Assembly: GCA_965202625.1 (NCBI GenBank)
Contig: CBDBBI010000010.1
Coordinates: 416,001 to 480,000 of the forward strand
Direction of reading: 5' to 3'
Origin: a bacterium
GTDB lineage: Bacteria; UBA8248
Length of the DNA stretch: 64,000 nt
A program made the position numbers and the translations under genes. Below the pieces are notes generated by a model. The model was not told the DNA's origin and ran no database searches. It saw nothing but the letters and a program-made list of their open reading frames with translations. Positions 1 to 64,000 of this stretch are shown piece by piece; position 1 is the stretch's first letter; the number at the start of each line of letters is the position of its first letter.

Positions 1-99
1 AACAAGGGGGCGATTATCGTGCCCAAGCATGAGGATGAGGCTGAATACATGACGCCGTTTATGCACGAATTTGTGACATCGCCCCTTCGCGCGTATTAG
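1..99 (+). CDS. 3' end of an unidentified CDS truncated by the window edge
   Basis: Frame 1 is open from base 1 to TAG at 97-99 (NKGAIIVPKHEDEAEYMTPFMHEFVTSPLRAY) and is followed by a terminator-like hairpin. Confidence 0.55.
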   Translation, partial: NKGAIIVPKHEDEAEYMTPFMHEFVTSPLRAY

Positions 100-119
100 G
101 ATAGGATTCCCATCGGCTC

Positions 120-148
120 CTCCCCCAATTCGGGGGAGTTTTCTTTTG
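120..148 (+). terminator. Rho-independent terminator
   Basis: CTCCCCC-aattc-GGGGGAG stem-loop (120-138) followed by TTTTCTTTT. Confidence 0.7.
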
Positions 149-288
149 GGTTCACTCCTTGACGCCGTATTGAGGCTTGGGTAGCGTTTTACGTGAGAGA
201 AGCTCTGTCGTCTCTTGCAGAGAGTTTGATGATGTTGGGGGTTTGTTCATCCATCTCCACTGAGCAAGTCGAAAGGGGAGGAAATTCA

Positions 289-2520
289 TTGCCTCCATTT
301 TTGACGGCACGCCCACCCGCTCGAATTATGGACATCATCGATCTGGTCGAGGAATACGCGCCTGACTGCTCGCAATTACTCACCAAAGCTTATATCTTTA
401 CGGCGAAGGTCCATAGAGGCCAATCTCGCATTTCCGGAGAACCCTACATCTCCCATCCGTTGGAAGTGGCCCGCATTTTGGCGGAGTTGCGCCAGGATCC
501 GGAAACGGTATGCGCCGGATTGCTGCACGATACCTTAGAGGACACCTCGACGACGGGTAAAGAGATTGAAGCGCATTTCGGAGAGCAAGTAATGGAGCTC
601 GTGGATGGCGTCACGAAGCTGGCGAAAATCGACATCTCCAATACCCAAGTTCGGCAGGCGGAAAATTATCGAAAGATGCTGATCGCCATGGCGAAAGATA
701 TTCGGGTCATTATCATTAAGCTTGCGGACAGGCTCCATAATGCGCTTACGCTTCACCATCTTCCCCAAAAAAGAAGGGAACGCATTGCGAGAGAGACAGC
801 GGAAATATATGCGCCGCTCGCCAATCGCATCGGGATTGGCTGGCTTAAAGGGGTTTTGGAGGAGGTGGCGTTCAAACATTTGCACCCCAAGGAATTCCTT
901 GAAATTGACGAGATGCTACGCGATGGACTGGAAGACCGAGAAGCCTACATGGAGCGCGTTATTGCAAAAGTGAACGAAAGTATCGAGGAGGGAGGCGTCA
1001 TCGGCAAGGCGTCTGCGAGGTTCAAGCTTCATTACAGTATTTATGAGAAAATGCAGACGCAAAATCTCGATTTCCACCAGGTATATGATATTTGTGGCGT
1101 GAGAATCATCGTGAATGACGTGAAGGACTGCTATGCGGTGTTGGGGGTTTTGCACTCCAAGTGGACTCCCATCCCCGGACGCTTCAAGGATTATATCGCT
1201 TTGCCCAAGGCGAATTTGTACCAATCTCTCCACACCACGGTTGCGGGGCCAGAGGGACAAAGGGTGGAGTTCCAGATCCGGACGAAAGAGATGCACCGGG
1301 TAGCGGAAGAGGGCATTGCCGCGCATTGGAAGTATAAGGAAGGCGATGACGTCAACGACGACATGGTGGATAAGTTCGAGTGGATCAGGAGGATCGTCGA
1401 AAGCTTGAACGAGGAGTCCGACCCCCGGAATTTGGTCAACTCCGTAAAAGTGAATTTATTCCAGGACGAGGTGTTTGTTTTTACGCCCAGGGGTGAGGTG
1501 AAAAGTTTGCCGCGCGGGGCGACACCAGTCGATTTTGCTTTCTCTATCCATACAGAGGTGGGCAGGCACTGCGTGGGCGCGAAGATCAACGGAAAAGTCG
1601 CGCCACTACGCGCCCTCCTTGAGAATGGAGACATCGTTGAGATCATCACGAATCCGCACCGAAAACCCAGCGCCGACTGGATGAAATTCGTTGTCACCGC
1701 CAGGGCGAAGCAAAAAATTAGAAATTGGATCAAACAAGAGCAGAAAGAGCGCTCTCTCACTCTCGGCCGAGAGTTGCTGGAACATGAACTGGAGAGGTGT
1801 GTGGAGAGTTCCTCCACCTATATGGAGCCGAAGAAATTGAAGGAAGCGGCGCGATTCTTTGAGGCGCAAAGCGATGAGGACTTGTTGGTGTCAGTTGGTT
1901 TTGGGCGCGTATCCGCGCGTCAGGTCGCCCATAAGTTGTTGCCGGAAAAAATGGTGCACGAACGAGAGAGAAAGGAGAAATCTCGCCTCAGACGCCTGGT
2001 GAATCGTGTGAGTCGTCATAAAAACAAAATGGGCATCCACGTCAAAGGCCAGCAGGATGATGTGTTGATTCGCTATGCGAAGTGCTGCGCTCCGATTCCG
2101 GGAGATGAAATCGTTGGTTTTATCACCCGAGAACACGGGGTGACCGTGCACAACGAGAATTGCCTGAACATAAAGACGTTGATGGATGAGCAAGAGCGCT
2201 TGGTAGAAGTTTCTTGGGGCGAGATTGATAAAGATCAGAGGCACACGGTAACGCTCGTGGTGAAGGCGCATGACAGACCGGGTGTCTTGGCCGGTCTTAG
2301 CACCGCCGTCGCCGCTTGCGGAGCGAACATCTCGCGCGTCACGGCCGATGTTTCTGACGAGAAGGCGGGAATTCGCCTGGATGTGCAGGTACGTGATCTC
2401 TCCCATCTAAAGGACGTCATCAAAAAAATTCGAGATGAGAAATTAATTATCTCTGTGAACCGAATCGCTCCTGAGGCGGCTTCTCGCGAAGGACAGGTTC
2501 CGAAAATTCCCTCTGGTTAG
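289..2520 (+). CDS. spoT: Bifunctional (p)ppGpp synthetase/hydrolase (RelA/SpoT homologue)
   Basis: HD hydrolase motifs (GEPYISHP, LLHDTLEDT), synthetase motifs (RFKDYIALPKANLYQSLHT, EFQIRT), TGS domain (GATPVDFAFSIHTEVG) and C-terminal ACT (DRPGVLA). Start placed at TTG 289, downstream of GGAGGA at 277-282. Confidence 0.95.
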   Translation: MPPFLTARPPARIMDIIDLVEEYAPDCSQLLTKAYIFTAKVHRGQSRISGEPYISHPLEVARILAELRQDPETVCAGLLHDTLEDTSTTGKEIEAHFGEQVMELVDGVTKLAKIDISNTQVRQAENYRKMLIAMAKDIRVIIIKLADRLHNALTLHHLPQKRRERIARETAEIYAPLANRIGIGWLKGVLEEVAFKHLHPKEFLEIDEMLRDGLEDREAYMERVIAKVNESIEEGGVIGKASARFKLHYSIYEKMQTQNLDFHQVYDICGVRIIVNDVKDCYAVLGVLHSKWTPIPGRFKDYIALPKANLYQSLHTTVAGPEGQRVEFQIRTKEMHRVAEEGIAAHWKYKEGDDVNDDMVDKFEWIRRIVESLNEESDPRNLVNSVKVNLFQDEVFVFTPRGEVKSLPRGATPVDFAFSIHTEVGRHCVGAKINGKVAPLRALLENGDIVEIITNPHRKPSADWMKFVVTARAKQKIRNWIKQEQKERSLTLGRELLEHELERCVESSSTYMEPKKLKEAARFFEAQSDEDLLVSVGFGRVSARQVAHKLLPEKMVHERERKEKSRLRRLVNRVSRHKNKMGIHVKGQQDDVLIRYAKCCAPIPGDEIVGFITREHGVTVHNENCLNIKTLMDEQERLVEVSWGEIDKDQRHTVTLVVKAHDRPGVLAGLSTAVAACGANISRVTADVSDEKAGIRLDVQVRDLSHLKDVIKKIRDEKLIISVNRIAPEAASREGQVPKIPSG

Positions 2521-2644
2521 ACGCATCGCCGTCGAACTGATGAATGATGTAACGTATTGCGCCAGAACCCCTCAGACAGCGAAAAAAGAGCAAGAAATCG
2601 AGAATGCATTTTCATAAACCAACGATGTATAATATAGGCGTGAT

Positions 2645-3328
2645 TTGCTGAATCACTCATGGGAAATGACCATTCACGAGGCTATTCAGACCCAAAAGGC
2701 ACTTCAAGGGCGCGTGGTCCTGAACTCGCTCCTCACCTCGCCAGCAACCATTGCGGGGGCGGACGTTTCATGTGAATGGCGCGGTGGCTCAGGCGTTGGC
2801 GGCATGGTCGTTTTCTCTTATCCAGACATGCGGGTTGTCGACGAATCATTTTGTGGTGGGGAATTGCAGTTCCCTTACGTGCCTGGGCTGCTCTCTTTTC
2901 GGGAAGGGTTTTTGCTTGAAAAAGCTTTTGGGGGACTGCGCAAAAAGCCGGACCTCATTATTTTCGACGGCCAAGGCGTGGCGCATCCCAGAGGACTCGG
3001 CATCGCTTCACACTTGGGGCTGCGTTTGGGTTTGCCTTGTATAGGATGTGCGAAAAGCCGTTTGTTTGGCGATTCCTTCAAGACGCTGGGTGGGGAGAAA
3101 GGAGACTGGCAATACCTGTATGCACCAGACGGACGGGAGATAGGGGCCGTTCTTAGAACTAGAAGGGGCGTGAAGCCCGTCTATTTATCCCCGGGCCACC
3201 TTGTCAATATTGAAGATGCGGTTCATTGGGTGCTGAAAACCACCTCCCGGTATCGCCTTCCCGATGTGATACGCACAGCCCACAAGCGCGTCAATGAAGA
3301 GAGGGTAAGACAAAAAAGACAAAAGTAG
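2645..3328 (+). CDS. nfi: Endonuclease V (deoxyinosine 3' endonuclease)
   Basis: Motifs AGADVS, FPYVPGLLSFRE, DGQGVAHPRGLGIASHLG, IGCAKSRL and KPVYLSPGH. Confidence 0.95.
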   Translation: MLNHSWEMTIHEAIQTQKALQGRVVLNSLLTSPATIAGADVSCEWRGGSGVGGMVVFSYPDMRVVDESFCGGELQFPYVPGLLSFREGFLLEKAFGGLRKKPDLIIFDGQGVAHPRGLGIASHLGLRLGLPCIGCAKSRLFGDSFKTLGGEKGDWQYLYAPDGREIGAVLRTRRGVKPVYLSPGHLVNIEDAVHWVLKTTSRYRLPDVIRTAHKRVNEERVRQKRQK

Positions 3329-3355
3329 AGCAAAAAACGGGGATAGAGACGCCGG

Positions 3356-6229
3356 TTATCCTGAGGAGGCACCCACTCTGGTTTCTTTCGGTTGAGCGGG
3401 CAGCGCGAAGTTATTTTCCATCATCAGGTAATCACGAATCGCGCGGATTTGCCGGTAAGCGTCTCCTCCGAGCGTCTCTTCGTCAATGGGTTCGCCGTGG
3501 CTCTCTATCACCCCTTTGTCGATTGTTTTTCCGAGATCGGAGGGTGAAGCGATAGTCACCTTTCTCTCGTCAATGCCCATCACCTTGACGAGATGGGTGT
3601 TGCCTCCAATTCTCAAGGTGGCGAATTGCTCCTCTGCCAATTCAGCTTCTTTCTTGGTCTCGAGGTTGTAGGTGAATTGACCGTTCTCCTGCTCCCCCCG
3701 CTCCCCTTTGACGACCTCGGCCTGAATTCCTGCGCCTTCAAAGAAGTTCGGCATCTTGGTTCCCGGCTGGAGTTTGCCCGGGCTCACCAGCCAATCCACT
3801 ATCCAGTCGGAGCGCAGGCGGTTTTTGGCGAACGACAGGTTCGGTGCCGTAGGGGGTTCCTGTCCTTCTGGAGGTGGCCATTCCCCATGACATGACAGGC
3901 ACTCCGCCTTTGTGAACAATTCTTTTCCGGCCTTGAAGATTTTCGCGCTTATTTTTTCCCTGTCAAAATGGGTATAGGGTCGAAGTTTTGAGTCAAGCGC
4001 GGCGAAGTAATCCACAAGCGCGGCGGCATCTTCCGCCGGCATTTGGAAACTCGGCATCCGAACCTTCAACCAGGGTCTAAGAGGCACGACGTTTCGCAGG
4101 AAGCCGAAGAACCAGTCGGGCTGCACCTTCTTGCCCTCGCCGTTCAACAAGGGCGGGCCATTCGTTTTCTCCTGATAACGCCGAAGTAGGTTGCCCCCCC
4201 AGTTTTCAATCACGTGACAACCGGTGCAGTTATATTTCTCGATCATCCGACGGCCTTTTTCGACGCGCTTGGCGCGGGCATCCAGTTTGGCGTGGACGCT
4301 GTGCGGCACCCCATGAGGAGTCATAGAGCGGAGCAGGGTGCGTATAGCGGAGACTTCCGCGTCTGTGAACTCAAAGTTCGGCATGAGGAGGGTTTGGCGC
4401 TCCGTTTGATAAATTTGGGGATTTTTCAGCTTACCGAACGTCCACGCCTCCCAAGTATGGGGCATATCCACCACATTTCCGAACGAAATTTCAAACGGCT
4501 TTTTGGCGGCGAAACGAGTCAGGTTGGGCCCGATTTTAGAGAGATTCTCCGTGCCGGGGATGACGTGGCAGCCGAAACAGCCGCGGGTCGCCACGAGTTT
4601 CTTCCCTCGTTCGTACGAAGCGGAGTCTCCCAGTTTTTGGGGTTGCGATCGCATTGAGAGGGGTGTGAGGCTAATGAGATAAGACGTGAGCGCGTCCGCT
4701 TCCGCATTCGAGAGACGAAGGCTGGGCATTTTGGTATCATGCCAATACGATTTAGGGTTTTTTAGCCACCGGCGCAGCCAATCGGGTTGAACCTTCGCGC
4801 CAATTTTTTGTAAGGCCGGGGCGAAATCCCGATTGCGATAAACGATCGGCCTTCCATTCACACCTTTCAAGGGGGGGGCCGGGTTCAGGTCTTTTTCATT
4901 GCGAATGTGGCATCCCAGACACCCAACGGACGAAAAGATGGATTTTCCCTTCTTGATCTGAGCGGGGTCGTCCAAATTCGCAACCTCCGTCGACTCCACT
5001 TTTCGCTTGCCTTGTCGCCAGACGTATGTGGCGATGTCAAACGCCTCTTGTTCGGTCAGGCTGAAGTAGGGCATGCGGGTTCGCGGGTTATAGTCTTTTG
5101 GTTTGTTGATCCATGATACGAGCCAGGCAGGCGTTACTTTTTCCTGAATTCTAGACAGGTCCGGCCCTACTTTGCGCAACCCTTCCGTCCCTGGAAGGGT
5201 GTGGCAGCCGTTGCATCCCATCTCCCGAACGATAGATATTCCACGCGAAATCTTGGGTGCTTCAGGAATGTTGAACACCTCGGTGTGGCAGCTTCTGCAT
5301 TTGGTTTGGATTTCGCGGCCGTGAAGAAGGGGGTCTTCCCAAAATTCCACGTGGCCATGGGCTTTATCGACGCTGGTGACGGCTGTTCCCTGCCCACCGT
5401 GGCAAAGCGTGCAACCGACCTTGTTGAACTCGTGCTTCGAGAGGTAAAGACGCCTTTTCGGATGGGTGCGGAATGGTTGGGGTGCCTTTTCAAAACCCGC
5501 CCTATTGATTCCCAGATGACACGTTTGGCATCGCTCTACCTTCATGACCGGCTCGTTGAAATTGTTTCGCTCATATTCGCGCAGGACGATCTGGTTGATG
5601 TCATACGTGCGGCTTACGATGCTCTTGAGACGCCTCTCCTGAAAGGATATTGTGCTCGCTACATTTCGTCTCATCGCTTCAAGCGTTTTCAGTTCTTTTC
5701 GTTTGGACGAGATCTTCGCTTTTATCGCGTCTCTCGTGGCTTCCGCCCTTTCAGCGATGGGTTTGATCTGGTCGAGTTGGGCTTTGGCTTCATCAACTTC
5801 CCTTTGTTCGGCTTCTTTGTCGTGCCCTTGTCGAATGGCCTCCTGGAGATAGAAATAGGACTGATCAAAAAGGGCTTTTCTAAAGCCGAGTTCCTGAACT
5901 TTCTCGAAGGCGTCGAGTTCGCTTTTGGCGAGTTCCTCGTTGAGAGTCGCGAGTTCTTGATCCTCGGCGAGTTTTTGTTTTTGGGCGGCAATTTTCTGGT
6001 CGAGCTCGGAAATCTTGGCCCCGGTTGATTCCCTGAGCCTAGTGAGGTCCGCCTCTACGAGAGTTTTCTCATAGGAGTTGAACCGCTTTTGATATTGCTT
6101 CCATGGCCTGCGCGTGAACGCCTCGTCCCATACCGTCCAGAACGTGATAGCGACCATAATGAGACCCAGAATGAAAAACGGAATAGGGCTGGTTTTCTCT
6201 TCCGGGGGTTTGAAGTCTCGACCTTGCAT
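3356..6229 (-). CDS. Membrane-anchored multiheme cytochrome c (8 CXXCH motifs) with N-terminal TM helix and coiled coil
   Basis: CQTCH, CTLCH, CRSCH, CNGCH, CLGCH, CFGCH, CTGCH and CLSCH; repeated GPDL...WL..P...MP class I cytochrome c units; hydrophobic segment PIPFFILGLIMVAITFWTVW. Start moved to ATG 6229 because a promoter lies within the longer called ORF. Confidence 0.9.
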   Translation of the reverse strand: MQGRDFKPPEEKTSPIPFFILGLIMVAITFWTVWDEAFTRRPWKQYQKRFNSYEKTLVEADLTRLRESTGAKISELDQKIAAQKQKLAEDQELATLNEELAKSELDAFEKVQELGFRKALFDQSYFYLQEAIRQGHDKEAEQREVDEAKAQLDQIKPIAERAEATRDAIKAKISSKRKELKTLEAMRRNVASTISFQERRLKSIVSRTYDINQIVLREYERNNFNEPVMKVERCQTCHLGINRAGFEKAPQPFRTHPKRRLYLSKHEFNKVGCTLCHGGQGTAVTSVDKAHGHVEFWEDPLLHGREIQTKCRSCHTEVFNIPEAPKISRGISIVREMGCNGCHTLPGTEGLRKVGPDLSRIQEKVTPAWLVSWINKPKDYNPRTRMPYFSLTEQEAFDIATYVWRQGKRKVESTEVANLDDPAQIKKGKSIFSSVGCLGCHIRNEKDLNPAPPLKGVNGRPIVYRNRDFAPALQKIGAKVQPDWLRRWLKNPKSYWHDTKMPSLRLSNAEADALTSYLISLTPLSMRSQPQKLGDSASYERGKKLVATRGCFGCHVIPGTENLSKIGPNLTRFAAKKPFEISFGNVVDMPHTWEAWTFGKLKNPQIYQTERQTLLMPNFEFTDAEVSAIRTLLRSMTPHGVPHSVHAKLDARAKRVEKGRRMIEKYNCTGCHVIENWGGNLLRRYQEKTNGPPLLNGEGKKVQPDWFFGFLRNVVPLRPWLKVRMPSFQMPAEDAAALVDYFAALDSKLRPYTHFDREKISAKIFKAGKELFTKAECLSCHGEWPPPEGQEPPTAPNLSFAKNRLRSDWIVDWLVSPGKLQPGTKMPNFFEGAGIQAEVVKGERGEQENGQFTYNLETKKEAELAEEQFATLRIGGNTHLVKVMGIDERKVTIASPSDLGKTIDKGVIESHGEPIDEETLGGDAYRQIRAIRDYLMMENNFALPAQPKETRVGASSG

Positions 6230-6292
6230 CGCGAAGAAACGCTCCTGACATCCTGAGCGGAAGTTGTTCTTCTGTCTCTCAAAATCAGGCTG

Positions 6293-6321
6293 ATTATAGG
6301 TAGGGGGGGAGCGGGCGTCAA
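6293..6321 (-). promoter_or_regulatory. Near-consensus sigma70 promoter for the multiheme cytochrome gene
   Basis: Minus strand reads TTGACG-17 nt-TATAAT. Confidence 0.7.
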
Positions 6322-6406
6322 CCGCAAGGCGAATGGTTTTCACTTCGCTCGACGCCACGCGGAGATGGGGCATTTGACGAAGGCGCGTAGCGTGCCATCG
6401 CCGAGA

Positions 6407-9400
6407 TTATGCGTTTTGGCTGCGGATGATGTTGGCGAGTTGTCCGATGATGGATATGGAGATGCTAGGATGTTCATGGATCAACTGCAAAAGGGGGTCT
6501 TTCTCGATGCCTAACAACGAAGTGTCCTGGCTTGCGCGCGCGCCTGCGCTTCTACCCTCGTCGCCAAACAGCGCGATTTCACCGAACGAGGCGTTGGGGC
6601 CAAGCGTGGTCAATATCCTTGTCGCCCTGTTCGCCTGGTTGAGCGTGATTTCGATTTCCCCATCGACGATGACGTAGAGGTAATCACAGGGATCGCCTTG
6701 CTCGAAAAGCGCCTTCCCCGCTTGTATCTGGATTTCCCTGGAAATGTTGCTCAATATCTTGAGTTCGTCCGCGCTCATCGTCTCGAACATGTTGACGCCT
6801 TTCAAGAAGAGGGCTTTCTCGATGGTCGAGAGCATGGTTTTCTCCTGTATGGGTGTGTTTGCGCCGGATTTTTCGTGACGGCCGAGCGCGCGGCACGCCT
6901 GAACGCGCACCAATTCCTCCGAGTCGTTCTCCGCGACTCTCAAAAATTCATCCACGCCATCCCCATCTTTCCTGATCATTCTCAAGGCGGCAACCGCGGC
7001 CTCTCGGATGAACGGATCCTCGTCCGTCGTTCGCCCTTTGAGTGGGGTGGACCAAGTGGCGGTGGATTCACGCCCCAGGTGCTCAAGATATTTTCCCGCC
7101 GCGTCAATGGCGATGGCCTGCAACCACACGTTCTTGGAATTCATGTATGTCCTTAGCACTTCGTCAATGGATTTATCGGGGATTTCCCAGAGTTTTTTCC
7201 CCTCAGAGATTCTCTCGGCGGTCGATCTGCCCAAAAGCAGAGGTTCGAGGGCCAGAATAAGAAGTCGCGTGTTTCCGATGGAGGAGAAGTTCGAGAGCGT
7301 CTCTATGGCAATCGCCCTTGAGGAGGAGCCCCCCTGGGTCAGGGACGCCGCCACGGTGTCCACCGTTTTTTCATCCCCAATCACCCCCAACAACTCGAGC
7401 AGGACGATTTGTCTTTCCGCCACGACGTCGTCCAGCGCTTTTCTCAGCATGATGAAAGGAGATGCGTTTTTTTGTCGTTCGATGACGTGGAGATGGTTAA
7501 TGACGTCGTATACTTCCTTGAGGTGTTCTACGGCGAATGCGGACAGGGATTCGACGATTCCCTCCGCGCTCATCTCGCGGGAGCCGTTTTTCGCGCCCCT
7601 GAGCAACAGCGGGGCCAGAAAGGAAAGCGCGCCAGAGCCTTCAAGAGAGAGAGTCCCTCTTCGCTTCATCTCTTTCAGCGCGTTGATGGCTTGCCTTCTT
7701 ACCAGAGAGTCGATGTCGGACAGAGCGCGCAAGGCGCGCTCAAAGTTCTCCGGCGTCCCCCTGTCGCCCAATTGTCGAACGCCTCTACGCCGAATCGCCG
7801 CGCTTTTGTCGGATATGGCGGTTCGGATGATTTCTTCCATCTTCTCCTCGTCAACTCCCTGATTGATGGCCAATGATTCTATCGCTTCCAGTGCGGTCTC
7901 GCGGACTGCTTCCTCCTCCTTATAGAGATAGGGAACAAGTTGTCTGATGAATCGCGGATTTTGGAGTTCTCCGATGCATCGCAAGGCGCAAACCCTGGAC
8001 ACCGTGTTTTCCTCGTTGAGCATTTGATGCAGCGTTTGCAAACCATTGGCGAGCCAGAACAGATCGTCAGAGCGCACGAGCAGCTGCACCGCGCGCGCCT
8101 TGACTTGCGGGGATTCGCTCTCCAAATTCTCATGCACTAGATCCGCAGTCTCTTCGGTCAGCCCGATTGCTTCGGCCGCATCCATGGCGGCGCATTGAAC
8201 GTCCGGGTATTCCGACCTCATATACGTCTCAAGCAAAGCCCGCATTTCTTCGCTTTCCTTGGCCTGTGGAGTTTGGGCGAGAATTTTTAACAATTCACCG
8301 GCCGCGTATCCTTCTCTCCTAGGAATTTCCTCCAGAATCATGTGGAAGGTTTCTTTTCTGCCGGCACCGGCCATCATCTGAGCGGTGAACACGCAAAGAT
8401 CGTCGTCCCCATTGCGTATGTTTTTTCTCAATATCGCCATGCTCTCGTCGTCAATAGGACCGAACCCTTCCTGAGCGTAGCGAAACAGCCCCAAGTTGCG
8501 CTCCTCCAACATTTTGCGCAGCGCGGCGCCGTATTCACGGCGAACGATGAAGCCGGTGGCTAGGTAGGCGAACGCGATGAAAAGGGAGATGAGCGCTACC
8601 CAACCCAAGCTGAGGGGGAAAATGGAGAGGCCGGTTGGCTTGATGATGAGCAGGACGACGCCACTGACGATACTGGCCATGGCAACCACTTGTCCCGCGA
8701 CGAACGCGCCCACCCGCGCGCGGATGGAAGGGGAAACGGCGTTATACAGCAGGGCGTTGATGGCGTTTCGAATGGATTCCTGAAGGTTCTTGTTGTTGAA
8801 TCGCAAAAAAACGGCCGAATAGAATCCGGGGGAGATCGCCATGCCGAGAAGTCCGACGATGGTAGTCATCGGATAGATGAGATTCGCGGTGCCAAGGCCC
8901 AGACGTCTGATGACGCGGGGGGTGATGAACGTCTGAATCAAGAGAGATAGGGAACTTCCGATGGCGGTAAAATACCCAAGAAAGGAGGCGAGTTGCGCGC
9001 GGTCGGAAAAGACTTCGCGAAAGATGAGGCTGTATTGAAAGTCCTGAAAACTTCTGAGAATGACCACGATGAAACTGAACAGTGCGAATGCACAAACGTA
9101 TCTGTTCGTTTTAATGAGCGTGAGATTGCTTTCCCTAGACGCCGCCCTCGTCGTCTTGCGTTTTTTAGGGACTGCGCTCTCAATGAGACGATCCCGAAGG
9201 CGCCATTCGACGTATTGCACCACGCCGATACTGATGACGATGGTCGCAATCCAAACGTAAAGCAGGTTCGTGACGCTTCCCATAATGGGAATGAGCAGTG
9301 GGATGGACAAACCGCCTAGAATGCCCCCGTAGCGTCCTCCCGTCAGGATAATCGGAACCAGTCGCTTCGATTGCAAGACATCGAGATACTGCCCATATAA

Positions 9401-9805
9401 GGCGCGAAAATTGTTCGGAAGCATGTTTGTGAATATGACGAACAGGGTGTGGAGAAGCGGGAATGCGATGGGCATCGCATAGGCGCGTATGTCGGCGAAG
9501 ATGAGTAGTTTGATGCCGAATATAAGGACGATAAAGAACGCCAAAACAGATTTAAACATGGATGGAATGGATAATTTTTGGGTGAGAGAGGAGTAGAAGG
9601 CACTGATGAAAATGATTATAAGGGCGTTGAATATGTACATGTAGGGGAGGAAACCCGGGCCGACTTCAGATAGGAACAATGCTTCGGATACAGTGAGGCC
9701 GATGGAGAATTGCACCCCGATCAGGAAATAAAACGAAAAGAACACGCCGAAGACGAGCAATTCTTCGGGGTGGATGTTAAACGCTTTTCTTAGGAACTTC
9801 GCCAT
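6407..9805 (-). CDS. Npt1/Npt2 (TLC/MFS-like) transporter fused to HEAT repeats and a C-terminal cyclic-nucleotide-binding domain
   Basis: N-terminal ~430 aa with about 12 hydrophobic helices (LFLSEVGPGFLPY, QSKRLVPII); HEAT-like repeats (VKARAVQLL, VRETALEAI, VRRQAINAL, IREAAVAAL); cNMP domain (LFEQGDPCDYLYVIVDGEI, FGEIALF, RSAGA). Confidence 0.85.
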   Translation of the reverse strand: MAKFLRKAFNIHPEELLVFGVFFSFYFLIGVQFSIGLTVSEALFLSEVGPGFLPYMYIFNALIIIFISAFYSSLTQKLSIPSMFKSVLAFFIVLIFGIKLLIFADIRAYAMPIAFPLLHTLFVIFTNMLPNNFRALYGQYLDVLQSKRLVPIILTGGRYGGILGGLSIPLLIPIMGSVTNLLYVWIATIVISIGVVQYVEWRLRDRLIESAVPKKRKTTRAASRESNLTLIKTNRYVCAFALFSFIVVILRSFQDFQYSLIFREVFSDRAQLASFLGYFTAIGSSLSLLIQTFITPRVIRRLGLGTANLIYPMTTIVGLLGMAISPGFYSAVFLRFNNKNLQESIRNAINALLYNAVSPSIRARVGAFVAGQVVAMASIVSGVVLLIIKPTGLSIFPLSLGWVALISLFIAFAYLATGFIVRREYGAALRKMLEERNLGLFRYAQEGFGPIDDESMAILRKNIRNGDDDLCVFTAQMMAGAGRKETFHMILEEIPRREGYAAGELLKILAQTPQAKESEEMRALLETYMRSEYPDVQCAAMDAAEAIGLTEETADLVHENLESESPQVKARAVQLLVRSDDLFWLANGLQTLHQMLNEENTVSRVCALRCIGELQNPRFIRQLVPYLYKEEEAVRETALEAIESLAINQGVDEEKMEEIIRTAISDKSAAIRRRGVRQLGDRGTPENFERALRALSDIDSLVRRQAINALKEMKRRGTLSLEGSGALSFLAPLLLRGAKNGSREMSAEGIVESLSAFAVEHLKEVYDVINHLHVIERQKNASPFIMLRKALDDVVAERQIVLLELLGVIGDEKTVDTVAASLTQGGSSSRAIAIETLSNFSSIGNTRLLILALEPLLLGRSTAERISEGKKLWEIPDKSIDEVLRTYMNSKNVWLQAIAIDAAGKYLEHLGRESTATWSTPLKGRTTDEDPFIREAAVAALRMIRKDGDGVDEFLRVAENDSEELVRVQACRALGRHEKSGANTPIQEKTMLSTIEKALFLKGVNMFETMSADELKILSNISREIQIQAGKALFEQGDPCDYLYVIVDGEIEITLNQANRATRILTTLGPNASFGEIALFGDEGRSAGARASQDTSLLGIEKDPLLQLIHEHPSISISIIGQLANIIRSQNA

Positions 9806-9874
9806 TTCGAATCACTTGTAGGCGAGGGATGAGGATGCGCGCGAGTCCACCCCCAAAGGTTCTAGGGATAGGTC

Positions 9875-9926
9875 GATAATCAAAAGATTGATTCTAACTT
9901 GATAATCAAAAGACTGATTCTAACTT
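9875..9926. repeat. 26-bp tandem direct repeat (two copies, one mismatch)
   Basis: GATAATCAAAAGATTGATTCTAACTT (9875-9900) followed directly by GATAATCAAAAGACTGATTCTAACTT (9901-9926). Confidence 0.9.
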
Positions 9927-11625
9927 AGAACTTTTGGGATTTCCAAGAATAAAACGACAAGGCGTCCTCCATCCATTGCGTACAGTTTTTACGGAATCGT
10001 CGCCAACGGCTGTTCGCGCATTGGGCGCGAACGGGATCGGCGTTGCCTTCGACGATCAGACCGTTAAGAGGCGAGAGGTCAAATTCCGCTCGAATGGGTA
10101 TTCTGCCGCGTTCTTCAGGGAGAGTGAGAGACAAAAAACGCGTAAACGCATAAAAGGCGCCACGAATTTTTTCGCACAATCGCTCCGCTCCTCCCGCGTA
10201 TGCGACCAGGGCGGGAACCAGGGGCGTGTAGCGGTTTAACTCCATTCCTCCCTCCGTGCGATTTGTGATGCTGTCAACGCCGACGATGCCGATGGAATCG
10301 TCTGAGAACTCAATCGGAAACAGTCTGGCGTATAGCGTTTCTGCGATTGGCCCTTCTCGGCTGAGGCGTAGATGCACCCGGACACTGAACAGGCCAAAAT
10401 CAATCCAGTCGCATATCAAGGGTAAGTAACGAGCGTCGAATACCTGCTCGTAATTCTCGATTGCGTTCGCCAGGAGCCGAATCGCGTCTTTTGGGGATCG
10501 GGACGATGCGCGCAGCTCAGATTCGAGTCGGGGCGCGGAGTCTCGGAGTATTTTTCGCAATGCGCCCGGCAATGTGTTGTTTCGCCCTATGGGTGTTGTC
10601 CTTTTGGTTCTGACGTAGGCTTTGGCGGTTGACGGACTGGCGCGGAAGCGATGGATAAGCCAGTCTATCGCTTCAAGATGGCTGTGATTCTCGACATCGA
10701 GGGACAAGGGCAGGGGCGTCGTGTTGTCCGTGGCGATCCCGAGTTTACTCAAGTCCGGAAGCCCGAATCCATCAGGATAGACGTCCAGACGAAAGCAACC
10801 CCGCCCGCCGCCGCCTTCCTGGGGTTTGACGAAGAAAGTCGTCGTGTTCCATCTTTTCGCCAAGGCGTCTGCGGCGTCCAGAATAGCGGCGGCGGTCTCC
10901 TCTGCTCCGCCTCCGTTTAATTCCACCACTTCATACTTGGCCATCAGTTGACGTGGGTGCCCATCCGCGTTTAGGATCTGTCTCCCCGCCCTGTTTCCGT
11001 TCAAAAGTTCGTAAGTGGTTTTTTTGTTGGACAATGGTCCGCCGGGGGCAGTAAGCGGTCCGGGCACGACGGCGATTCCCCGGCTTTCTAAAATCTTGGC
11101 CAGGGTTTCGTCGTATAAACTTCTTTGCGCGGCCTGGCTGATGACGAGTAGTTCTTTGGGCGCCTTGGCGGCGCGCGCCAGAAGCTCCTCTCTTCGATTC
11201 AGAACTTTGACGGGGATGGACAATCCGAGGTGATTCAGATGCGCGCTCATCACCCTTGCCGTTTCCATGGTAAGGGGTAGTCGACTCGGAGAGCCGTCCA
11301 GTAAAAGAATTTCTCTTGGACGCCGAAGAGGTGATGCGTCTGCTTGAATGCGCAAATTTGCGAATCGAGACTCCCGTGCCGCCCAATGGTTAAGACTCTC
11401 AAGCAGATCTTCATTTAAATCGCCCACGTTTGAATCGAACTCCTCGCTCACTCGATATAAGTCCCAAACACCGCCGCTCGCATCAGGTGTGAGGTCGTAG
11501 AAAGAAGGTTCCCGTGCGATGGATGAGCGATCGGAATCTGTTGATGTTCGATTTTTCCACACGGTTTCGCTCTTGGTTGCTAGAACACGGATTTGCGTTG
11601 ATGGAGGAGGTGTTTGACCACCCAA
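9925..11625 (-). CDS. Divergent ATP-grasp fold protein (putative amide/peptide ligase); exact start uncertain
   Basis: LSNKKTTYELL, FFVKPQEGGGGRGCF and C-terminal EFD...IVEGNADP resemble ATP-grasp motifs. Confidence 0.6.
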   Translation of the reverse strand: MGGQTPPPSTQIRVLATKSETVWKNRTSTDSDRSSIAREPSFYDLTPDASGGVWDLYRVSEEFDSNVGDLNEDLLESLNHWAARESRFANLRIQADASPLRRPREILLLDGSPSRLPLTMETARVMSAHLNHLGLSIPVKVLNRREELLARAAKAPKELLVISQAAQRSLYDETLAKILESRGIAVVPGPLTAPGGPLSNKKTTYELLNGNRAGRQILNADGHPRQLMAKYEVVELNGGGAEETAAAILDAADALAKRWNTTTFFVKPQEGGGGRGCFRLDVYPDGFGLPDLSKLGIATDNTTPLPLSLDVENHSHLEAIDWLIHRFRASPSTAKAYVRTKRTTPIGRNNTLPGALRKILRDSAPRLESELRASSRSPKDAIRLLANAIENYEQVFDARYLPLICDWIDFGLFSVRVHLRLSREGPIAETLYARLFPIEFSDDSIGIVGVDSITNRTEGGMELNRYTPLVPALVAYAGGAERLCEKIRGAFYAFTRFLSLTLPEERGRIPIRAEFDLSPLNGLIVEGNADPVRAQCANSRWRRFRKNCTQWMEDALSFYSWKSQKF

Positions 11626-12749
11626 TCCCCAATGGCGCCGCCTACTGCCTTATCGGTAGCGAGAGAGGAGCAGCTTGGTGCGATACAGCTCAAGGCGTGT
11701 ATCCCCGTCATGCGATACGCCTCTTCGCGCGCGCGCTTTTCGTTGGCGAGTCGCCCGGAAATGAGTATGTTTGCCTCCCCTACCCTCAGATGGCTTCGAA
11801 GCCAATGAACGATGAGTGTTGATTCCAGTGTATCGCATGCGCAGATGATCAAACCTCTGCGTGAGAGCCAATTTTTGACCCAAGGGTCGCTCGCCACGTG
11901 AAAGCTGGCGTCAGAGCAGGGAGAATCCGCCAATTCCGCGATGACGATCTCTCCTTTAACGCAGGCGTGGCGCAGGAGATTCTGCGCGCATCGCCTGACC
12001 TGGTTTTGGGATATCTCATGGGTAGAAGGCAGCCCCGCATCGACGAAATCCCACCCAAGTCTCGTGGCATCGAAAAAACCGAGAGGTCTTCCATAGTTCA
12101 CCTGCATTAGATCTTTCATGCGTCCCGTTCCGGTGAGCTTCACATAAGAGGCGCGAACGCCTGAGGAATGGAGGGAAGAGGCGAGAGAAGCCGCGCAGGT
12201 TGTTTTGCCCACGTCCATCTCGGAGCCGGCGACCAAAACGATGGGCGCGCGCGGAATTCCTTCCTCATCGACGAGACACCGGGTGTCGGGGATGATGGGT
12301 AGATGAGGAAGCTGAGCGGGTTTTCCACCCAATGAAACGCTCCCTTTCACCTCTATTTTCACGCAGGGCGTTTGAGGGTTCTCGCATAACCCGCAAACGC
12401 CGCCCACGTTTAGCAAGTTCAGCACGGCGCCAGGCGGAGAGGGAGCGTCTGGCTTGCGGCCTGAAATGCTGCGATTCGCATACCGCCCGCCAATTGTGAT
12501 GGCGACGCTCATTTTTTCGCGCAACTTCACCTCGCTCGTTCTCCACGCGCCATGCGTGCCTTGGAGGGCTTCTAGGGTCTCCAGGCGCCCGATGGGTGTA
12601 TTTTCGGGAACGTCGATGACTTCGCCCAATGCGATTCCACCGGAGGGAACAGGTTGCGGGTTGGGCGGGAAATTCGCCTGGAACGCATACGGGCTTTGCG
12701 GGGACAGGAACAACCCTCGGGCCGTGGATGCGAAAAGATCTACTTTCAA
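11580..12749 (-). CDS. DUF1611-like P-loop protein
   Basis: IVLVAGSEMDVGKTTCAASL, YVKLTGTGRMKD, DFVDAGLPST and IVIAELAD match the pattern of DUF1611-related proteins. Confidence 0.65.
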   Translation of the reverse strand: MKVDLFASTARGLFLSPQSPYAFQANFPPNPQPVPSGGIALGEVIDVPENTPIGRLETLEALQGTHGAWRTSEVKLREKMSVAITIGGRYANRSISGRKPDAPSPPGAVLNLLNVGGVCGLCENPQTPCVKIEVKGSVSLGGKPAQLPHLPIIPDTRCLVDEEGIPRAPIVLVAGSEMDVGKTTCAASLASSLHSSGVRASYVKLTGTGRMKDLMQVNYGRPLGFFDATRLGWDFVDAGLPSTHEISQNQVRRCAQNLLRHACVKGEIVIAELADSPCSDASFHVASDPWVKNWLSRRGLIICACDTLESTLIVHWLRSHLRVGEANILISGRLANEKRAREEAYRMTGIHALSCIAPSCSSLATDKAVGGAIGDWVVKHLLHQRKSVF

Positions 12750-12763
12750 CTCTTCACCGTGTA

Positions 12764-14203
12764 CTAAGAAGGAGAAAGGGCAAGGCGGCGAATAAGGATA
12801 TTTATCATTTTTCGGGCTCTGGTGGATATTTGTTTTTCTCCTTCTTCATAGATCGAGGAGACGCCTTCCATCTTGCAAAACGCTCCTCTTGGTTCCACTA
12901 TGGTGCCTCTTGCCGGAGGAGAGCAAGTGATGAGCACCTCATCGTTTTCCTGCACTTCACTCAAGCGATAACCCCGCCTGACAAACGCTAGGTTTTTTTT
13001 TCTAAGGGCGTATATTCCAGGTGTCAATGAACGGCCCACCCGCACTCGTGAGGGGCTCGTGTTCCGAACGTAGAGCTGAAAACCGGACAGTTCCGGTTCC
13101 TTGAGGTCGGCAAGCAAACCTTGATGCGCGTCGATAGGGGTGCCTGGTCTGAGAAATTCAGCCAGATGCCAATAGGAGGTGGTGGGGGCACTGCCCTGAA
13201 TGTCCTCGAGCTCGGTCATCAGTTGCGTAGTTCCGAGCACGCGCGGGTTCAGTTCAAGGACGTAGGGTTTCTCACGATGGAGGATGAAATCGACGCCATA
13301 TATTCCCCGGTAACCCGCGTCAGATATCCAGCGTCCAATTCTCAAGGTGGCATCCTCGATTTTCCCTTGGCTCTCGGGGGAAAACAGTCGATACGCCGCG
13401 TAGTCGCTTCCCGCATAGTCAAAGCGGTGCATGGAGCAGCCGGGAATTCCGGTGAACATAACGGAAGGGTGGGACATCCAGGGTTTACCGTCGTAGATTA
13501 ATCCTGTCGCGCCGATGGCCGGTCCATCAAGAAATTTGTTCACGATAACCAGCGCGTCGGATCCTAGTTTTTCGATGAGCGCATCCCGTCTCCGTGAGAG
13601 TTCTTGAGAGGAACTGACGAGGTGCGTCTGGTTGCCTGACGAGCCGATTCTCTCGGAGATCACTACGGCGGGCCCAAAGGCTTGCATCTGTTTGGTCCCG
13701 AGCTCGCCCAATGCCACCACGTCGCCGGGGGGAACGTCGAGACCTGTTTCGATAGCTTGATGCCGAAGGGCTACCTTGTCATCAAAGCGGGTTTTGATTT
13801 CCAGAGGATTCGCCAGAATGCGGAGTCTCTCTCCGGCTTGCTCGGCGAGTTTGCCGAGAAATTCCGTGGAACGATAAGGGATGACATATTGAGGCCCCTG
13901 CCCTTGGGAGAGAAATTCACGAATTTGCGCCCCTAAGGCGCCTTCGTATGCTTCCGCAAGTGATGTGTGCGTCCACACGATTCGCCTTTTCTCCTCTCCC
14001 CGCTCCACGGCGAAATACCGGAGGCGTTTGTCCCATTCGGGTCCGTCGAGCCCGTAATCACAGGCGATGAGAAAATCGAGCGGAACGATGCGCTCCACGG
14101 TGATCGAATCGGCCGAGCGCAGCCCCTGAAAGCCGAATATTGCTCCATCCGGAATAGTGGACGTCAGCATGTCGTGAAAATCATCTTTTGTGCGTCCAGG
14201 CAA
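12764..14203 (-). CDS. ATP-grasp domain protein (putative amino-acid/peptide ligase)
   Basis: FDDKVALR, GSSGNQTHLV, VNKFLDG, GYRGIYGVDFI and VLELNPR. Confidence 0.85.
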   Translation of the reverse strand: MPGRTKDDFHDMLTSTIPDGAIFGFQGLRSADSITVERIVPLDFLIACDYGLDGPEWDKRLRYFAVERGEEKRRIVWTHTSLAEAYEGALGAQIREFLSQGQGPQYVIPYRSTEFLGKLAEQAGERLRILANPLEIKTRFDDKVALRHQAIETGLDVPPGDVVALGELGTKQMQAFGPAVVISERIGSSGNQTHLVSSSQELSRRRDALIEKLGSDALVIVNKFLDGPAIGATGLIYDGKPWMSHPSVMFTGIPGCSMHRFDYAGSDYAAYRLFSPESQGKIEDATLRIGRWISDAGYRGIYGVDFILHREKPYVLELNPRVLGTTQLMTELEDIQGSAPTTSYWHLAEFLRPGTPIDAHQGLLADLKEPELSGFQLYVRNTSPSRVRVGRSLTPGIYALRKKNLAFVRRGYRLSEVQENDEVLITCSPPARGTIVEPRGAFCKMEGVSSIYEEGEKQISTRARKMINILIRRLALSPS

Positions 14204-14423
14204 GAAAGGCGTCCTTCATGGAGAATCATAGTGAATGCGCCCGGTTTTTTTATAAAAGCGAAACGCCAGATTTTATTTCGATGGCCTTGCTGACTTACAT
14301 GATGGATCGACGCCTCGCAACCGTGAAGTTTCAGACGTTGTCTGCTGCAAGTCGCCCCTCACTATGCTAAGATACATACATTCCCGTCCCGTGAATACGC
14401 CTTTGAGGCGCGCGAGTCAATGA

Positions 14424-15356
14424 ATGTCGGAAAAGAGAAAGATGCGAGAATCGGGTCTTGATGCGTATGATTACCCCACTATGTCCGCATCGGAACTGAG
14501 GTGGGAGAAGTTTCGCCGAAGCATGATGCGCTCGAAACCAGCGATGCTCGGTGGCGTTTTTCTCTTCATGCTTGTGATCGTTTCTGTTTCCGCTCCTCTC
14601 ATCGCGCCGCAAAACCCGCGAGAGGTTGACGTGAACTTGCGTTTGAAGCCCCCCGTCTGGGTGGAGGGAGGAACCTCGGCCTACCTTTTAGGTACCGACG
14701 CCTTGGGCCGGGACATTCTGAGCCGGCTCATTTACGGGGGCCGCATCTCTATTTTGGTGGGCCTTAGTTCCGTGGTGATTTCAGGGGCGATCGGGATAGT
14801 TCTGGGTCTCGTCTCAGGCTTTTTCGGAGGGAAGATCGACGACCTCATCAGCGGGTTCTCTGAAATTCAACTGGCGTTTCCCTTCATTCTCTTAGCCGTT
14901 ACCATCATGGCGGTTATCGGGCCAGGTCTTCTCAACATCATCCTGGTGCTGGGGATTAGCCGATGGGTAGCGTATGGGCGTGTGGTCAGAGGTCAGGTCA
15001 TCTCAATTCGAGAGCGTGAGTTCGTCGAAGCCACCCGCGCCCTCGGCTATCCTTTGTATCGCATTTTGTTTATGCAAATATTGCCTAATACCTTCTCTCC
15101 GCTGATCGTCATCGCCACGTTCGCTGTGGCGGGAAACATCATCTCTGAATCTTCGCTGAGTTTTTTGGGGCTTGGCGTTCCTCCTTCCGTGGTTACTTGG
15201 GGGGGTATGTTGTCCGAGGGGCGTGAATACCTTCGCGGCGCATGGTGGATGGCGACCTTTCCGGGCCTCGCCATCATGGCGACGGTTCTGAGCATCAACC
15301 TGATTGGAGACTGGTTAAGGGATTACATGGATCCCCGTATTGGCGATGAGCTTTAG
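14424..15356 (+). CDS. dppC: Peptide/nickel ABC transporter permease (DppC/OppC family)
   Basis: LLGTDALGRDILSRLIYGGRISI, EFVEATRALG (EAA loop) and multiple TM helices. Confidence 0.9.
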   Translation: MSEKRKMRESGLDAYDYPTMSASELRWEKFRRSMMRSKPAMLGGVFLFMLVIVSVSAPLIAPQNPREVDVNLRLKPPVWVEGGTSAYLLGTDALGRDILSRLIYGGRISILVGLSSVVISGAIGIVLGLVSGFFGGKIDDLISGFSEIQLAFPFILLAVTIMAVIGPGLLNIILVLGISRWVAYGRVVRGQVISIREREFVEATRALGYPLYRILFMQILPNTFSPLIVIATFAVAGNIISESSLSFLGLGVPPSVVTWGGMLSEGREYLRGAWWMATFPGLAIMATVLSINLIGDWLRDYMDPRIGDEL

Positions 15357-15390
15357 GCCTTTAGGTGTTTCGGTTTTTAAGGGAGTAGAC

Positions 15391-16944
15391 ATGAAAAAGA
15401 CCTTCTTCCGAGGACTTGCGCTTCTCACCCTGGCCATCGGCCTCATCGCTTGTGGCCAAGAGGCGAAGGACAGGCCGCTTGCGGTTCTCCTTCCGGTGGA
15501 GGCCAACACTCTCGACCCGCATCAGGCGACCTCCACCATTGAGTGGTCGATATTAATGAACATGTTCGACCCGCTCATCCACCGGCGCGACGATATGACG
15601 TTGGCGCCCGCTCTGGCCGAGCGTTGGGAGGTGGATGAGGCGAAGAGGGTATGGACGTTTTATCTGCGCAAAGGGGTGAAATTCCATAACGGTGAACCAT
15701 TCGACGCCGAATCCGTGCGCTATACGTTTGAGCGTATGCGCGATAAAAAACTCAAACATCGAATCACGGTTTATCGAAGGATTTTCTTAGATAAAATAGA
15801 AAAACTGGACTCCCACACCGTGAAAATTCACACCAGGCGCCCGGTTGCGACCTTGCCGGTGTGGATGGTGAACGCGTTCATGTTGCCGCCGAAATACTAT
15901 TCATCCACCTCTCCGAAAGAATTGTTGCGAAAGCCGGTGGGGACAGGGCCGTATAAACTGGTGGAATGGATCAAGGACGATCGGATCGTGATGGAGGCCA
16001 ACGACGGTTGGTGGGGGGGAGAGCCAGGAATAAAAAAAGCGGTGTGGAGGCCGGTGCCGGAGGTTTCCGCCCGAATAGCCGAGCTGGAAACGGGCGGGGC
16101 CGATATCATCTTGAACATCTCGCCCGATCAATCGAAAACCATAGCGGCGAGCGAAGATGGCATCCAGTTCAAGGGAATACAAGGGGGCCGCAGGGTGTAT
16201 CTTGGCGTTCGGACGGACCACGGAGCACTCGGCGACGGGCGCGTTCGCCGGGCGCTGAACTACGCGGTCGATTTTGGAACCATCGTCAAGAACGTTCTCC
16301 TGGGGCATGGCTCTCGAATGAAGAGCGTCGTGAACGCTCCTAACAGCGACCCCGCCTTGAAGGCGTATCCCTACGATCCCCAAAAGGCCAAGGCGCTTCT
16401 TGCCGAGGCCGGACTGAAAGACGCGGATGGCGATGGCGTCCTGGAGGTGAATGGAAAACCCTTCACGCTGGAGATTGAGGTGCCTGCTTCCAGATATCTT
16501 AAGGGCAAGGAGATGGCGGAGTCCGTGGCCGCGAACTTTCGCGCCGTGGGGGTTGAGGTGGAGGTGATCCCACTGGAATGGTCTCTGTTCCTGTCCAAGC
16601 GAAGGAAAAAAACGTTGGCGCCTTTGTATTTTCATGGATTCAGCTCCGCGTTCAACGAGGAGCTCGATTTGGGGGTTTTGCGGCCCAACCTTTTCGCCAA
16701 TCTCACCGCTTGGAGCGACGAGGCGTTTTTGGAAAATTACAAGAAATTGGGCCAGACGTTTGACCCCGAGGAGCGCAGGCGCATCAGCTTTCAAATGCAG
16801 CGGATTGTTCGCGAGGGCAGCCCTTGGGTGTTTCTCTGGAACCAGTATGATTTTTTTGGTCTTAGCGCTCGCGCGAAGTGGACGCCAAGGCCGGATGAAA
16901 GAATTTATTTGCCCACGGTTCGATTGGAAGAGGCGAAAGGATAA
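15391..16944 (+). CDS. dppA: Peptide ABC transporter substrate-binding lipoprotein (family 5)
   Basis: Lipobox LIAC, TLDP, LAERW, FYLRKGVKFHNGEPFDAESV and PVGTGPY; ATG 15391 follows GGGAG. Confidence 0.9.
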   Translation: MKKTFFRGLALLTLAIGLIACGQEAKDRPLAVLLPVEANTLDPHQATSTIEWSILMNMFDPLIHRRDDMTLAPALAERWEVDEAKRVWTFYLRKGVKFHNGEPFDAESVRYTFERMRDKKLKHRITVYRRIFLDKIEKLDSHTVKIHTRRPVATLPVWMVNAFMLPPKYYSSTSPKELLRKPVGTGPYKLVEWIKDDRIVMEANDGWWGGEPGIKKAVWRPVPEVSARIAELETGGADIILNISPDQSKTIAASEDGIQFKGIQGGRRVYLGVRTDHGALGDGRVRRALNYAVDFGTIVKNVLLGHGSRMKSVVNAPNSDPALKAYPYDPQKAKALLAEAGLKDADGDGVLEVNGKPFTLEIEVPASRYLKGKEMAESVAANFRAVGVEVEVIPLEWSLFLSKRRKKTLAPLYFHGFSSAFNEELDLGVLRPNLFANLTAWSDEAFLENYKKLGQTFDPEERRRISFQMQRIVREGSPWVFLWNQYDFFGLSARAKWTPRPDERIYLPTVRLEEAKG

Positions 16945-16946
16945 GG

Positions 16947-17864
16947 ATGAGCGCCTATCTTCTGCGCAGAGTCGTCCGGGCGGTCGTGGTTGTGGCAGGC
17001 GTGAGCTTCATCTCGTTCGCGGTTTTGTTTTTGTCGGGCGATCCGACGGATACGATGGTGGGTGAGGATTGGACGGTGGAAGAGGTGGAAAAACTTCGCC
17101 AGGACATGGGAATCGACAAGCCTTGGTTCGTTCAATACACGTCATACGTGAGCAGGGCCGTCCGCGGCGATTTCGGGGAAAGTTTGCGTTATCGCCAGCC
17201 CGCCTTCGAGCTCATTATGGAGCGATTGCCGGCGACTCTGGAGCTTGCTCTCGTGGCGCTCGTTCTTTCGATCGTTCTGGCGTTTCCCGTGGGGATCGTG
17301 AGCGCGACGCAACGCGGCTCCTCCTATGACCATGGGGGAATGATTCTCGCGCTCCTGGGACAGTCCATCCCCGTTTTCTGGCTTGGCTTAATGCTGATCC
17401 TGATCTTTGGAGTGCATTTAAGGTGGTTGCCAGTTAGCGGTAGGGGCGGATGGGAGTATTTGGTGCTGCCCTCCATTGCTCTTTCTACGTATGCGATCGC
17501 GAGAAATACGCGGGTGGTCCGGAGCTCCATGCTGGAAGTGCTGCGGCATGAATACGTGAAGACGGCGCGCGCGAAAGGATTATCCGAATGGGTCGTCATC
17601 AACTTACATGTCCTCAGAAATTCCATGATTCCGGTGGTCACGATAATCGGGCTCGAGTTTGGACATCTGCTGGGGGGCGCCGTGATTGTCGAGACAATTT
17701 TTGCCTGGCCGGGGGTGGGAAGGCTCTTGATTCAGGCCGTCTACGCCAAGGATTTCCCCCTCGTGCAAGCCTCGGTGACCATCACCGCCCTGATATTCGT
17801 ATCCTTGAATCTCATCGTTGACCTTACCTATTCCCTCCTCGACCCGAGAGTCAGACTGCATTGA
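16947..17864 (+). CDS. dppB: Peptide/nickel ABC transporter permease (DppB/OppB family)
   Basis: GDFGESL, RLPATLEL, EYVKTARAKGL and VETIFAWPGVG. Confidence 0.92.
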   Translation: MSAYLLRRVVRAVVVVAGVSFISFAVLFLSGDPTDTMVGEDWTVEEVEKLRQDMGIDKPWFVQYTSYVSRAVRGDFGESLRYRQPAFELIMERLPATLELALVALVLSIVLAFPVGIVSATQRGSSYDHGGMILALLGQSIPVFWLGLMLILIFGVHLRWLPVSGRGGWEYLVLPSIALSTYAIARNTRVVRSSMLEVLRHEYVKTARAKGLSEWVVINLHVLRNSMIPVVTIIGLEFGHLLGGAVIVETIFAWPGVGRLLIQAVYAKDFPLVQASVTITALIFVSLNLIVDLTYSLLDPRVRLH

Positions 17865-18799
17865 TCCGAACGGCTTATCTTTGGCCGCCGGAATCGCTCC
17901 TACATGACAACGGCCGGCACGTAGAGAACATAGCGCGCGCCAGACGACTAGCACCCGATAGGATCGTTCCGCAAATTCCCCATCTGGCGGAAGTGCCGAT
18001 CAAGCACCACGATGTCAGAAAATGGGTTCTCACGGTGCATGAGGAGTCGCACCATCGGTTCGTGCGCGAATCGTGCGCGGGAGGCGGATACGTTCTGGAT
18101 CGTGGCGATACGCAGGCCGGGCCTGGAAGCTATGAAGCCGCACTCGCCGCCGTGGATGCGGCACTGAGCGCGGCGGACGCCGTCATGGCGGCGGAAGCCG
18201 ACAACGCTTTTTGCGCCATCCGGCCGCCGGGCCACCACGCTTTACCCCATCAGTCCATGGGTTTTTGTTTGTTTGCCACCGCGTCCATTTTGGTTCGATA
18301 TCTACAGGAGCAACATGGGCTTAGCAGAGTCGCCGTGGTGGACTGGGACGTCCATCATGGAAACGGCACGCAGTATGTCTTCTGGCGTGATCCCGACGTG
18401 CTTTTCGTCTCCTTGCATCAACATCCGCACTATCCGGGCACGGGTCTTGCCAATGAAACGGGAGAGGGCGCCGGCCAGGGCAAGACGCTGAACGTTCCCA
18501 TTATGGCGGGGACTTACGAGGAGGAGTATCTCATACAGTTTCAAGAGAGCGTCGTCCCCGCCGTCGAGGCGCACGCACCGGAGGCGATCGTCGTATCAGC
18601 CGGCTTTGACGCGCACCGAGACGATCCGCTCGGAGAATTGATGATTAGCGAAGAGGGGTTCGCCTGCTTGACCCGGTCCGTAAAGGCGCTTTCTGAGAAT
18701 TTATGTTCAGGACGCCTCATCAGTCTGCTTGAGGGAGGATACGATCTCGATGCCTTGGAGCGTTCCGTTCTGGCTCACTTGCGGGAATTGTCCGCATGA
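17861..18799 (+). CDS. Histone deacetylase-family (AcuC/acetylpolyamine amidohydrolase-like) protein
   Basis: RPPGHHA, GFCLF, DWDVHHGNGTQ, SAGFDAHRDDPLG and LEGGY. Confidence 0.92.
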   Translation: MIRTAYLWPPESLLHDNGRHVENIARARRLAPDRIVPQIPHLAEVPIKHHDVRKWVLTVHEESHHRFVRESCAGGGYVLDRGDTQAGPGSYEAALAAVDAALSAADAVMAAEADNAFCAIRPPGHHALPHQSMGFCLFATASILVRYLQEQHGLSRVAVVDWDVHHGNGTQYVFWRDPDVLFVSLHQHPHYPGTGLANETGEGAGQGKTLNVPIMAGTYEEEYLIQFQESVVPAVEAHAPEAIVVSAGFDAHRDDPLGELMISEEGFACLTRSVKALSENLCSGRLISLLEGGYDLDALERSVLAHLRELSA

Positions 18800-18864
18800 T
18801 GAATGATCTTTGAGAAGGGTTGCGGGTGCACTTTCATGTGCGCGTTCTAGGTGCGAAGCGGAGA

Positions 18865-20019
18865 ATGAAGATGAACGCGGGAGATGGAGAATTTCGTCGC
18901 GCGAACCCCCGCCCCGCCAGCAGATGGCGATGGAGCGTTTTGTCCGTTTTCCTCTTGGGCGCCGTTCTCGCGTGGCTGTTTGTGGAGCGCTACCTTGATG
19001 ACGTTCACGATCCGAACGCCGTCCCTCGTGTGGTCACCCCCCGTGGCGATCTCGCCTCCGAGGAAAAATCCAACATAGAACTTTTTCGCCTCTCCTCCCC
19101 GTCGGTCGTCTACATCACGACGCTGACGATGAGGCGCGACATGTTCAGTCTCAACACCTTTGAAATTCCACAGGGCACGGGCACTGGCTTCGTCTGGAAC
19201 GATCAGGGGCACGTCATCACGAATTTTCACGTCATCCGGCAGGCGAGCGTCTTGCGCGTCACTTTGGCGGATCAGTCCGAGTGGGAGGCGCGCGTCGTAG
19301 GTGTGGCACCGGATCAGGATTTGGCGGTTCTCTTCATTAACGCGCCGAAGAGGCGTTTGAAGCCGATTGCGGTTGGCCGGTCCGCGAATTTACAAGTGGG
19401 GCAAAGGGTGTTCGCGATTGGCAACCCTTTTGGATTGGACCAAACCCTCACCACGGGGATCATCAGCGCCTTGGGACGCGAGATCAACAGCGTCTCTGGT
19501 CGCAAAATCAACGGCGTCATTCAGACCGACGCCGCGATCAATCCGGGCAATTCTGGAGGGCCTCTCCTGGATAGCGCAGCGCGCCTTATAGGCGTCAACA
19601 CCGCCATCTTCAGCCCTTCCGGCTCCAATGCGGGCATTGGCTTTGCTGTTCCCGTGGACACCGTGAACCGAACCGTCCCCCAGTTAATTCGACATGGCCA
19701 CGTCATCAGGCCGGGCCTCGGCATCCACGTCGCCGACAGAAGCACGACGGAACGCCTCGGTATAGAGGGGGTATTGATCATTCGTGTGCAGAAGGGCAGC
19801 ACGGCCGAAGCCGTGGGGTTGCGCGGCATGGGGAGGAGCCCGGAAGGCCGGCTCGTTCTGGGAGACGTCATCGTTGGCGTGGCGGAGAAGTCTGTCGCCT
19901 CGCTTGATGACTTGTTGAACGCGCTTGATGCGCATAAGGTGGGCGACATCGTGCAGGTGCGTCTGGTGCGCGACGGGAGTTCGATGAGCGTGGACGTAAA
20001 ACTTCAGGCTCTCGGATAA
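18865..20019 (+). CDS. HtrA/DegP-family serine protease with one PDZ domain
   Basis: N-terminal TM helix, VITNFHV, DQDLAV, IQTDAAINPGNSGGPL and a C-terminal PDZ (GDVIVGV). Confidence 0.92.
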   Translation: MKMNAGDGEFRRANPRPASRWRWSVLSVFLLGAVLAWLFVERYLDDVHDPNAVPRVVTPRGDLASEEKSNIELFRLSSPSVVYITTLTMRRDMFSLNTFEIPQGTGTGFVWNDQGHVITNFHVIRQASVLRVTLADQSEWEARVVGVAPDQDLAVLFINAPKRRLKPIAVGRSANLQVGQRVFAIGNPFGLDQTLTTGIISALGREINSVSGRKINGVIQTDAAINPGNSGGPLLDSAARLIGVNTAIFSPSGSNAGIGFAVPVDTVNRTVPQLIRHGHVIRPGLGIHVADRSTTERLGIEGVLIIRVQKGSTAEAVGLRGMGRSPEGRLVLGDVIVGVAEKSVASLDDLLNALDAHKVGDIVQVRLVRDGSSMSVDVKLQALG

Positions 20020-20031
20020 GGGACGCGCGGC

Positions 20032-22446
20032 ATGTCGATACATTCGATTCCCGAAAAATTGGAAATTCCCGTTGAGGGTATGTCGTGCGCAGCATGTTCG
20101 GCGCGATTGGAGAAGCGACTCAACGCGCTCGATGGCGTCCTGCGCGCAAACGTGAGTTTGGCCCTGGCGCGCGCGCGAATCGAGTTTTTTCCTGCCCAGG
20201 TGACGCCTGCCGATATCGCCAAAAGAGTCGAGAGAACAGGTTTTCGCGTTCCGTATGCGGAAGTCGATTTTATCGTCGAAGGGGTGGAGGATGCGGAGGA
20301 CGCCGCTCGCTTGGAGGAGCGATTGACTCGGCTCGACGGCGTCGTATCCACCAGCGTGGATTTCTCGACGGGTAGAAGTCGAGTCAAATTCCAGCCGGCC
20401 ATCGTCGTGGTCGATGACGTTCTAGAATGTGTGGAGAAAGCGGGATACGCGACGCGCGTTCTGATGGATGAGGCGCAGAAAACCGAGAGGCGCAAACGCG
20501 AACACCAGCGCAAAAAAAATGCGCTTCTGCTACTGATGTCCATCGTTTTATCCGCGCCGCTTCTTATGCAGATGGTGGGGATGAGCCCAGGTGCGGCGCA
20601 ATGGGAGCTGCCCAGGTGGTGGCAATTTGCGCTTGCTACGCCGGTGCAGTTCATCGCAGGCTGGCGATTTTATCGGGGAGCATATCATTCGCTTCTGGGT
20701 GGCGGCGCGAACATGGACGTTCTCGTCGCTTTGGGAACGAGCGCTGCTTGGCTCCATAGCAGCGTGGTGACCTTGCGGGATTTAAGCGCGAATCATGTGT
20801 ATTTTGAAGCGTCCGCGATTTTGATCACGCTCGTTTTGCTTGGAAAAGTGCTTGAGGAACGCGCCATGGGCAGAACTTCTGACGCCATGAAAAAATTGAT
20901 GGACCTTCGGGCGAGGACGGCGAGAATCCTGAAAGACGGGGAGGAGCGCGAGCTCCCCGTGGAGCAAGTCCGCGTGGACGATGTCGTGGTCGTGCGTCCG
21001 GGCGAGAAATACCCCGTAGATGGAATCATAGTGTGGGGTGCCACTTCCGTGGATGAATCCATGCTGACGGGCGAGAGTGTTCCTGTGGCCAAGGCGGTGG
21101 GCGACGGCGTCACCGGGGCTACGCTCAACGTTGACGGGGCGGTGAGGTTCAGAGCGACGAAAGTGGGAAAAGAAACGATGCTGGCCCAGATCATACGAAT
21201 CGTGGAGCAGGCGCAAGCCTCCAAAGCACCGATTCAACGCATGGCGGATAGGGTGTCGGGCGTTTTCGTGCCAGTCGTGATGGGAATTGCCGCTATCACT
21301 TTCTTTCTTTGGCACAGCTTGGGAGGAGGATTCACGCCCGCGCTGGTCAACGCGGTCGCCGTTTTGGTCATCGCTTGCCCATGCGCTTTGGGTTTGGCGA
21401 CGCCTACGGCCATCATGGTGGGCGCAGGTAAAGGGGCTGAGGCCGGAATTCTTATTAAAAGCGGCGAATCTCTGGAAACTGCGCATAAAATAGACGCCGT
21501 CATCGTGGATAAAACGGGTACGCTGACGAGGGGCAAGCCTGTGGTGACCGATATGTTGCCGCTGAACCGGCTGGGAGAGGAGGAGTTGCTCCAGCTGGCG
21601 GCAAGCGCTGAACAGGGATCGGAGCACCCTCTGGGCAAAGCGCTGGTGGATGCGGGCAAGGTGCGCGGAGTGGAACTGCTTGAGATGAACGATTTCCGGG
21701 CGCACCCCGGCCATGGTTTGGAAGCGAGGGTGGGGGGGCGAAAAATGTATTTGGGAAACGAAAAATTCATGGCGGCGCATGGCGTGAGCGCGCCTCGCGA
21801 TACCGACGAGATGCGCCGGATGGAGGCGCAGGGGAAAACCGTCGTGTTGCTCGCCGATGAGGAAGGGTTGCTGGGCATCATCGGCATCGCCGACATCCTG
21901 AGGGAGCACTCGGCTGAGGCGGTGAAATCACTCCAGAATATGGGAATCGAAGTCTATATGATGACAGGGGACAACGAGCGGACGGCGCGCGCCATTGCGG
22001 CACAAGCCGGAGTGCGTCACGTGATGGCGGAAGTTATGCCGGATGAGAAGGCGGCCATGGTGGAGGAACTCAGGCGAAGCGGCAAGAAGGTGGGGATGGT
22101 GGGAGACGGCATCAACGACGCTCCAGCGTTGGCCGCCGCGGACGTAGGGTTCGCTGTGGACACAGGCGCGGACGTCGCGACGGAGGCGTCGGATATCACG
22201 TTGATCCAGGGAGATTTGATGGGCGTCGTGGCGGGTATTCGCCTCTCAAAGGCTACGATGCGGAAGATTCGCCAGAATCTTTTCTGGGCGTTTTTCTATA
22301 ACGTTCTTGGCCTCCCTCTGGCGGCGTTTGGTTTTTTGAGTCCCATATTCGCTGGAATGGCCATGGCATTCAGTTCCGTGTCCGTCGTGTTGAACACTTT
22401 GTTGTTGCGGAGGTGGAAACCCGCCTGTCGGGAGGGCGCGGGGTAG
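20032..22446 (+). CDS. copA: Cu(I)-translocating P1B-type ATPase
   Basis: GMSCAAC HMA domain, [27 protein letters not shown] and MxxSS motifs. Confidence 0.95.
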
Positions 22447-22671
22447 ATTTTTAGCCGTGGCCTTGGCCGAGGCTTCATTGTGACGTCGGGCGAAGCGTGT
22501 TTTGGGGATGAAATGTAGGGCGGATGCGAATGTTTCCTCTCGCCTTGGTGGTTTGGTCTCACGCGATACTCCCCAAAACGTAAGGCGCGAATGCGCATCT
22601 GTTTTTTTCCGAACGATCGGGCGGCGTTCTCACGTCTGGCATCGACCATCCTCATTATGCGGGGATATACA

Positions 22672-22882
22672 ATACAAAAAGTAGAGCCAGTTGTGCGGGG
22701 AAATGAACTATGAGACGTGCCAATCGAATGTTCAAGATGCGCTTGGAGGTGTGGAAGGCGTGGCGGAAGCCATTGTAGATTCTTTAGCGGCAGAGAAGGC
22801 AAGAATCGTATTTGAGAAAGGGGTGACGAATCTTCCCGCTTTGTGCACCGCCATAGAGAAGGCAGATTTTGAAGTCAATTAA
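22672..22882 (+). pseudogene. copZ: Decayed copper chaperone CopZ (HMA domain)
   Basis: IQKVEPVVRG, then a +1 shift, then MNYETCQSNVQDALGGVEGV...AIEKADFEV. The start appears to be ATA and GMxCxxC has become GMNYETC. Confidence 0.7.
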
Positions 22883-22988
22883 ATTTTTATGAAACAATAT
22901 GTTATATGTAATACATAAAGTATGACATGAGTATTTTGCCCCGCTCCCTTCTTCCTCTCAAGTGCGTCGGGGGATTTGTTGAAATCTC

Positions 22989-23612
22989 CTACCTCGGCTG
23001 TCCATCCTCGAAACTCCTTTCCAGAAACTCGCCCAGCCTACATTGCCAAAAGCCGTTCAGGCGACCGATAGGTTCCAGTTTCCGCGCGTCGATGTATTTG
23101 TCCGTCATGACTTTCGGGCTGACGTGAAAATACACCACCTCTCCGATCAGCAAGGGATGCTTGTTCGGCCCCAGCTCAAACACGTTGTGGGTTTTGCACT
23201 CAAAGTGAATGGGCGCGTCCTTGATGCGAGGAGCCTGTACCTTCCTGGCGGGTATCGGTTCAAGGCCGGCGGCGTCGAATTCGCTCTGCTGTGCCGGAAT
23301 GCCGTTCGCCGTATCCACCATCTGCTCCCAATGGCGCTCGGTGACCACGTTGAAGCAGAACTCTCCGGTTTCCTCCGCGTTGATGAGGGTGTGTTTTTTT
23401 GTTCCATCTGGGTTTCGCGCCACGGTGAGCGATATCATAGGCGGTGCCACGCACACGCAGGTAAAGAAGCTGAAGGGTGCGATGTTGTGAATCCCGTCCT
23501 TGCTGACGGATGACGCCCAGCCGATGGGGCGGGGGACGATAGAGCCGGTGAGCAGGCGATAAATCTCCCGCCGCTCGATCGCTTTGGGGTCAAACTCCAG
23601 ATATTCGCTCAT
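22989..23612 (-). CDS. Flavin reductase-like (FMN-binding split barrel) protein
   Basis: YRLLTGSIVPRPIGW, NIAPFSFF, KHTLINAEETGEFCFN and PIHFEC. Confidence 0.9.
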   Translation of the reverse strand: MSEYLEFDPKAIERREIYRLLTGSIVPRPIGWASSVSKDGIHNIAPFSFFTCVCVAPPMISLTVARNPDGTKKHTLINAEETGEFCFNVVTERHWEQMVDTANGIPAQQSEFDAAGLEPIPARKVQAPRIKDAPIHFECKTHNVFELGPNKHPLLIGEVVYFHVSPKVMTDKYIDARKLEPIGRLNGFWQCRLGEFLERSFEDGQPR

Positions 23613-23657
23613 CAGGAATCCTCAAACGGTGGCGTGAAACCAGCGGTGCGGGTGCCC

Positions 23658-24425
23658 CTACGCCATGAAGCGTCCCGCGTTCACGGCGATGGTCTGGCCG
23701 GTCAGATAGGCGGATTCGGGCGACGCCAACATGAGCACCCAGCCCACGACGTCCTCCACCTCGGCGATGCGGCCGAGGAGCGTTCCCTTGCCTATCATCT
23801 CGCGCTGTTCCTCGGATCGCACCGCAATGACGCGCTCGGTCGCCGTGGTTCCGGGCGCGATGGCGTTTACGCGCACGTTGTATCGTCCCAAGTCGTAGGC
23901 GAGTACGCGGGTGAGAGCGTGGACGCCCGCCTTGGCAGCCGCATAGGGCGGGGAGGAGGGTTGGAGCGTGGTGAGTCCCGACATTGAGCCCAGGTTGATC
24001 ACGCATCCGCGGTTTTGTTTCTCAAAAATGGGCGTTAGATGTTTTGAGGTCAGGAATACGCTTTTCAGGTTCTTGTCCACCACAGAGTCCCATTCGACTT
24101 CAGAGGTCTCGCCCATGGAGAGCTGCTGATGAAAACCGCCCGCGCAGTTGACGAAAACGTCGATGCCGCCCCCCTCGCGCACGATGCGTTCTATCATCTC
24201 TTTTACGGCGGCGGAATCCGTGAGGTCGCAATGGATGAAGGAGGCGTCGCCCCCATTGCCGCGAACGGCCGCCGCCGCCGCCTCTCCAGGATCGGCGTCG
24301 ACGTCGACGAGATAGACCCTGGCGCCCGCCTCGGCGAACCTCTCAGCGGATGCTTTTCCAATGCCGTGTGACGCGCCCGTGACGACGGCGACCTCTCCTG
24401 AAAAATCAAACCTTGTCTTGCCCAT
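23658..24425 (-). CDS. Short-chain dehydrogenase/reductase (SDR)
   Basis: TGASHGIG, VNCAG, YAAAK and VNAIAPG. Confidence 0.92.
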   Translation of the reverse strand: MGKTRFDFSGEVAVVTGASHGIGKASAERFAEAGARVYLVDVDADPGEAAAAAVRGNGGDASFIHCDLTDSAAVKEMIERIVREGGGIDVFVNCAGGFHQQLSMGETSEVEWDSVVDKNLKSVFLTSKHLTPIFEKQNRGCVINLGSMSGLTTLQPSSPPYAAAKAGVHALTRVLAYDLGRYNVRVNAIAPGTTATERVIAVRSEEQREMIGKGTLLGRIAEVEDVVGWVLMLASPESAYLTGQTIAVNAGRFMA

Positions 24426-24659
24426 GAGACGCTCCCCTTAGCGGACGATGCGCTTTTCGCGACGCTAAATATGTTTTGTTGACGACGTGAGACGGCCGCT
24501 TCTCTTTGTGCGGCGTCTCCGATTCTATGGTTTTTGCTTTCATAATTCAATTTCAATGGGATATGGACGATCTGCGACCTCGCCCGAGGGCGGTGCCAGG
24601 CTTCTCGCTCTGAGGAAAAACCAATGCAGCCTGCCTGTTTCCCTCGGGCGGACGCCATC

Positions 24660-24689
24660 TTGTCCCGACGGTTCGGGTCATAATATAAT
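24660..24689 (+). promoter_or_regulatory. Putative sigma70 promoter for the partner-helicase module
   Basis: TTGTCC-18 nt-TATAAT about 50 nt upstream of ATG 24741. Confidence 0.5.
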
Positions 24690-24740
24690 GAAGTTTCATC
24701 CGTCCGACTCTGGATATTCCTAGGTCCGAGAGAATCGCCG

Positions 24741-27131
24741 ATGACAGTCGAGAACAGCAAGATTGTTGAAGCGATAAAGGATTGGGCGCGTCGCTTATGG
24801 CGTCGAATAACGAGCTCAACTCCCGAGGAAGAGGATGACTCGCGCAATCCGCCAGATGGAACTGGTGAACCCGAATCACAAAATGCGCCAACAAGACGCG
24901 AACCGGAGCGAGAACCACCAGACGCGCGTTCCGGCGATATCGATCCTATAGATGATACCGATCCTGTAATGACTCGCCCCGAACCTGAACCCCTCGTTTG
25001 CGATGCGGGTGATGGGCAAGACGGCCTGCCTCGACCACCCGACCCACCACCGCCTGAGACTTCTGAGCCTACAGGCAATGCCCCAACGGGGGAGGGTGAA
25101 GAATCAACGGAACCTACGCTAAAGGCCTCAAGCGAGATTGGGGGGGAGGGAAAACGCAATGGGACTTCGACGAAAAATCCCCAGAAGATATCAGAAGATA
25201 ACAACGAAATGGATCGCAAATTCACGCCTCGCCCAGAGATCATTTGCCGAAATCTCCGCGGGCATTGGAAAGTGTTTCTGTCCGTAGATGACGAATGCGG
25301 CGTCAAGGAGGTGCGGCACAGCGGCGGCGAAACTTTGCCCGTGTCGGACGGCGAATATCCCCTCCCGTCCTTAGCCGGAAGCTTGTCTGTCGTCCTTGAG
25401 GACGATGGGCATAGTGAATTGATAGTTCCTTTGTTTGACGGCAAACCCCTCATCTTCAAGTTGCAGGAGGATTGGACCGGCGACGGACACAAGGTCGAAC
25501 GCATCACGAAGGGGTACTTCGTCGTCATCGCGCCGAACACCTGGACGCGCACGGGGCGCATTCGCGTGGAGTCGCAAGAGTGCGTAGATCCAAACTTCAA
25601 AGCGCACTATTTCTTTCAGCAACCAGGTGAAGCAGAGGCGGACGTGGGCGGCTTTAAGGAATACTCCGGGCCGTTGTTCGCCAATTCTTCCCTTACGCTC
25701 AAGGGCGAGCGCGTTTTTGACGACTCTGATGAAGGGGAGCTGTTCATAGGCGCCGTTCCAGAGTTGACTCCCTCGCAGGAAATCGCCTGGGTAAGGGTTG
25801 GCGAAGAACGGACGGGCGGCTGGAAGGGCGATAGCTACAGGCCGGACGAGAAAACTCTCGCTGACGTGCTGAACGACCGGCAAGGGCGGTTTTATGTCCG
25901 CGTTTACGGCAACGAGTCGAAGAAGATGGTGGATAGCGATCAGTTTCGCTATCTACAAAGTCTCAAAGAGATTCGTGTAAACGATGAGCTATATACGAAA
26001 GACGTGATTCTTGCGCCGCCTCCTGCAGGGTATCCTCCGACAGAGGTGTGCTTTGTCGGCGTCGATGGCGCGCCCATTCGCCCCATCTTGCCGTCCGAAG
26101 CAGCGCACGTGAAAGTGCTAGGGAGCGATCTCATCGTGGATCCGGTTCCGTGCAGCGACAACATATCGTGCGTGCTGGAGTCCGACACCGGTCGCGTCGA
26201 TATCGTCTTGAATCTGCCGCGCATCTGGTGGCGGATGGCGCGAGGCGGTGAGGAAGCCGATGAATGGCGAGATACCCCCCTGACGATGACGCGACAGGAA
26301 TATCGTGCGAATGCGGAGGCGGAAGCGGCAATTCATTTGCGTCTGCCGCGAAAAATCAAGTCGGTTCTCGTGGGTTTCGGGGATGAGGGGGATCGATCAT
26401 ACCGCCAGAAAAAGACGGGAGACGACATCGCGATTCCACTGATGAATTTCGCCGATTATACGCAGATTGACGAGCGGCTGAAACAGGACGCCTTGTTTAA
26501 CGCCCGATATGGCGAGGTAGATTGGACGCTTGTCAGGGTTTTTGCCGACCCCGCGCCGAGGATCGTCTCCTTCGAGTCGGAACCAGGGAAGATTGCGGTC
26601 GGAGGGACGGCGACGTTGCGTTGGGCGACCAAGAACGCGGAGGCTTGCGGCGTTCAGATCGATTCCGGAATCGGGGCGGTCGAACCTAACGGGAGTCGTG
26701 AGGTTGCGCCCTTGAAGAACACAACCTACACGCTGAGGTTGACGGCTCCCTATGTGGATAAGGTGATGGGAACTGTTCATGTGACCGTCAGCGTGCAGGA
26801 GTCGGGCACGACACCACCTGTCGTCACAACGGTGGACTATATGGCCGCGTCAACGACTTATGACGAAATGTTTGAAGAGGCGCTTGATGTCGTCAAGAAT
26901 CGCTTTTTACTCTCGGTGCTGCTCGCCAAGCGGGTGGCACAACTGCGGCAGGGGGCGGAGCCCCTGGTCGCCGCGCAGCCGAGGGACACGCAGCCGAGGG
27001 AGACGCATGAGCAGATCGTGTTCCGGGAAATTATCGAGGAGAAGCTGGAGTGGCGAAAGACCGCCTCGGCGGCTGACTTTTCCGACATGGACCACGGGTT
27101 TGCGGACGAGGGGTTCGACGACGGAGAGTAG
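24741..27131 (+). CDS. 796-aa helicase-associated protein: disordered N-terminus, beta-rich core, Ig-like domain and C-terminal RNA polymerase omega (RpoZ) domain
   Basis: Pro/Glu-rich residues ~25-155; Ig/PKD-like segment (PRIVSFESEP...ATLRW...TTYTL, 26550-26795); residues 701-796 contain ALDVVKNRFLLSVLLAKRVAQLRQGAEPLV...IVFREIIEEKL. Confidence 0.8.
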   Translation: MTVENSKIVEAIKDWARRLWRRITSSTPEEEDDSRNPPDGTGEPESQNAPTRREPEREPPDARSGDIDPIDDTDPVMTRPEPEPLVCDAGDGQDGLPRPPDPPPPETSEPTGNAPTGEGEESTEPTLKASSEIGGEGKRNGTSTKNPQKISEDNNEMDRKFTPRPEIICRNLRGHWKVFLSVDDECGVKEVRHSGGETLPVSDGEYPLPSLAGSLSVVLEDDGHSELIVPLFDGKPLIFKLQEDWTGDGHKVERITKGYFVVIAPNTWTRTGRIRVESQECVDPNFKAHYFFQQPGEAEADVGGFKEYSGPLFANSSLTLKGERVFDDSDEGELFIGAVPELTPSQEIAWVRVGEERTGGWKGDSYRPDEKTLADVLNDRQGRFYVRVYGNESKKMVDSDQFRYLQSLKEIRVNDELYTKDVILAPPPAGYPPTEVCFVGVDGAPIRPILPSEAAHVKVLGSDLIVDPVPCSDNISCVLESDTGRVDIVLNLPRIWWRMARGGEEADEWRDTPLTMTRQEYRANAEAEAAIHLRLPRKIKSVLVGFGDEGDRSYRQKKTGDDIAIPLMNFADYTQIDERLKQDALFNARYGEVDWTLVRVFADPAPRIVSFESEPGKIAVGGTATLRWATKNAEACGVQIDSGIGAVEPNGSREVAPLKNTTYTLRLTAPYVDKVMGTVHVTVSVQESGTTPPVVTTVDYMAASTTYDEMFEEALDVVKNRFLLSVLLAKRVAQLRQGAEPLVAAQPRDTQPRETHEQIVFREIIEEKLEWRKTASAADFSDMDHGFADEGFDDGE
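26841..27131 (+). other. rpoZ: RpoZ (RNA polymerase omega) domain, in frame within the 796-aa ORF and with its own ATG
   Basis: 96-aa segment from ATG 26841 with the omega signature NRF.L....AKR..QL..GAEPLV and A/F-REI...K, followed by an acidic tail. Confidence 0.8.
26974..27007 (+). repeat. 15-bp tandem duplication inside the omega domain
   Basis: CGCAGCCGAGGGACA / CGCAGCCGAGGGAGA / CGCA, encoding QPRDT-QPRET. Confidence 0.85.
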
Positions 27132-27162
27132 CCTCTCCCCCCTCCGTGCGCGTCAGTTGACG

Positions 27163-27234
27163 CCCATCGACAAACGCCGTCGCAGTGCACACCAGCGCAA
27201 CATAGAGATGCTTGGGAGGTTGATGGATGCCTGA
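27163..27234 (+). pseudogene. Orphan C-terminal coding remnant resembling ribosomal protein L13e
   Basis: Reads PIDKRRRSAHQRNIEMLGRLMDA*, similar to the archaeal L13e motif IPVDKRRRS.H..N.E.L. Its TGA overlaps the helicase ATG (ATGCCTGA). Confidence 0.55.
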
Positions 27235-30200
27235 CGCCAACGACATGCAAACCATACAAACCTGGCCCGAAAAAATTCGACAACGTTACGAGAACTATTT
27301 GATAACCTCCTTTTTTTTTTCAAAGAGCCAAAATTGCGGGAATCGTTCCAGGCGGCTCTTCAAGAAGAGGGGAATCTTTTGAAAGGCCCATGCACCGAAA
27401 CGGACCGGGGCTTCAAGACCGGCTCAAGCGCGAGGGCATTGGCAAAGGGATGTTTTCCGGACGAGAGCGAAGGTATTCTCCCTGCACTGATCGATGCCCC
27501 CTTGTATTCGCATCAGGAAGGAGCCATTCGCGCCGCGCATATCGACGCCCGGAACGTCGTCGTCGCCACTGGTACCGCCAGCGGCAAAACGGAGAGTTTT
27601 CTCTACCCGATCCTTTTCGAGTTGTATCGCCAGCATCTCTTTGGGGAACTCGAAGAGCCAGGCGTGCGTGCGATGATCCTGTATCCAATGAATGCGCTCG
27701 CCAACGATCAGCGCGAGCGTCTGGGCAAAATCTGCAAGCATTTGCGCGATGCAAATTCGGCGTTCGCGCCGACGTTCGGACAATACATTGGGCAGACGCC
27801 CGAATCCGCTACGGACCGTTGGCGCAATGCCGCCGAGCGGGCGAAAGAACGCCTGCCCGGAGAACTCGTATTCCGCGACGAAATGCGAAAGAAGCCGCCC
27901 CATATTTTGCTGACGAACTACTCCATGCTGGAATATCTGCTTATTCGCCCCGACGACAGCCCTTTGTTCGACGATGGCCGCGGCGCGCGCTGGCAATTTA
28001 TCGTGCTTGACGAGGCGCACCAGTATCGCGGCGCCAAAGGCATGGAGATGGGTATGCTCCTCCGGCGCCTCAAGCAGCGGCTGCGCGACGGAGGACGGCA
28101 AGGTTCGTTCCGCTGCATCGCCACCAGCGCGACCATTTCCTCTGGCGAAAGCGATAAAGACAGGCGAGTTGTCGCCGAATTCGCGCAGGAGCTGTTCGGA
28201 GAACCCTTCCAGTCGGCTGGCGTTATTTTTGGCGATACACGGCCGGAAGCCACTGATTGTCCTCCACGCCGCTATCATGCCTTTTTGCGCGCTCTTGAAG
28301 GGGCGTTTCTCGTTCACAGGGACGGCGCGGATGCTGTCGTGCTCAATCGGAAGAGCGAAACTGAGAACGGGTCAAACGCGAAGCCGTTGGAAATCGCCCT
28401 GTGCCGTGAATGCGGCCAGTATTACTACGTTGGTCAGGAGCGAGACGGAAATCTGGGAGAAGCCGTCCGAGACCCCAGTCAACCCGACTTTGGCGTGGAC
28501 TATTACCTGGCAGCGAAGGATGGAGACAAGTGGCTGTGCAGGCTCTGCGGCGCGCTTTCAAAATCCACGTCGAGTTGTGATTGCGGCCCGGAGGTTCGCG
28601 TGAAGGTGAAGAAGTGCAAGAGTCACAAAGGGCACCCCGACCAACTGAAGGAATGCGAGACCTGCGGTTATCAACGCGGCGGCATCGGCGATCCGGTGCA
28701 GGAGATCGTGCATGGCTCCGACGGGCCCAACGCCGTCATCGCTACCGCCCTGCACGAATTGCTGCCGGAAGACAAACGCAAGGTGCTTGCCTTCGCCGAC
28801 AGCCGGCAAGAGGCAGCGTTCTTTGCCTGGTATGCCGAGGACTCCTACGAGAAGCTGCGCGACCGCAACCTCATGTTGCGGGCGATCAAGGCGGGAAAAG
28901 TCGTCCCGGAAGGCCTGTCTATCGACGATCTCCGAAACCGGCTGCACAAAGAGTGGGAGCAGGCTGGTCTGTTCAGGGAGACGGATTCGTCGGAAGGGCG
29001 AGACCGACGGGTGCTGACGTCAATTCTGCGCGAGGCGCTGACGGACGAAAGGCGGCTGTCCTTGAGTGGTGTTGGCCTGGTCAGGTGGTTCGTCAGGATT
29101 CCCGACAAGTTGCATTTGCCGGAAGCCATGCGAGAACCGCCATGGAAATTCACGAATGCCGAGGCGCGGCATCTGATCGGGTATCTCCTGGACGAGTTGC
29201 GCCTGCGCCGCGCCATGGACTTGCCGAAAGGTGCCGCAACGCCTGCATGGGGCGACGTATTGCCTCAACGGCCGCAGCAGGCTTACGGCAGCGGGTCGCC
29301 GGGCAAGCGACCGAACGTCTCTGAATGGGGCAGCCCTCAATCCGCAGTCATCCGACATTTCCTTCACCGGTTGCTTGATGACAGCGGCCTGTCTGAAGAA
29401 GGGAAGCAATCGGCGTCGAGGAAACTCATGAAGGACGTGTGGAAAAAGCTACGGAGTTATTGCGGCGAAACCATCCTTTCGTGCGGACGTGTGAACGGTA
29501 CGTTTCGGCTTGATCCGCGCTGGCTGCGGCTCAAGCCGGTTGCGCCTGGCGAAATCTGGGAGTGCGACACCTGCGCGACCTTGAGCGCTCACTACGTTCG
29601 CGCCGTCTGCCCCCGGAATCGTTGTCCCGGAACCCTGGTGCCCGCCGACGGAAGGCGCCTCGAGAAAAACCACTATCGCATCCTCTACGAAAGCGATGCT
29701 TTTCCTCCCGCTCTGAGGGCGGAGGAGCACACTGCACAGATCGACAGCGACGCGGCGCGCCAAAGGCAGAACGAGTTCAAGAATGGCAAGATCCATCTTC
29801 TCAGCTCTTCCACTACGTTTGAAGTCGGCGTCGATTTGGGGGATCTGAAAGTCGTGTTTCTCCGCAACGTGCCGCCGGAGCCGTTCAACTACACCCAGCG
29901 CGTCGGACGCGCGGGGCGAAGAGAGACTGGCTTGGCGCTGACCTACTGCCGCCGCAATCCACACGACTTATATTACTACGAAGATCCGGGGCGCATAATT
30001 GACGGCGCGGTGCATCCGCCGCGCCTGCGGATGAAGAACGAGAAAATCATCCTGCGGCACCTTGTCGCCACGGCCCTCTCCGCGTTCTTCAGGAAAAACG
30101 TTAGAGCGCGCTTCACCAAAGTAGAAGAATTTGTGAAAGACTGGTCGAGCCCCCGCGCCGCGTCCGATCTCAAGGAGTTTTGCGAGCGCAACAGCGAGTT

Positions 30201-31497
30201 GACGGATTCACTCCGCCAAATCGTTCCGAAGGACATGCGCGAACGAGCGGGGCTCAAGGATGACGCCTGGATTGAGAACGTCGCGGGACCAAAGAGTCGG
30301 CTCGCCAAGGCGGAGGCGGAAGTATGCGCAGATTACAAAGAGATGTCGAAGACTAAGGATACTCTCATCAAGGAGCAGCCTTCCAGGTGGACTGACAAAG
30401 TCAAACAACTGCAAAAACGTATGAAAACCATCGCCGGCGAACAAACCTTGAATTTCCTCTCACGCAAGGCCGTCATACCGAAATACGGGTTTCCGGTCGA
30501 CGTCGTCGAACTCGATACTCGGCCCGAATACGGCAACCGGACGGGCGTCACGCTCCAGAGAGATTTGTCCCAGGCTATCGCTGAATACGCGCCGGGCGGG
30601 AAGGTGGTGGCCAACAAACAAGAGTGGGAATCATGCGGCGTGAAGGTGGTGCCCGGAAAGGCATGGCCAGTCCGACGTTATCAATACGATGACGCCCGCA
30701 ATTTTGCGCAATGGAATGAAGGTGATCCATCCAGCTCGCACAAGCGCCTGGGGAATATGCAAGCTTATGGGAAATACTTGATCCCGGAGTTTGGTTTCGT
30801 AACGCCGTTGTTCAAGAAGCCCGAGAAGCCGAGCCGGCGAGCGCAACGATTGTACACAACCCGGCCGTTCTTTGGAGGCTTCGCTAACGACCCTCGTCTC
30901 GAAACTAAGACAATCCTCGGCGTCCAAATCACTAAAGCGGTGCCTGGTACCCTGGTCATATTATGCGAGGGCAAGAACAGGGAAGGCTTCTATATCTGCC
31001 GTTCGTGCGGCGCCCACATGACAGCGAAGAAAGCCGAGCACAAATCCCCCTCGGGTTCCGAATGTCGAGGCACCTTGGAACGCTTCTCGCTTGGGCACGA
31101 ACTGGTCACGGATGTGGTGCGCTTGCAGTTTCCGGGACTGCGTGACGAATGGAAGGCCTATTCCGTCGCCTACGCTGTCCTGCTCGGCGCGGCGAAGGCG
31201 CTGGACGTTCCGGATATGGACCTGAACGTGACGATTACGGGCGGCGGCGATTCGGATGCGTCCGCGATCGTGCTCTACGACAACGTGCCTGGCGGAGCCG
31301 GACTGGTGGAGCAACTGGAGCGGGAGAGCGTCTTCAGAGAGACGCTTCAAAACGCGCGCGCGCGGGTGGAGGGCAACTGTGGCTGCGACGCAAGCTGTTA
31401 CGGCTGCCTGCGCAGCTACCGCAACCAATTCGCGCATCCGCATCTGGATCGAGAGCAAGCGTTGCAAGCGTTGGAATCCCAACTCGCGCACGCATGA
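27227..31497 (+). CDS. Large SF2 DEAH-box helicase with Zn-binding motifs and C-terminal DUF1998 (Druantia DruE-like); frameshifted at T10 (27311-27320)
   Basis: PLYSHQ, TGTASGKTESF, YPMNALANDQ, TNYSMLE, VLDEAH, TSAT, FADSRQ, STTFEVGVD, QRVGRAGR; several CxxC pairs; LYDNVPGGAG...CGCDASCYGCLRSYRNQ. GGAGGT plus ATG 27227 gives MPDANDMQTIQTWPEKIRQRYENYLITSFFF, which joins the 27334 frame only with T8 or T11. Confidence 0.9.
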
Positions 31498-31644
31498 GAA
31501 CTTCAGGTTGTCTTCTCGTCGCAAGAGGCCTTGCAAGCCCTGGAATTCCGACAGCGTAGCTATGGCGCTGGACATCCCCTGAATTTGCTTGGTCCTGGGT
31601 CGGTTATTTCGGCTCTTTGGGGTTCTCATTTCACGGATGGAATC

Positions 31645-31803
31645 TCAATCGCCGCCTTTGATGAGCGCGGAGAACGTGGCGATGATTCCGTTGTCGTAAA
31701 GCGTCCATGCCGTCACCACCACCACGAGCGTCAAAACGCTGAGGAGCAGATATTCGAGCAAGCCATGCTTGGCGACGGATTTTTGGGAATTTCGTTTTGT
31801 CAT
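31645..31803 (-). CDS. Small Flp-pilin-like membrane protein (52 aa, below the ORF-track cutoff)
   Basis: MTKRNSQKSVAKHGLLEYLLLSVLTLVVVVTAWTLYDNGIIATFSALIKGGD: basic leader, EY motif, hydrophobic helix and TF. Confidence 0.55.
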   Translation of the reverse strand: MTKRNSQKSVAKHGLLEYLLLSVLTLVVVVTAWTLYDNGIIATFSALIKGGD

Positions 31804-31991
31804 GCGGGGGTTCTCGCGCTATGAGGGCCATGAAAAAGATGGAGGCGGTCGTGCACATTATAAACGCGACTCCTCGCTGGCGAAACCGGGCGCGCGGCGG
31901 GGAATGAAAATCTGAATGGACAAGGGTGGGGCATCCGTTTATGGTATGGTATAGATTGTCTGTCATTCTCCCGGGGAGTTTTGTATTGGGC

Positions 31992-32555
31992 ATGGATTCC
32001 GCAAAGCATAATTTTGGCGAGGCCGAAAAAATTCGAACGGAGGCGATTGGAGTTGCGGGCAAAAGGATTTTTCGCATTCTGATTGATTGTCCAACAAGGG
32101 CGGCCGCAACTCTTTGGCTGGAGAAAGAGCAGGTCTACGGCCTTTCGATGGCCATGAAGAAGATGGCGGGTGCGAAAGAGCCGGAAGGGCGAGCGAACCC
32201 GGATGCGGATTTTCCGGACGTCGCCGAGGCTGATTCCGCACCGCTGAGTCCCGGCGTCTTGCTCGAGTTCAAGGTGAGTCGTTTGGGGCTTGCGTATGGG
32301 CCGGGCGAGAGTCGTGTCACCGTCTTTTTCTACGACGAGTGCGATGAGGTTTCTGAAGGAGAAGAAGAATACGAGGCGGAAGCCGTCTCCCCCCCTGCGT
32401 TGCAGGTGAACATCGGCCAGGCGCAGATGGATGAATTTATCACCCAGAGCTTGGATGAATGCGCATCCGGGCGGGGAACCGACGCTCTCTCTCGCCACGC
32501 CATGGTGGCTACCGGAAAAGTTGACCCCAATACGAATGGGCATTTTCATCATTAG
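31992..32555 (+). CDS. DUF3090-family protein
   Basis: EAIGVAGKRIFRI, TLWLEKEQV, EFKVSRLGLAY, terminal NGH, and adjacency to an SCO1664-family gene. Confidence 0.75.
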   Translation: MDSAKHNFGEAEKIRTEAIGVAGKRIFRILIDCPTRAAATLWLEKEQVYGLSMAMKKMAGAKEPEGRANPDADFPDVAEADSAPLSPGVLLEFKVSRLGLAYGPGESRVTVFFYDECDEVSEGEEEYEAEAVSPPALQVNIGQAQMDEFITQSLDECASGRGTDALSRHAMVATGKVDPNTNGHFHH

Positions 32556-32586
32556 GGCGTCGCCGTCCATCCCATAGGAAAATCCA

Positions 32587-33366
32587 GTGGCCCGGAGATA
32601 CGCATCTCGCAGAAGCCCTGACTCTTTGGAGCCGTCTAGAGCGCGGGCGCACCGATTCGCGCCGGAGGAAATCGAAGACCTCCTCCGTACTTCCGAAATC
32701 CTGGACGGCGAGCTGGTCCCGCAAGGCTCGAACTATACGTTCGCCGTGAAAATGAGCGCGGAGAATCTTCAGTTTTGGGGAATATACAAGCCGGCGTGCG
32801 GAGAGCGTCCCCTTTGGGATTTTCCTTACGGGACGCTTCATCTGCGGGAGAGGTGTTCTTTTTTGGTGAGTCGTCATCTGGGGTGGCACTTGGTTCCTCC
32901 GACGGTCATTCGAGAAGGCCCGCATGGCGAGGGTTCCCTGCAGCTTTGCGTGCCCTATGACGGGAAGTCGAACTATTTTACGCTCAGGGCGGAGGCGCGC
33001 CCGGAACTCTTGTTGCTCGCCGCTTTTGACGTCATGGTGAACAACACGGATCGCAAGGGTGTGCATTGCTTTAAGTCCGAAGACGGCCGCGTCTGGGGGA
33101 TTGACCATGGTCTCACGTTTCATTCTGAGCCAAAGCTGCGCACCGTTATCTGGGACTACGCGGGGTTTTCCTTGCCCAAGGAGCGGGTGCGCGACGTCAA
33201 TCGTCTCGATGAGGACTTGCGAAATGGAGAAAGCCCTTTGAGGCGCGAGATGGACGCCCTTTTGGAGTCTGAGGAAGTGGGCGTTTTTATAGAGAGAGTG
33301 ATGCGGTTCAGGGAAAAACCATGCTTGCCGACGCCGGAGGAGTATCGGCGCCTGCACTTTTCATAA
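32587..33366 (+). CDS. SCO1664-family (PI3/4-kinase-like) protein
   Basis: GSNYTF, IYKPACGERPLWDFPYGTL, VPPTVIREGPHGEGSLQ, FDVMVNNTDRKG and GIDHGLTF. Confidence 0.88.
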   Translation: MARRYASRRSPDSLEPSRARAHRFAPEEIEDLLRTSEILDGELVPQGSNYTFAVKMSAENLQFWGIYKPACGERPLWDFPYGTLHLRERCSFLVSRHLGWHLVPPTVIREGPHGEGSLQLCVPYDGKSNYFTLRAEARPELLLLAAFDVMVNNTDRKGVHCFKSEDGRVWGIDHGLTFHSEPKLRTVIWDYAGFSLPKERVRDVNRLDEDLRNGESPLRREMDALLESEEVGVFIERVMRFREKPCLPTPEEYRRLHFS

Positions 33367-33489
33367 TTTTGGAGCCTAGGTTGCAACGGTCGAGGAGCCG
33401 GAAGGCGAGCGAGGGGCAAGGATAGAGAGATTAGGCGGGAGCAGGGAAAGTTTCCTGAAACCCGAAAATGGTTCGTGACGGCGATTTTG

Positions 33490-33854
33490 TCCGGAAATAT
33501 CGATTGGCAATTATATACTTGAATCTGCAAAGGAATTAAGAAAATCCCTTTCCATGCAATTATCCACAACAACTTTAGTTGTTGGATACTACCAATTTTT
33601 CCAAACTTGGTTACATTAAATATATTAAATATAGGAAAAATATCTGCTACAAAAACCGCAAATGCGTTTTGTGTCACCAAACACCCCGAGTGTGTTTCTT
33701 TTTTTGCTTGTTCTTTCATGGCTTCTCTTTTTTGTGCTTTTTGATCGTTGGATGTTTGCTTGGCGAATTGTGGTGGCTTATATTTCTCTACACCCTTCAC
33801 ACAACCCACTAGAATTATCCCGATTGCAACAATTCCCAAGATAAGATTTCTCAT
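33490..33854 (-). pseudogene. AT-rich, probably degenerate lipoprotein gene
   Basis: Lipobox signal MRNLILGIVAIGIILVGC in a markedly AT-rich stretch. The ORF later loses protein-like character and runs antisense into the SCO1664 gene; the 3' boundary is approximate. Confidence 0.4.
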
Positions 33855-34044
33855 TATTGCAACTCCCGGTATGTTGTTCTTATTCCCATATCGGTTTGAC
33901 CATATAATTTCTTGATTCTATCTGAAAGGGAAACTTTCTGCCTTTAGACGTTTACGGCAGGTGGTTCAATGAAAACAAAATATAACTAACAACCAGTAAA
34001 AGAGCGAATTGAAGCGAGATAATTTGGTGCTTCTTCGGCGAACG

Positions 34045-34947
34045 CTAGGTGTTCTTGTGCCAGAGCCGGGGGCGGTTCACCTTTTTGATATGGGTCGCGA
34101 CGTATCGCACGAGGTCGGGGTTGCCGATGAGGAGGGATCGACGCCATTTGCGCGCGGCGTCTAAGTCTTTGGGCGTGTTTTCCTCCGAGAAGAACTTCTC
34201 CAACTCGCTCCATCTCTCGGTATAGAGACGCCGGGCGAGTGTTATGCCCCCCGCCTCTTTCACGATGAGAGTCCCTGCCGCCACGTCCCAGATGCTCGGG
34301 ACGCTAAAGAGCGCGTAGTGCAGGCTGCCGCGCGCCACGAGTGCCTGCTCGTAGCACATAGAGCCGGTGGAGCGCACCTCGCCCAGGTTTTTCTTGAGTG
34401 GTCCCGTAGGGCGAAATTGCGTCCAGTACGTCCCAGGGAGCGCGGCGATACGCTTTCCCGTGGGTCGATTCTCGCGCGCGGCTTCAATGGGGCGCCCATC
34501 CCGAAACGCCCCGCCTCCCTCGTGCGCGCAATAGATGACGCCTTTGTCCTCAGGTGTGAAAATAGCCCCCGCAACGGGGCGACCACGCTTCAAGACCCCC
34601 ACGGAACAGCCCCAGACGTGTAAGCCGTTCAGAAAATTTTTCGTGCCGTCCAGAGGATCCAAAACCCACAGATATTCGGGCAACGCGCGCGCGCCCTGCC
34701 TTGTGGCCTCATCCTCATCTTCGGGTTTCTCCTCGCCGAGGACGCCATGAGCGGGAAATTTCTCGTTTATCGCCTTTGTCAAAAACGCCTGGCTCGCGCG
34801 GTCGGCTTCGCTCACCGGGTCAGTTTCGTCCTTGTTTTTGTAGTCCACCTTCACTTGCGCACCGAAAAGACCCATCAACATTTCTCCCGCCTCACGGGCG
34901 AATTTTGAAGCGGCATCGCTGAGGGTCTGGGGGGTGGGGTCGCTCAT
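34045..34947 (-). CDS. Inositol monophosphatase family protein
   Basis: PVSEAD, LGEE, WVLDPLDGTKNF and WDVAAG. Confidence 0.92.
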   Translation of the reverse strand: MSDPTPQTLSDAASKFAREAGEMLMGLFGAQVKVDYKNKDETDPVSEADRASQAFLTKAINEKFPAHGVLGEEKPEDEDEATRQGARALPEYLWVLDPLDGTKNFLNGLHVWGCSVGVLKRGRPVAGAIFTPEDKGVIYCAHEGGGAFRDGRPIEAARENRPTGKRIAALPGTYWTQFRPTGPLKKNLGEVRSTGSMCYEQALVARGSLHYALFSVPSIWDVAAGTLIVKEAGGITLARRLYTERWSELEKFFSEENTPKDLDAARKWRRSLLIGNPDLVRYVATHIKKVNRPRLWHKNT

Positions 34948-35993
34948 GCCTCGCGCTCCAGGGGAGATAGGCCCAGTCTTCGCGCGATTTCGTCGAGCTC
35001 CGCAAGCCGCTCGGGCGATAGTGTAAAGCCGTCTCGTCTGCGCGCCGTCTCCTGCTGACGCTCGATTTCGCCCGGTATGAAAATGCGCTCGACGCCCACC
35101 GCCTTTGGTGTCGCCTTGATGACGGAGATAAACGCGTTGGCGGCGGCTCGAAATTTCGACAAGGGGAGCAGTGCCTCGACGTTGATGGCCGCGAAAACGC
35201 TGGTGACGCGACTCTTGCCGCTGAACTCGTTGATACCCACGATTTCGTGGCTATGGCCTCCACCGGCGAACGACCCCAATATCGCGTCAATCACGATGGA
35301 AAGGCCGCTTCCCTTATAGCCCGCAATCGGGGAAAGGAGGGAGCTTTCCAGAACCTCGTTGGGGTCGGTGGTGGGTTTTCCCTCCTTATTTAGTCCCCAA
35401 CCCTCGGGAATGGTTTTGCCGGCACGCGCCGCCTCAATGATATAGCCGCGCGCCACGACGGAGAGTGCCATGTCCAGCACCATGGGCGGCTCGCTTGGCA
35501 CGGCGATGGAGATGGGGTTGTTGCCGATCTTGGCTTCGCGTCCTCCGGCCGGCGGCAAAACGCGCAGCGTGTTCGTCGTCACGAGGCCCACCATGCCCGC
35601 TTCCGACGCAATGGCTGCATACGTTGCCGCGGCGCCGAAATGGTTGCTCTCCTTGAGCAGGACGACGCCCACGTTGTGTTTTTTCGCGCGTGCGATGGCC
35701 TCTTCCATCGCGCGTCTGGAGACCACTTGCCCCATGCCGTTGTCGCCATCGGCGAGTGCGAGCGCGCCGGCGCCCTTGACGAGCCGGAAATTCGGGTTTG
35801 GATTCGCCAACTTGACTTCCAGCCGTTTGGCGTAATGGGGCATGCGAATGACTCCGTGGCTGGTGACGCCGCGCAACTCGGCCATCACGAGCGTCTCCGC
35901 CGTCCAGGCAGCGTCTCCCTCCGGCAAACCCAACTTCGCGAACGCCTCACGCAAAAACAAGTGGAGCTTCGCGCCTGTCGTATGCCCTCTCAT
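34944..35993 (-). CDS. Ldh_2 (malate/L-lactate/L-sulfolactate dehydrogenase) family oxidoreductase
   Basis: AELRGVTSHG, DGDNGMGQV, SNHFG, GNNPIS, LDMA, YKGSGL and IPGE. Confidence 0.92.
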   Translation of the reverse strand: MRGHTTGAKLHLFLREAFAKLGLPEGDAAWTAETLVMAELRGVTSHGVIRMPHYAKRLEVKLANPNPNFRLVKGAGALALADGDNGMGQVVSRRAMEEAIARAKKHNVGVVLLKESNHFGAAATYAAIASEAGMVGLVTTNTLRVLPPAGGREAKIGNNPISIAVPSEPPMVLDMALSVVARGYIIEAARAGKTIPEGWGLNKEGKPTTDPNEVLESSLLSPIAGYKGSGLSIVIDAILGSFAGGGHSHEIVGINEFSGKSRVTSVFAAINVEALLPLSKFRAAANAFISVIKATPKAVGVERIFIPGEIERQQETARRRDGFTLSPERLAELDEIARRLGLSPLEREA

Positions 35994-36631
35994 TCGAAGC
36001 CCTCGCGCGTGAACAAATACGCCATCCCGTGCCTAACGTGTTCTCCGATGCTCACCGCGCTCAAAAAGTCAGTCCGAGAAACCGACCATCGGTTCACCTC
36101 GCTCAATTCCCTCACGCTCCAGCCGGGCGCGTTCCATAGCGCCTCGCTTCCGGCGTAGCCCGGTCCTCTTTGCGCTACTGCCAGGTACCAGCGCAGGCTG
36201 GGTGCGCGCAGTATCAGCTGCTCGGCGCCGGAATCAAACGGCAGCCAGCAGGAAAACACGAAATCAGGCGCGTGGGCGATGAGCGCGTCTCTCGCGTCCA
36301 AATGCTCGGTTTCACCGCTGCCGACTGGATCGGTGAGCGTAAGGTTCACTCCGCCCGCTTGCAGTGCTTTTCCAATCACGGCGTTGCCGGCCCCTACTTC
36401 AAGGAGCCTTCGGGGCGAGAGAGCGGAGATTTCTTCTATCAGCGCATCCAGCCACTCTACGACGGGGAGTTGATAGATGTTTTTTCTTTCGCAGAAAACG
36501 AGCCAGCCTTCGCCTCGCTCTTCCTTGGCAAGCCTCGATATGGCTTCGGCGTAGGGCAGGGGGTTCACCCAGAGCTCCGCATGAAGCGAACCTTTGTCTG
36601 TCGTTTTACGCGCGAAACAAAGCGACACCAT
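35990..36631 (-). CDS. Hypothetical protein with a SAM-dependent methyltransferase-like motif
   Basis: LLEVGAGNAVIG glycine motif and FSCWLP; sits in operon order between uxaA and the Ldh_2 gene; start uncertain. Confidence 0.55.
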   Translation of the reverse strand: MVSLCFARKTTDKGSLHAELWVNPLPYAEAISRLAKEERGEGWLVFCERKNIYQLPVVEWLDALIEEISALSPRRLLEVGAGNAVIGKALQAGGVNLTLTDPVGSGETEHLDARDALIAHAPDFVFSCWLPFDSGAEQLILRAPSLRWYLAVAQRGPGYAGSEALWNAPGWSVRELSEVNRWSVSRTDFLSAVSIGEHVRHGMAYLFTREGFE

Positions 36632-36704
36632 CGGGGGAAAGCGCGCGCAACCCCTCGCGCGACGAACCCTCCGCCAGGCAGCTTCCGGTTGATGGCGCTT
36701 ATCT

Positions 36705-37916
36705 TTATACGCTAGGGCCGTTTCTGTTGATGGCGAAGGCGTTGTCCTCATGGAGAATTTCGGCTTTCGTCATTTTCCCGCTCGCGACGTCAAGCACCTC
36801 GTCATAAACGCGCCGTCCCGCCACTTCGATGGGCGCGCCCTCAAAGATGTCCGTCACATCCACGTCCGTGGTGTCGGCCTGTAGCCTCGCCGAGAGAGGG
36901 TTGCCCGTGATGCGGATGGTGCTCATCAAGGGGTGGTTGATTGTGTGGCCGCCGCCGGTCGAGAAAATGAGCACCTGGGCACCGCCCGCGGCGATGCCGG
37001 TGATGGATTCCCCCCCGTGGCCCGGAGTGTCCATCACGTGGAGTCCGCTTTCGCGTCCCGCGCGCCTCGCCCACGGAATCACGTCCACGATGGGGGCCGA
37101 ACCCGCCTTTTGAATGGCGCCCAGAGATTTCTCTTCTATGGTGGTCAAGCCGCCTTCCATGTTGTCGCCCGTGGGCTGGCTGCCTCTCAGGTCAACGCCG
37201 CAGGCGAGGATGCGCGCCTCCATTTCCTCCACCATTTTCCAGATGCGCTTGCCAAGAGCCGGTCTCACGCATTTGGCGGCTAGGACGTCTTCGCCGCCCA
37301 TCATCTCCGTCGTCTCGGCCAAAAGCGCGCGTCCGCCCTGCTTGACAACCTGATCGGTCACCCAGCCGGTGGCTTTGTTGTGGGAAAGCCCTGACGTCGT
37401 GTCCGAGGTCCCGCAGTTGAGGCCCAGCAGGAGTTTGCTCACGGGGATTTCCTGGCGGCGTTCGCTCGTGAGGCTTCTGAGCATCTCCATGCCGATGCGC
37501 GTGGCCTTGGCGGTGGCATCTATTGCGCCCCCGTCTTCACGAATGTTGATCGCCTCCACACGCTTTCCCGTTTTGGCGATTTCATGGGCGATCTCCTCCG
37601 CCGTGCAGCCTTCCTCCCGGTGGTGATCGATGACGATGACGGCGCCCGCGTTCGCGTTTTTCCCATGTCCGACGAGGGTTTCAAACGTTCGCTGAATGTC
37701 GGGGCCGATCTGGCAGCGTCCCAGCGGGTGGGTGAGGGCGACGCTATGCCTTAGGGTTCTGGCGACGCGCTCGCACGTGGGGTTGGCGTAAAGGGTGCCA
37801 CTTAGCAAGAGCAGGTAGTTTCTGGCGCCCACGTCTCCATTTTCCCTAGGGTATCCCCACCAGGCTTTTCTCAGGTGTCGCGGCGATTTCACGGCTTTTC
37901 CGTTTTTTCTGGCCAT
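36705..37916 (-). CDS. UxaA/GarD-family dehydratase large subunit (SuyB-like)
   Basis: GYPRENGDVGARN, LNCGTSD, NMEGGLTTIEEKSLG, MDTPG and FSTG. Confidence 0.9.
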   Translation of the reverse strand: MARKNGKAVKSPRHLRKAWWGYPRENGDVGARNYLLLLSGTLYANPTCERVARTLRHSVALTHPLGRCQIGPDIQRTFETLVGHGKNANAGAVIVIDHHREEGCTAEEIAHEIAKTGKRVEAINIREDGGAIDATAKATRIGMEMLRSLTSERRQEIPVSKLLLGLNCGTSDTTSGLSHNKATGWVTDQVVKQGGRALLAETTEMMGGEDVLAAKCVRPALGKRIWKMVEEMEARILACGVDLRGSQPTGDNMEGGLTTIEEKSLGAIQKAGSAPIVDVIPWARRAGRESGLHVMDTPGHGGESITGIAAGGAQVLIFSTGGGHTINHPLMSTIRITGNPLSARLQADTTDVDVTDIFEGAPIEVAGRRVYDEVLDVASGKMTKAEILHEDNAFAINRNGPSV

Positions 37917-37932
37917 GATGGGACTCCTCTTT

Positions 37933-38226
37933 CTAGGCGAGGTCGCCGCGGCCGCGGGCGCTCTCGATGTTGTGGACGTGAACGTAGTCGCCCACCTCGA
38001 TATCCTGGCTCGCCACGCCGATGGACAAGCCGTATTTCATGCAGCGTTCGCCCTTTTTGAGAGGCTTGACGCAAATTTTGTGGATGTAAGGAATCGCCCG
38101 TTTGGCCTTGAGCGTTTCGCCCATCTTACCGTTGAGCATGAGGCGAACAGAATCTCCTTCCCCCACTTTTTCGAGACAGGTGGCAACGTTGTCTCCCTCT
38201 TCAATGATCATGGCGGTTACGGGCAT
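37933..38226 (-). CDS. SAF-domain small subunit of a UxaA-family enzyme (SuyA-like)
   Basis: DNVAT, IPYIHK, KYGLSIG and GDYVHVHNIESARGRGD; ATG 38226 follows GAAGGAGA. Confidence 0.9.
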   Translation of the reverse strand: MPVTAMIIEEGDNVATCLEKVGEGDSVRLMLNGKMGETLKAKRAIPYIHKICVKPLKKGERCMKYGLSIGVASQDIEVGDYVHVHNIESARGRGDLA

Positions 38227-38359
38227 ATCTTCTCCTTCAAAAATCAGGCCGCGAAAGGCCGCTCGTATGATGGATACTTGAGGAACGTCCAATCAGAGCA
38301 ATTCATAAATCTAGCGTATGGCGGCCCACACTTCAACAAAGACGAAGGTTTTCACCCGC

Positions 38360-39409
38360 TCAGACCCTGGGCAACGGCGCCACGCCCACCTCCGCCGCTA
38401 TACGGTCCATATCCTGGACGAGCGCTCCCTTGAGCATGATGCCCTCAGAGAGAGCGGCTTGATATCTGCGGTGCGCGCCCTCGCCCGGAATGCGAATTTC
38501 ATCGAAGCCGGGTGCCAGACCCGACGCCTTGAGCCGCGCGACGGCCTCGTCAACGGCCGCTTTGTAATCGCCGCCCAGGCATCTGTCCGGGTCTATCGCC
38601 ATGACGAACATGGGGAGGCCAAAGGGTTTTTCCGTCTCCAGCCAGTCAGGTTGGTCGGCCTCGAAGCCGTTGCCCGACAATGCTCCTGTCAAAAAGGTGA
38701 ACATGAGCGCCAGTCCGTATCCTTTGTAATCGGCTAAAGGCAGCATCGCGCCCTTAGCGGCCAGGGCGGCGTCCGTGGTCGGATTGCCCAGAGGATCCAG
38801 TGCCCATCCCTCGGGAATTGGCTCTCCAGACTTGGCCGCCAGAAGAACGTAGCCTCTCGCCACTTTGGACGTCGCAATGTCAAAGAGGATAGGGTATTCT
38901 TGGTTGGATGGAACCGCGAAGGCCACCGGATTGTTTCCGAGCATGCGCTCGGAACCACCCCACGGGGCGAGATTCCCCACCGCCCCACTGATGACCACGC
39001 CTATCATGCCATGAGCGAGTGCCATGGCGGCAAAATAACCGATGTGGCCCGTGTGAGAGGATTTTCTTATCGCGGCCGCGCCGATTCCACCGGCCCGGGC
39101 GTTCTCGATCGCGACCTCTACGGCGCGGCGCGCAACGACGGCGCTCATGCCGTAGTCCCCATCAAGGAGGGAAAAGGCAGGTAGGCTCGTGATCGTCCGG
39201 ACGGAGGGCCTCGGGTTCGCCGTTCCGTTTCGGAGGCGATCCGCAAAAACTCCGAAACGGACGCAGCCGTGAGAATTCACGCCTCTCAGCTCGGCGTCCA
39301 CCATTTGGGCCGCGCACATTCCGGCATCAGGTTCTGGCAGCCCGAGGGCTTGATAGGCGCGCGCGAGATACGCATGAAGCGCTTTTGCGTCCACCTTGAC
39401 GTCCAGCAT
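38360..39409 (-). CDS. Ldh_2-family oxidoreductase
   Basis: AELRGVNSHG, SSHTG, GNNPVAF, DIATS, YKGYGL and IPGE; start at MLDVKVD (ATG 39409). Confidence 0.92.
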   Translation of the reverse strand: MLDVKVDAKALHAYLARAYQALGLPEPDAGMCAAQMVDAELRGVNSHGCVRFGVFADRLRNGTANPRPSVRTITSLPAFSLLDGDYGMSAVVARRAVEVAIENARAGGIGAAAIRKSSHTGHIGYFAAMALAHGMIGVVISGAVGNLAPWGGSERMLGNNPVAFAVPSNQEYPILFDIATSKVARGYVLLAAKSGEPIPEGWALDPLGNPTTDAALAAKGAMLPLADYKGYGLALMFTFLTGALSGNGFEADQPDWLETEKPFGLPMFVMAIDPDRCLGGDYKAAVDEAVARLKASGLAPGFDEIRIPGEGAHRRYQAALSEGIMLKGALVQDMDRIAAEVGVAPLPRV

Positions 39410-39532
39410 ATTTTTCTCCTCGCGCGCGAGCATCACGAAGCGCAAACTCGCCCTTCGCGTTGGCGAGCGGAAAAAAGAGTGGTAAGAGTCATTGCTCATG
39501 AGTTTGCCTTTTGATGGGGAGGGTTCGCAAGC

Positions 39533-40621
39533 ATGAAAGCATGGCGTTTCTACGCTTTCGGAGATATGAGACTTGACGATGTGCCCGACCCTGAAGTGAA
39601 GCCGGGCTGGGTTTTGTGCAAGGTGCGGCGGGTTCAGCCAAGCATAACCGATGTGCAAAGAGCCTTGGGCGTTGGAACCATCAATTCGGCACTGCTGAGG
39701 GATATGCTCTCCAAACACGCACCGGTGCAGTTGCTCGGACATGAGATGAGCGCGGAGGTCATTGAGGTGGGAGAGGGTGTAACACGCCTGAGGCCGGGCG
39801 ACAGAGTGTGCACCTCCGGCCATGTACCATGCCTCAAGTGCGCATACTGCCGAGAGGGACGGGAGATGTATTGCGTCGACAAACTACATGTGGGCATCAA
39901 TACGCCGGGCGCGTTCGCTGAGTATATCCGCCTTCCGGCGCACGGGTTCGTCAAGCCGCCTCAAACGCTCGACGATTCCTCGATCTCCTGTCTTCAGCCC
40001 CTCTCCTCGACGGTCGCCGCCATGCGCGACGCGCGAATTGAGCCAGGCGAGACGGTGGCCATCACCGGCCAGGGGGTCATGGGCTTGTACGCCTTGCAAG
40101 CGGCGCGCACCTGTGGGGCGGGCACCGTCTACGTCAGCGACGTGAAGGAAGAGGCGCTGGCCTTGAGCCGTAAATTTGGCGCGGATGAGATTGTCGACGC
40201 GAGGGAGGACGACCCGGTGGAGAGGGTGATGGAGACAACCGGAGGCAAGGGCGTTGACCTCGTTTTTGAATGCGCTGGCGGCAACGCGGAACAGGGACTC
40301 TCGGGTCACGACACGCTCCACCAGGCGACGCGCATGGTGCGCATCGGCGGGCGCGTCGTTCAAATCGCGGGCCTCGTCGGAGAGGCGAAGTTCGATCCGG
40401 TTTTCATGCGCGCGCAAGGGGTTCGGTGGATTTTTCCGGAGGGGCACGGGGCTGATACGGTGGCGCTGGGAGGAAAGTGGGTGGCGAGCGGAAGAATTGA
40501 TGTGCGCTCTCTCGTCACGCACGAGGAGCATGGAATCGATAAGCTGCCCAGAGTGATGGAAGTTACCAGCAAGAAGGCCGAGTATCGGGCGACGAACCCT
40601 TGTCAGCTTGTGCTGACGTAG
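39533..40621 (+). CDS. Zinc-dependent alcohol dehydrogenase (MDR family)
   Basis: GHEMS, CLKCAYC...C structural Zn site and GQGVMG. Confidence 0.9.
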   Translation: MKAWRFYAFGDMRLDDVPDPEVKPGWVLCKVRRVQPSITDVQRALGVGTINSALLRDMLSKHAPVQLLGHEMSAEVIEVGEGVTRLRPGDRVCTSGHVPCLKCAYCREGREMYCVDKLHVGINTPGAFAEYIRLPAHGFVKPPQTLDDSSISCLQPLSSTVAAMRDARIEPGETVAITGQGVMGLYALQAARTCGAGTVYVSDVKEEALALSRKFGADEIVDAREDDPVERVMETTGGKGVDLVFECAGGNAEQGLSGHDTLHQATRMVRIGGRVVQIAGLVGEAKFDPVFMRAQGVRWIFPEGHGADTVALGGKWVASGRIDVRSLVTHEEHGIDKLPRVMEVTSKKAEYRATNPCQLVLT

Positions 40622-40669
40622 GGAATTTATCATGGTTGCGTCATTCATCGCTGATGAAGGAGGAAGAAA

Positions 40670-41458
40670 ATGGATCTTGGCTTGAAGGGAAAAATCGCCA
40701 TCGTGACGGGTGCGAGCCGGGGTATTGGCCGCGAGTGCGCGATCGCGTTGGCAAAAGAGGGCGCCCGCGTGTGCGCCACGGCGCGCGATGAGGCGCTTTT
40801 GGCTAGGGTGGTAGAGGATGTAAACGCCGCCGGGGGCGAAGGCTTGCTCGTTTCCTCCGATCTGACCACGCTGGATGGCTGCGAAAAAGTGGTCAATGCG
40901 TGCGCGGCGCGTTTCGGCGGCGTGGATATACTCATCAACAGTGCGGGCGCTGCGAAGGGCGGAGACATTCTGACACTTGACGCAGAGCGCATCACGGACG
41001 CGCTCGCGTTGAAAACCTACGGGTATCTTCGCATGTCCCAGTTGGTGATACCGCACATGCGAAAGAACGGCTGGGGACGAATCGTGAATATTGCGGGCGG
41101 GGCGGGCGCGAGCCCGGCGCGGGGAAACATCCCCACGAGCGCGGCGAACATCACGGTACTGAACAACACCAGGGCACTCTCCGACGCCGTGGCGGGAGAC
41201 GGAATTCAGGTGAACGCTGTGTGCCCTGGCATGACGAATACGCAACGCGCGAGGGATATCATGCAGGGCGCGGCGGACAAGGCGGGGAAGGGCGTAGAGG
41301 AGATATTGAAAGAGGCGGGCGCGAGAACGCCGGCTGGCAGAATCGCCGAGCCCGAGGAAGTGGCGAACGTCGCCACGTTTTTGGCCTCCGCCGCTTGCAA
41401 TTATGTGAACGGCAGCTCCATCTACATGGATGGAGGCGGTCGCAGAGGAACGCCATAG
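40670..41458 (+). CDS. SDR-family oxidoreductase (atypical active site)
   Basis: TGASRGIG, LINSAG and VNAVCPG; the canonical YxxxK is replaced by TSAAN. Confidence 0.88.
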   Translation: MDLGLKGKIAIVTGASRGIGRECAIALAKEGARVCATARDEALLARVVEDVNAAGGEGLLVSSDLTTLDGCEKVVNACAARFGGVDILINSAGAAKGGDILTLDAERITDALALKTYGYLRMSQLVIPHMRKNGWGRIVNIAGGAGASPARGNIPTSAANITVLNNTRALSDAVAGDGIQVNAVCPGMTNTQRARDIMQGAADKAGKGVEEILKEAGARTPAGRIAEPEEVANVATFLASAACNYVNGSSIYMDGGGRRGTP

Positions 41459-41762
41459 GCGGCGGCCGCTCGACTTTTCTCTCTTCCAAGCGGCGTTTTG
41501 CTCGTCAGAAAGAGCCCTGCCCAGAGGATTTTTTTCCTTGGGTTCTGGGGGATGTAGGGGTGGATGAAAAAATCTTTTGACGAATGTTCTTTTGAGAGCA
41601 TAGGACTTGGAAAGCGTCTTGAACCCGAACGCGCGCGGTGGAAAATCTGTTTCGCTCACGCGAGTCGCCTACCTCCGGCAAGGCTGTTCCCGGGCGGGTG
41701 AAACACGCGCAGTTGCGTCAGCCGCGTGCGTTTTCGCTCCTCTCTGATCGCGCGCGAAGGTG

Positions 41763-42524
41763 CTACATGGCTAGTGTGCCCCCGTCGCACGATATGAAAG
41801 CGCCGTTCATAAAATCGTTTTCATCCGAGACTATGAAGAGCGAGACCTCGGCCATTTCCTCAGGACGCGCGAAGCGGTTCACGGGTATCCTCGGCAGTTT
41901 CGCTCTGGCGCGTTCTGGGTTGTCAAGATGAATTTTTCTCACACGCTCGCTCTCTGTGGTGCCCGGCATGAGACAGTTCACGCGCAGTCCCATGGGGCCA
42001 AGCTCCACGGCCAACGCCCGTGTTAAATTGTGCATTGAGGTCTTCGTGGCGCAATAAAGCGCGTTGCCGGGGACGCCGCGCTCGCCGTCAATGGAGCCGA
42101 TCATCAAGATTTTCCCCTTACCTCGGGGCGCCATGCGCCTCGCCGCCTCTCGCGTGGCGATGAACACGGATTTCGCGTTCACTTCATACAGATCGTCAAT
42201 TTCCTGATCCGTGAACTCCAGGAAGCTCTTGTGCGCCCGCATGGCGGCACAGTTCACCATGATGTCGAGCACGCCAAGGTATTGCGCACCGTCGCTGAGA
42301 ATGGTGTTCGCTTCTCTCGCGTCTTTCAGGTCATAGCATCGACCGTTGATGTTGCCGCCTCCCTCCCCGCCCTCGGCGATGATTTTATCGAGGTGCTCTT
42401 GATTGTGGCCGCCTGCTGCCCACAAGGATGCGCCCTCCGCGCTGAATCTGCGCGTGATGGCCGCGCCAATTCCCGATGAGGCGCCCGTGACGATGACGTT
42501 TTTCCCCGCCAGTTTGCCCGGCAT
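41763..42524 (-). CDS. SDR-family oxidoreductase
   Basis: TGASSGIG, YCATK and VNCLMPG. Confidence 0.92.
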   Translation of the reverse strand: MPGKLAGKNVIVTGASSGIGAAITRRFSAEGASLWAAGGHNQEHLDKIIAEGGEGGGNINGRCYDLKDAREANTILSDGAQYLGVLDIMVNCAAMRAHKSFLEFTDQEIDDLYEVNAKSVFIATREAARRMAPRGKGKILMIGSIDGERGVPGNALYCATKTSMHNLTRALAVELGPMGLRVNCLMPGTTESERVRKIHLDNPERARAKLPRIPVNRFARPEEMAEVSLFIVSDENDFMNGAFISCDGGTLAM

Positions 42525-42551
42525 ATCTTGCTCCTTGATAGATGTGAAAAG

Positions 42552-43436
42552 TTAATCCTCATCCGGCAACAGCGCAGATTCGCCCATGGAACGCGGATCG
42601 CGCGTGGGCCAGCGACCGGTGTCCACATCGGTGATGAACTCGAGAACGACCCGGTTGAACATGGCGGGTTCTTCAAGATTAATGAGATGCCCCGCGTTTG
42701 GAAACGTGATGAGGGCGGCAGCCTGAATGTGGCGCTTCATAAAAAGCGCAGGCTCCAGACAGGGATAATCCTCATCTCCCGTGAGAATGAGCGTGGGCAC
42801 GACGCAGTGTTTCATCTGCTCCTCAAGTGCATAGACGGAAGGTCTTGCACTCTGTACCCCCCTCATCGTGTTAGCGCAGCCCAGGGCGGAGTGGCTCATG
42901 AAGTGATCGATAAACCTTTGGTAGCCTATCATGTCTTTTCTCTTGAGTTGCATTCGCGTGGGCCCGGCCGTGTAGATGGGGCCGAAATCCGTGATGCCCT
43001 CGTTCAAGAACCGATCGGCCACGAGGTTCGCGTCTTTTTGGAATTGCGCGCGCTTGTCGAGTTCGGAGCCATAGCCGCAACCGGCGACGACGATGGAGCG
43101 GGTGAGTTCCGGATGGCGTAGTCCCAGGTGGAGAGTCGCATACCCGCCCATCGAAAGACCCACGACGTGAGCGGGCGCGAGTTTCAAGCCTCTGATGAGG
43201 CCGGCTAGGTCGTCCACGGCGATATCTTGGCTGTATTGTGACGCGTTTTGCGGGACTTCGGAGGGCGGAAATCCTCTGGCGTTGAAGGTGACGACCTTGT
43301 ATCTGCGATTGAAATATCGCGTCTGATCTTCCCAGCTGCGGTAGTCGCCCGCGAATTCATGAACGAAGACGATAGGCGCGCCCTCGCCGCTGGCTTCGTA
43401 ATAGAGACTGATGCCGTTCGTTTTCACTTCGGGCAT
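42552..43436 (-). CDS. Alpha/beta hydrolase
   Basis: FVHEFAG, NARGFPPS, GLSMGG nucleophile elbow, GDED and GHLINLE. Confidence 0.92.
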   Translation of the reverse strand: MPEVKTNGISLYYEASGEGAPIVFVHEFAGDYRSWEDQTRYFNRRYKVVTFNARGFPPSEVPQNASQYSQDIAVDDLAGLIRGLKLAPAHVVGLSMGGYATLHLGLRHPELTRSIVVAGCGYGSELDKRAQFQKDANLVADRFLNEGITDFGPIYTAGPTRMQLKRKDMIGYQRFIDHFMSHSALGCANTMRGVQSARPSVYALEEQMKHCVVPTLILTGDEDYPCLEPALFMKRHIQAAALITFPNAGHLINLEEPAMFNRVVLEFITDVDTGRWPTRDPRSMGESALLPDED

Positions 43437-43590
43437 GACGCTCCCCTCGCAAGATGGTACGGACGCATAATTGATGCTTCTTAATTACGGGACAACGGGA
43501 AAAATGACAACACGGGATAAGGAATTCCCCCTTGTTTCAGGGTTTGCGGTTCCGGAGTTTCAGATTTATCGGGAATCCGTTATTTGGGGG

Positions 43591-43663
43591 TTGATTTCTG
43601 GTCGCGTCTAGCCCATGATCACGGGACTCATGCAAGTCTTGACTCATCTGAAGACTTCATGAG
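43591..43663 (+). promoter_or_regulatory. Putative promoter and downstream inverted repeat upstream of the desaturase
   Basis: TTGATT-17-CATGAT (43591-43619), then CTCATG(C)AAGTCTT-10 nt-AAGACTTCATGAG (43627-43663). Confidence 0.4.
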
Positions 43664-43752
43664 CTCGCTCGAAAATCCGAACCGCCCTGAAATGATGCTT
43701 TAGGGTGCCCGAGTATAGATATATTCATCATTCGAGGATGGGAGGAACCCCT

Positions 43753-45159
43753 TTGTCTACGGAACGGAAAAAGTCTGGCCTCGCGATTCACAGGAAGGGC
43801 GAACGAAAGCTCCAGTGGGGGACGATACTCGTCATCGGGATAATTCACCTCCTCGCGCTGATGGCGTTTGATCTGGATTATTTCAGTGTCTCCGGCCTCG
43901 TGGTGGGAATTGTGATGTATTTTGTGGCCGGAATGCTGGGTGTGACGATTTGCTATCACCGACTTCTGACGCACAGAAGCTTCAAGACGTATAAGTCGAT
44001 AGAGTATTTCTTGACGTTTTGCGCCTGTCAGGCGCTGCAAAGCGGACCTATCCAGTGGGTAGCGCTGCACCGCATTCACCATAAGGAGTCGGACGAGGAG
44101 CCCGACCCCCATTCTCCGCTCGTGAATTTTTTGTGGGCGCACGCCGGATGGCTTTTCGTCAACCTGCCGGACGCGCACACCTACGACGAGTATTCGCGCT
44201 TCGCAAAGGATTTGGACAGGGACTGGTGGCAACGCTTTTTCGACAGGGGTTTTCTTGCCATTTATTTCTTAACGGCGGGGGCCATCTACCTCGCTGGAGA
44301 ATTGTATGGCGGTCTGGGCATGTCCTGGCTGATCTGGGGCGTATTCGTGCGGACGGTCTTTTTGTGGCACAACACTTGGGCGGTGAATTCAGTGACGCAC
44401 ACCTTTGGCTACCGCAACTATAATACGGATGAGGAAAGCACGAATAACTGGCTCGTCGCGCTGTTCTCCTTCGGCGAGGGGTGGCACAACAACCATCATG
44501 CGGACCAACGCTCGGCAGCTCATGGCCAACGCTGGTTCGAAGTGGACATCACCTATCGGTTCATTAAGACGATGGAAGTCCTAGGGCTGGCTTGGCGGGT
44601 GATGGAGCCGAGCCAGCGCGTCGTGGCGAAAAGGGTCGACATCATGGTGGATCGAGATGCGGAGCGTGCCGCTGACGCCAGAAAGGTCAGGCCATCGGAA
44701 GCCCAGCCCGAGGTGCTTCACACGATGACGGACCCCACAATCCCGCTGGATGTGCCCCAGATGTCCTCGTTGACGGAAGCGAGCGAGGCGGCGGTTCAGT
44801 CGGCTCAAAAAGCGATGGAATCCGTCGACACGGCGCTCGCGCACGTTGCGCACGCGCTTCGTCATAAAAAAGATGAGGCTGACCAGGCGGTTCGTCAAAT
44901 GCTGGAAAAAGGAAAGGATTTGGCGATGGCGGCCGTCGAACAGGCGAAGTACGCCGCGGCGGAAGCTGCTGAATTCTCCGCGCAGGCGAGCGCGTATCTA
45001 ATGGACGCGAAAGACCGAGCGACGGAATCCGCCCATCAGGCAGCCGAGAGGGCGAGGACGCTTGCGCAGGAGGCGAGCGATGCGGCCGCGAGGGCGGCGG
45101 ATGAAATCGCAGTCGCGTTCAAGGGGATCGAGAGACCTATCATCACCTCCAGCATATAG
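43753..45159 (+). CDS. Delta-9 acyl-CoA/acyl-lipid desaturase with a long Ala-rich helical C-terminal extension
   Basis: His boxes HRLLTH, HRIHH and HNNHH, plus GEGWHNNHH and DPHSP; start placed at TTG 43753 after GGAGGA. Confidence 0.92.
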   Translation: MSTERKKSGLAIHRKGERKLQWGTILVIGIIHLLALMAFDLDYFSVSGLVVGIVMYFVAGMLGVTICYHRLLTHRSFKTYKSIEYFLTFCACQALQSGPIQWVALHRIHHKESDEEPDPHSPLVNFLWAHAGWLFVNLPDAHTYDEYSRFAKDLDRDWWQRFFDRGFLAIYFLTAGAIYLAGELYGGLGMSWLIWGVFVRTVFLWHNTWAVNSVTHTFGYRNYNTDEESTNNWLVALFSFGEGWHNNHHADQRSAAHGQRWFEVDITYRFIKTMEVLGLAWRVMEPSQRVVAKRVDIMVDRDAERAADARKVRPSEAQPEVLHTMTDPTIPLDVPQMSSLTEASEAAVQSAQKAMESVDTALAHVAHALRHKKDEADQAVRQMLEKGKDLAMAAVEQAKYAAAEAAEFSAQASAYLMDAKDRATESAHQAAERARTLAQEASDAAARAADEIAVAFKGIERPIITSSI

Positions 45160-45169
45160 GCGTGAATTC

Positions 45170-45202
45170 GCAAAAACCGGAGCGTTTTGCTCCGGTTTTT
45201 GC
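45170..45202. terminator. Bidirectional intrinsic terminator
   Basis: Perfect 14-bp inverted repeat GCAAAAACCGGAGC-gtttt-GCTCCGGTTTTTGC just after the desaturase stop. Confidence 0.8.
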
Positions 45203-45493
45203 ATCTCCTGAGCCGTTGGCGTTGAGGCGCAAATGCGCGGGGAGAAGATCAGACTGCGCTCTCGTGGAGCTTATCTAAACAGCGTCCGAATGGGGGCCGG
45301 CGTTTTGCGGTTCGCTTCTCCATGACTGGAGGAGACCTTGATGCTCTAGGCTTCGACTCCTAGACTATGTTCTTTCTCTTCGAGTGGTTTCTCACGAGAA
45401 GCCGATTTCGATTTAAGAAGCGGGTGGTTTTTCAATCCGTTGAATCTTTTTGATGGCGCAGCGAGGGCTGCGAATTCCGGAGGGCCAAAGGCC

Positions 45494-46531
45494 ATGAGCG
45501 AAATGAATGAGGAACAATTGCTGAAAGACCTGAAAATCTATTACGACTCCGACGCGGACCTGAACCTGCTCCAGGACAGAAAAATCGCCGTCATCGGCTA
45601 CGGAAGCCAGGGACGCGCCCATGCGCTGAACCTTCAGGACAGCGGCGCAGACGTCGTCGTGGGCCTGCGAAGATCATCCCCCCGCTGGAAGCAGGCGGAG
45701 GAGGAGGGCCTTGAGGTGATGGAGACGGCTGATGCGGCCAAGGCGGGCGATTTGGTGGTCATCCTCACGCAAGATCATCTCCAGCCCGCGATTTGGAACG
45801 GGGACATCGCTCCGCACATGAAAGATGGCGATGCCTTAGTGGTCGCCCACGGCTTCAACTTGAATTATGGGCAAATCATCCCTCCGGCCCACATCGACGT
45901 CGTGATGATCGCGCCCAAGAGCCCAGGACATACCATGAGGTTTCAGTATGAGGACGGACGCGGGGTGCCAGGCCTTGTGGCCGTCTTTCAGGATGCGACG
46001 GGAAAGGCGAAGGAGTATGCCCTTGCTTACGGCAAGGCGGTGGGGTGCGCGCGTGCCGGAATCATCGAGACGACCATTGAGGAGGAAACCGAAACTGACC
46101 TCTTCGGCGAGCAGGCCGTGCTCTGCGGCGGCATCACCGAGTTGATTCGCGTCGCGTTCGAGACGCTCGTCGAAGCGGGCTATCAGCCCGCTTTGGCGTA
46201 TTTTGAATGTCTGCATGAGGTGAAGCTGATCACAGACTTGATCTACCAGGGCGGCATCACCATGATGCGTTACTCGGTCTCGGATACCGCTGAATATGGA
46301 GACATTACGCGAGGCAAGATCGTCATTGACGATGCGACGCGGGAGCGGATGAGGGGAATTTTGAAGGACATTCAGACCGGAAAGTTCGCCAGCGAGTGGA
46401 TAAACGAGAACATGGTGAATCGGCCGACGTTCAATACGATCGTTCGCAAGGAGAAAGAACACGCCATTGAGGTGGTGGGGCGGCGTCTGCGCGCGATGAT
46501 GCCTTGGATCGAGGAGCGGGCGGTAAAATAG
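45494..46531 (+). CDS. ilvC: Ketol-acid reductoisomerase
   Basis: [40 protein letters not shown] and SDTAEYG. Confidence 0.97.
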
Positions 46532-46706
46532 GAAACAAGGAGGGGTGCTTGCGAGATTCTGGCTGGCGGGGCTTGGGGGATTCCGCCGGTTTTGCTTGGA
46601 AAATGCGGAATCCTCTGGAGATCTATGCTCTCAACGTCGCTTGCAAGAAACGAAAGAGCGTCGTATTCTTGCGTGCCGCTTGTCGTTAGCCGCCGAGAGG
46701 GAACCG

Positions 46707-47183
46707 ATGAGAGTTTGGAAAGTCAAGTTCCTCATCGCAGGCGCGATCATACTAAGCGCATTCGTTTATTTGGCCGTCTCAGGATTTCAGAGCGAGAATC
46801 TCGTTTATTTCCTGACGGTGGATGAAGTGTCTCAAAAAGCGCCGACGCTGGGCGCGCGCGGCATTAGAGTGCAGGGCAAGATCGTGCCCCGCACACTCCT
46901 GAAAAATCCTGACGCCATGCAAATCGCCTTTCGCCTGCAAGGGGAGGAGAGGACCCTTCCGGTACGTTACAGGGGAGTTCCTCCTGATCTGCTCGAAAAC
47001 GGATTTCCCGTCATCGCCGAGGGGAAGCTCAACGCCAAGGGCGTCTTGGTGGCGAGAAACCTGATGGTCGCGTGTCCTTCCAAATTTGAAGAGATGAAAA
47101 AGGCGGGCGGAGACATTCCGGTGGATCACGCGGATTTGATGAAAAAAGTCGCAAAACGTAAGCGAACTCCGGAGGCACGATAA
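46707..47183 (+). CDS. ccmE: Heme chaperone CcmE (Cys-type variant)
   Basis: N-terminal TM, VYFLTVDE, VRYRGVPPDL, VIAEG and ACPSKF. Confidence 0.9.
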   Translation: MRVWKVKFLIAGAIILSAFVYLAVSGFQSENLVYFLTVDEVSQKAPTLGARGIRVQGKIVPRTLLKNPDAMQIAFRLQGEERTLPVRYRGVPPDLLENGFPVIAEGKLNAKGVLVARNLMVACPSKFEEMKKAGGDIPVDHADLMKKVAKRKRTPEAR

Positions 47184-47256
47184 CCGCAAGCTTACAAAGA
47201 GTGACCCTCGTCTTTTTCTTGCATTTTGAGAATTTGCTCCGCTCCGGAGGTTTTGG

Positions 47257-49221
47257 TTGATCGCCATTCAGTTTGGGCACTACAGTTTGCTGGCGTCCCT
47301 CGTTTTGGCGGCGTTTGGGGTTGGCGCCCCCATCATCGGTGCTCAAAAGCGCAGGAACGACCTCATCCACGCAGGCCGCAACGCTGCCGTCGGCGTTTTT
47401 GTATTGGTGAGCGGAGCCAGCGCGTCCCTCGTCTATTTGCTCATGGCGCGGGACTACCGCGTAGAATACGTGGCGGGACACGTTAACAACACCCTGAACG
47501 GCTTTTATCGTTTTAGCGCGTTTTGGGGAGGACAAGAGGGAAGCCTGTTGCTCTGGCTTTTGCTTTTGTGCATCTATTCGTTTCTCGTCATCCATCAGAA
47601 CCGCGACAGGAATCTGGCGTTGATGCCCTACGTGACGGCCACGTTGATGGCCACGGCGCTGTTTTTTCTGATCATCCTGAATTTCGTTACCCCGCCCTTC
47701 GATACGCTCGCCGCCCCGCCTGCGGATGGAAGCGGATTGAACCCTCTTCTGCAGGACTGGGGGATGGTGATTCATCCGCCCAACCTGTACCTGGGCTATG
47801 TGGGGTTCGCAGTGCCTTTTGCCTTTTGTATCGGTGCCCTAGCGAGCGGCAAGCTCGATACCGACTGGATTACCTCAACGCGACGCTGGACGCTGTTCGC
47901 CTGGTTTTTCAACGGCACGGGTATTCTGCTTGGCGGTGCATGGGCCTACAAAGAACTGGGATGGGGCGGATACTGGGCGTGGGATCCGGTGGAGAACGCA
48001 AGTCTTATGCCCTGGCTCGTGGGAACAGCTTTTCTGCATTCGGTGATGATTCAGGAAAGGCGAGGGATGCTCAAGGTCTGGAACGTCTCTCTCATAATCA
48101 TCACCTACGCCCTCACGATATTCGGTACCTTTCTGACGAGGAGCGGCATCATCTCGAGCGTGCACGCTTTTGCGAATTCATCCTTCGGCTGGACGTTTCT
48201 GGTCTATTTGCTGGTGGCGCTCGTCGTCTCCTTCGGCCTGATGATCTGGCGTTTGCCCAGTCTCAAGAGCGAACACGAGATGGAGAGTTTCTTCTCGCGG
48301 GAGGCGAGCTTTTTGCTCAACAATGTCGTGCTCGTCGGCATGACGTTCGCCATCTTCTGGGGGACGATTTTTCCGGTGGTCTCGGAGGCGGTGAAGGGGG
48401 TGAAGGTCACCGTGGGGCCGCCGTTTTTTAATCAAGTGAACGTGCCGATAGGCCTTTTGCTGATTCTGCTTTGCGGTGTGGGTCCTCTCCTCGCGTGGCG
48501 GAGAACGTCCCCCAAGCAGATGAACAAGAGTTTCGTCTATCCCGCGGCGGTGGGGGCGGGTGCATTGCTCGTTCTGGCACTCTTTGGGGTTCGCCATGTC
48601 TATGCCGCGCTCGCATTCGGCCTTTGCGCTTTTGTGACGGCAACGATTACGCTCGAGTATTATAGGGGAATTTCCGCGCGCGTCCGTCGCCACGGAGAGG
48701 GTATGGGCAGGGGGGCGTGGGAGCTCACCATGCGCAACAAGAGACGTTTCGGGGGCTACATCGTTCATCTAGGGATGGCGATATTGTTCGTCGGAATAGC
48801 GGCGTCCTCCGCCTACCAGCAAGTGGGCGAGGTGCGCCTGCGCCTAGGCGAGAGTTTCGCTCTCAACGGGGTGCGGATGCGTTATGAGGGAATTCGGGAG
48901 AGCGTGACGCCGCAATACCGCTCCGCCTTCGCGCGCCTGGGCGTCTATCGGGCGGGATATCGCATCGGAGAAGTGGAGCCGGAGAAAAGGCTGTATTTCA
49001 CGCCGCCTCAGCCTACGACGGAGCCTGGCATCCGCCGGGGGGCGCGTTCGGACATTTACGCCGTCTTCGCCGAGGCGGACAACGACGGCGCGGCCACTTT
49101 CAAGTTCATCGTCAACCCCTTGGTGAACTGGGTATGGGCGGGAGGAGTAGTTTTCACCCTAGGCGCCATAGTTTGCTTTTTGCCCGAGCGCTGGGGTCGG
49201 CGAAGGAAAAGGGGCGTGTAG
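47257..49221 (+). CDS. ccmF: Cytochrome c synthetase CcmF
   Basis: WGGQEGSLLLW, GLNPLLQ, IHPPNLY, WGGYWAWDPVENASLMPWL and LTRSGIISSVHAF. Confidence 0.96.
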   Translation: MIAIQFGHYSLLASLVLAAFGVGAPIIGAQKRRNDLIHAGRNAAVGVFVLVSGASASLVYLLMARDYRVEYVAGHVNNTLNGFYRFSAFWGGQEGSLLLWLLLLCIYSFLVIHQNRDRNLALMPYVTATLMATALFFLIILNFVTPPFDTLAAPPADGSGLNPLLQDWGMVIHPPNLYLGYVGFAVPFAFCIGALASGKLDTDWITSTRRWTLFAWFFNGTGILLGGAWAYKELGWGGYWAWDPVENASLMPWLVGTAFLHSVMIQERRGMLKVWNVSLIIITYALTIFGTFLTRSGIISSVHAFANSSFGWTFLVYLLVALVVSFGLMIWRLPSLKSEHEMESFFSREASFLLNNVVLVGMTFAIFWGTIFPVVSEAVKGVKVTVGPPFFNQVNVPIGLLLILLCGVGPLLAWRRTSPKQMNKSFVYPAAVGAGALLVLALFGVRHVYAALAFGLCAFVTATITLEYYRGISARVRRHGEGMGRGAWELTMRNKRRFGGYIVHLGMAILFVGIAASSAYQQVGEVRLRLGESFALNGVRMRYEGIRESVTPQYRSAFARLGVYRAGYRIGEVEPEKRLYFTPPQPTTEPGIRRGARSDIYAVFAEADNDGAATFKFIVNPLVNWVWAGGVVFTLGAIVCFLPERWGRRRKRGV

Positions 49222-49224
49222 CGA

Positions 49225-49815
49225 GTGGAGACCTTGGGCCTCGTCATCGCGATTGGAGCAGTTGGTGCCACTTTTTTTTACTCTATCTGGCCCATCATGC
49301 GTCCCGAGGCCGCCTCGGGCGCACTGCCCGATGAACAGAGCGCGCAGGCGCTTTCGAGCCGAGAGTTAACGCGGATGCTGTTGGATAGGGATCGAGCCTA
49401 CAAAAACATCATGGACATCGAGTTTGACAAGGAGATGGGGAAGCTCTCGGATAAAGATTATGCTCGGATGATGGGGCCCGCACGCGGGCGGGCGACGGAG
49501 GTGCTCAGGCGCCTCGACGCCAGGGGGGTGAAGGAGGGAATGGCGCCTCTTCGACTGAGTGAGCGCGAGGCGGAGCAGGCGGCTTTTCGGTTGAAAGAAA
49601 GACGCCCTCTTTCCGAGGAGAAGGGGTTGGCCGAGAGTTCGCTCAATGAGCGATTGGAGGCGGAAATCTTGCGCTACAGAAAACGCGCGACGGGGCCAGG
49701 GGATTATTCAGTGAGCGGAACAGATGAAAAAAAAACTCGGGTTTGTGCCTCGTGCGCGCATGTCGTGGATGGGGCGGATAATTTTTGCGCCGCTTGTGGG
49801 CGTCCGCTGAATTGA
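49225..49815 (+). CDS. CcmI-like membrane protein with a C-terminal zinc ribbon
   Basis: N-terminal TM, DIEFDKEMGKLSDKDY and CASC...FCAACG. Confidence 0.7.
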   Translation: METLGLVIAIGAVGATFFYSIWPIMRPEAASGALPDEQSAQALSSRELTRMLLDRDRAYKNIMDIEFDKEMGKLSDKDYARMMGPARGRATEVLRRLDARGVKEGMAPLRLSEREAEQAAFRLKERRPLSEEKGLAESSLNERLEAEILRYRKRATGPGDYSVSGTDEKKTRVCASCAHVVDGADNFCAACGRPLN

Positions 49816-50714
49816 GGCGCGTCGGGACTATTCGAATCGTTATCGCCCTCTTTTTGTCCCTCCTTGGCCTCTCCTCCAGGGTATCGGACGCGCAATCGAC
49901 GAAAATGGAGGCCACGCCCCCTGGAAGAAGGGCGGGAAACCCTGAGGCCACGACGACGGACCTCTCTCAACTCAAGCTGAGACGCAATATCCTCACCATT
50001 CGGCTGGAGAAGGGTTTTTTCGAGGTAGTAGAGATGATGTCCTTCGAGAACCAGGGAGGCGCCCCTATCGTCTCGAAAGACGGTGCTCCCACCCTGCGGT
50101 TTGTCTTACCCAGAAGCAGCAACGTCAGAAACCCCCGGGCGCGCTGGGGAGCGGCCCCCGTCGGCCTCGATCCCAAACTTCTCACCTTTTCGGGCGATGA
50201 GCTCCGTACGAGCGAGGTCATTCCGGCGGGGAGGAAATTCGTCGTTCTCATCTATCGTCTAGAGGATGAGTTCGGCGGCATCCGGGTCGAGAAGCCGATT
50301 CTTTACGACACGCCGAGTTTCGCCGTCTTGCCCGAGAAGGACCGCGTGCAAGCCTCCGCGCCCGCTCTTTTGGCGCAACCCCCCGTGACGTTTCAAAACA
50401 GGGAATACGACCGTCTCGTGGGCACGGTCAGCGCCGGCTCGGTGATGCGCATCGACATGCAGGCGCCGGATTCAATGGGTGGTCTCTGGGTTCTCTATGT
50501 CGTGGGGAGTCTGGTGGTCGCGGTAGGTCTGGGCCTTGGGCTTTACGTCCGAAAAAAGAGGAATGCGGCCTTCTCCGCCCAAGTGGAGCGCGAGGAGGTA
50601 TTGCGCGCCATTGCCTCCTTAGACGACGGGCTCGCAGAGGGAAATATCTCTTCTGATGAGCACGCCCGAGAGCGCCCGCCGCGCTTCGAGCGTCTGAAAG
50701 AACTGTCCTCCTGA
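49812..50714 (+). CDS. ccm-cluster exported/membrane hypothetical protein
   Basis: Signal peptide, C-terminal TM and the tail IASLDDGLAEGNISSDEH; located within the ccm operon. Confidence 0.65.
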   Translation: MRRVGTIRIVIALFLSLLGLSSRVSDAQSTKMEATPPGRRAGNPEATTTDLSQLKLRRNILTIRLEKGFFEVVEMMSFENQGGAPIVSKDGAPTLRFVLPRSSNVRNPRARWGAAPVGLDPKLLTFSGDELRTSEVIPAGRKFVVLIYRLEDEFGGIRVEKPILYDTPSFAVLPEKDRVQASAPALLAQPPVTFQNREYDRLVGTVSAGSVMRIDMQAPDSMGGLWVLYVVGSLVVAVGLGLGLYVRKKRNAAFSAQVEREEVLRAIASLDDGLAEGNISSDEHARERPPRFERLKELSS

Positions 50715-50727
50715 AGGGGTGCATCCC

Positions 50728-51432
50728 ATGCTGGAGGCTCGTGGTGTATCCAAGCGGTATGGATGGCGGTGGGCGCTGAAACACCTGAACCTCGCCGTCT
50801 CTGCCGGCGAAACTCTCGCTCTCTTGGGCAAAAACGGATCGGGCAAAACCACGCTTCTGAAAACACTTGCCGGCCTGCTGCGGCCCACCGAGGGGGTGGT
50901 GCGCCTCAGAGGCGAGCCGCTCTCCCGCGAGGCGAAAGCGGGAATCGGCCTCCTCTCGCACGAACCCATGCTCTATGCGGATCTGACGATACGGGAGAAC
51001 CTCGCATACTTCGCCAGACTTTTTGGAATGGCGCGCGCGGAGGCGTCGGAGAGGGTGAGTTGCCTGGCGGAGGCGTTCGGCGTCACGGGTCGCTTGGATG
51101 AGCCGGTGCGCGCCCTTAGTCAGGGTCTCGGTCGGCGCGCGGCGCTTGCGCGAACGCTTTTGCATGAACCCGAAGTCGTTCTGCTTGATGAGCCTTTTTC
51201 GGGGCTGGACCCTGAGGCCGCGCGGCGCCTTGAGGGCTTCGTGCGCGCGGTTTGCGACCTCGGCGGGCGTATAGTGGTGTTCACGACGCACGATGTGTCC
51301 AGGGCCTTCGAGGTGGCGGGCAGGATCGCCGTTTTATCCGGAGGCAAGCTTGTTTGTCAGGCGGAGGCTGGTAATTTGCGGCGAGCGGAGGTGTGTGCCG
51401 CGTTTGACGAAAACTATGTGAGCCTGGAATGA
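50728..51432 (+). CDS. ccmA: Heme ABC exporter ATP-binding subunit
   Basis: GKNGSGKTT, LSQG and LLDEPF; followed by ccmB and ccmC. Confidence 0.9.
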   Translation: MLEARGVSKRYGWRWALKHLNLAVSAGETLALLGKNGSGKTTLLKTLAGLLRPTEGVVRLRGEPLSREAKAGIGLLSHEPMLYADLTIRENLAYFARLFGMARAEASERVSCLAEAFGVTGRLDEPVRALSQGLGRRAALARTLLHEPEVVLLDEPFSGLDPEAARRLEGFVRAVCDLGGRIVVFTTHDVSRAFEVAGRIAVLSGGKLVCQAEAGNLRRAEVCAAFDENYVSLE

Positions 51433-52118
51433 GGCGTTTTTTCTCCCTCTTCTTCGCAGTGGTGGAGAAGGATTTGCGCCTCGAATGGCGCATGAAGGAG
51501 AGCGTCTTCATCATGGGGGTTTTTGCGCTTTTGGTGCTCACGCTTTTCAGCTTCGCGTTCGGCCCGGGTGGAGAAAGCATCGAGAACACGCGCTCCTTGC
51601 AAGCAGGGATCCTTTGGATAGCGTTTTTGTTCGCCTGCGTCATCGGGCTGTCGCGCACCATGGGCGTGGAGCGTGACAGCGCGGGGTTTTCCGCCATGTA
51701 CGCGAGCCCAGCGGAGCCCTCCGCCTTGTATCTGGGCAAGGTGGCGTCGGTGGCCGTTTTGATGGGGGTCATGGAGTTAGCGGGCTTTTTCGCTTTGGCG
51801 GTTCTTTACCGGGCCGACGTGTGGAAATCCGTCGGTGCGCTCGCGCTTATCGCGGGTGCCGCCACTTTGGGAATCGCGGGCGCGGGTACTTTGTTCTCCA
51901 CCATGAGCGTGCGCACGCGCACGCGCGAGGTCTTGCTGCCCGTTTTGATGTTTCCCTCCCTCGTCCCCGTTCTGATCGCTGCCGTGAAGGCGACCGAAGC
52001 CCATCTCGGCGGCGCAGGGTGGACGGACGCAAAGGATTGGCTTCGGTTGATGCTGGTGTATGATGTGATATTGCTGGTGTCTGCCTCGTTGGTGTTTGAA
52101 TATCTTTTAGAGGAATAA
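51429..52118 (+). CDS. ccmB: Heme exporter protein CcmB
   Basis: KDLRLEWR, GILWIAFLFA, LYLGK and REVLLPVLMFP. Confidence 0.92.
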   Translation: MRRFFSLFFAVVEKDLRLEWRMKESVFIMGVFALLVLTLFSFAFGPGGESIENTRSLQAGILWIAFLFACVIGLSRTMGVERDSAGFSAMYASPAEPSALYLGKVASVAVLMGVMELAGFFALAVLYRADVWKSVGALALIAGAATLGIAGAGTLFSTMSVRTRTREVLLPVLMFPSLVPVLIAAVKATEAHLGGAGWTDAKDWLRLMLVYDVILLVSASLVFEYLLEE

Positions 52119-52197
52119 TATCAATGGATTATGGGTTGACTTCCATGAATACGCTTTCTACGTTGGCGCCGCAAAGCCACGCCTGTGGGAGAAGTGT

Positions 52198-52896
52198 TTG
52201 ATGTATCGGGATGAACGTCTCTCCTTGAGGTGGCTTCCGCCTCTTACCTTGTGTCTCCTCGCTTTCGCCGTATTTGCGAATTTGTTCATCGCCGGCACGG
52301 ACAGACTCCAAGGCCCCCCCCAGCGTATTTTTTACGTCCATGTCCCATCGGCTTGGGTGGCGTTTTTTGCCTTTTTCCTGGTGTTCGTCTTCTCGATTCG
52401 ATATCTCGCGACAAGGCGTCCGGAAGATGACGTGAGGGCGCACGCCTGTGCCGAAGCGGGAGTCGTCTTTTGCTCTCTGGTGATCATCAGTGGACCGATA
52501 TGGGCGCGTCCGGTATGGGGCGTATGGTGGACGTGGGACGCGCGGCTTACCACTACGCTCATCCTGTGGATGATGTACGTCGGCTATCTGATGCTGCGCG
52601 CCTACATGGGTGAACCCGGCCGAAGGGCACGCTTCGCCGCAGTTCTGGGGATCATTGGATTTTTGAACGTGCCCATCGTCCACATGTCGGTGGAATGGTG
52701 GCGCACATTGCACCCCAAACCAGTGGTGGTGCGCTCGGGCGGACTGAGCGATTTGCCGGGTTCGATGCACGTCGCGTTGTGGAGCTCCTTGTTGGCTTTT
52801 ATGCTCTTGTTTGCGTGTTTCGTCAGAAAGCGTGTGCAAATCGAGCGTCTGAACATGCGGCTGGAGGAGGCCCGCGCCGCGCGAGAGGAGGCGTGA
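52198..52896 (+). CDS. ccmC: Heme exporter protein CcmC
   Basis: RIFYVHVPSAW, WARPVWGVWWTWDARLT and WWRTLHP. Confidence 0.95.
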   Translation: MMYRDERLSLRWLPPLTLCLLAFAVFANLFIAGTDRLQGPPQRIFYVHVPSAWVAFFAFFLVFVFSIRYLATRRPEDDVRAHACAEAGVVFCSLVIISGPIWARPVWGVWWTWDARLTTTLILWMMYVGYLMLRAYMGEPGRRARFAAVLGIIGFLNVPIVHMSVEWWRTLHPKPVVVRSGGLSDLPGSMHVALWSSLLAFMLLFACFVRKRVQIERLNMRLEEARAAREEA

Positions 52897-53027
52897 TGGG
52901 TTATGTGCAGGCGGCATATGTCGTTGTCCTCGGCGGATTTTTGCTTTACTGGTGGACGCTCAAGATGCGAATGGATACCTTGATTGAGGAGGAGAAAAAA
53001 CTGAACTCCCAAGGAGACTCCTCATGA
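52896..53027 (+). CDS. ccmD: CcmD-like small membrane protein (43 aa)
   Basis: MGYVQAAYVVVLGGFLLYWWTL...; ATG overlaps the ccmC TGA. Confidence 0.75.
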   Translation: MGYVQAAYVVVLGGFLLYWWTLKMRMDTLIEEEKKLNSQGDSS

Positions 53028-53517
53028 CGCGTTTTTGGCTCGCTTCGTGCTTGCTGGTCGCGATTTCTCTCTTCCAGCGGTGCCAGCAGCCGCGTCTGGC
53101 GCCAGGACCACTTTCTCCGAGGTGGCGAGCGCCATTATGAGTCCCGTTTGTCCAGGGAAATTGCTGCACGACTGCCCGAGCGGCGAGGGTGCCCAGCTCA
53201 GGGAACTCGTGCGCCGCAAGATATTCGCGGGCGAGACGAAAGAGCAGATAATTGAATATTTCGTCCAAACCTATGGGCGAGACGTCTTGCCCCACCCACC
53301 GGCGGAGGGTTTTTATCTGACTGCGTGGCTCCTCCCCTTCGGTGGGTTGCTGGCGGGGTTTGGCGTGGTGTTCGTCCTCGTAAGAGCGTGGACGATGCGC
53401 CCGGAAGGTGAGGGCGAAAGCGCGGAGCGGGGAGAGATGACTCAAAACCAGGACGCCGGTCTGGATGATCCGATGGAGAATCGCCTGCGGCGCGAGCTGG
53501 GCGATTTCGAGGGCTGA
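53024..53517 (+). CDS. ccmH: CcmH/NrfF-like protein, with an apparent 1-bp frameshift in the signal-peptide region
   Basis: SPVCPGKLLHDCPS and GETKEQIIEYFVQTYGRDVLPHPP. ATG 53024 gives the signal MTRFWLASCLLVAISLF, which needs +1 nt to join PAVPAAA. Confidence 0.75.
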
Positions 53518-53551
53518 ATCTTCATCCCCTTGAAAAGCGGGAGTTTTCAGG

Positions 53552-54232
53552 ATGTCCTATGATTTTAGGGCCGAGCTTGCGAGAAACGTTGATGGACTCT
53601 CGCGCTCCCCCGCGCGCGCCAGGTGGCGCCTTATTATAGCCATGATGGTCAGCCTCGTTCTGGTGGTCTTGGCGATGATGTATCTGAGAGATCTGGCGGA
53701 AGCGCCGGTGCAAAAAGAAGTGAGCAAACAAGAGGAGCGAACGCCCCCCGAAACGGGGGACGCCTTCTTGTTTCGGGACATGGGTTTTCTGCGGCAGGCG
53801 AAGCGTGCCGACGCACCGGAAATTCTCTCAAAAACGCTTGATAGCCGTAACCATTCGTTGAAACAGCACACAGGAAAGATCGTTCTGATAAACTTTTGGG
53901 CGACGTGGTGCCAGCCCTGCGTTCGGGAGATGCCCTCAATTGAGCGGCTTTATCAAAAATATAAGGCGCGAGGTTTTGAGATTGTGGCGGTATCGCTGGA
54001 CCAGAGCGATCATGATGAGGTGCGGGCTTTCGCCGAGAAGTTGAATCTGACTTTCCCCATCGTTCTGGACCCCGAGCACAAGGTGAAAGCCCTCTACAAG
54101 GTGCGGGGCCTGCCGACGACCTACCTCGTGGACAAAAAGGGCCAGGTGGCGGGGTATGGGGTAGGACCTCGGGAGTGGGACAACGAGGCGGCATACGCCT
54201 TGGTGGGGCATTTGCTCAATGAGAAAAACTGA
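53552..54232 (+). CDS. TlpA/CcmG-like thiol-disulfide oxidoreductase
   Basis: TM anchor, NFWATWCQPC, EMP and GLPTTY. Confidence 0.9.
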   Translation: MSYDFRAELARNVDGLSRSPARARWRLIIAMMVSLVLVVLAMMYLRDLAEAPVQKEVSKQEERTPPETGDAFLFRDMGFLRQAKRADAPEILSKTLDSRNHSLKQHTGKIVLINFWATWCQPCVREMPSIERLYQKYKARGFEIVAVSLDQSDHDEVRAFAEKLNLTFPIVLDPEHKVKALYKVRGLPTTYLVDKKGQVAGYGVGPREWDNEAAYALVGHLLNEKN

Positions 54233-54817
54233 AGACGTTCTTAAACGCGCTGCTCCCGATCAACGAAAAGCGAAAAGGCTGGCCGTTTCGTTTATATTGG
54301 TGCCCGTACTACTGACGCTGCTCTGGGGAGTGGGCGAGTACCTGGCGACGGAGCGGCCCGAGGGAGTGCTCGGGCCCAGCCCGGAGATCGGCGGCGCGGC
54401 CCCGCTGTTCGACTATCCGGTTCTGGGCGGGGGGCGTATTTCCCTGGCGGAGCAGAGGAATAAGGTGGTGCTCATCAACGTATGGGCCACATGGTGTGCC
54501 CCATGCCTGCAGGAGATGCCGGACTTGCAGCGTCTGTATGAGAGGCTGAAAAAGATGGCACGCCGTTTGAGATATTTGCGGTGAGCATCGACGCTCTAGG
54601 GGCGGACGCGGTCCGAAGTTTCGTGGGTCGTTTTGGTCTCACGTTTCCGGTTCTATTGGATCCGCGCGGGAGCGTGAAAAAACTGTATCGGACCACGGGC
54701 GTGCCGGAGACTTTCATCGTGGGGACTCAGGGCCGTCTTCTGCAAAAAATAATCGGCACGCGAAAATGGGACGCGCCGGCGGTTGTCGCTTACCTCAAGC
54801 GCGCGGCGCAATCCTGA
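54219..54817 (+). pseudogene. Second TlpA-like oxidoreductase, split by a 1-bp frameshift at A5 (54549-54553)
   Basis: NVWATWCAPC in the first ORF; adding one A gives LKKDGTPFEIFAVSIDA and continues into GVPETF. Confidence 0.8.
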
Positions 54818-54974
54818 ACGGGCGATCTCCAAGAGCGAAAGGCGAAAAAAAACGGCGGGGCCGGGGCGAGCGGCCTAGTAAAATCCGCGCACGCCTTGAA
54901 ATCCTCCTTTTTGGGGGTATGTGTGCCCCTTTCCGGCCTTCGAGGGGGGAGCCGTGCGCGCCTTCTCGCCCTTA

Positions 54975-56072
54975 TTAAATTTCAAAACCGAGCTCCATCT
55001 CCTCGTTCAGCCTTTGTATCTGTTCCAGAACGGCGGGGGTAATGGGGACGCCAATGTGTTTGTTTTCTTCCTCGGCGATCGCTTCCGGCTCGCCATGGAT
55101 GTAGATGCGATCGTGGCCGGGTGTCTTTCTAGCCCCCCGAATAGTTTCAAAGAGCTTTCCCATGTCGTGGAACGTGGCGGCCAAATCCCTGAAGCCGGCC
55201 GTCTTGATCGCGCCCATGAAGTGGCCGGTGGCGGATTTCGACGTGCCTGCCGCGCCCGCCATTCGGCTTTCCAAACCCGCGCCGGAGAGCGCACCGCAGA
55301 GAATCTCTACCATCAGCTGGAGGCCGTAGCCTTTGTGTCCCCCGTTCTCGTCCCCCTCGCCGCCCAGGGGCACCAGCGGCGTCTCGTAATTGAGGATACT
55401 GTTCTCGTTCAGAGTAGGTGTTCCTAGCGAGGAGAGCACCCAGCCCTTGGGGATTTCGCGCCCCTCCCGGAGTGCCGTCTCGATTTTGCCCACGGCGGTG
55501 ACGGAGGTGGCCATGTCGAGATGAAAATCGGTTCCTCCCGGTCCGCCCGGTATTGCCACACTCATCGGGTTCGTTCCGAAAATTGCTTCCGCGCCAAAGG
55601 TGGGGGCGGTGCGGCGCCCTCCGTTCGTCATGCTGATGCCGATGAAGCCCGCATCCATCGCTTTTTTCGCCCAATAGCCCGCATAGCCGAAGTGGCTGCT
55701 GTTCCGGACGGTAACGAAGCCCGATCCGTGCTTCTCCGCCATGGAGATAGACTCCTCCATCGCGCGGTTGGAGGCGACGATGCCGATGGCGTCGTCCGCG
55801 TCGAGAAGTCCGGTGGTGTCGCTTCCCCTGTGGAACTTCATAGCGGGCCTGGCGTTCAGCACGCCGTTTTCGAGCCGAAGCATGAAAAAACTCAAGCGCG
55901 CTGCCCCGTGGCTGCGGATGCCTCTCATATCCGCGCTCACCAGTACCTTCGCCACCAGCCTCGCGTCATTCTCAGGAACATCCTTGCTACGGAAGATGGC
56001 GTAGATGAATTCTTCGATGACTTGTGCGGGAAAACGCACTGTGCCTTCGGGCAGTGGTCCGGACTCAACCAT
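54975..56072 (-). CDS. Ldh_2-family oxidoreductase
   Basis: ADMRGIRSHG, NSSHFG, GTNPMS, LDMATS and HKGYGL. Confidence 0.92.
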   Translation of the reverse strand: MVESGPLPEGTVRFPAQVIEEFIYAIFRSKDVPENDARLVAKVLVSADMRGIRSHGAARLSFFMLRLENGVLNARPAMKFHRGSDTTGLLDADDAIGIVASNRAMEESISMAEKHGSGFVTVRNSSHFGYAGYWAKKAMDAGFIGISMTNGGRRTAPTFGAEAIFGTNPMSVAIPGGPGGTDFHLDMATSVTAVGKIETALREGREIPKGWVLSSLGTPTLNENSILNYETPLVPLGGEGDENGGHKGYGLQLMVEILCGALSGAGLESRMAGAAGTSKSATGHFMGAIKTAGFRDLAATFHDMGKLFETIRGARKTPGHDRIYIHGEPEAIAEEENKHIGVPITPAVLEQIQRLNEEMELGFEI

Positions 56073-56253
56073 GAAAACCTCCTCGAAAATTTTGGCGATG
56101 CGGTTGATTTCTCGCTATTTTAGTCTTTTTCTGAGGTTTTTGCGAAATCGCTCCCACCTGCGCCTCACCTTGCGGTGCGCGCCCTTGTTTTGTCAAAATG
56201 CGCCTCTTTTCTCAGAGAGTGCGGAGAAGTGACTGCGCGATGAAAGGTGAGAC

Positions 56254-57306
56254 ATGAAAACGGCCCGTATAGCGGTGGTGCGCGGAGACGGAATCGCTCA
56301 CGAGGTGATGCCCGAGGCGGAGGAGACGCTCAGGGCCGCGGCCGAGGCGGCCTCGTTTTCCGTTGCGTTTGAATACTTCGACTGGGGGAGCGAGCGCTAC
56401 CTGAAAGAGGGCAGGGGGATGCCCAAGGATGGATGCGATGCACTTCGGGGGTTCGACGCCGTGTTTCAGGGGGCGGTTGGCGATCCGAGGGTTCCGGGTT
56501 CGATCGTGCAGGAGCAGGTGATTCTGGGCGTTCGCTTCGGGCTCGACCTCTACACCAACATCCGGCCATGCAGGCTGTATCATACGGACTTGACGCCGCT
56601 CAAGAACTTGGGCGCGGGCGATGTCGACCATGTGGTTGTTCGGGAGAACACGGAGGGCCTGTTCGCCAACGTGGGCGGTTTCTTCAAGCAAGGGACGAAA
56701 GACGAGGTCGCTTTTCAAGAAGAGGTGCACACCTACAAGGGGGTGGAGCGCGTCATTCGGGCGTCGTTCGCGTTCGCCAGACGCCATGGGAGAAGAAAGG
56801 TCACCATGGCGGACAAGGCGAGCGGACTTCGCTACGCGGGGGGAATATGGCGCCGCGTTTTTGAGGAGGTGAGGGCGGATTTTGGCGATATCGAATCAGA
56901 GGCGCGGCACATCGACGCGGTGGCGATGGAGGTGATTCAGCATCCTAAGGACTTCGACGTCATCGTCACCAACAACATGTTTGGCGACATTCTGAGCGAC
57001 GTCACCTCCGCTCTCGTGGGCGGCCTGGGCCTGGCGCCTTCGGCGAACGTGAACCTTGAGGGGGTCTCGATGTTCGAGCCGGTACACGGCACGGCTCCCG
57101 ACATCCATGGACGCGGCGTCGCGAACCCCATGGCGGCTATCCTCACGGGCGCCCTTTTGCTGGATCATCTCGACTGTGAGGCGGGCGGCGGCGCCATTCG
57201 GCGCGCGGTGGAGGAGGCCATCCGTCATGGGGAGCGCACTCCGGACCTGGGAGGCGATTTGCGCACGAGAGAATGTGGGGACGCAGTCCGAAACAGATTG
57301 AGGTAA
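56254..57306 (+). CDS. Isopropylmalate/tartrate dehydrogenase-family protein
   Basis: GDGIAHEV, RENTEG, NMFGDILSD, FEPVHGTAPDI and NPMAAIL. Confidence 0.92.
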   Translation: MKTARIAVVRGDGIAHEVMPEAEETLRAAAEAASFSVAFEYFDWGSERYLKEGRGMPKDGCDALRGFDAVFQGAVGDPRVPGSIVQEQVILGVRFGLDLYTNIRPCRLYHTDLTPLKNLGAGDVDHVVVRENTEGLFANVGGFFKQGTKDEVAFQEEVHTYKGVERVIRASFAFARRHGRRKVTMADKASGLRYAGGIWRRVFEEVRADFGDIESEARHIDAVAMEVIQHPKDFDVIVTNNMFGDILSDVTSALVGGLGLAPSANVNLEGVSMFEPVHGTAPDIHGRGVANPMAAILTGALLLDHLDCEAGGGAIRRAVEEAIRHGERTPDLGGDLRTRECGDAVRNRLR

Positions 57307-57345
57307 AAATGTCTTGCGGCGAATTATTCACGCAGTGTATAGGGG

Positions 57346-57711
57346 ATGAAAATGCCGAAAAAATCCGTGATGGACGTTGAGAAAGCCCCTTTCAGTCCGG
57401 TGGACTGGGGGCAGACGAAGATTCTGGTGAGCCCGGACGCGAACGGCTCCGAGCACGTCCGCGTGGGACTCACCGAATACCATCCCGACACTCCACACGA
57501 GCCGCACGCCCACCCCGGGCAGGAGGAAGTCATTTGGGTGTTGAGCGGGCGGGGCTATACGGAGACGAAGGGCGAGAAAATCGACCTCTATCCGGGGGCG
57601 GTGGCGTTCATTCCCGCCGGTATGGAGCACAAGACGGCGGCGGTGGACAATACGATGCGGGCGATCATTATCAAGGGCCCGGTCCGCGACGCCGACGGGG
57701 TGACGAGCTAG
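57346..57711 (+). CDS. Cupin-domain protein
   Basis: HAHPGQEE...G and FIPAGMEH. Confidence 0.88.
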   Translation: MKMPKKSVMDVEKAPFSPVDWGQTKILVSPDANGSEHVRVGLTEYHPDTPHEPHAHPGQEEVIWVLSGRGYTETKGEKIDLYPGAVAFIPAGMEHKTAAVDNTMRAIIIKGPVRDADGVTS

Positions 57712-58018
57712 AAAGTTAGAACAAAGTAACCGTATGCTTGACGCGCATCATCGCGCCTCTCGTCTTTGCACTTTGCCCTGTCACTCCTGAATATCGGATC
57801 GGCACCTTTCTAAAGCGTTTCCATAGGCCGTGTGAGAGCACCACCGAATGGCCAATGTTGAACGTGTTTGTCGCTTAAATGAAATGGTGGCTCACTTCGC
57901 AGCGACGGGAAATGGTCGCAACAGTGAAATGATGAATGGCGTCTTGTTCGGCTCGCTCGTCGGGGCTGAAAGAGCGTTTTTTAGAGGTTTTTGAGACGTC
58001 CGCCACGCCCATCACGCA

Positions 58019-59065
58019 TCACGACGCGGCCAGCGCAACCCGCTCTCCCTGAGCTTCGAATTTCGTCCCAAAAGGCTCATTGAGGGTTTTCATGACGTCC
58101 ATGATTCTGCGGCCCGCTCCACGTTTTGGGGAATGGAGCCTGGGTCTTGAGAATACGCCGGCCGTCGCAGGAATGAAGTAGGGTTCCTTCACGCCGGCAT
58201 GGGTCAGCGCGCAGCCGAACAGGAAGGTGTCGTGGGTCTCTTCCGTGAAGAAGGAAATCTCGAAATCAAACATGAGGTTTCCCATGCTATAGACGATGGG
58301 CGCACCTTTATAGAATTCGACCGCTTGGAGAACGTGCGGATGGCCGCCCAAAATGAGGTGTGCGCCTGCGTCGACTGCCGCGTGGGCGATTTCGCGCTGA
58401 AAATCCATGACCGCGCGCGTCATGCTCACTCCCCAGTGGTGGTTCACAATCACGACGTCGGCTTCTTTTCGGAGATTTCTTATCTCGCGCTTCATTCGCG
58501 CAAGATGGGCGGGTTCCGCCCATGTGTCGATATGAGGCGCAGTGCCCGGATACTCGGAAAGGTCGCGCCAGGGGCGATAGCCGGTATGGGCGCGGACGGG
58601 GTTCACCCCCGGAGCGTCAGCCGTCGCTTCGAACCCTCTCGGTATGACGGAGCAATATGCCAGAAAGCCGACTGTGAGGTTTCCGCGCTCCAGGAGTAGG
58701 GGTTTTCTCGCCTCCTCAAGGCGCATCCCTCCACCGACGAGCGGAATTTCGTGCGAATCCATGAGCGTCAGAGTTTCCGCGAAAGCTTCCTCTCCATAGT
58801 CGAGGACATGGTTGTTCGCAAAGGCCATAGCGTCGAAACCGGCCTCGGCGAGGGCGTGCGCCATATCCGGCGCGCCGCGCAAAAGTATTTTCTCAGATTG
58901 AGGTTTTCCGCCGTGAGACAGGGGGAGTTCTAGGTTGGCGAAGGAGACGTCGGCGTCTCGAAGGAGGGGAATAAGACCGCCGAATGCGCCTTTGGGATCG
59001 GCGCGGTTGATGGCGACATCTCCACCTGCCAGAAACTTGATCTCGCTTCTCTCACGGGAGGACAG
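58019..59065 (-). CDS. CapA/PGA_cap-family metallophosphoesterase; likely CTG start
   Basis: The frame extends upstream of the called start to include GGDV and ANLE; also ANNHVLDYG, HWG, GGHPHVLQ and YSMGN. Confidence 0.85.
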   Translation of the reverse strand: MSSRERSEIKFLAGGDVAINRADPKGAFGGLIPLLRDADVSFANLELPLSHGGKPQSEKILLRGAPDMAHALAEAGFDAMAFANNHVLDYGEEAFAETLTLMDSHEIPLVGGGMRLEEARKPLLLERGNLTVGFLAYCSVIPRGFEATADAPGVNPVRAHTGYRPWRDLSEYPGTAPHIDTWAEPAHLARMKREIRNLRKEADVVIVNHHWGVSMTRAVMDFQREIAHAAVDAGAHLILGGHPHVLQAVEFYKGAPIVYSMGNLMFDFEISFFTEETHDTFLFGCALTHAGVKEPYFIPATAGVFSRPRLHSPKRGAGRRIMDVMKTLNEPFGTKFEAQGERVALAAS

Positions 59066-59069
59066 GGGG

Positions 59070-60167
59070 CTATTCCGTCAGGCAAAGGCCGTGATCCGGC
59101 ATGAAGGAGAGATAGACCTTTTGGCCAAGTGCCAGCTGCTCAAAGTGGTCGATTTGAACGCCTACCTCGTGTGGGCCGACCCTGACTTGGCAGTCTAAAA
59201 AGTTGCCCAGGTATACGGTGTCGATCACCTCGCCTTCCATCAGGTTTACTACGCCAACGGGTTTTTCGAGGTGAAGAACAATGTCTTCGGGGCGGATGCT
59301 CAGGATAATTTTTCCTCCGACAGACGCGCTTTGCGCACCGACAGCCTTGAGGCGGATGGGCGCGTTTTCATCACCGAGGGGAATTTCCATGTCCGCCGCG
59401 CTTGCGTCGTGGCCGAGCAGCTTCCCTTCCAGGAGATTTGCCACGCCAATGAAATTTGCCACGAATGCATTCGCCGGCTCGGCGTAGATGGTCTCCGGGT
59501 CTCCGATTTGCTGGATGACGCCCTTGTCCATTACCACGACCTTGTCGCTCATGACGAGCGCCTCGGTCTGATCGTGTGTTACGTAGATAGAGGTGATGCC
59601 CACGTCATGTTGCAAGCGCGTGAGTTCGATGCGCATCTGCTCCCTGAGCTTGGCGTCGAGGTTGCTCAGGGGTTCGTCGAACAGCACCACCTTCGGGTTG
59701 TAGACGATGGCGCGGGCGAGGGCGACGCGCTGCCGCTGCCCGCCGGAGAGGTTCGTGGCGTAGCGCTTGGCGAAATAGCCGAGGCCCACGAGGTCGAGTG
59801 CTTTCTTGGTCTTTTCCCGGATGACGGCCTTCGATTCGCGCCTTACCCGCAGGCCGTAGGCCACGTTGTCGAAAACCGTCATATGCGGCCAGACGGCGTA
59901 GCTCTGAAAGACCATGCCGAGGTTTCTCTCCTCTGGCGTCAGGAAAACGTCGTTTTCAACGGATGTGACGTATTCCCCCTCAATTTGAATATCTCCACTA
60001 TCAGGGTGTTCAAGGCCGGCGATGCACCTGAGCGTCGTGGTTTTTCCGCAACCCGAAGGCCCTAGTAGGGTGACGAACTCCCCTTGAGCCACGGAGAGGT
60101 CAATACCCGCGACAGCCATTTCCGGCCCGAATGATTTCACCAACTTGCTGATCTCTACGAATGACAC
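59070..60167 (-). CDS. ABC transporter ATP-binding protein (FbpC/PotA family, TOBE domain)
   Basis: GPSGCGKTT, LSGGQRQR and FDEPLSNLDAKLRE. Confidence 0.93.
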   Translation of the reverse strand: MSFVEISKLVKSFGPEMAVAGIDLSVAQGEFVTLLGPSGCGKTTTLRCIAGLEHPDSGDIQIEGEYVTSVENDVFLTPEERNLGMVFQSYAVWPHMTVFDNVAYGLRVRRESKAVIREKTKKALDLVGLGYFAKRYATNLSGGQRQRVALARAIVYNPKVVLFDEPLSNLDAKLREQMRIELTRLQHDVGITSIYVTHDQTEALVMSDKVVVMDKGVIQQIGDPETIYAEPANAFVANFIGVANLLEGKLLGHDASAADMEIPLGDENAPIRLKAVGAQSASVGGKIILSIRPEDIVLHLEKPVGVVNLMEGEVIDTVYLGNFLDCQVRVGPHEVGVQIDHFEQLALGQKVYLSFMPDHGLCLTE

Positions 60168-60178
60168 CTTGTCGTCCT

Positions 60179-61270
60179 CTAGGGCCTGACGGCCAGCGTA
60201 TGGTTGGGGTCCAGGCGGACATAGACCTTCTCGCCCACACGCAGGCGCTCACGCGAGTGCGCCAGCACCTTCCACTCGAATTCTCCCCATTTCACCCGGC
60301 AATCGAGGTAGTTCCCCAAAAAGACGGACTGGATCACCTCGCCCTCGATTCGGGGGTCTCCCCCCGGTTCGCGCGAGGCGTCCACATTCTCGGGACGAAC
60401 CGAGAGGTAGGCAGCATCGCCCTCCGAGAGGCCCTCGGCGAGCAGGCAGGGCAGCCGCACGCTCTCCTCTCCCTGCGCTATCTCAATGCCCTCCTCACCG
60501 CTGTTTTGGACGATTCTTCCCTTGGCCAAGTTCGCCACGCCAATGAAATCACTCACGAATCTGTTCACGGGCCGCGCGTAGATGGCGTGGGGGCCGCCCG
60601 ACTGTTCAATGTTCCCCTTGCTCATCACAATGATCTCGTCGCTCATGACGAGGGCTTCCGCCTGGTCGTGCGTTACATAGACGGAGGTGATGCCGATTTC
60701 GTGCTGAATCCGCTTGAGCTCGACGCGCATCTGCTCTCTGAGCTTTGCGTCAAGGTTGCTCAGAGGTTCGTCGAAGAGCAAAAGGCGCGGCTGAAAGACC
60801 ATGGCGCGCGCGAGTGCTGCCCTTTGCTGCTGACCGCCCGATAGCTGGGTGGCCATTTTGTCCGCCATGTCGGATAGGCCGACGATTTTCAGCGCTTCGG
60901 CGACGCGATCGTCAATTTCGGTTTGTGGGACGTCGCGTATCTCCAGCGGGTAGGCCACGTTTTGGGTCACGTTCATGTGCGGCCAGATGGCGTAGCTTTG
61001 AAAGACCATGCCGATGTTGCGCTTCTCTGGAGCGACGTTGACGCGCTTCTTCACCGAGGTGACCAGCTCGGTCCCGATGCGAATCTCGCCCGCGTCCGGT
61101 TTATGGAGTCCGGCGATGCACATGAGGGTGGTGGTCTTCCCGCAACCTGAGGGGCCGAGCAAGGTGAGAAATTTCCCCTCCGGAACGCCGAATGATATGC
61201 CGTCCACGGCGCGGTCGTCCCCGAAGTATTTGATGAGGTTGTTGATTTCTAGATAGGCGTTTTCGTTCAT
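60179..61270 (-). CDS. Second ABC transporter ATP-binding protein (FbpC/PotA family)
   Basis: GPSGCGKTT, LSGGQQQR and FDEPLSNLDAKLRE; start at MNENAY (ATG 61270). Confidence 0.93.
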   Translation of the reverse strand: MNENAYLEINNLIKYFGDDRAVDGISFGVPEGKFLTLLGPSGCGKTTTLMCIAGLHKPDAGEIRIGTELVTSVKKRVNVAPEKRNIGMVFQSYAIWPHMNVTQNVAYPLEIRDVPQTEIDDRVAEALKIVGLSDMADKMATQLSGGQQQRAALARAMVFQPRLLLFDEPLSNLDAKLREQMRVELKRIQHEIGITSVYVTHDQAEALVMSDEIIVMSKGNIEQSGGPHAIYARPVNRFVSDFIGVANLAKGRIVQNSGEEGIEIAQGEESVRLPCLLAEGLSEGDAAYLSVRPENVDASREPGGDPRIEGEVIQSVFLGNYLDCRVKWGEFEWKVLAHSRERLRVGEKVYVRLDPNHTLAVRP

Positions 61271-61274
61271 CGTC

Positions 61275-63023
61275 CTACGCGGTGAGCGCCTCTTTGCCGG
61301 CGACTCTTCTAAAGATGACGACGCACGCGAGAAGCGCAATCGTCTGCGCGATGGAAAGGGCCGCCGTCATCGGTTCGTTTTCAAAGTTGGACAGGTAATA
61401 GACGCCGACGGAGAGCGTCTCCGTGCCGGCGGAGTAAAGTATAATGGAGATGGAGAGTTCTCGGAGGAATATGACGAACAGGAGTATCCATCCAGCGAAG
61501 ATGCCGGGCTTGAGAAGCGGAATTGTGATTCTTCGCAAGGTCGTGAGCCAAGAGGCGCCCGCCATACGCGAGCTCTGGTCGAGTTCTTCCGATACGGCCA
61601 TCATTATGGAGGAGATGTTTCTCTGCCCATAAGGGAAGAAGCGCGTGATGTAGCCAAGCAGCAGTATCCAGAGGGTGGCGTAGATGGGGGTTCTGATGTA
61701 GGTGACGAGAACGCCCATCGCCAGAACGATGCCGGGGAAGCCAATGGGGAGCACGCTCAGAAAATCGAGAGCCCTCGCGCCGAAGCCCTTGGTGCGGTGG
61801 ATCATGTAGCTCACGACGATTGCCACCACCATAGCGATGGAAGCGCCGCCGAACGCGAGGATGAAGCTGTTGATGATGCCGTTCGTGGCCGCCTGGATGC
61901 TTTCCGGCCACCAGAAGAAAAGCACCTTCTGGTAGTTCCAAAAGGTGAGTTCCGACCAGATAATCCGCCCCGACCATATCTTGTGAAGACTCACGAAAAA
62001 AAGGCAGATGATGGGAAATACCACGGCGACGCAAACGTAGAGCATGTTGTAGGCGAAGGCGAGCCACTTCCAGTGTCCCAAGTCTATCAGATTCGGCCGA
62101 AAGCCTTTGCCGGTCACCGTCGTGTAAGAGCGTGGGGCGATGATTCTGTGCTGAATCCATATGAAGAACGCCGTCACCACGCCCACCACCATGCTCATGG
62201 CAGCGCCGAGATAGTGGTTGGCATCGTCGCCCACCGCTTTTGTGAAAATCTGCGTCGTCAGAGTCTCCCAACCGAAGGGAGCGGAGAGCTTGAAGGGAAC
62301 GCCGAACTCTCCGGCCGTCGTCACGAAGACGATGATGGCACCCGATAGAATCGCCGGTGTCACCAAGGGCAGCGTGATGGTCATGGTGGTGCGGAATAGG
62401 CCGGCTCCCGTCGTTCGGGCGCTGTCTTCAAGCGATGGGTCCATGCGGCGCAGGGAACCCACGACAAACAGATAGACGAGGGGGGCGAAGAATAGCCCCG
62501 TCACCCAGATGACGCCCCACAGGTTGTTGACGTTGAAAAGGGGAAAAGAGACGCCGAGGGTCGATTTCGCCATATTGTTGAGGAGGCCGATCTTGGGAGA
62601 GGCCAGGTTGTGCCAGGCGATGGCACCGACGAAAGGGCTCAGAAAGAAGGGAATGAGGTTGAAGGGTTCGAGCTTCTCTCGTCCCGGGCAGTTGGTTCTC
62701 GCATTAATCCACGCGAGCGATACGCCCAGGAACGTAGCGAGAACGGTGCAGCCTGTGCTGATGATGGCAGTGTTGACGAGAGCTTTTCTGATGACGCGGC
62801 CTTGGAATATCTCCCTGTAGTTCTGGAGGCCCCACTCGGTGTCAAAGCCTAGGTCGTCAAGCACCAAAAAGGAATTGATGATGAGTGCGAACAATGGCAG
62901 AATGACCGCCACCGCCACGATGAGGCCGACGACGGTCGTGATGATGTTCTCCTGCGTGAACCAGGCTCTCCAGCCGCTCGGGGGGGCGACTTCAAATTGG
63001 GGCATCGCGGTGTTTGTGGTCAT
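61275..63023 (-). CDS. Fe3+-type ABC transporter fused double permease (FbpB family)
   Basis: Two permease halves with LEDSARTTGA and LDQSSRMAGA (EAA-like) loops, and GEFGVP. Confidence 0.9.
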   Translation of the reverse strand: MTTNTAMPQFEVAPPSGWRAWFTQENIITTVVGLIVAVAVILPLFALIINSFLVLDDLGFDTEWGLQNYREIFQGRVIRKALVNTAIISTGCTVLATFLGVSLAWINARTNCPGREKLEPFNLIPFFLSPFVGAIAWHNLASPKIGLLNNMAKSTLGVSFPLFNVNNLWGVIWVTGLFFAPLVYLFVVGSLRRMDPSLEDSARTTGAGLFRTTMTITLPLVTPAILSGAIIVFVTTAGEFGVPFKLSAPFGWETLTTQIFTKAVGDDANHYLGAAMSMVVGVVTAFFIWIQHRIIAPRSYTTVTGKGFRPNLIDLGHWKWLAFAYNMLYVCVAVVFPIICLFFVSLHKIWSGRIIWSELTFWNYQKVLFFWWPESIQAATNGIINSFILAFGGASIAMVVAIVVSYMIHRTKGFGARALDFLSVLPIGFPGIVLAMGVLVTYIRTPIYATLWILLLGYITRFFPYGQRNISSIMMAVSEELDQSSRMAGASWLTTLRRITIPLLKPGIFAGWILLFVIFLRELSISIILYSAGTETLSVGVYYLSNFENEPMTAALSIAQTIALLACVVIFRRVAGKEALTA

Positions 63024-63047
63024 GGCCTCTCATGCCCAATCAGATGG

Positions 63048-63095
63048 CCCCGGAACGGGGGAGAGCCCTCTGCGGGCCCCCGCCCCGTTCCGGGG
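63048..63095. terminator. Strong intercistronic stem-loop between the binding-protein and permease genes
   Basis: CCCCGGAACGGGG (63048-63060) pairs with CCCCGTTCCGGGG (63083-63095), with an inner GCCC/GGGC stem. Confidence 0.65.
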
Positions 63096-63122
63096 GAAAG
63101 CATTGACCGATAGACGGTCGCC

Positions 63123-64000
63123 CTATTTGAAGCGCTTGATGAATTCTGCGCGCGTCGCCTTGAACTTCTTCTGCGCGCCCACCCAGTCCTTCAGACCCAG
63201 GAGCTTATGTTTGCTGAGATCGAGAAGATAGGGACGCACGACCGCCGGCGGCGTGTAATTCGCGCGGAAGCTGTAGATAGCTTCGCCTTCTACGTATACG
63301 TCGGTCCCTTCCTTGGTGAGGAGAAATTCCACTAGGAGTTTGCCGGCGTTGGGGTTCGGTGCGCCTTTCAGGACGGCCGCCTGGTTGCCCAGCATCACTT
63401 GGCCTTCTTTGTAATAGCCAATTTTGATGATTTTGGAGAGGCTGGGTTTCTTGATGACGTTCTGCCACACGCGACCGGAGAGGTTCCATGGGTCGAGACC
63501 GCGCTCGCAGTTGATGAGAGTCTGCATCTTCGCCTCTGTGCGGAACATGACGACGGGTTTGGTGGCCTTCAGGTCGTCCCAGTATTTGTTCATGTCCATG
63601 CCGTTTTCGATGAGCGAGAGCACGGTGTTGGTGTAGGTGAAGCTTTTGGTGATGTCGCCGGCGATAGTTTTGCCTGTCAGGTTCTTCTTGATGGCGTCCT
63701 TGTAGGAGGTGACGTTGACGTCCTTCATGCCCGGACAGGCGCTGTTCCACACCGGCTGAAAGGTGTAGGCCAAGGGTGTGACGACGTAGGGGTAGTTCGC
63801 GTACTGGCCGGCTTTCTTGATCGTCGCCGCGAAATGCTGGTTCCACTCCGCGCTGTCGAGCTGGTGGTATGCGTCGCGCTTTTGGGCGGCAGCGAAGAAG
63901 CCGGGCGCGCTCACGACGTGGACGTCGACGGTGAATTTGTTGGCCCGCATCTCCTGACGCACCTGAGAGACGGTGGCGCCGGTGCCTTTGCGCAGGTTGC
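63123..64000 (-). CDS. ABC transporter substrate-binding protein (Fe3+/thiamine-like family), 5' end outside the window
   Basis: Frame is open to the window edge; AVLKGAPNPNAGKLLVEFLLTKEG; upstream of the FbpB-like permease. Confidence 0.85.
   Translation of the reverse strand, partial: NLRKGTGATVSQVRQEMRANKFTVDVHVVSAPGFFAAAQKRDAYHQLDSAEWNQHFAATIKKAGQYANYPYVVTPLAYTFQPVWNSACPGMKDVNVTSYKDAIKKNLTGKTIAGDITKSFTYTNTVLSLIENGMDMNKYWDDLKATKPVVMFRTEAKMQTLINCERGLDPWNLSGRVWQNVIKKPSLSKIIKIGYYKEGQVMLGNQAAVLKGAPNPNAGKLLVEFLLTKEGTDVYVEGEAIYSFRANYTPPAVVRPYLLDLSKHKLLGLKDWVGAQKKFKATRAEFIKRFK

What the first reader, a model, noticed from the sequence alone, without database searches (positions are those of the whole stretch)
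24741..31497. Candidate undescribed two-gene defence system: omega-tipped partner protein plus DEAH/DUF1998 helicase
Seen: a self-contained plus-strand pair with a putative promoter, lying between unrelated metabolic genes. It comprises a 796-aa modular protein and a ~1420-aa SF2 helicase with Zn motifs and DUF1998. Known: large helicases with DUF1998 are core components of Druantia (DruE), and DISARM has the equivalent DrmA+DrmB pair; Druantia type III is a two-gene DruH+DruE system. No methylase, PLD nuclease or other Dru gene is adjacent. Inference: this is a Druantia-III-like anti-phage or anti-plasmid module whose partner has a conserved core and a swappable C-terminal sensor slot, currently holding an RNA polymerase subunit.
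Basis: partly seen in the sequence, partly recalled or inferred. Interest (0 to 1): 0.9.

Follow-up and report, generated by a model that had tools for sequence, protein, structure and literature searches.

The report
Druantia-like defence pair, host-omega tail
A two-gene module resembling a phage-defence system pairs a large DruE-type helicase with an unnamed immunoglobulin-rich partner whose tail is swappable, and here that tail was recently replaced by a copy of the bacterium's own RNA polymerase omega gene.

Summary
Window 24741-27131 encodes a 796-aa protein and 27227-31497 a ~1420-aa DEAH/DUF1998 helicase. The helicase matches PADLOC DruE models (E 1.7e-156) and has no nuclease domain. 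It is out of frame through two extra T in a T10 run; an in-frame T8 allele occurs in another sponge metagenome.

The partner matches no DruH model. It belongs to a large unnamed family (1250 representatives at E<=1e-30). Its helicase lies directly downstream in 40 of 44 loci across many phyla, and no third gene is conserved.

The partner core is a confident run of Ig-like beta-sandwiches. The family's usual C-terminal tail is a ~70-aa domain homologous to eukaryotic/archaeal ribosomal protein eL13. Other members carry uS5 (three), bS6, uS17, the RNA polymerase alpha N-terminal domain, a NusA C-terminal repeat or TrcR.

Here the tail is a 311-bp copy of the genome's own rpoZ: 97.7% DNA identity, 96/96 residues. 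It replaced the front of the eL13-like tail, whose last 28 codons survive untranslated (E 1.6e-9).

Best reading: a Druantia-III-like variant whose partner tail docks it onto ribosome or RNA polymerase. An integrated-decoy role is the main rival. Defence activity is inferred, not shown.

The parts
24660..24689 (+). promoter-like site (TTGTCC, 18 nt, TATAAT), about 50 nt upstream of the partner start
   Evidence: This is a consensus match only; the number of such sites is not above the shuffles.
24741..27131 (+). partner gene, 796 aa. It has an N-terminal helix (residues 5-24), a disordered stretch (25-146), an Ig-like core (155-685), a linker and an omega tail.
25203..26789 (+). conserved core of the partner (residues 155-683). 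It is all-beta, a run of tandem Ig-like sandwiches, with pLDDT mostly above 90.
   Evidence: The core profile A5 finds 1250 representatives at E<=1e-30.
26830..27140 (+). 311-bp duplicate of the genome's own rpoZ, running from 11 nt before its ATG to 9 nt after its stop. The omega coding part is 26841-27131, fused in frame to the partner.
   Evidence: 97.7% identity with 7 mismatches; alignment; 4 differences inside the CDS, all synonymous, and 96/96 residues identical; contigs of X4 and X5 bridge both junctions.
27148..27234 (+). untranslated remnant of the ancestral eL13-like tail: its last 28 codons plus the TGA stop. The stop overlaps the helicase ATG, as in canonical loci.
   Evidence: a tail HMM built from 179 tails, searched against all 1685 six-frame pieces of the window, gives one hit, E 1.6e-9, HMM positions 48-75; canonical stop/start overlap in relatives.
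27227..31497 (+). DruE-clade SF2 helicase, about 1420 aa if read through. It is broken by a frameshift: 27227-27320 lies in one frame and 27334-31497 in another.
27312..27321 (+). T10 run that breaks the helicase frame. Relatives have the equivalent of eight T. A contig from another study lacks 2 bases here and 9 bases at 27245.
27508..28140 (+). DEAD/DEAH helicase domain (RecA1), with the GTASGKT and DEAH motifs
   Evidence: PF00270, residues 59-269 of P0002; for the motifs
29713..29922 (+). Helicase_C domain (RecA2)
   Evidence: PF00271, residues 794-863
31168..31410 (+). MZB/DUF1998 four-cysteine zinc domain. The protein ends 29 residues later, with no nuclease domain.
   Evidence: PF09369, residues 1279-1359; alignments stop at DruE model positions 1674-1678 of 1776-2055

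Best explanation
This is a two-gene, horizontally spread module of the Druantia kind.

The downstream gene is a nuclease-less helicase of the DruE/YprA clade. I take it to be the ATP-driven motor that acts on invading DNA.

The upstream gene encodes a cytoplasmic scaffold of tandem Ig-like domains. That is the same general build as the canonical sensor DruH, though no sequence homology is detectable. It ends in an exchangeable C-terminal module.

I propose that this module docks the partner onto the cell's gene-expression machinery:
- The usual occupant is an eL13-like domain. Bacteria have no eL13 of their own, so it could bind ribosomal RNA without displacing a native protein.
- In other lineages it has been replaced by complete, assembly-competent subunits of the 30S ribosome (uS5, bS6, uS17) or by RNA polymerase-linked parts (alpha N-terminal domain, a NusA C-terminal repeat).
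- In this genome a 311-bp copy of the host's own rpoZ was inserted over the front of the eL13-like tail. The partner should now ride on RNA polymerase as an omega fusion.

The allele in the window has two extra T in a T10 run near the helicase start, so the helicase is probably not made in full unless the run slips back.

Shown: gene identities, linkage, tail repertoire, host origin and recency of the omega copy, the eL13 remnant, and the frameshift.
Inferred: defence function, docking, and the division of labour between the two proteins.
For: Helicase identity:
- PADLOC DruE1 at 1.7e-156 and DruE3 at 1.8e-148.
- It is far below the housekeeping cut-offs.
- It ends at DUF1998 with no nuclease. 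This fits the 'Druantia Type III-like' branch that Bell et al. describe as mostly nuclease-free (PMC12458937, section 8).

Linkage:
- Helicase directly downstream in 31 of 34 genome loci, 7 of 8 metagenome loci, G007 and the window.
- No third conserved gene.
- In canonical loci the partner stop overlaps the helicase ATG.

Accessory, mobile character:
- Only 1 of 22 other genomes of the genus has the partner, and it sits in a different context.
- The helicase is 53-77% identical across phyla, while the partner is 27-52% identical.
- Defence genes are neighbours in some loci.

Partner build:
- The core has pLDDT above 90 and is a tandem Ig-like fold.
- Canonical DruH is described as N-terminal domain, Ig-like domains, C-terminal domain (10.64898/2026.05.12.722862, section 9).

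Slot:
- 178 of 249 family proteins carry the strict eL13 motif.
- The family profile matches eL13 in the PDB at 6.9e-8.
- Pfam or NCBIfam confirm uS17, uS5 (three), bS6, RpoA N-terminal domain, TrcR and a NusA C-terminal repeat at the same position. The r-protein and RpoA tails match their models nearly end to end.

Omega capture:
- 96/96 residues identical to the genome's own rpoZ, against 75-83% for congeners' rpoZ.
- 4 synonymous and 0 non-synonymous differences, P about 0.003 if differences fell at random.
- At least one change lies on each copy.
- The eL13 remnant has E 1.6e-9.
- Both junctions are bridged by read-derived contigs.

Recalled, not from a call: omega fused behind another protein still assembles into RNA polymerase (bacterial two-hybrid work of Dove and Hochschild). 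The alpha N-terminal domain is the assembly domain of the enzyme. The second C-terminal repeat of NusA binds the alpha C-terminal domain.
Against: - No experiment of any kind supports defence or docking.
- The partner matches none of the DruH models, and hhalign against E. coli DruH gives probability 0.3%.
- Nothing shows that an eL13-like domain binds a bacterial ribosome.
- At least six recurrent tail types have no named family, so the 'expression machinery' theme rests on the minority that could be named.
- TrcR is a transcription regulator, not a subunit of either machine.
- A 700-aa load on omega, alpha or a 30S protein could harm the machine.
- The selection signal on the omega copy is weak if only one of the four changes lies on it (P 0.035).
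- The window's helicase is frameshifted and the eL13 tail is truncated, so this copy may be decaying.
- The window has no other defence gene nearby.
- All exotic-tail proteins other than the window's are known only as predicted proteins.
Confidence: 0.45

Rival explanations
1. Integrated decoy. The tail is bait, not an anchor. It copies a host protein that phage take-over factors bind or modify. When a phage factor engages the bait on the Ig-rich sensor, the helicase is released or activated. This parallels plant NLRs that carry integrated copies of pathogen targets.
For: The omega tail is a near-identical, recently captured copy of the host's own gene rather than a co-transferred one. Swaps to different host proteins are recurrent and independent. 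The partner evolves faster than the helicase in 30 of 30 loci. DruH is argued to be a protein-recognising infection sensor (10.64898/2026.05.12.724681, passages). The decoy idea has been raised for a bacterial NLR-like sensor (PMC11702601, passage).
Against: Most members carry an eL13-like tail, and bacteria have no eL13 to be mimicked (established knowledge). The RpoA tail is the assembly domain only (Pfam 649-843 of 874 aa). It lacks the C-terminal domain that, from recall, phage enzymes modify. I recall no phage factor that targets omega, uS17 or bS6. No trigger is known.
Confidence: 0.25
2. Decaying locus. The rpoZ insertion was an accident of illegitimate recombination that truncated the partner's real tail. 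Together with the helicase frameshift, it marks a module on its way to loss. On this view the omega tail has no function here.
For: There are two extra T in the T10 run and an extra 9 nt near the helicase start, compared with an allele in another sample. The eL13 tail is cut, leaving a remnant. Omega tails were seen in 1 of 249 family proteins. Split helicases or remnants occur in relatives: L008, L011, L015, L023, L026, L034, L036, L038.
Against: The insert is gene-sized, in frame and keeps the partner ORF open for 796 codons. There are no non-synonymous changes against 4 synonymous ones. Analogous whole-protein tails occur at the same position in at least eight other family members. The eL13 tail is interrupted at a similar point in other members, L010 and P0067/P0231, which suggests a tolerated insertion site. 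An in-frame helicase allele exists.
Confidence: 0.2
3. Not defence. The pair is an accessory DNA or RNA maintenance system that works on transcribing or translating complexes, for example clearing stalled polymerases or R-loops. The tail recruits it to them.
For: The YprA family includes the repair helicase MrfA (PMC12458937, section 5). The named tails point to RNA polymerase and the 30S subunit. The window's neighbours are housekeeping genes.
Against: The helicase scores as DruE, not as a repair helicase. Distribution is patchy: 2 of 23 genomes of the genus, counting the window's own. The genomic context differs even within the genus. The helicase is swapped for GmrSD_N plus an ATPase in L006, and restriction-type methylase genes are neighbours in four loci.
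Confidence: 0.07
4. Assembly artefact. The omega tip is a chimeric join in a metagenome-assembled genome.
For: The genome is in 10 contigs with 4.69% estimated contamination. The repeat is short and nearly identical to the native gene.
Against: Two mis-joins would be needed. Contigs from runs X4 and X5 bridge both junctions with at least 36 and 45 bases on the inner side. Depth is the same at the fusion and at the native locus. The copy differs from the native gene at 7 positions. The eL13 remnant lies exactly where a real insertion would leave it. X4 and X5 may be the data the genome was assembled from, so this support is not fully independent.
Confidence: 0.03

Closest known systems
Druantia type III (DruH + DruE), e.g. 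the E. coli system next to Zorya II and ARMADA II
   Same: Both are two-gene operons with the partner upstream and its end overlapping the helicase start. Both have a DruE-clade YprA helicase with zinc modules and DUF1998. Both partners are rich in Ig-like domains with distinct end domains.
   Different: The partner shares no detectable sequence with DruH. It is shorter: a core of about 530 aa against 1119 aa. It has a disordered N-terminus in place of the baseplate-like globular domain. It has an exchangeable eL13-like or host-protein tail. The helicase is about 1420 aa against 2104 aa and lacks the two PLD-like domains.
'Druantia Type III-like' / Type III-B branch of YprA helicases (Bell et al. 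2025, PMC12458937)
   Same: The paper describes it as a separate branch whose helicases most often have no nuclease domain (section 8). That matches this helicase.
   Different: I could not place this helicase in their tree. The main text names no partner family and does not contain the words ribosomal, omega, L13 or sponge.
DISARM (DrmA + DrmB + DrmC + methylase)
   Same: It has a YprA-family helicase with DUF1998. There are weak DrmA matches (7e-20).
   Different: Here DUF1998 is fused to the helicase rather than being a separate DrmB. No PLD nuclease, SNF2 protein or methylase is adjacent.
Integrated decoy domains of plant NLR immune receptors (concept; Cesari et al. 2014, as cited in PMC11702601)
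   Same: An immune-type protein carries an appended copy of a host protein, acquired repeatedly and independently.
   Different: The protein class and kingdom are different. It is not shown that the copied proteins are pathogen targets. The commonest tail, eL13-like, has no host counterpart.
Host-factor use by defence systems and mobile elements (EF-Tu in Avs7, ribosomal protein S15 in type V-K CAST; 10.64898/2026.01.04.697583, passage)
   Same: Abundant parts of the translation machinery are drawn into an immune or mobile-element complex.
   Different: In those cases the free host protein is recruited. Here a copy of the host gene is fused into the system's own protein.

Membership tests
Druantia (any type) | a DruE helicase (YprA clade, DEAH, DUF1998) | tested here: met
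   PADLOC DruE1 1.7e-156, DruE3 1.8e-148, DruE2 and DruE4 at or below 1e-109. Pfam DEAD, Helicase_C and MZB. The score is a quarter of what a canonical DruE gets (521 against 2180 bits), so this is a divergent member.
Druantia type III | DruH as the partner protein | tested here: not met
   No PADLOC match at E<=10 for the window core or for two relatives. DruH model PDLC00038 finds nothing in the whole genome at E<=1. hhalign of the family profile against E. coli DruH gives probability 0.3%, E 0.18. As a positive control, E. coli DruH hits 10 DruH models.
Druantia type III | a two-gene operon, partner first, with no other conserved gene | tested here: met
   40 of 44 loci have the helicase directly downstream. 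Clustering of flanking ORFs finds no third conserved gene. The stop and start codons overlap in canonical loci.
Druantia type III | a partner built of Ig-like domains between end domains (DruH architecture) | tested here: inconclusive
   The model shows tandem Ig-like sandwiches. DruH is described that way in a preprint. No DruH structure appeared among the 50 listed Foldseek PDB matches and TM-scores were about 0.1, so a shared build is not shown to mean shared ancestry.
Druantia type III-A | two C-terminal PLD-like domains on DruE | tested here: not met
   The protein ends 29 residues after MZB. No PLD family appears in Pfam. DruE model alignments stop at positions 1674-1678 of 1776-2055.
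Anti-phage defence system (functional class) | protection against phage or plasmid | not testable with these tools
   Only indirect evidence is available: DruE clade, patchy distribution, and defence genes as neighbours or substitutes in some loci.
Housekeeping YprA/MrfA/SftH repair helicases | equivalog-level match, with no defence-type insertions | tested here: not met
   TIGR03817 scores 119.9 bits against a cut-off of 874. Other helicase equivalogs are far below their cut-offs.
DISARM | separate DrmB (DUF1998), a DrmC PLD nuclease and a methylase beside DrmA | tested here: not met
   DUF1998 is fused to the helicase. The neighbours are SDR, flavin reductase, DUF3090 and an SCO1664-family protein.
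RNA polymerase omega (RpoZ), for the window's tail | match to the omega family and identity with the genome's rpoZ | tested here: met
   PF01192 scores 32.9 bits against a cut-off of 26. 96/96 residues match the stand-alone rpoZ of the same genome.
Ribosomal protein eL13, for the family's usual tail | homology to the conserved eL13 core | tested here: met
   The family profile matches eL13 chains in the PDB, best E 6.9e-8, at eL13 residues about 14-68 or 62-110 depending on the chain. PF01294 is above its cut-off in several members. Only this roughly 50-residue core matches. These are not ribosomal proteins as such.
Integrated decoy | the appended domain copies a host protein that pathogens target | not testable with these tools
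   Being a copy of a host protein is met for omega. Whether phages target it is unknown.

The most novel reading that the evidence does not exclude
The partner is an immune sensor mounted on the transcribing and translating machinery itself. Anchored to RNA polymerase or the ribosome by its exchangeable tail, its Ig-like array would meet phage proteins as they are made, or take-over factors as they land on the machine. It would then hand the DruE-like helicase to the very DNA being transcribed. Coupled transcription and translation would then tell foreign DNA from self in cis, with no modification mark. The tail slot evolves by capturing whole host genes, as caught in the act here with rpoZ.
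Probability: 0.2. Interest if true: 0.92.

Novelty: new variant of a known kind. Interest (0 to 1): 0.8.

Why it matters
Druantia is widespread, and its mechanism has only begun to be worked out in 2025-2026. How such systems tell foreign DNA from self is still open.

A large, unnamed partner family tied to a nuclease-free DruE clade widens what counts as Druantia. Its exchangeable tail draws on an eL13-like domain and on whole subunits of RNA polymerase and the 30S ribosome. That offers a concrete and testable link between a defence helicase and the gene-expression machinery.

The window also catches a domain swap in progress. The host gene copy is still 97.7% identical to its source, and the stump of the displaced tail is still readable. 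This is rare direct evidence for how immune proteins acquire host-derived modules.

If the tails are baits, this would be a literal integrated decoy in bacteria. My searches found that idea only as a hypothesis for one bacterial NLR-like sensor.

Tried and rejected
- Rfam over 20000-36000 at gathering thresholds: no RNA family.
- tRNA scan of the window: none.
- ESM Atlas look-alikes of the core: best score 0.84, below the level at which a hit means anything.
- Foldseek against the PDB: only generic multi-Ig proteins (contactins, complement C3) at TM about 0.1. No functional lead, and no DruH structure among the 50 listed matches.
- hhalign of the core profile against the partner of a Clostridium butyricum plasmid DruE-like helicase: no similarity. 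That partner also matches no PADLOC model.
- tblastn of the helicase against plasmids: 221 records, all below 60% identity and the listed ones at 24-41%. This clade is not represented there.
- Paralogues of un-named tails in their own genomes. None was found for the L037 and L020/L036 tails. The Dehalococcoidia tail has a stand-alone 149-150-aa relative at 47-48% identity in two genomes (40% in a 178-aa frame in a third), of no named family.
- eL13 remnants in loci with other tails: none in L020, L021, L027, L028, L030, L032, L036, L037. The remnant argument therefore rests on the window alone.
- Long N-terminal extensions of nine homologues: no Pfam domain.
- Metagenome scan: only 8 loci, all with eL13-like tails, so no second exotic-tail locus could be read at DNA level.
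- My first selection estimate used all 7 mismatches of the BLAST match (printout). Only 4 lie in the coding part.
- Complex prediction and a second structure job were not used, because no claim of direct binding is made.
- In X1 and X2 some bins of the laid stretch have no cover. I draw nothing from that.
- Literature. Search listings. Read in part: PMC12458937 (abstract; sections 5, 7, 8, 9, 26; passages), 10.64898/2026.05.12.722862 (passages; section 9), 10.64898/2026.05.12.724681 (passages), PMC11702601 (passages), 10.64898/2026.01.04.697583 (passages). The other Druantia papers were seen only as listings with the start of the abstract.
- Searches for 'Ribosomal_L13e', 'PF01294', 'eL13-like' and 'L13e domain' gave two unrelated papers. 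'ribosomal', 'omega', 'L13' and 'sponge' do not occur in the main text of PMC12458937. 'ribosom' does not occur in 10.64898/2026.05.12.722862. 'omega' occurs there twice; the one occurrence shown is the program Clustal Omega.
The tables of Bell et al. may already list this helicase clade and its neighbours.

Full report
WHAT IS THERE

The window holds two plus-strand genes. The partner ORF runs 24741-27131 and encodes 796 aa. The helicase is open from 27334 to 31497, 1387 aa. Relatives begin about 35 residues earlier, with M-P-D...W-P-E-K-I-R-Q-R-Y-E-N-Y-L-K-T-S-F-F-F-K-E-P. The window has that start at ATG 27227, but in a different frame.

The two frames are separated by a run of ten T at 27312-27321. 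The in-frame reading seen in all relatives corresponds to eight T, so the window carries two extra.

Pfam finds DEAD, Helicase_C and the MrfA zinc domain (DUF1998) in the helicase. In the partner it finds only RNA polymerase omega, at residues 715-769.

The neighbours are a trypsin-PDZ protease, a heavy-metal ATPase, a flavin reductase and an SDR upstream. Downstream are DUF3090, an SCO1664-family protein and an inositol monophosphatase. A promoter-like site lies about 50 nt before the partner start. Such sites are not enriched here.

THE HELICASE

PADLOC places it in DruE: DruE1 at 1.7e-156, DruE3 at 1.8e-148, and the other DruE models at or below 1e-109. Repair-helicase equivalogs are far below their cut-offs; TIGR03817 scores 119.9 bits against 874.

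The protein stops 29 residues after DUF1998, and the DruE model alignments end about 100-380 positions before the model ends. It therefore lacks the C-terminal PLD-like domains of E. coli DruE, which is 2104 aa and scores 2180 bits on DruE3.

Bell et al. (PMC12458937, section 8) describe a separate 'Druantia Type III-like' branch whose helicases most often have no nuclease domain. This helicase fits that description, but I could not place it in their tree.

One 2026 preprint reports that the PLD-like domains of E. coli DruE lack the catalytic motif and are dispensable for defence (10.64898/2026.05.12.722862, passage).

THE PARTNER FAMILY AND ITS LINKAGE

A search with residues 150-700 found 134 proteins of 443-1366 aa, almost all unnamed. 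A profile of the core alone, scored against 1.84 billion representatives, found 1250 at E<=1e-30. The best 150 are all below 1e-150. Part of the weaker tail of that list is due to the last Ig-like domain, which also occurs in giant repeat proteins.

In a scan of one genome per species, 34 loci encode a relative. They are MAGs labelled Binatia, Dehalococcoidia, Bryobacterales, Vicinamibacteria, Latescibacterota, Poribacteria, Limisphaerales, Alpha- and Gammaproteobacteria, and Candidatus Spongiihabitans.
- The helicase lies directly downstream in 31 of the 34. In L022 only its first ~100 residues are seen before the contig ends.
- The exceptions are L006, L031 and L038.
- In L006 the partner's stop overlaps a GmrSD_N gene, followed by an AAA_15/AAA_21 ATPase.
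- L031 has a truncated partner followed by nickel-transport genes.
- L038 is a fragment with a piece of core and a piece of tail.

In metagenome contigs 7 of 8 loci have the helicase; the eighth ends inside the partner. With G007 and the window this makes 40 of 44.

Clustering all flanking ORFs found no third conserved gene. The most frequent neighbour, in four loci, is an N6-methylase/HSDR_N protein.

The helicase is 53-77% identical to the window's and the partner 27-52%. The helicase is the better conserved of the two in 30 of 30 loci.

Within the window's genus, 1 of 22 other genomes has the partner. There it sits in a different context, with 42% partner identity and 68% helicase identity.

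THE PARTNER PROTEIN

AlphaFold2 with a 120-sequence alignment gave mean pLDDT 78.8. The model shows:
- an N-terminal helix (residues 5-24);
- a disordered stretch (25-146);
- a core (about 155-685) mostly above pLDDT 90 and made of beta strands.

Foldseek finds only tandem-Ig proteins at low TM-scores. Canonical DruH is described as an N-terminal globular domain, several Ig-like domains and a C-terminal domain. One preprint characterises it as an ssDNA binder and another as the likely sensor of phage proteins.

The build is alike, but homology is not detectable:
- no PADLOC hit at E<=10;
- nothing for a DruH model in the whole genome;
- hhalign against E. coli DruH gives probability 0.3%;
- as a control, that DruH hits ten DruH models.

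THE TAIL SLOT

After the last Ig-like domain most homologues carry about 70 residues with the pattern G-K-G-F-S...E-L...A-G-L...I-P-I-D-K-R-R-R-S-x-H...N. A strict form of the motif is present in 178 of 249 family proteins. Of the remaining 71, by my reading of the printout about twenty are variants of the same tail and about ten are truncated.

The family profile matches eL13 chains of solved ribosomes, best E 6.9e-8. PF01294 passes its cut-off in several members. eL13 is a eukaryotic and archaeal protein (established knowledge).

At the same position other members carry:
- uS17: P0050, model positions 1-67 of 68;
- uS5, both domains: P0104, P0163, P0241;
- bS6: P0248, 1-90 of 90;
- the RpoA N-terminal domain: P0238, residues 649-843;
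- the start of TrcR: P0122;
- a NusA C-terminal repeat: P0222, E 1.7e-7, below the curated cut-off;
- a weak S1-like match: L037.

At least six further recurrent tail types have no named family. Among the 43 related loci read at DNA level, 32 have the eL13-like tail and 8 have other tails. For 3 the tail cannot be read: a broken partner, a truncated partner, and a contig end.

THE OMEGA CAPTURE

The genome has a stand-alone rpoZ of 96 codons elsewhere on the same contig. The last 96 residues of the partner are identical to it. At DNA level 311 bp match with 7 mismatches, from 11 nt before the ATG to 9 nt after the stop.

Four mismatches are in the coding part, and all are synonymous third positions. 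Outgroup genes show one change on the tail copy and one on the native gene. The other two cannot be assigned.

If differences fell at random, four synonymous out of four has P 0.003. If one to two of them lie on the copy, the chance of seeing no non-synonymous change there under no constraint is 0.035 to 0.001.

The rpoZ genes of other species of the genus are only 75-83% identical to the tail. The copy therefore came from this lineage itself.

Between the omega stop and the helicase start, another frame reads A-R-Q-L-T-P-I-D-K-R-R-R-S-A-H-Q-R-N-I-E-M-L-G-R-L-M-D-A followed by a stop. This matches positions 48-75 of a model built from 179 eL13-like tails. It is the only hit among all 1685 six-frame pieces of the window, E 1.6e-9. 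Its stop overlaps the helicase ATG just as in canonical loci.

So the rpoZ copy replaced the first two thirds of an eL13-like tail and brought its own stop codon.

The eL13 tail is interrupted at about the same point in L010 (HMM positions 40-45) and, by my reading of the sequences, in P0067 and P0231.

READS

The stretch is held by runs labelled sponge metagenome and by runs of a coded organism, in two studies.
- In X4 and X5 (one sample) contigs run from the core 36 bases into the omega copy, and from 45 bases before its end into the helicase. They show no difference at the T run.
- Separate contigs carry the native rpoZ flanks.
- Depth is equal at both loci. These runs may be the source of the assembly.
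- In X1, from the other study, a 235-base contig at depth 3.9 lacks 2 bases at the T run and 9 bases at 27245. This gives the canonical in-frame start.

An intact allele therefore exists, and the window's T10 is a real or at least reproducible state. A long T run that differs by two between samples could act as an on/off switch. That is an inference.

HOW IT MOST LIKELY WORKS

I take the pair to be a Druantia-like defence module, with the helicase as motor and the Ig-rich partner as scaffold or sensor.

For the tail I favour docking, for three reasons:
- The named tails are complete, assembly-competent parts of the 30S subunit or RNA polymerase, or bind the polymerase.
- The RpoA tail is the assembly domain alone.
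- The commonest tail, eL13-like, cannot be a mimic of a host protein in bacteria, but could occupy ribosomal RNA.

From recall, omega placed behind another protein still joins RNA polymerase.

The decoy reading explains the host-own, recently captured copy equally well, and it fits DruH's proposed sensor role. It does not explain the eL13-like majority.

The frameshift and the truncated eL13 tail also allow that this particular copy is decaying.

None of these readings is tested. I put docking at about 0.4, decoy at about 0.25, and loss of function of this allele at about 0.2. Loss of function is not exclusive of the other two.

NOVELTY

My searches found no description of this partner family, of eL13-like domains in bacterial defence proteins, or of host RNA polymerase or ribosomal subunits fused into a defence protein.

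I file it as a new variant of a known kind. The helicase and operon logic are Druantia's. The partner family and its host-derived tail slot are new.

Noticed in passing
window 27227-27321: Compared with a contig from another sponge metagenome, the helicase start in the window has 9 extra bases at about 27245 and 2 extra T in the run at 27312-27321. Relatives avoid an unbroken T run at this place (TTT TTC TTC). This could be a contingency (on/off) tract.
   Followed up: partly
L006 11988-15263: In one MAG the partner's stop overlaps a GmrSD_N (DUF262) gene, followed by an AAA_15/AAA_21/DUF3696 ATPase. These stand where the DruE-like helicase normally is. A transposase-like ORF lies further on.
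   Followed up: partly
L018 16492-18462; also L010, L027, L028: A ~650-aa N6-DNA-methylase/HSDR_N protein lies next to the module in four loci. It is the only flanking gene shared by more than three loci.
   Followed up: partly
L008, L011, L015, L023, L026, L034, L036: The helicase matches in two or more pieces in these relatives. In L015 about 1.2 kb separates the pieces. These could be frameshifts, insertions or long-read assembly errors.
   Followed up: no
P0098 residues 9-125; P0075 residues 8-82: Two partner homologues carry a PIN domain or a DUF4389 domain at the N-terminus. These may be true fusions or run-on gene calls.
   Followed up: no
L065 1489-1938 (and L064): The tail of the Dehalococcoidia partners (L027, L028, L030) has a stand-alone 149-150-aa relative at 47-48% identity in two of those genomes; the third has a weaker match (40% over part of the tail, in a 178-aa frame). 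In L065 it lies next to a large upstream ORF that I read by eye as MoeA-like (not scanned). It has no named family. This may be an older host-gene capture.
   Followed up: partly
L010 11840-12127; P0067, P0231: The eL13-like tail is split by an insert at about the same point where the omega copy ends in the window. The insert is about 23 aa in L010 and about 75 aa in P0067 and P0231.
   Followed up: no
G000:C10:925714-925941 (outside the window): A second DUF1998/MZB match in the genome lies in an open frame of 579 aa. It may be the housekeeping YprA-type helicase.
   Followed up: no
window 33000-34500: G+C falls to 0.45-0.48, against about 0.58 around it. This stretch lies between the SCO1664-family gene and the inositol monophosphatase gene. 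Pfam finds nothing in the largest ORF there (33156-33854, minus strand).
   Followed up: no
P0003, P0124, P0250: The last Ig-like domain of the partner core also occurs many times over in giant repeat proteins: 8 matched stretches in P0003, 47 in P0124 and 20 in P0250. This inflates the weaker end of the profile search.
   Followed up: no

What the first reader, a model, noticed from the sequence alone, without database searches (positions are those of the whole stretch)
26841..27131. Complete RNA polymerase omega subunit fused in frame to the end of the helicase partner
Seen: residues 701-796 start at their own ATG (MAASTTYDEMFEEALDVVKNRFLLSVLLAKRVAQLRQGAEPLV...FREIIEEKL) and end in an acidic tail, with no stop between the partner core and this segment. 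Known: omega is normally a small stand-alone protein (often in gmk-rpoZ-spoT) that binds beta-prime, and omega fusions can recruit RNAP in bacterial hybrid systems. Inference: it could tether the system to RNAP to monitor phage takeover of transcription, or act as an integrated decoy for phage RNAP-targeting proteins. The spoT gene in this window has no rpoZ directly upstream, so the location of a canonical copy matters.
Basis: partly seen in the sequence, partly recalled or inferred. Interest (0 to 1): 0.9.

Follow-up and report, generated by a model that had tools for sequence, protein, structure and literature searches.

The report
Host RNA polymerase omega captured by defence gene
A bacterial anti-phage helicase system's partner protein ends in an exact, very recent copy of the cell's own RNA polymerase omega subunit, inserted at a spot where related systems carry ribosomal proteins or NusB, which hints at host-protein "bait" modules in bacterial immunity.

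Summary
The ORF 24741-27131 (+) encodes 796 aa. Its last 96 codons (26841-27131) pass Pfam's cut-off for RNA_pol_Rpb6 and are 100% identical in protein to the genome's own stand-alone rpoZ, about 733 kb away on the same contig. The two copies differ at 4 of 291 nt, all synonymous.

The stand-alone copy sits at the position conserved across the genus, so the window copy is the derived one. It was inserted into the partner gene's normal C-terminal tail, which resembles ribosomal protein L13e. The last 28 codons of that tail survive after omega's stop codon, out of frame, abutting the start of the helicase gene.

The partner is a predicted array of Ig-like domains. It is followed by a compact DruE-like helicase, an arrangement like Druantia type III-B. 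In 29 of 30 related loci from many phyla the two genes are adjacent.

Of 250 homologues, 211 keep the L13e-like tail. Others carry S17, S5, S6-like, NusB or unidentified modules at the same place.

Contigs from a public run support both junctions of the insertion.

Two caveats apply. The omega fusion is a singleton, too young to show selection. The helicase gene in this strain is frameshifted at a T10 run (T8 in two other samples). A role as an RNAP tether or bait is inferred, not shown.

The parts
24660..24689 (+). Promoter-like site (TTGTCC, 18 nt, TATAAT) about 50 nt upstream of the partner gene's start
   Evidence: 10 of 12 consensus matches. The region holds 3 such sites against 1.3 +/- 1.2 in shuffles, so this is a weak indication only.
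24741..25232 (+). Partner residues 1-164: a short conserved N-terminal segment followed by a Pro/Glu-rich low-complexity linker
   Evidence: The family consensus keeps a W...L motif at the start; the remainder varies in length among homologues.
25233..26810 (+). Partner core, residues 165 to about 690: an all-beta array of Ig-like/beta-sandwich domains, the last of which (about 608-690) is an Ig-like domain conserved across the family
   Evidence: AF2 model, mean pLDDT 85.6, above 90 over model residues 1-520. Foldseek returns only generic multi-Ig matches. The best 120 of 278 homologues are 39-56% identical.
26811..26840 (+). Linker between the Ig-like domain and the inserted omega, holding the left junction at about 26836
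   Evidence: similarity to the canonical rpoZ locus begins at CTAT, directly before the ATG.
26841..27131 (+). Complete rpoZ (RNAP omega) copy, residues 701-796 of the fusion, with its own ATG and TAG
   Evidence: Pfam; 100% protein identity to the stand-alone rpoZ; 4 synonymous differences in 291 nt.
27148..27234 (+). Untranslated remnant of the family's L13e-like tail (model positions 39-66 of 66). It lies in a different frame from the partner, and its TGA overlaps the helicase gene's ATG
   Evidence: a tail HMM gives E 4.3e-10 (35.9 bits), the only significant hit among 1964 six-frame pieces of the window (next best E 0.73). The translation is shown.
27227..27310 (+). True 5' end of the DruE-like helicase gene (ATG at 27227), now in a different frame from the rest of the gene
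   Evidence: The N-terminal peptide matches those of homologues in L004 and L015.
27311..27320 (+). T10 homopolymer that breaks the helicase reading frame; T8 would restore it
   Evidence: Run X1 shows T10. Runs X3 and X4 each have 2 nt left out at 27311, giving T8.
27334..31497 (+). Main ORF of the compact DruE-like (YprA-family) helicase: DEAD, Helicase_C and MrfA Zn-binding domains, with no PLD nuclease detected
   Evidence: Pfam; PADLOC DruE1 E 1.9e-156 and DruE3 2.9e-148; 61-77% identical to the helicases next to partner homologues.

Best explanation
A copy of the genome's own rpoZ gene was inserted very recently into the 3' part of the gene that precedes a compact DruE-like helicase. The copied block is the ORF plus about 5 nt upstream and about 6-9 nt downstream. 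The two-gene system resembles Druantia type III-B. The insertion replaced the first ~38 positions of the partner family's usual 66-residue L13e-like C-terminal tail and brought its own stop codon. The Ig-array partner protein therefore now ends in a full omega subunit.

This site is a recurrent module-exchange point in the family. Other members carry S17, S5, an S6-like domain, NusB or unidentified modules there.

Inferred mechanism: the C-terminal module is the part of the sensor/scaffold partner that engages the cell's gene-expression machinery or nucleic acid. The omega module would dock the partner on the beta-prime subunit of RNA polymerase, or act as a stand-in target for phage factors that attack RNA polymerase. 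That would couple the helicase to events at the transcription machinery.

Shown here: the fusion, its origin, its age, the site and the family pattern. Inferred only: RNAP binding by the fusion, and any role in sensing.
For: - **Fusion and identity:**
- **The window copy is the derived one:** the stand-alone copy lies in the dnaJ-like / 181-aa / rpoZ order found in 10 of 10 same-genus loci. Same-genus omegas are only 75-83% identical.
- **The insertion is recent:** 4 of 291 nt differ. The tail remnant after the stop is still well preserved (35.9 bits over 28 positions).
- **Junctions are present in a public run** at a depth equal to that of the canonical flanks.
- **System context:** in 29 of 30 loci from the genome collection (the 30th is cut by a contig end), plus L004, a DruE-like helicase directly follows the partner on the same strand.
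- **Tail census:** 108 of 120 homologues and 103 of 130 further representatives keep the L13e-like tail.
- **Modules at the same place in others:**
  - S17, full model, 104.9 and 99.6 bits.
  - S5, both domains, in P0107 and P0250.
  - S6, 30.1 bits.
  - NusB, full model, 96.6 bits, followed by the tail.
  - Inserts splitting the tail at model positions about 32-41.
- **Long-term maintenance is possible:**
  - The fused S17 of L034 is only 41% identical to that genome's own S17, yet it scores higher on Pfam (100.7 against 85.8 bits).
  - Its helicase is intact.
  - Degenerate tail remnants lie behind the replaced tails in 5 of 5 loci examined.
- **Literature:**
  - DruH of Druantia III is an Ig-domain-rich protein proposed to be the infection sensor or scaffold (sections read).
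  - RpoZ fusions are used to recruit RNAP in engineered systems (passages read).
Against: - No other protein of 437-1393 aa with this omega was found in the 5.8-billion-protein collection. Only 1 of 40 other genomes searched has the partner core, and that copy lacks omega. The fusion is a singleton.
- At least 3 of the 4 synonymous differences also occur as alleles of the canonical gene in another sample (X7). There is therefore no evidence of purifying selection on the fused copy.
- The insertion deleted half of the conserved tail and uncoupled the partner's stop codon from the helicase start.
- The helicase gene is frameshifted in this strain. The locus may be inactive.
- Most identified swapped-in modules bind RNA, and omega does not. 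One homologue carries a MacB-like periplasmic domain, which is not part of the expression machinery.
- The partner matches no PADLOC DruH model and no Pfam YjiT domain.
Confidence: 0.5

Rival explanations
1. The insertion is a neutral or damaging accident in a decaying locus. A stray copy of rpoZ landed by illegitimate recombination in the partner gene, destroyed its functional tail, and happens to be in frame. The omega part does nothing useful and the system is being lost.
For: The event is very young and unique. Tail model positions 1-38 are gone and the rest is left out of frame. The partner's stop no longer overlaps the helicase start. The helicase is frameshifted at T10 in this strain, while two other samples have T8. 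No target-site duplication or terminal repeats suggest an ordered mechanism. Being in frame has a prior of only 1 in 3.
Against: Replacement of the same tail by other host proteins, each with its own stop codon and a tail remnant behind, coexists with intact helicase genes in other lineages. Captured modules are strongly biased towards ribosome and transcription proteins, which random accidents would not produce unless capture itself favours highly expressed genes. A homopolymer length change is reversible and need not mean decay.
Confidence: 0.35
2. The segment mainly serves as a second, independently translated rpoZ gene (internal start at ATG 26841), and the fusion product is incidental.
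For: The copy keeps its own ATG. A GGTGG motif lies 5 nt upstream, read directly from the sequence. The protein is identical to the canonical omega.
Against: No stop codon precedes it, so every ribosome that translates the partner makes the fusion. The canonical rpoZ is intact at its conserved site, so no need for a backup copy is apparent.
Confidence: 0.07
3. The fusion is old, and gene conversion with the canonical rpoZ keeps it nearly identical.
For: Near-identity of two paralogues 733 kb apart on one contig is what conversion would produce.
Against: No relative has the fusion. The tail remnant behind omega is far better preserved than remnants behind older replacements such as the one in L034. 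Identity stops within a few nt of the ORF ends.
Confidence: 0.05
4. The fusion is an assembly artefact, a chimeric join of two loci through a repeat.
For: The two copies form a 300-nt near-identical repeat. No single listed contig spans the whole block. Run X4 does not show the junctions.
Against: In run X1 both partner-side junction contigs exist at about the same depth as the canonical flanks, and the right one carries a copy-specific base. Whichever way the interior is phased, the left junction places omega in frame behind the partner.
Confidence: 0.03

Closest known systems
Druantia type III (DruH-DruE), especially the compact III-B / 'type III-like' branch
   Same: Both are two-gene operons with a partner gene directly upstream of a YprA-family DruE helicase carrying the MrfA Zn-binding domain. 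The helicase here has no PLD nuclease, as described for III-B (passages read). The partner is rich in Ig-like domains, as solved DruH is (sections read; model).
   Different: The partner matches no PADLOC DruH model and no YjiT Pfam domain. It is about 600-800 aa with an L13e-like tail. No swapped host-protein module is mentioned in the Druantia/YprA paper I searched for such terms (PMC12458937), nor in the sections I read of three other Druantia papers. No defence activity of this family has been tested.
Stand-alone RNA polymerase omega subunit (RpoZ)
   Same: The protein sequence is identical over all 96 residues to the genome's canonical omega, and the Pfam Rpb6 domain is present.
   Different: It is covalently attached to the C-terminus of a 700-residue Ig-array protein, and it lies outside the conserved dnaJ-like / 181-aa / rpoZ neighbourhood.
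Engineered omega fusions used to recruit RNA polymerase (bacterial hybrid and CRISPR-activator systems)
   Same: In both, a protein is fused to RpoZ and brings RNAP and the fusion partner together (passages of PMC11724954). I recall, without a call to support it, that N-terminal fusions to omega work in two-hybrid systems.
   Different: Those fusions are artificial. Here the fusion arose naturally inside a defence operon, and its binding to RNAP is untested.
Integrated decoy domains of plant NLR immune receptors (recalled, not read here)
   Same: In both, host proteins are copied into a fixed position of an immune-system protein, different host proteins sit at the same site in different lineages, and rapid turnover is a feature.
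   Different: The kingdom and the protein family are different. No effector, target or activation has been shown for any member here.

Membership tests
RNA polymerase omega (Pfam PF01192 RNA_pol_Rpb6 / RpoZ) | Scores above the family's curated profile cut-off | tested here: met
   32.9 bits in the fusion and 37.4 bits alone, against a cut-off of 26.
RNA polymerase omega (NCBIfam equivalogs) | Scores above the equivalog cut-offs | tested here: not met
   NF001579 scores 48.4 against 58, and TIGR00690 scores 15.3 against 23.6. The canonical copy has the same sequence, so this reflects how the lineage scores, not the fusion.
RNA polymerase omega | Orthology to the organism's canonical rpoZ | tested here: met
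   100% protein identity and 287 of 291 nt identical to the syntenic stand-alone gene.
RNA polymerase omega | Binds the beta-prime subunit as part of the core enzyme | not testable with these tools
   Inferred from sequence identity only. No complex prediction was run.
Druantia type III | DruE helicase (YprA family with MrfA Zn-binding domain) | tested here: met
   PADLOC DruE1 E 1.9e-156; Pfam DEAD, Helicase_C and MZB.
Druantia type III | DruH (YjiT-family) partner | tested here: not met
   The partner gives 0 PADLOC families at E<=1 and no YjiT domain in Pfam. It resembles DruH only in the kind of fold, an Ig array.
Druantia type III | Partner and helicase form a conserved adjacent pair | tested here: met
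   29 of 30 loci plus L004.
Druantia type III | Intact helicase reading frame | tested here: not met
   The T10 run at 27311-27320 separates the first ~28 codons from the rest. T8 is seen in runs X3 and X4.
Druantia type III | Protects against phage | not testable with these tools
Integrated-decoy type immune sensor (concept) | The module is a copy of a host protein | tested here: met
   The omega is identical to the host's own. For the S17 of L034 the donor is not the present host: identity is 41%.
Integrated-decoy type immune sensor (concept) | Different host proteins sit at the same site in different members | tested here: met
   S17, S5, S6, NusB and omega.
Integrated-decoy type immune sensor (concept) | The copied protein is a target of pathogen factors, and its perturbation activates immunity | not testable with these tools
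   No data.

The most novel reading that the evidence does not exclude
This partner family is a bacterial counterpart of plant integrated-decoy receptors. An Ig-array sensor paired with a Druantia-like helicase repeatedly copies small proteins of the host's ribosome and transcription apparatus (S17, S5, S6, NusB and, here, omega) into one fixed C-terminal slot. It uses them as baits for phage factors that seize that apparatus. The window would have caught such a capture within the lifetime of a species.
Probability: 0.2. Interest if true: 0.9.

Novelty: new variant of a known kind. Interest (0 to 1): 0.68.

Why it matters
If the modules are functional, this would be a natural case of a bacterial defence system recruiting copies of host core-machinery proteins. 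That would give a direct handle on how Druantia-like systems sense infection, which is still debated for DruH. The near-identity to the resident rpoZ gives a rare dated snapshot of domain capture. The family offers a ready-made set of natural tail swaps (L13e-like, S17, S5, S6-like, NusB, omega) that can be tested side by side. If the omega insertion is only an accident, the recurrent capture of highly expressed small genes at one site still needs a mechanistic explanation.

Tried and rejected
- **Search for other omega fusions.** Residues 697-796 were searched against proteins of 437-1393 aa. 188 candidates shared words with the query and none scored. The method needs shared 5-residue words, so diverged omega fusions would be missed.
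- **Fold search of the partner model against PDB.** It gave only generic multi-Ig hits with TM below 0.2 and no DruH entry. Kinship with DruH could therefore not be tested by structure.
- **Omega part of the AF2 model.** Its pLDDT is low because the alignment holds no omega rows. It says nothing about how omega is positioned.
- **Selection argument from 4 of 4 synonymous changes.** P is about 0.013 under neutral transitions. I set it aside because run X7's canonical rpoZ contig carries the 'fusion' bases at 27005 and 27083 and shows no difference at 27125. At most one change (26909) can be assigned to the fused copy.
- **Runs X3 and X4.** Neither covers the junctions. In X4 the partner contig ends at 26842 with no loose end, the canonical rpoZ contig runs through unbroken, and nothing covers 27138-27180. 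X3 lacks 26754-26850 and 27092-27295. Whether those strains carry the insertion is open.
- **Search for a transposon-type signature.** No flanking direct or inverted repeats stood out around the insert.
- **Terminator scan.** It found no terminator-like site between omega's stop and the helicase start, and overall counts were no higher than in shuffles.
- **Pfam on other replaced tails.** L028, L033, L039, L032, L035, P0014, P0150, P0157, P0170, P0198 and P0200 gave nothing at the thresholds used. L038, L040, P0195 and P0241 gave only sub-threshold hits. I did not run complex prediction, because omega with beta-prime is a textbook pair and a pass would not have changed my odds.
- **Literature.** Searches, plus a term search inside PMC12458937, found no description of omega or ribosomal-protein modules in Druantia partners. 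Supplementary tables of those papers were closed and may list such architectures.
Full report
**What is there.** The + strand ORF 24741..27131 encodes 796 aa without interruption. The segment passes Pfam's cut-off for RNA_pol_Rpb6: 32.9 bits in context and 37.4 bits alone, against a cut-off of 26. NCBIfam's omega models hit but stay below their equivalog cut-offs.

The gene downstream (main ORF 27334..31497) has DEAD, Helicase_C and MrfA Zn-binding domains. It matches PADLOC's DruE models at E 1.9e-156. The upstream protein matches no PADLOC model at E<=1.

**Origin of the omega segment.** The genome (10 contigs, 3.09 Mb) has exactly two Rpb6 matches, with equal scores. The second, about 733 kb away on the same contig, is a stand-alone 96-aa ORF whose protein is identical to residues 701-796. 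At the DNA level the two differ at 4 of 291 positions, all third-position synonymous transitions. Similarity starts at CTAT just before the ATG and fades 6-9 nt after the stop.

The stand-alone gene follows a dnaJ-like gene and a 181-aa gene, the same order as in 10 of 10 same-genus loci I examined. It is therefore the canonical copy, and the window copy is derived. Omegas of other species in the genus are only 75-83% identical, so the copy was made within this species.

**What it was inserted into.** A search with the partner's core (residues 165-700) found 278 homologues at E<=1e-3 among the 8000 candidates scored; the best 120 were listed. Most end in a ~66-residue basic tail with a GKGFS...D-K/R-RRRS motif, which scores near Pfam's Ribosomal_L13e threshold.

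I built an HMM from 103 such tails. It finds one significant match among 1964 six-frame pieces of the window: 27148-27231, E 4.3e-10, covering model positions 39-66. The next best hit has E 0.73.

This remnant lies after omega's stop, in another frame. It ends in a TGA that overlaps the ATG (27227) of the helicase gene. That matches the arrangement in intact relatives, where the partner's stop overlaps the helicase start.

So the rpoZ copy replaced the first ~38 positions of the tail and truncated the protein with its own stop codon. No target-site duplication or terminal repeats flank it.

**Is it real DNA?** In public run X1, one contig (1677 nt, depth 5.28) runs from the partner's Ig-like domain 30 nt into the omega block. 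A second (1679 nt, depth 3.99) runs from 27095 to 27700 and includes the copy-specific base at 27125. The canonical flanks appear as separate contigs at depths 5.21 and 5.67.

The interior is collapsed, as expected for a 300-nt repeat in a k=31 graph. Because the two copies encode the same protein, the left junction alone fixes the in-frame fusion. X1 may be the assembly's own sample, so this excludes a scaffolding chimera but is not independent confirmation. Runs X3 and X4 (another study, labelled sponge metagenome) do not cover the junctions.

**The system.** A scan of the species-representative genome collection returned 30 loci in MAGs from a wide taxonomic range: Thermodesulfobacteriota, Limisphaerales, Latescibacterota, Binatia, Vicinamibacteraceae, Thermoanaerobaculia, Rhodothermales, Gamma- and Alphaproteobacteria, SAR202/Dehalococcoidia, Gemmatimonadota and Spirochaetia. 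In 29 of these 30 loci, and in the one same-genus homologue (L004), a helicase 61-77% identical to the window's follows directly on the same strand. The 30th locus ends at a contig edge.

The AF2 model of residues 165-796 (pLDDT 85.6, pTM 0.74) is an all-beta array of Ig-like domains up to about residue 684. Foldseek finds only generic multi-Ig proteins.

From the published Druantia work I read these sections and passages:
- DruH is described as a globular N-domain plus Ig-like subdomains plus a C-terminal domain, and it binds ssDNA (10.64898/2026.05.12.722862, section 9).
- DruH is described as a possible scaffold (10.64898/2026.05.13.724758, section 11).
- DruH is described as the likely infection sensor, of the YjiT family (10.64898/2026.05.12.724681, passages).
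- A III-B subtype has a compact DruE lacking the PLD nuclease.

The window's pair fits III-B in helicase type and gene order. Its partner is not a detectable DruH homologue.

**A recurrent exchange site.** Of the 120 listed homologues, 108 have the L13e-like tail. Of 130 further representatives from an exhaustive profile search, 103 have it. That search gave 16023 hits at E<=1e-3 and 1606 at E<=1e-30; some of these are giant multi-Ig proteins, so the numbers are upper bounds on family size.

The remaining proteins include fragments and the following modules at the same place:
- Full-length S17: P0070 at 104.9 bits and L034 at 99.6 bits.
- S5 with both domains: P0107 and P0250.
- S6: P0106 at 30.1 bits, with several similar tails below threshold.
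- Full-length NusB, followed by the tail: P0103.
- A MacB-like periplasmic domain: P0204.
- Several modules with no Pfam match.

Four proteins and two loci carry inserts that split the tail at model positions about 32-41. That is close to where the window's remnant begins (position 39).

In the five loci I examined that have replaced tails and longer gaps before the helicase (L033, L034, L038, L039, L040), a degenerate end of the old tail is still readable just before the helicase start.

In the genome of L034, the fused S17 is 41% identical to the resident S17 and 45% identical to the S17 of P0070. It still matches the full Pfam model, and its helicase is intact. Such modules can therefore persist and move with the system.

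**What speaks for caution.**
- The omega fusion is unique in what I could search.
- The four synonymous differences do not show selection on the fused copy. A metatranscriptome contig of the canonical gene from another sample carries the 'fusion' bases at 27005 and 27083 and shows no difference at 27125.
- The helicase gene is broken in this strain. Its first ~28 codons (from ATG 27227) are in a different frame from the main ORF because of a T10 run at 27311-27320. T8 would restore the frame. T10 is in run X1, and T8 is in X3 and X4.
- Omega, unlike S17, S5, S6 or NusB, is not an RNA-binding protein. If the tail's job is simply to bind nucleic acid, omega would be a loss of function.

**Verdict.** It is a very recent self-capture of rpoZ into a defined exchange site of the partner gene in a Druantia III-B-like system. 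I give the functional reading about even odds against a neutral or damaging accident, and a low probability to artefact, to an independently expressed second rpoZ, or to an old fusion homogenised by gene conversion. I found no description of this partner family or of its host-protein modules in the searches listed under Tried and rejected.

Noticed in passing
window 27311-27320: A T10 homopolymer frameshifts the DruE-like helicase gene near its 5' end. Contigs from two other samples (X3, X4) have T8, which is in frame. The cause could be phase variation, early decay, or strain polymorphism.
   Followed up: partly
window 27245-27253: Run X4 lacks 9 nt here (three codons of the helicase N-terminus). 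Without them and with T8, the spacing to the partner remnant equals the 89 nt seen in most relatives.
   Followed up: partly
P0001-P0250 and loci L015-L044: There is family-wide exchange of the partner's C-terminal tail. 211 of 250 proteins are L13e-like. Others carry S17, S5, S6-like, NusB (with the tail kept), a MacB-like periplasmic domain, zinc-ribbon-like and winged-helix-like tails, or inserts inside the tail.
   Followed up: partly
L033 7392-7564; L034 8025-8195; L038 7887-8091; L039 7878-8145; L040 7953-8083: Degenerate remnants of the L13e-like tail's end persist after the stop codons of replaced tails, just before the helicase start. They may be kept because they carry the helicase's ribosome-binding site.
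   Followed up: partly
L004 1309-3291 (same-genus genome G007): This is the only other genome of the genus with the system. Its partner is only 43% identical, has a sub-threshold L13e-like tail, and its stop overlaps the helicase start. It is probably a separate acquisition.
   Followed up: partly
window 26974-27003, and the same place in L002: A 15-nt tandem duplication lies inside rpoZ (two near-identical units encoding a repeated QPR-D/E-T stretch). It is present in both copies.
   Followed up: no
window 193-2520: A RelA/SpoT homologue (TIGR00691, 770 bits) has no rpoZ beside it. In this genus rpoZ follows a dnaJ-like gene and a 181-aa gene instead.
   Followed up: yes
runs X4, X6, X9: Near-identical sequence occurs in runs labelled sponge metagenome. 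Many related loci are also from MAGs, so the family may be common in such communities.
   Followed up: no

What the first reader, a model, noticed from the sequence alone, without database searches (positions are those of the whole stretch)
27132..27234. Fossil L13e-like C-terminus after the omega stop: evidence of a domain swap
Seen: about 30 nt after the omega stop, a different frame reads PIDKRRRSAHQRNIEMLGRLMDA*, and its TGA overlaps the helicase start (ATGCCTGA), as expected for the end of a translationally coupled upstream gene. Known: this resembles the C-terminal motif of archaeal ribosomal protein L13e (IPVDKRRRS.H..N.E.L), which is not part of bacterial ribosomes. Inference: the ancestral partner ended in an L13e-like domain, and an rpoZ-containing fragment (with its stop codon) inserted and replaced most of it. 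One central-dogma mimic would then have been exchanged for another in the same slot.
Basis: partly seen in the sequence, partly recalled or inferred. Interest (0 to 1): 0.85.

Follow-up and report, generated by a model that had tools for sequence, protein, structure and literature searches.

The report
Defence gene captured host omega subunit
The partner gene of an anti-phage helicase recently replaced part of its usual ribosomal-protein-like end with a copy of the cell's own RNA polymerase omega gene, and the old end survives as an unread remnant that still carries the helicase's start signals.

Summary

- **The remnant is real.** The post-stop peptide is there. A profile of 92 homologue tails finds only this place in the six-frame window (E 5.8e-10; next best 0.58). 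A full-length family profile finds only this place besides the gene's core in the whole genome.
- **The ancestral end is eL13-like.** By my reading, 97 of the 120 listed homologues of the upstream partner end in a domain whose profile matches eL13/L13e ribosomal chains (best E 5.4e-11). That end usually overlaps the helicase ATG by 8 nt.
- **The donor is the host's own rpoZ.** The omega part, window 26830-27140, is 304/311 identical to rpoZ 733 kb away. All 96 residues are identical.
- **What was replaced.** About 37 profile positions of the eL13-like domain were lost. Codons 27148-27234 remain out of frame and hold the helicase's RBS and ATG.
- **Independent assemblies.** Contigs from public runs bridge both junctions.
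- **Older swaps exist.** Three homologous loci with other tails, one of them S17, have similar 73-100 nt spacers. One of these keeps a recognisable decayed remnant.

Whether the omega tail is functional or the locus is decaying is open. The helicase carries a T10 frameshift here, but reads T8, in frame, in two other runs.

The parts
24660..24689 (+). Promoter-like site upstream of the partner gene (consensus match only)
   Evidence: 10 of 12 hexamer positions match. No terminator-like site lies between the partner stop and the helicase start.
24741..27131 (+). Chimeric partner ORF (796 aa). It has a variable, low-complexity N-terminus, a multi-Ig-like all-beta core, a linker, and a complete omega subunit as C-terminus.
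   Evidence: omega domain aa 715-769: Pfam 32.9 bits against a cut-off of 26. (180 homologues at E<=0.001). (AlphaFold model: core residues at pLDDT above 90, all beta). (Foldseek: Ig-array hits only).
25083..26804 (+). Part of the partner that matches the family profile (profile positions 168-729)
   Evidence: E 9.9e-251.
26830..27140 (+). Insert copied from the host's own rpoZ locus. It holds 11 nt of 5' leader, the ORF ATG 26841 to TAG 27131, and 6-9 nt of 3' flank.
   Evidence: 304/311 identical with no gaps to the rpoZ locus of the same contig; 96/96 residues identical, and the 4 differences inside the ORF are all synonymous; loose ends of the donor-locus contigs start at 26830 and 27137.
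27148..27234 (+). Remnant of the eL13-like C-terminal domain: its last 28 codons plus the stop, in the +1 frame relative to the partner ORF, so not translated as part of it. 27141-27147 cannot be assigned to either source.
27214..27219 (+). GGGAGG, a likely ribosome-binding site of the helicase gene, lying inside the remnant
   Evidence: Read directly. It lies 7 nt before ATG 27227. Its function is inferred.
27227..31497 (+). DruE-like (YprA/MrfA family) helicase gene. It starts at ATG 27227 and is interrupted by a frameshift at the T-run. The long ORF resumes at 27334.
   Evidence: DEAD, Helicase_C and MZB domains; PADLOC DruE1, E 1.9e-156; the N-terminus from ATG 27227 matches the homologous loci.
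27311..27320 (+). T10 homopolymer that breaks the helicase frame. T8 or T11 would be in frame.
   Evidence: 2 letters are left out here in runs X3 and X4, while T10 is kept in X1; the T-run at this site is 5 or shorter in 26 homologous loci.

Best explanation
**System.** This is a two-gene Druantia type III-like defence operon. A multi-Ig-like partner gene sits in the position of DruH, followed by a compact DruE-like helicase.

**Ancestral state.** In the family the partner ends in a domain of about 65 residues that is homologous to the core of ribosomal protein eL13/L13e. Its stop codon overlaps the helicase ATG by 8 nt.

**Event (shown).** In this lineage a segment of about 311 bp, copied from the cell's own rpoZ gene, replaced the first 37 or so positions of that domain. 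The segment holds a short leader, the whole ORF, the stop, and 6-9 nt beyond it. It joined in frame at its 5' side, so the partner now ends in a complete omega subunit at omega's own stop.

**Remnant (shown to exist; role inferred).** The last 28 codons of the old domain were left downstream in another frame. They are no longer part of the partner protein. I infer they now serve only as a 95-nt leader carrying the helicase's ribosome-binding site and start codon, and that this need is why they persist.

**Age.** The copy differs from the donor at 7 of 311 positions, so the event dates to within the species.

**Mechanism of joining (inferred).** The most likely route is illegitimate, template-switch-like insertion at a site that has taken insertions in other family members too.

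**Consequence (inferred, not tested).** The fusion protein most likely docks on RNA polymerase or presents omega as a bait. It is about equally likely that the swap crippled the partner.
For: **Family tail.**
- 180 homologues at E<=0.001, of which 120 are listed.
- 92 of the 120 fit a tail pattern. From the tails printed I count 97 of 120 with the eL13-like tail: 94 whole, 2 with an insertion, 1 frameshifted.
- 24 of the 120 carry a precomputed PF01294 label.
- The family profile hits eL13 chains in the PDB, best E 5.4e-11.

**Remnant.**
- It is the only hit in the six-frame window, E 5.8e-10.
- It is the only extra hit in the genome: profile positions 767-794 at window 27148-27231, with positions 730-766 missing.

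**Overlap.**
- ATG lies 8 nt before the end of the partner stop in 19 of the 24 eL13-type loci where the helicase start was found, plus 1 with GTG. The remnant keeps exactly this arrangement.

**Donor.**
- The genome has two omega matches.
- Window 26830-27140 is 304/311 identical to the other one, with no gaps.
- The proteins are 96/96 identical, and both share a 5-codon insertion absent from 9 congeners.
- Relatives' rpoZ is only 66-80% identical. None of the 40 relatives searched holds the flanking partner or helicase DNA.

**Not an assembly artefact.**
- In run X1, one contig spans 26600-26866 and another spans 27095-27500, both without differences.
- In run X3, from another study, a contig ends at 26842 and carries both copy-specific letters.
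- The donor locus appears separately, with its own flanks as loose ends.

**Same pattern elsewhere.**
- The 3 of 29 genome loci with other tails (L031, L034 with S17, L035) have 100, 73 and 75 nt spacers instead of an overlap.
- The L034 spacer holds a decayed tail ending 8 nt after the ATG (10.9 bits). Among 75,548 control pieces only one non-tail place scores higher.
- The same site of the domain holds in-frame insertions in L022 and L038. The L022 insertion is 49 nt, 48/49 identical to an internal part of its own gene.
Against: - No pre-swap allele was found. The nearest homologue is 48% identical and no relative holds the locus. The ancestral junction sequence, and any microhomology, are therefore inferred rather than seen.
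- Pfam's L13e model does not hit the remnant. The NCBIfam hit is far below its cut-off.
- The run evidence consists of Logan contigs, not raw reads.
  - X1 may be the sample the assembly came from.
  - X3 crosses the left junction by only 13 nt.
  - The X1 contig over the repeat is a mosaic of copy and donor letters.
- No expression of the chimera is shown. The one RNA contig is the host rpoZ transcript.
- An in-frame join has a one in three chance.
- The 4 synonymous and 0 non-synonymous differences are split between both lineages: one derived in the copy, one in the donor, two undecided. They say nothing about selection on the copy.
- The remnants in L035 and L031 are not significant on their own.
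Confidence: 0.92

Rival explanations
1. Chance resemblance: the post-stop peptide is random sequence that happens to look like an L13e motif.
For: Pfam gives no hit on the remnant. The NCBIfam hit is only 17.3 bits and the motif is rich in basic residues. A phmmer search of the PDB with the 124-aa ORF gives only an unrelated hit at E 0.94.
Against: The family-tail profile finds it uniquely in the window (E 5.8e-10, next best 0.58) and in the genome. It lies at exactly the place, and ends with exactly the 8-nt stop/start overlap, seen in the homologous loci.
Confidence: 0.01
2. Assembly artefact: rpoZ reads were wrongly joined into the partner gene.
For: The two copies are 98% identical, so they form a repeat that assemblers can confuse. 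The X1 contig across the repeat is a mosaic. The genome is in 10 contigs with 4.69% estimated contamination.
Against: The copy has 7 letters of its own. The join is in frame. Separate contigs cross both junctions in X1 without differences. A contig from another study (X3) carries the two copy-specific letters next to partner sequence, and the donor locus assembles separately with its own flanks.
Confidence: 0.03
3. The remnant is still translated, as a small ORF or through a frameshift or re-initiation, and supplies the second half of the eL13-like domain.
For: The frame is open from 26785 to 27234 and an ATG ORF runs 26860-27234. The remnant has no stop or frameshift.
Against: The event is recent (2.3% divergence from the donor), so an intact frame over 28 codons needs no selection. 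Upstream of 27148 this frame reads the omega DNA out of frame and matches nothing. Older swapped loci show the remnant decaying, with an internal stop in L034.
Confidence: 0.04
4. Consequence, reading A: the swap is a working module exchange. Omega at the C-terminus either docks the partner on RNA polymerase beta-prime or acts as a tethered bait for phage factors that bind omega. The C-terminal slot of this family is a changeable adaptor.
For: - The whole omega is kept in frame and is identical in protein to the host's.
- Other members carry other modules in the same slot with intact genes: S17 in P0057 and L034 (41% identical to each other over the whole protein), and a K/R-rich tail in 7 listed proteins.
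- Runs X3 and X4 have the helicase T-run in frame, and X3 also holds the copy-specific left junction.
- Omega fused to the C-terminus of dCas9 recruits RNA polymerase (PMC3753641, passages).
- A regulator of a virus-like gene transfer agent binds omega directly (PMC9638019, passages).
Against: - No other long protein with this omega region was found among proteins of 437-1393 aa.
- The differences give no test of selection.
- No expression data exist.
- Residues that are invariant in the eL13-like domain were lost.
Confidence: 0.42
5. Consequence, reading B: the swap is damage in a decaying locus. The conserved eL13-like domain was destroyed, translational coupling was lost, and the helicase is frameshifted.
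For: - The T10 frameshift is in the window and in run X1.
- The eL13-like tail is kept in 97 of 120 homologues and contains invariant residues.
- The event is young and unique.
- There is a 95-nt gap instead of the 8-nt overlap.
Against: - Apart from the T-run, both long ORFs are intact.
- T8, in frame, occurs in two other runs.
- Older swapped loci kept intact partner and helicase genes across similar gaps.
Confidence: 0.45

Closest known systems
Druantia type III (DruH-DruE), in particular the compact III-B / 'type III-like' branch
   Same: - It is a two-gene operon with an upstream partner and a YprA/MrfA-type helicase. The helicase has DEAD, Helicase_C and MZB domains and hits PADLOC DruE models at E 1.9e-156.
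- No PLD nuclease domain was found. III-B is described as having a more compact DruE without PLDs (10.64898/2026.05.13.724758, passages; PMC12458937, section 8 passage).
- The partner is predicted to be a chain of Ig-like domains. Cryo-EM shows DruH to have a globular N-terminal domain, six Ig-like subdomains and a C-terminal domain (10.64898/2026.05.12.722862, passages).
   Different: - The partner and 9 homologues hit no PADLOC DruH model, even at E<=10.
- An eL13-like, S17 or omega C-terminal module is not mentioned in the main texts I searched.
- Supplementary tables could not be opened and may list this family.
Ribosomal protein eL13 / L13e (Pfam PF01294; NCBIfam NF008914)
   Same: The family's C-terminal domain aligns with the conserved core of eL13. 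That is chain residues 19-68 of a 157-aa eL13 (9e6q_AH) and about 64-118 of eukaryotic eL13.
   Different: - It covers only about 50-60 residues of eL13 and is fused to a bacterial defence-operon protein.
- Pfam scores sit at or below the gathering cut-off.
- From general knowledge, bacteria have no eL13 in their ribosomes.
- In the window only the last 28 codons remain, and they are untranslated.
RNA polymerase omega subunit (RpoZ) and engineered omega fusions (lambda cI-omega, dCas9-omega)
   Same: The partner's last 96 residues are identical to the host's omega. As in dCas9-omega, omega sits at the C-terminal end of a large protein (PMC3753641, passages).
   Different: This is a natural fusion in a defence operon. 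Binding to beta-prime was not tested. The host keeps its separate rpoZ.
Integrated decoys of plant NLR immune receptors (recalled, not from any call) and TBP-containing TOTE/TALON conflict systems
   Same: Both involve an immune protein that carries a copy of a host core-machinery protein. TALON and TOTE systems include TATA-binding proteins next to a YprA-like helicase (PMC12458937, section 5).
   Different: This is a resemblance in layout only. No effector that targets omega, S17 or eL13-like domains is known from these calls.

Membership tests
eL13/L13e domain (remnant at 27148-27234) | Match to the Pfam PF01294 model at or above its gathering score | tested here: not met
   no Pfam family at E<=10, either for the 124-aa ORF or for the 33-aa peptide.
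eL13/L13e domain (remnant at 27148-27234) | Match to the NCBIfam archaeal L13e model NF008914 at its cut-off | tested here: not met
   E 0.0027 and 17.3 bits against a cut-off of 96. Only profile positions 48-73 of 83 are covered.
eL13/L13e domain (remnant at 27148-27234) | Homology to the C-terminal domain of the partner family | tested here: met
   E 5.8e-10, the only hit in the six-frame window; the only extra hit in the genome.
eL13/L13e domain (C-terminal domain of the partner family) | Sequence homology to eL13 of solved ribosomes | tested here: met
   the profile of 92 homologues hits 75 distinct PDB sequences at E<=1, and all 60 listed are eL13 (best 5.4e-11). Pfam gives 25.3 bits on P0003 (cut-off 24.9) and 18.2 bits on P0002.
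eL13/L13e domain (C-terminal domain of the partner family) | Being a ribosome component | not testable with these tools
   The domain is fused to a protein of 550-950 aa in a helicase operon. That makes ribosomal membership unlikely by inference.
RNA polymerase omega (RpoZ, PF01192) | Match to Pfam RNA_pol_Rpb6 above the gathering score | tested here: met
   32.9 bits against a cut-off of 26; 37.8 bits, the same score as the host gene.
RNA polymerase omega (RpoZ, PF01192) | Identity with the genome's bona fide rpoZ | tested here: met
   304/311 nt and 96/96 aa identical.
RNA polymerase omega (RpoZ, PF01192) | Binds beta-prime in RNA polymerase when fused to the partner | not tested
   Inferred only, from engineered fusions (PMC3753641).
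Druantia type III | DruE helicase with SF2 core and MZB/DUF1998 | tested here: met
   (DEAD, Helicase_C, MZB). (DruE1 E 1.9e-156, DruE3 E 2.9e-148; the best stretches cover only the C-terminal two fifths of the models).
Druantia type III | Partner is DruH | tested here: not met
   0 of 10 family proteins hit any DruH model. The Ig-rich architecture is like DruH, but no DruH structure was in the PDB copy, so structural homology is untested.
Druantia type III | Protects against phage | not tested
   No experiment was done. The helicase is frameshifted in this assembly.

The most novel reading that the evidence does not exclude
The C-terminal slot of this DruH-position protein is a changeable bait or docking module built from copies of transcription and translation proteins: eL13-like in most members, S17 in some, the host's own omega here. 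New modules enter at a recombination-prone site inside the old one. On this reading the window catches a bacterial immune sensor in the act of integrating a copy of a host protein, as plant NLRs do with integrated decoys. The eL13-like tail common to the family would then itself be an old capture.
Probability: 0.2. Interest if true: 0.85.

Novelty: new variant of a known kind. Interest (0 to 1): 0.66.

Why it matters
How Druantia-type systems sense infection, and what the DruH-position partner does, are described as open in the 2026 preprints I read in passages. Three results bear on that.

1. **A wide family of partners ends in an eL13-like domain.** The family is spread across many phyla. 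My searches found no paper linking L13e with Druantia or anti-phage defence.
2. **The C-terminal slot is replaceable.** It has been replaced several times.
3. **One replacement has a known donor, known ends and a known age.** The donor is the host's own rpoZ at 98% identity.

This gives direct experiments. The omega tail, no tail and an eL13-like tail can be compared in one operon. One can also ask whether the tail decides what the system binds: RNA polymerase, ribosome, nucleic acid or a phage protein.

It is also a clean natural example of how a domain swap leaves the old 3' end behind, because the downstream gene's start signals lie inside it.

Tried and rejected
**Direct tests on the remnant.**
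- Pfam gave nothing on the remnant.
- phmmer of the 124-aa ORF against the PDB gave one unrelated hit at E 0.94.

**Looking for a pre-swap allele.**
- The nearest homologue is 48% identical.
- DNA of window 26300-27500 matched 22 of the 40 relatives searched, but only over their own rpoZ.

**Looking for other omega-ended partners.**
- A region search with residues 701-796 among proteins of 437-1393 aa gave 190 candidates and none at E<=0.001. Other lengths were not searched.

**Test of selection on the copy.** There are 4 synonymous and 0 non-synonymous differences. Polarising them with 9 congeners splits them over both lineages, so the test has no power.

**Donors of the other tails.**
- The S17 tail of L034 is only 46% identical in protein to its genome's own S17 gene, with no DNA match.
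- The tails of L035 and L031 and the insertion of L038 have no second copy in their genomes.

**Names for the other tails.** Six tails got no Pfam or NCBIfam family, except L13e for the second half of P0080. Pfam on the 28 members outside the pattern named only S17, DUF4389 and a weak L13e.

**DruH membership.** PADLOC gave no hit. Foldseek against the PDB gave only generic Ig arrays with TM scores of 0.2 or less. The omega part of the model has low confidence because the alignment does not cover it.

**Microhomology at the junctions.** None could be defined without the ancestral sequence.

**Expression.** The single RNA contig laid (run X6) is the host rpoZ transcript. Parts without cover in X3, X4 and X6 are not evidence of anything.

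**Old remnants.** The L035 and L031 spacers show only short, non-significant matches.

**Literature.**
- 'L13e'+'Druantia' gave 0 papers. 'L13e'+'anti-phage' gave 0.
- 'Ribosomal_L13e', 'PF01294', 'L13e-like' and 'eL13-like' together gave 2 papers, unrelated by title.
- Searches were read as listings only, apart from the two papers opened.
The supplementary tables of PMC12458937 may list this partner family.

Full report
**What is at the coordinates**

The ORF at 24741-27131 (+, 796 aa) ends in an RNA polymerase omega domain. Pfam RNA_pol_Rpb6 covers aa 715-769 at 32.9 bits against a cut-off of 26, and the NCBIfam omega model gives E 3.2e-11.

After its TAG, the +1 frame reads 33 codons without a stop and ends in PIDKRRRSAHQRNIEMLGRLMDA*. 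The TGA of that frame lies in ATGCCTGA, whose ATG (27227) starts the next gene.

**The neighbours**

The downstream gene is a YprA/MrfA-type helicase with DEAD, Helicase_C and MZB domains. It hits the PADLOC DruE models (DruE1, E 1.9e-156) and no PLD nuclease domain was found.

Its real start is ATG 27227. The N-terminus read from there matches the homologous loci. A run of ten T at 27311-27320 shifts the frame, and the long ORF resumes at 27334.

The upstream partner has no PADLOC match. An AlphaFold model of aa 166-796 has mean pLDDT 85.3. It gives a confident all-beta core, and Foldseek matches that core only to chains of Ig-like domains.

From passages of 2026 preprints:
- DruH of type III Druantia has a globular N-terminal domain, six Ig-like subdomains and a C-terminal domain (10.64898/2026.05.12.722862).
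- Subtype III-B has a compact DruE without PLD domains (10.64898/2026.05.13.724758; PMC12458937).

The operon works like that kind of system. The partner is not shown to be DruH.

**Is the remnant homologous to anything?**

The partner has 180 homologues at E<=0.001, of which 120 are listed, and 24 of those carry a precomputed PF01294 (Ribosomal_L13e) label. A pattern for the tail fits 92 of the 120. Reading the remaining tails, I count:

| C-terminus | Number of the 120 listed |
|---|---|
| eL13-like tail | 97 (94 whole, 2 with an insertion, 1 frameshifted) |
| S17 | 1 |
| K/R-rich helical tail | 7 |
| A fourth tail type | 9 |
| Other | 3 |
| Cut short | 3 |

Support for the remnant:
- A profile of the last 62 residues of the 92, run without filters against all 1964 six-frame segments of the window, finds one place only. 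It is the remnant, at E 5.8e-10, aligned to profile positions 35-62. The next best is E 0.58.
- The full-length family profile finds two places in the whole genome. One is the partner core (profile 168-729, window 25083-26804). The other is window 27148-27231 (profile 767-794, E 2.8e-5). The 37 positions between them are missing.

**Is the family tail L13e-like?**

Pfam scores it at the edge of its cut-off: 25.3 bits on P0003 and 18.2 on P0002, against a cut-off of 24.9. The family profile searched against PDB sequences hits 75 distinct chains at E<=1. All 60 listed are eL13, the best at E 5.4e-11 and eukaryotic eL13 near 1e-6. The aligned part is always the same 50-residue core.

The domain is therefore a homologue of the eL13 core. 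The remnant alone reaches only 17.3 bits on the archaeal NCBIfam model and nothing in Pfam.

**Stop/start overlap**

A scan of species-representative genomes gave 29 loci from many phyla, all MAGs by their titles.
- In 26 the eL13-like tail is in frame at the end of the partner.
- A helicase start was found for 24 of these. In 19 the ATG lies 8 nt before the end of the partner's stop, and in 1 a GTG does. Eight read exactly ATGCCTGA.
- The remnant keeps this arrangement, while the present partner stop lies 95 nt upstream.

**Where the omega part came from**

The genome has two omega matches with the same score: the one in the window, and rpoZ 733 kb away on the same contig.
- Window 26830-27140 is 304/311 identical to that locus without gaps. 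It covers 11 nt before the ATG, the whole ORF with its stop, and 9 nt after.
- The proteins are identical over 96 residues.
- The 4 differences inside the ORF are synonymous.
- Both copies share a 5-codon insertion that 9 congeners lack.
- The congeners' rpoZ is 66-80% identical. None of the 40 relatives searched holds the partner or helicase flanks.

The donor is thus this lineage's own rpoZ, and the event is young (2.3% divergence). On the left, the join lies in the linker after the last Ig-like domain, where homologues begin the eL13-like domain. On the right, identity to the donor stops at 27137-27140, and family homology is visible from 27148.

**Is it real DNA?**

Only Logan contigs, not raw reads, could be laid.
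- **Run X1.** One contig covers 26600-26866 and another covers 27095-27500, each without a difference, so both junctions are bridged. X1 may be the source sample.
- **Run X3** (another study). A contig ends at 26842 with both copy-specific letters (26833, 26836). The donor locus appears as a separate contig with all 7 donor letters and its own flanks.
- **Run X6** (RNA). The contig is the host rpoZ transcript, so expression of the chimera is not shown.

**The same history elsewhere**

The three genome loci with other tails have spacers of 100, 73 and 75 nt instead of an overlap (L031, L034 with S17, L035 with the K/R-rich tail).

Read in the frame that ends 8 nt after the helicase ATG:
- The L034 spacer still matches the tail profile at 10.9 bits, with an internal stop. 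Among 75,548 control pieces from all frames of the 29 loci, only one non-tail place scores higher.
- L035 and L031 show only short matches that are not significant alone.

The S17 tail of L034 is 46% identical to its own genome's S17 gene, so that swap is old or came from elsewhere.

The site where the window's right junction lies has also taken in-frame insertions:
- L022 has 49 nt that are 48/49 identical to an internal part of the same gene.
- L038, P0080 and P0106 have 60-70 residues of unknown origin.

**What it means**

The history is well supported. An eL13-like tail is ancestral. A copy of rpoZ with its own stop replaced the first part of it. The rest stayed because it holds the helicase's ribosome-binding site and ATG.

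The consequence is open.
- **For a working exchange.** The join is in frame and omega is whole. Other swapped members persist with intact genes. The helicase T-run is in frame in runs X3 and X4. Engineered C-terminal omega fusions recruit RNA polymerase (PMC3753641). A regulator of a virus-like element binds omega (PMC9638019).
- **For decay.** A conserved domain with invariant residues was lost. Translational coupling was lost. The T10 frameshift is present in this assembly and in X1. No other omega-ended member was found.
- **No selection test.** The sequence differences cannot decide between the two.

**Novelty**

I found no paper linking L13e with Druantia or anti-phage defence. The main text of the YprA-family survey mentions no ribosomal or omega domain. 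Its supplementary tables could not be opened.

I file this as a new variant of a known kind. It is a Druantia III-like operon whose partner family carries an eL13-like module that can be exchanged, here for the host's own omega.

Noticed in passing
window 27311-27320: The T-run in the helicase gene is T10 (out of frame) in the window and in run X1. It is two letters shorter (T8, in frame) in runs X3 and X4. At the same site, 26 homologous loci have runs of 5 or fewer. This is either a switching tract or a recent inactivation.
   Followed up: partly
window 27245-27253: Run X3 lacks 9 nt (three codons) near the helicase N-terminus, which brings it closer to the homologues' N-terminal pattern. 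It also has five single-letter differences between 27219 and 27295, so it comes from a diverged strain.
   Followed up: no
L022:7707-7755 and L022:6486-6534: A 49-nt piece, 48/49 identical to an internal part of the same partner gene, sits in frame inside the eL13-like domain at the same site as the window's right junction.
   Followed up: partly
L038:7468-7680; proteins P0080, P0106: An in-frame insertion of 60-70 residues lies between the two halves of the eL13-like domain. No second copy exists in the genome of L038, and no family name was found.
   Followed up: partly
L034:7780-8034; protein P0057: A complete ribosomal protein S17 domain replaces the eL13-like tail (Pfam E 2.4e-30 on P0057). 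In L034's genome it is 46% identical to the genome's own S17 gene.
   Followed up: yes
L034:8038-8118, L035:7393-7475, L031:5015-5122: The spacers between the swapped partner genes and their helicases are 73-100 nt, close to the window's 95 nt. They hold decayed pieces of the old tail in the frame that ends 8 nt after the helicase ATG. Only the L034 piece is significant.
   Followed up: yes
protein P0049: The eL13-like tail has a normal first half, but the second half reads as unrelated sequence. This looks like a frameshift.
   Followed up: no
L002:1417-1707 (host rpoZ) and window 26841-27131: Both omega copies carry a 5-codon insertion, a short repeat in the loop between the two helices, that 9 congeners lack.
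   Followed up: partly
window 26837-27137, run X6: A marine metatranscriptome contig matches the host rpoZ version and runs on into the rpoZ 3' flank. The organism's rpoZ is therefore present in an RNA library of another study.
   Followed up: no
window 26830-26843: The insert carried in rpoZ's own leader and ATG, so free omega could in principle also be started inside the partner mRNA. This was not tested.
   Followed up: no
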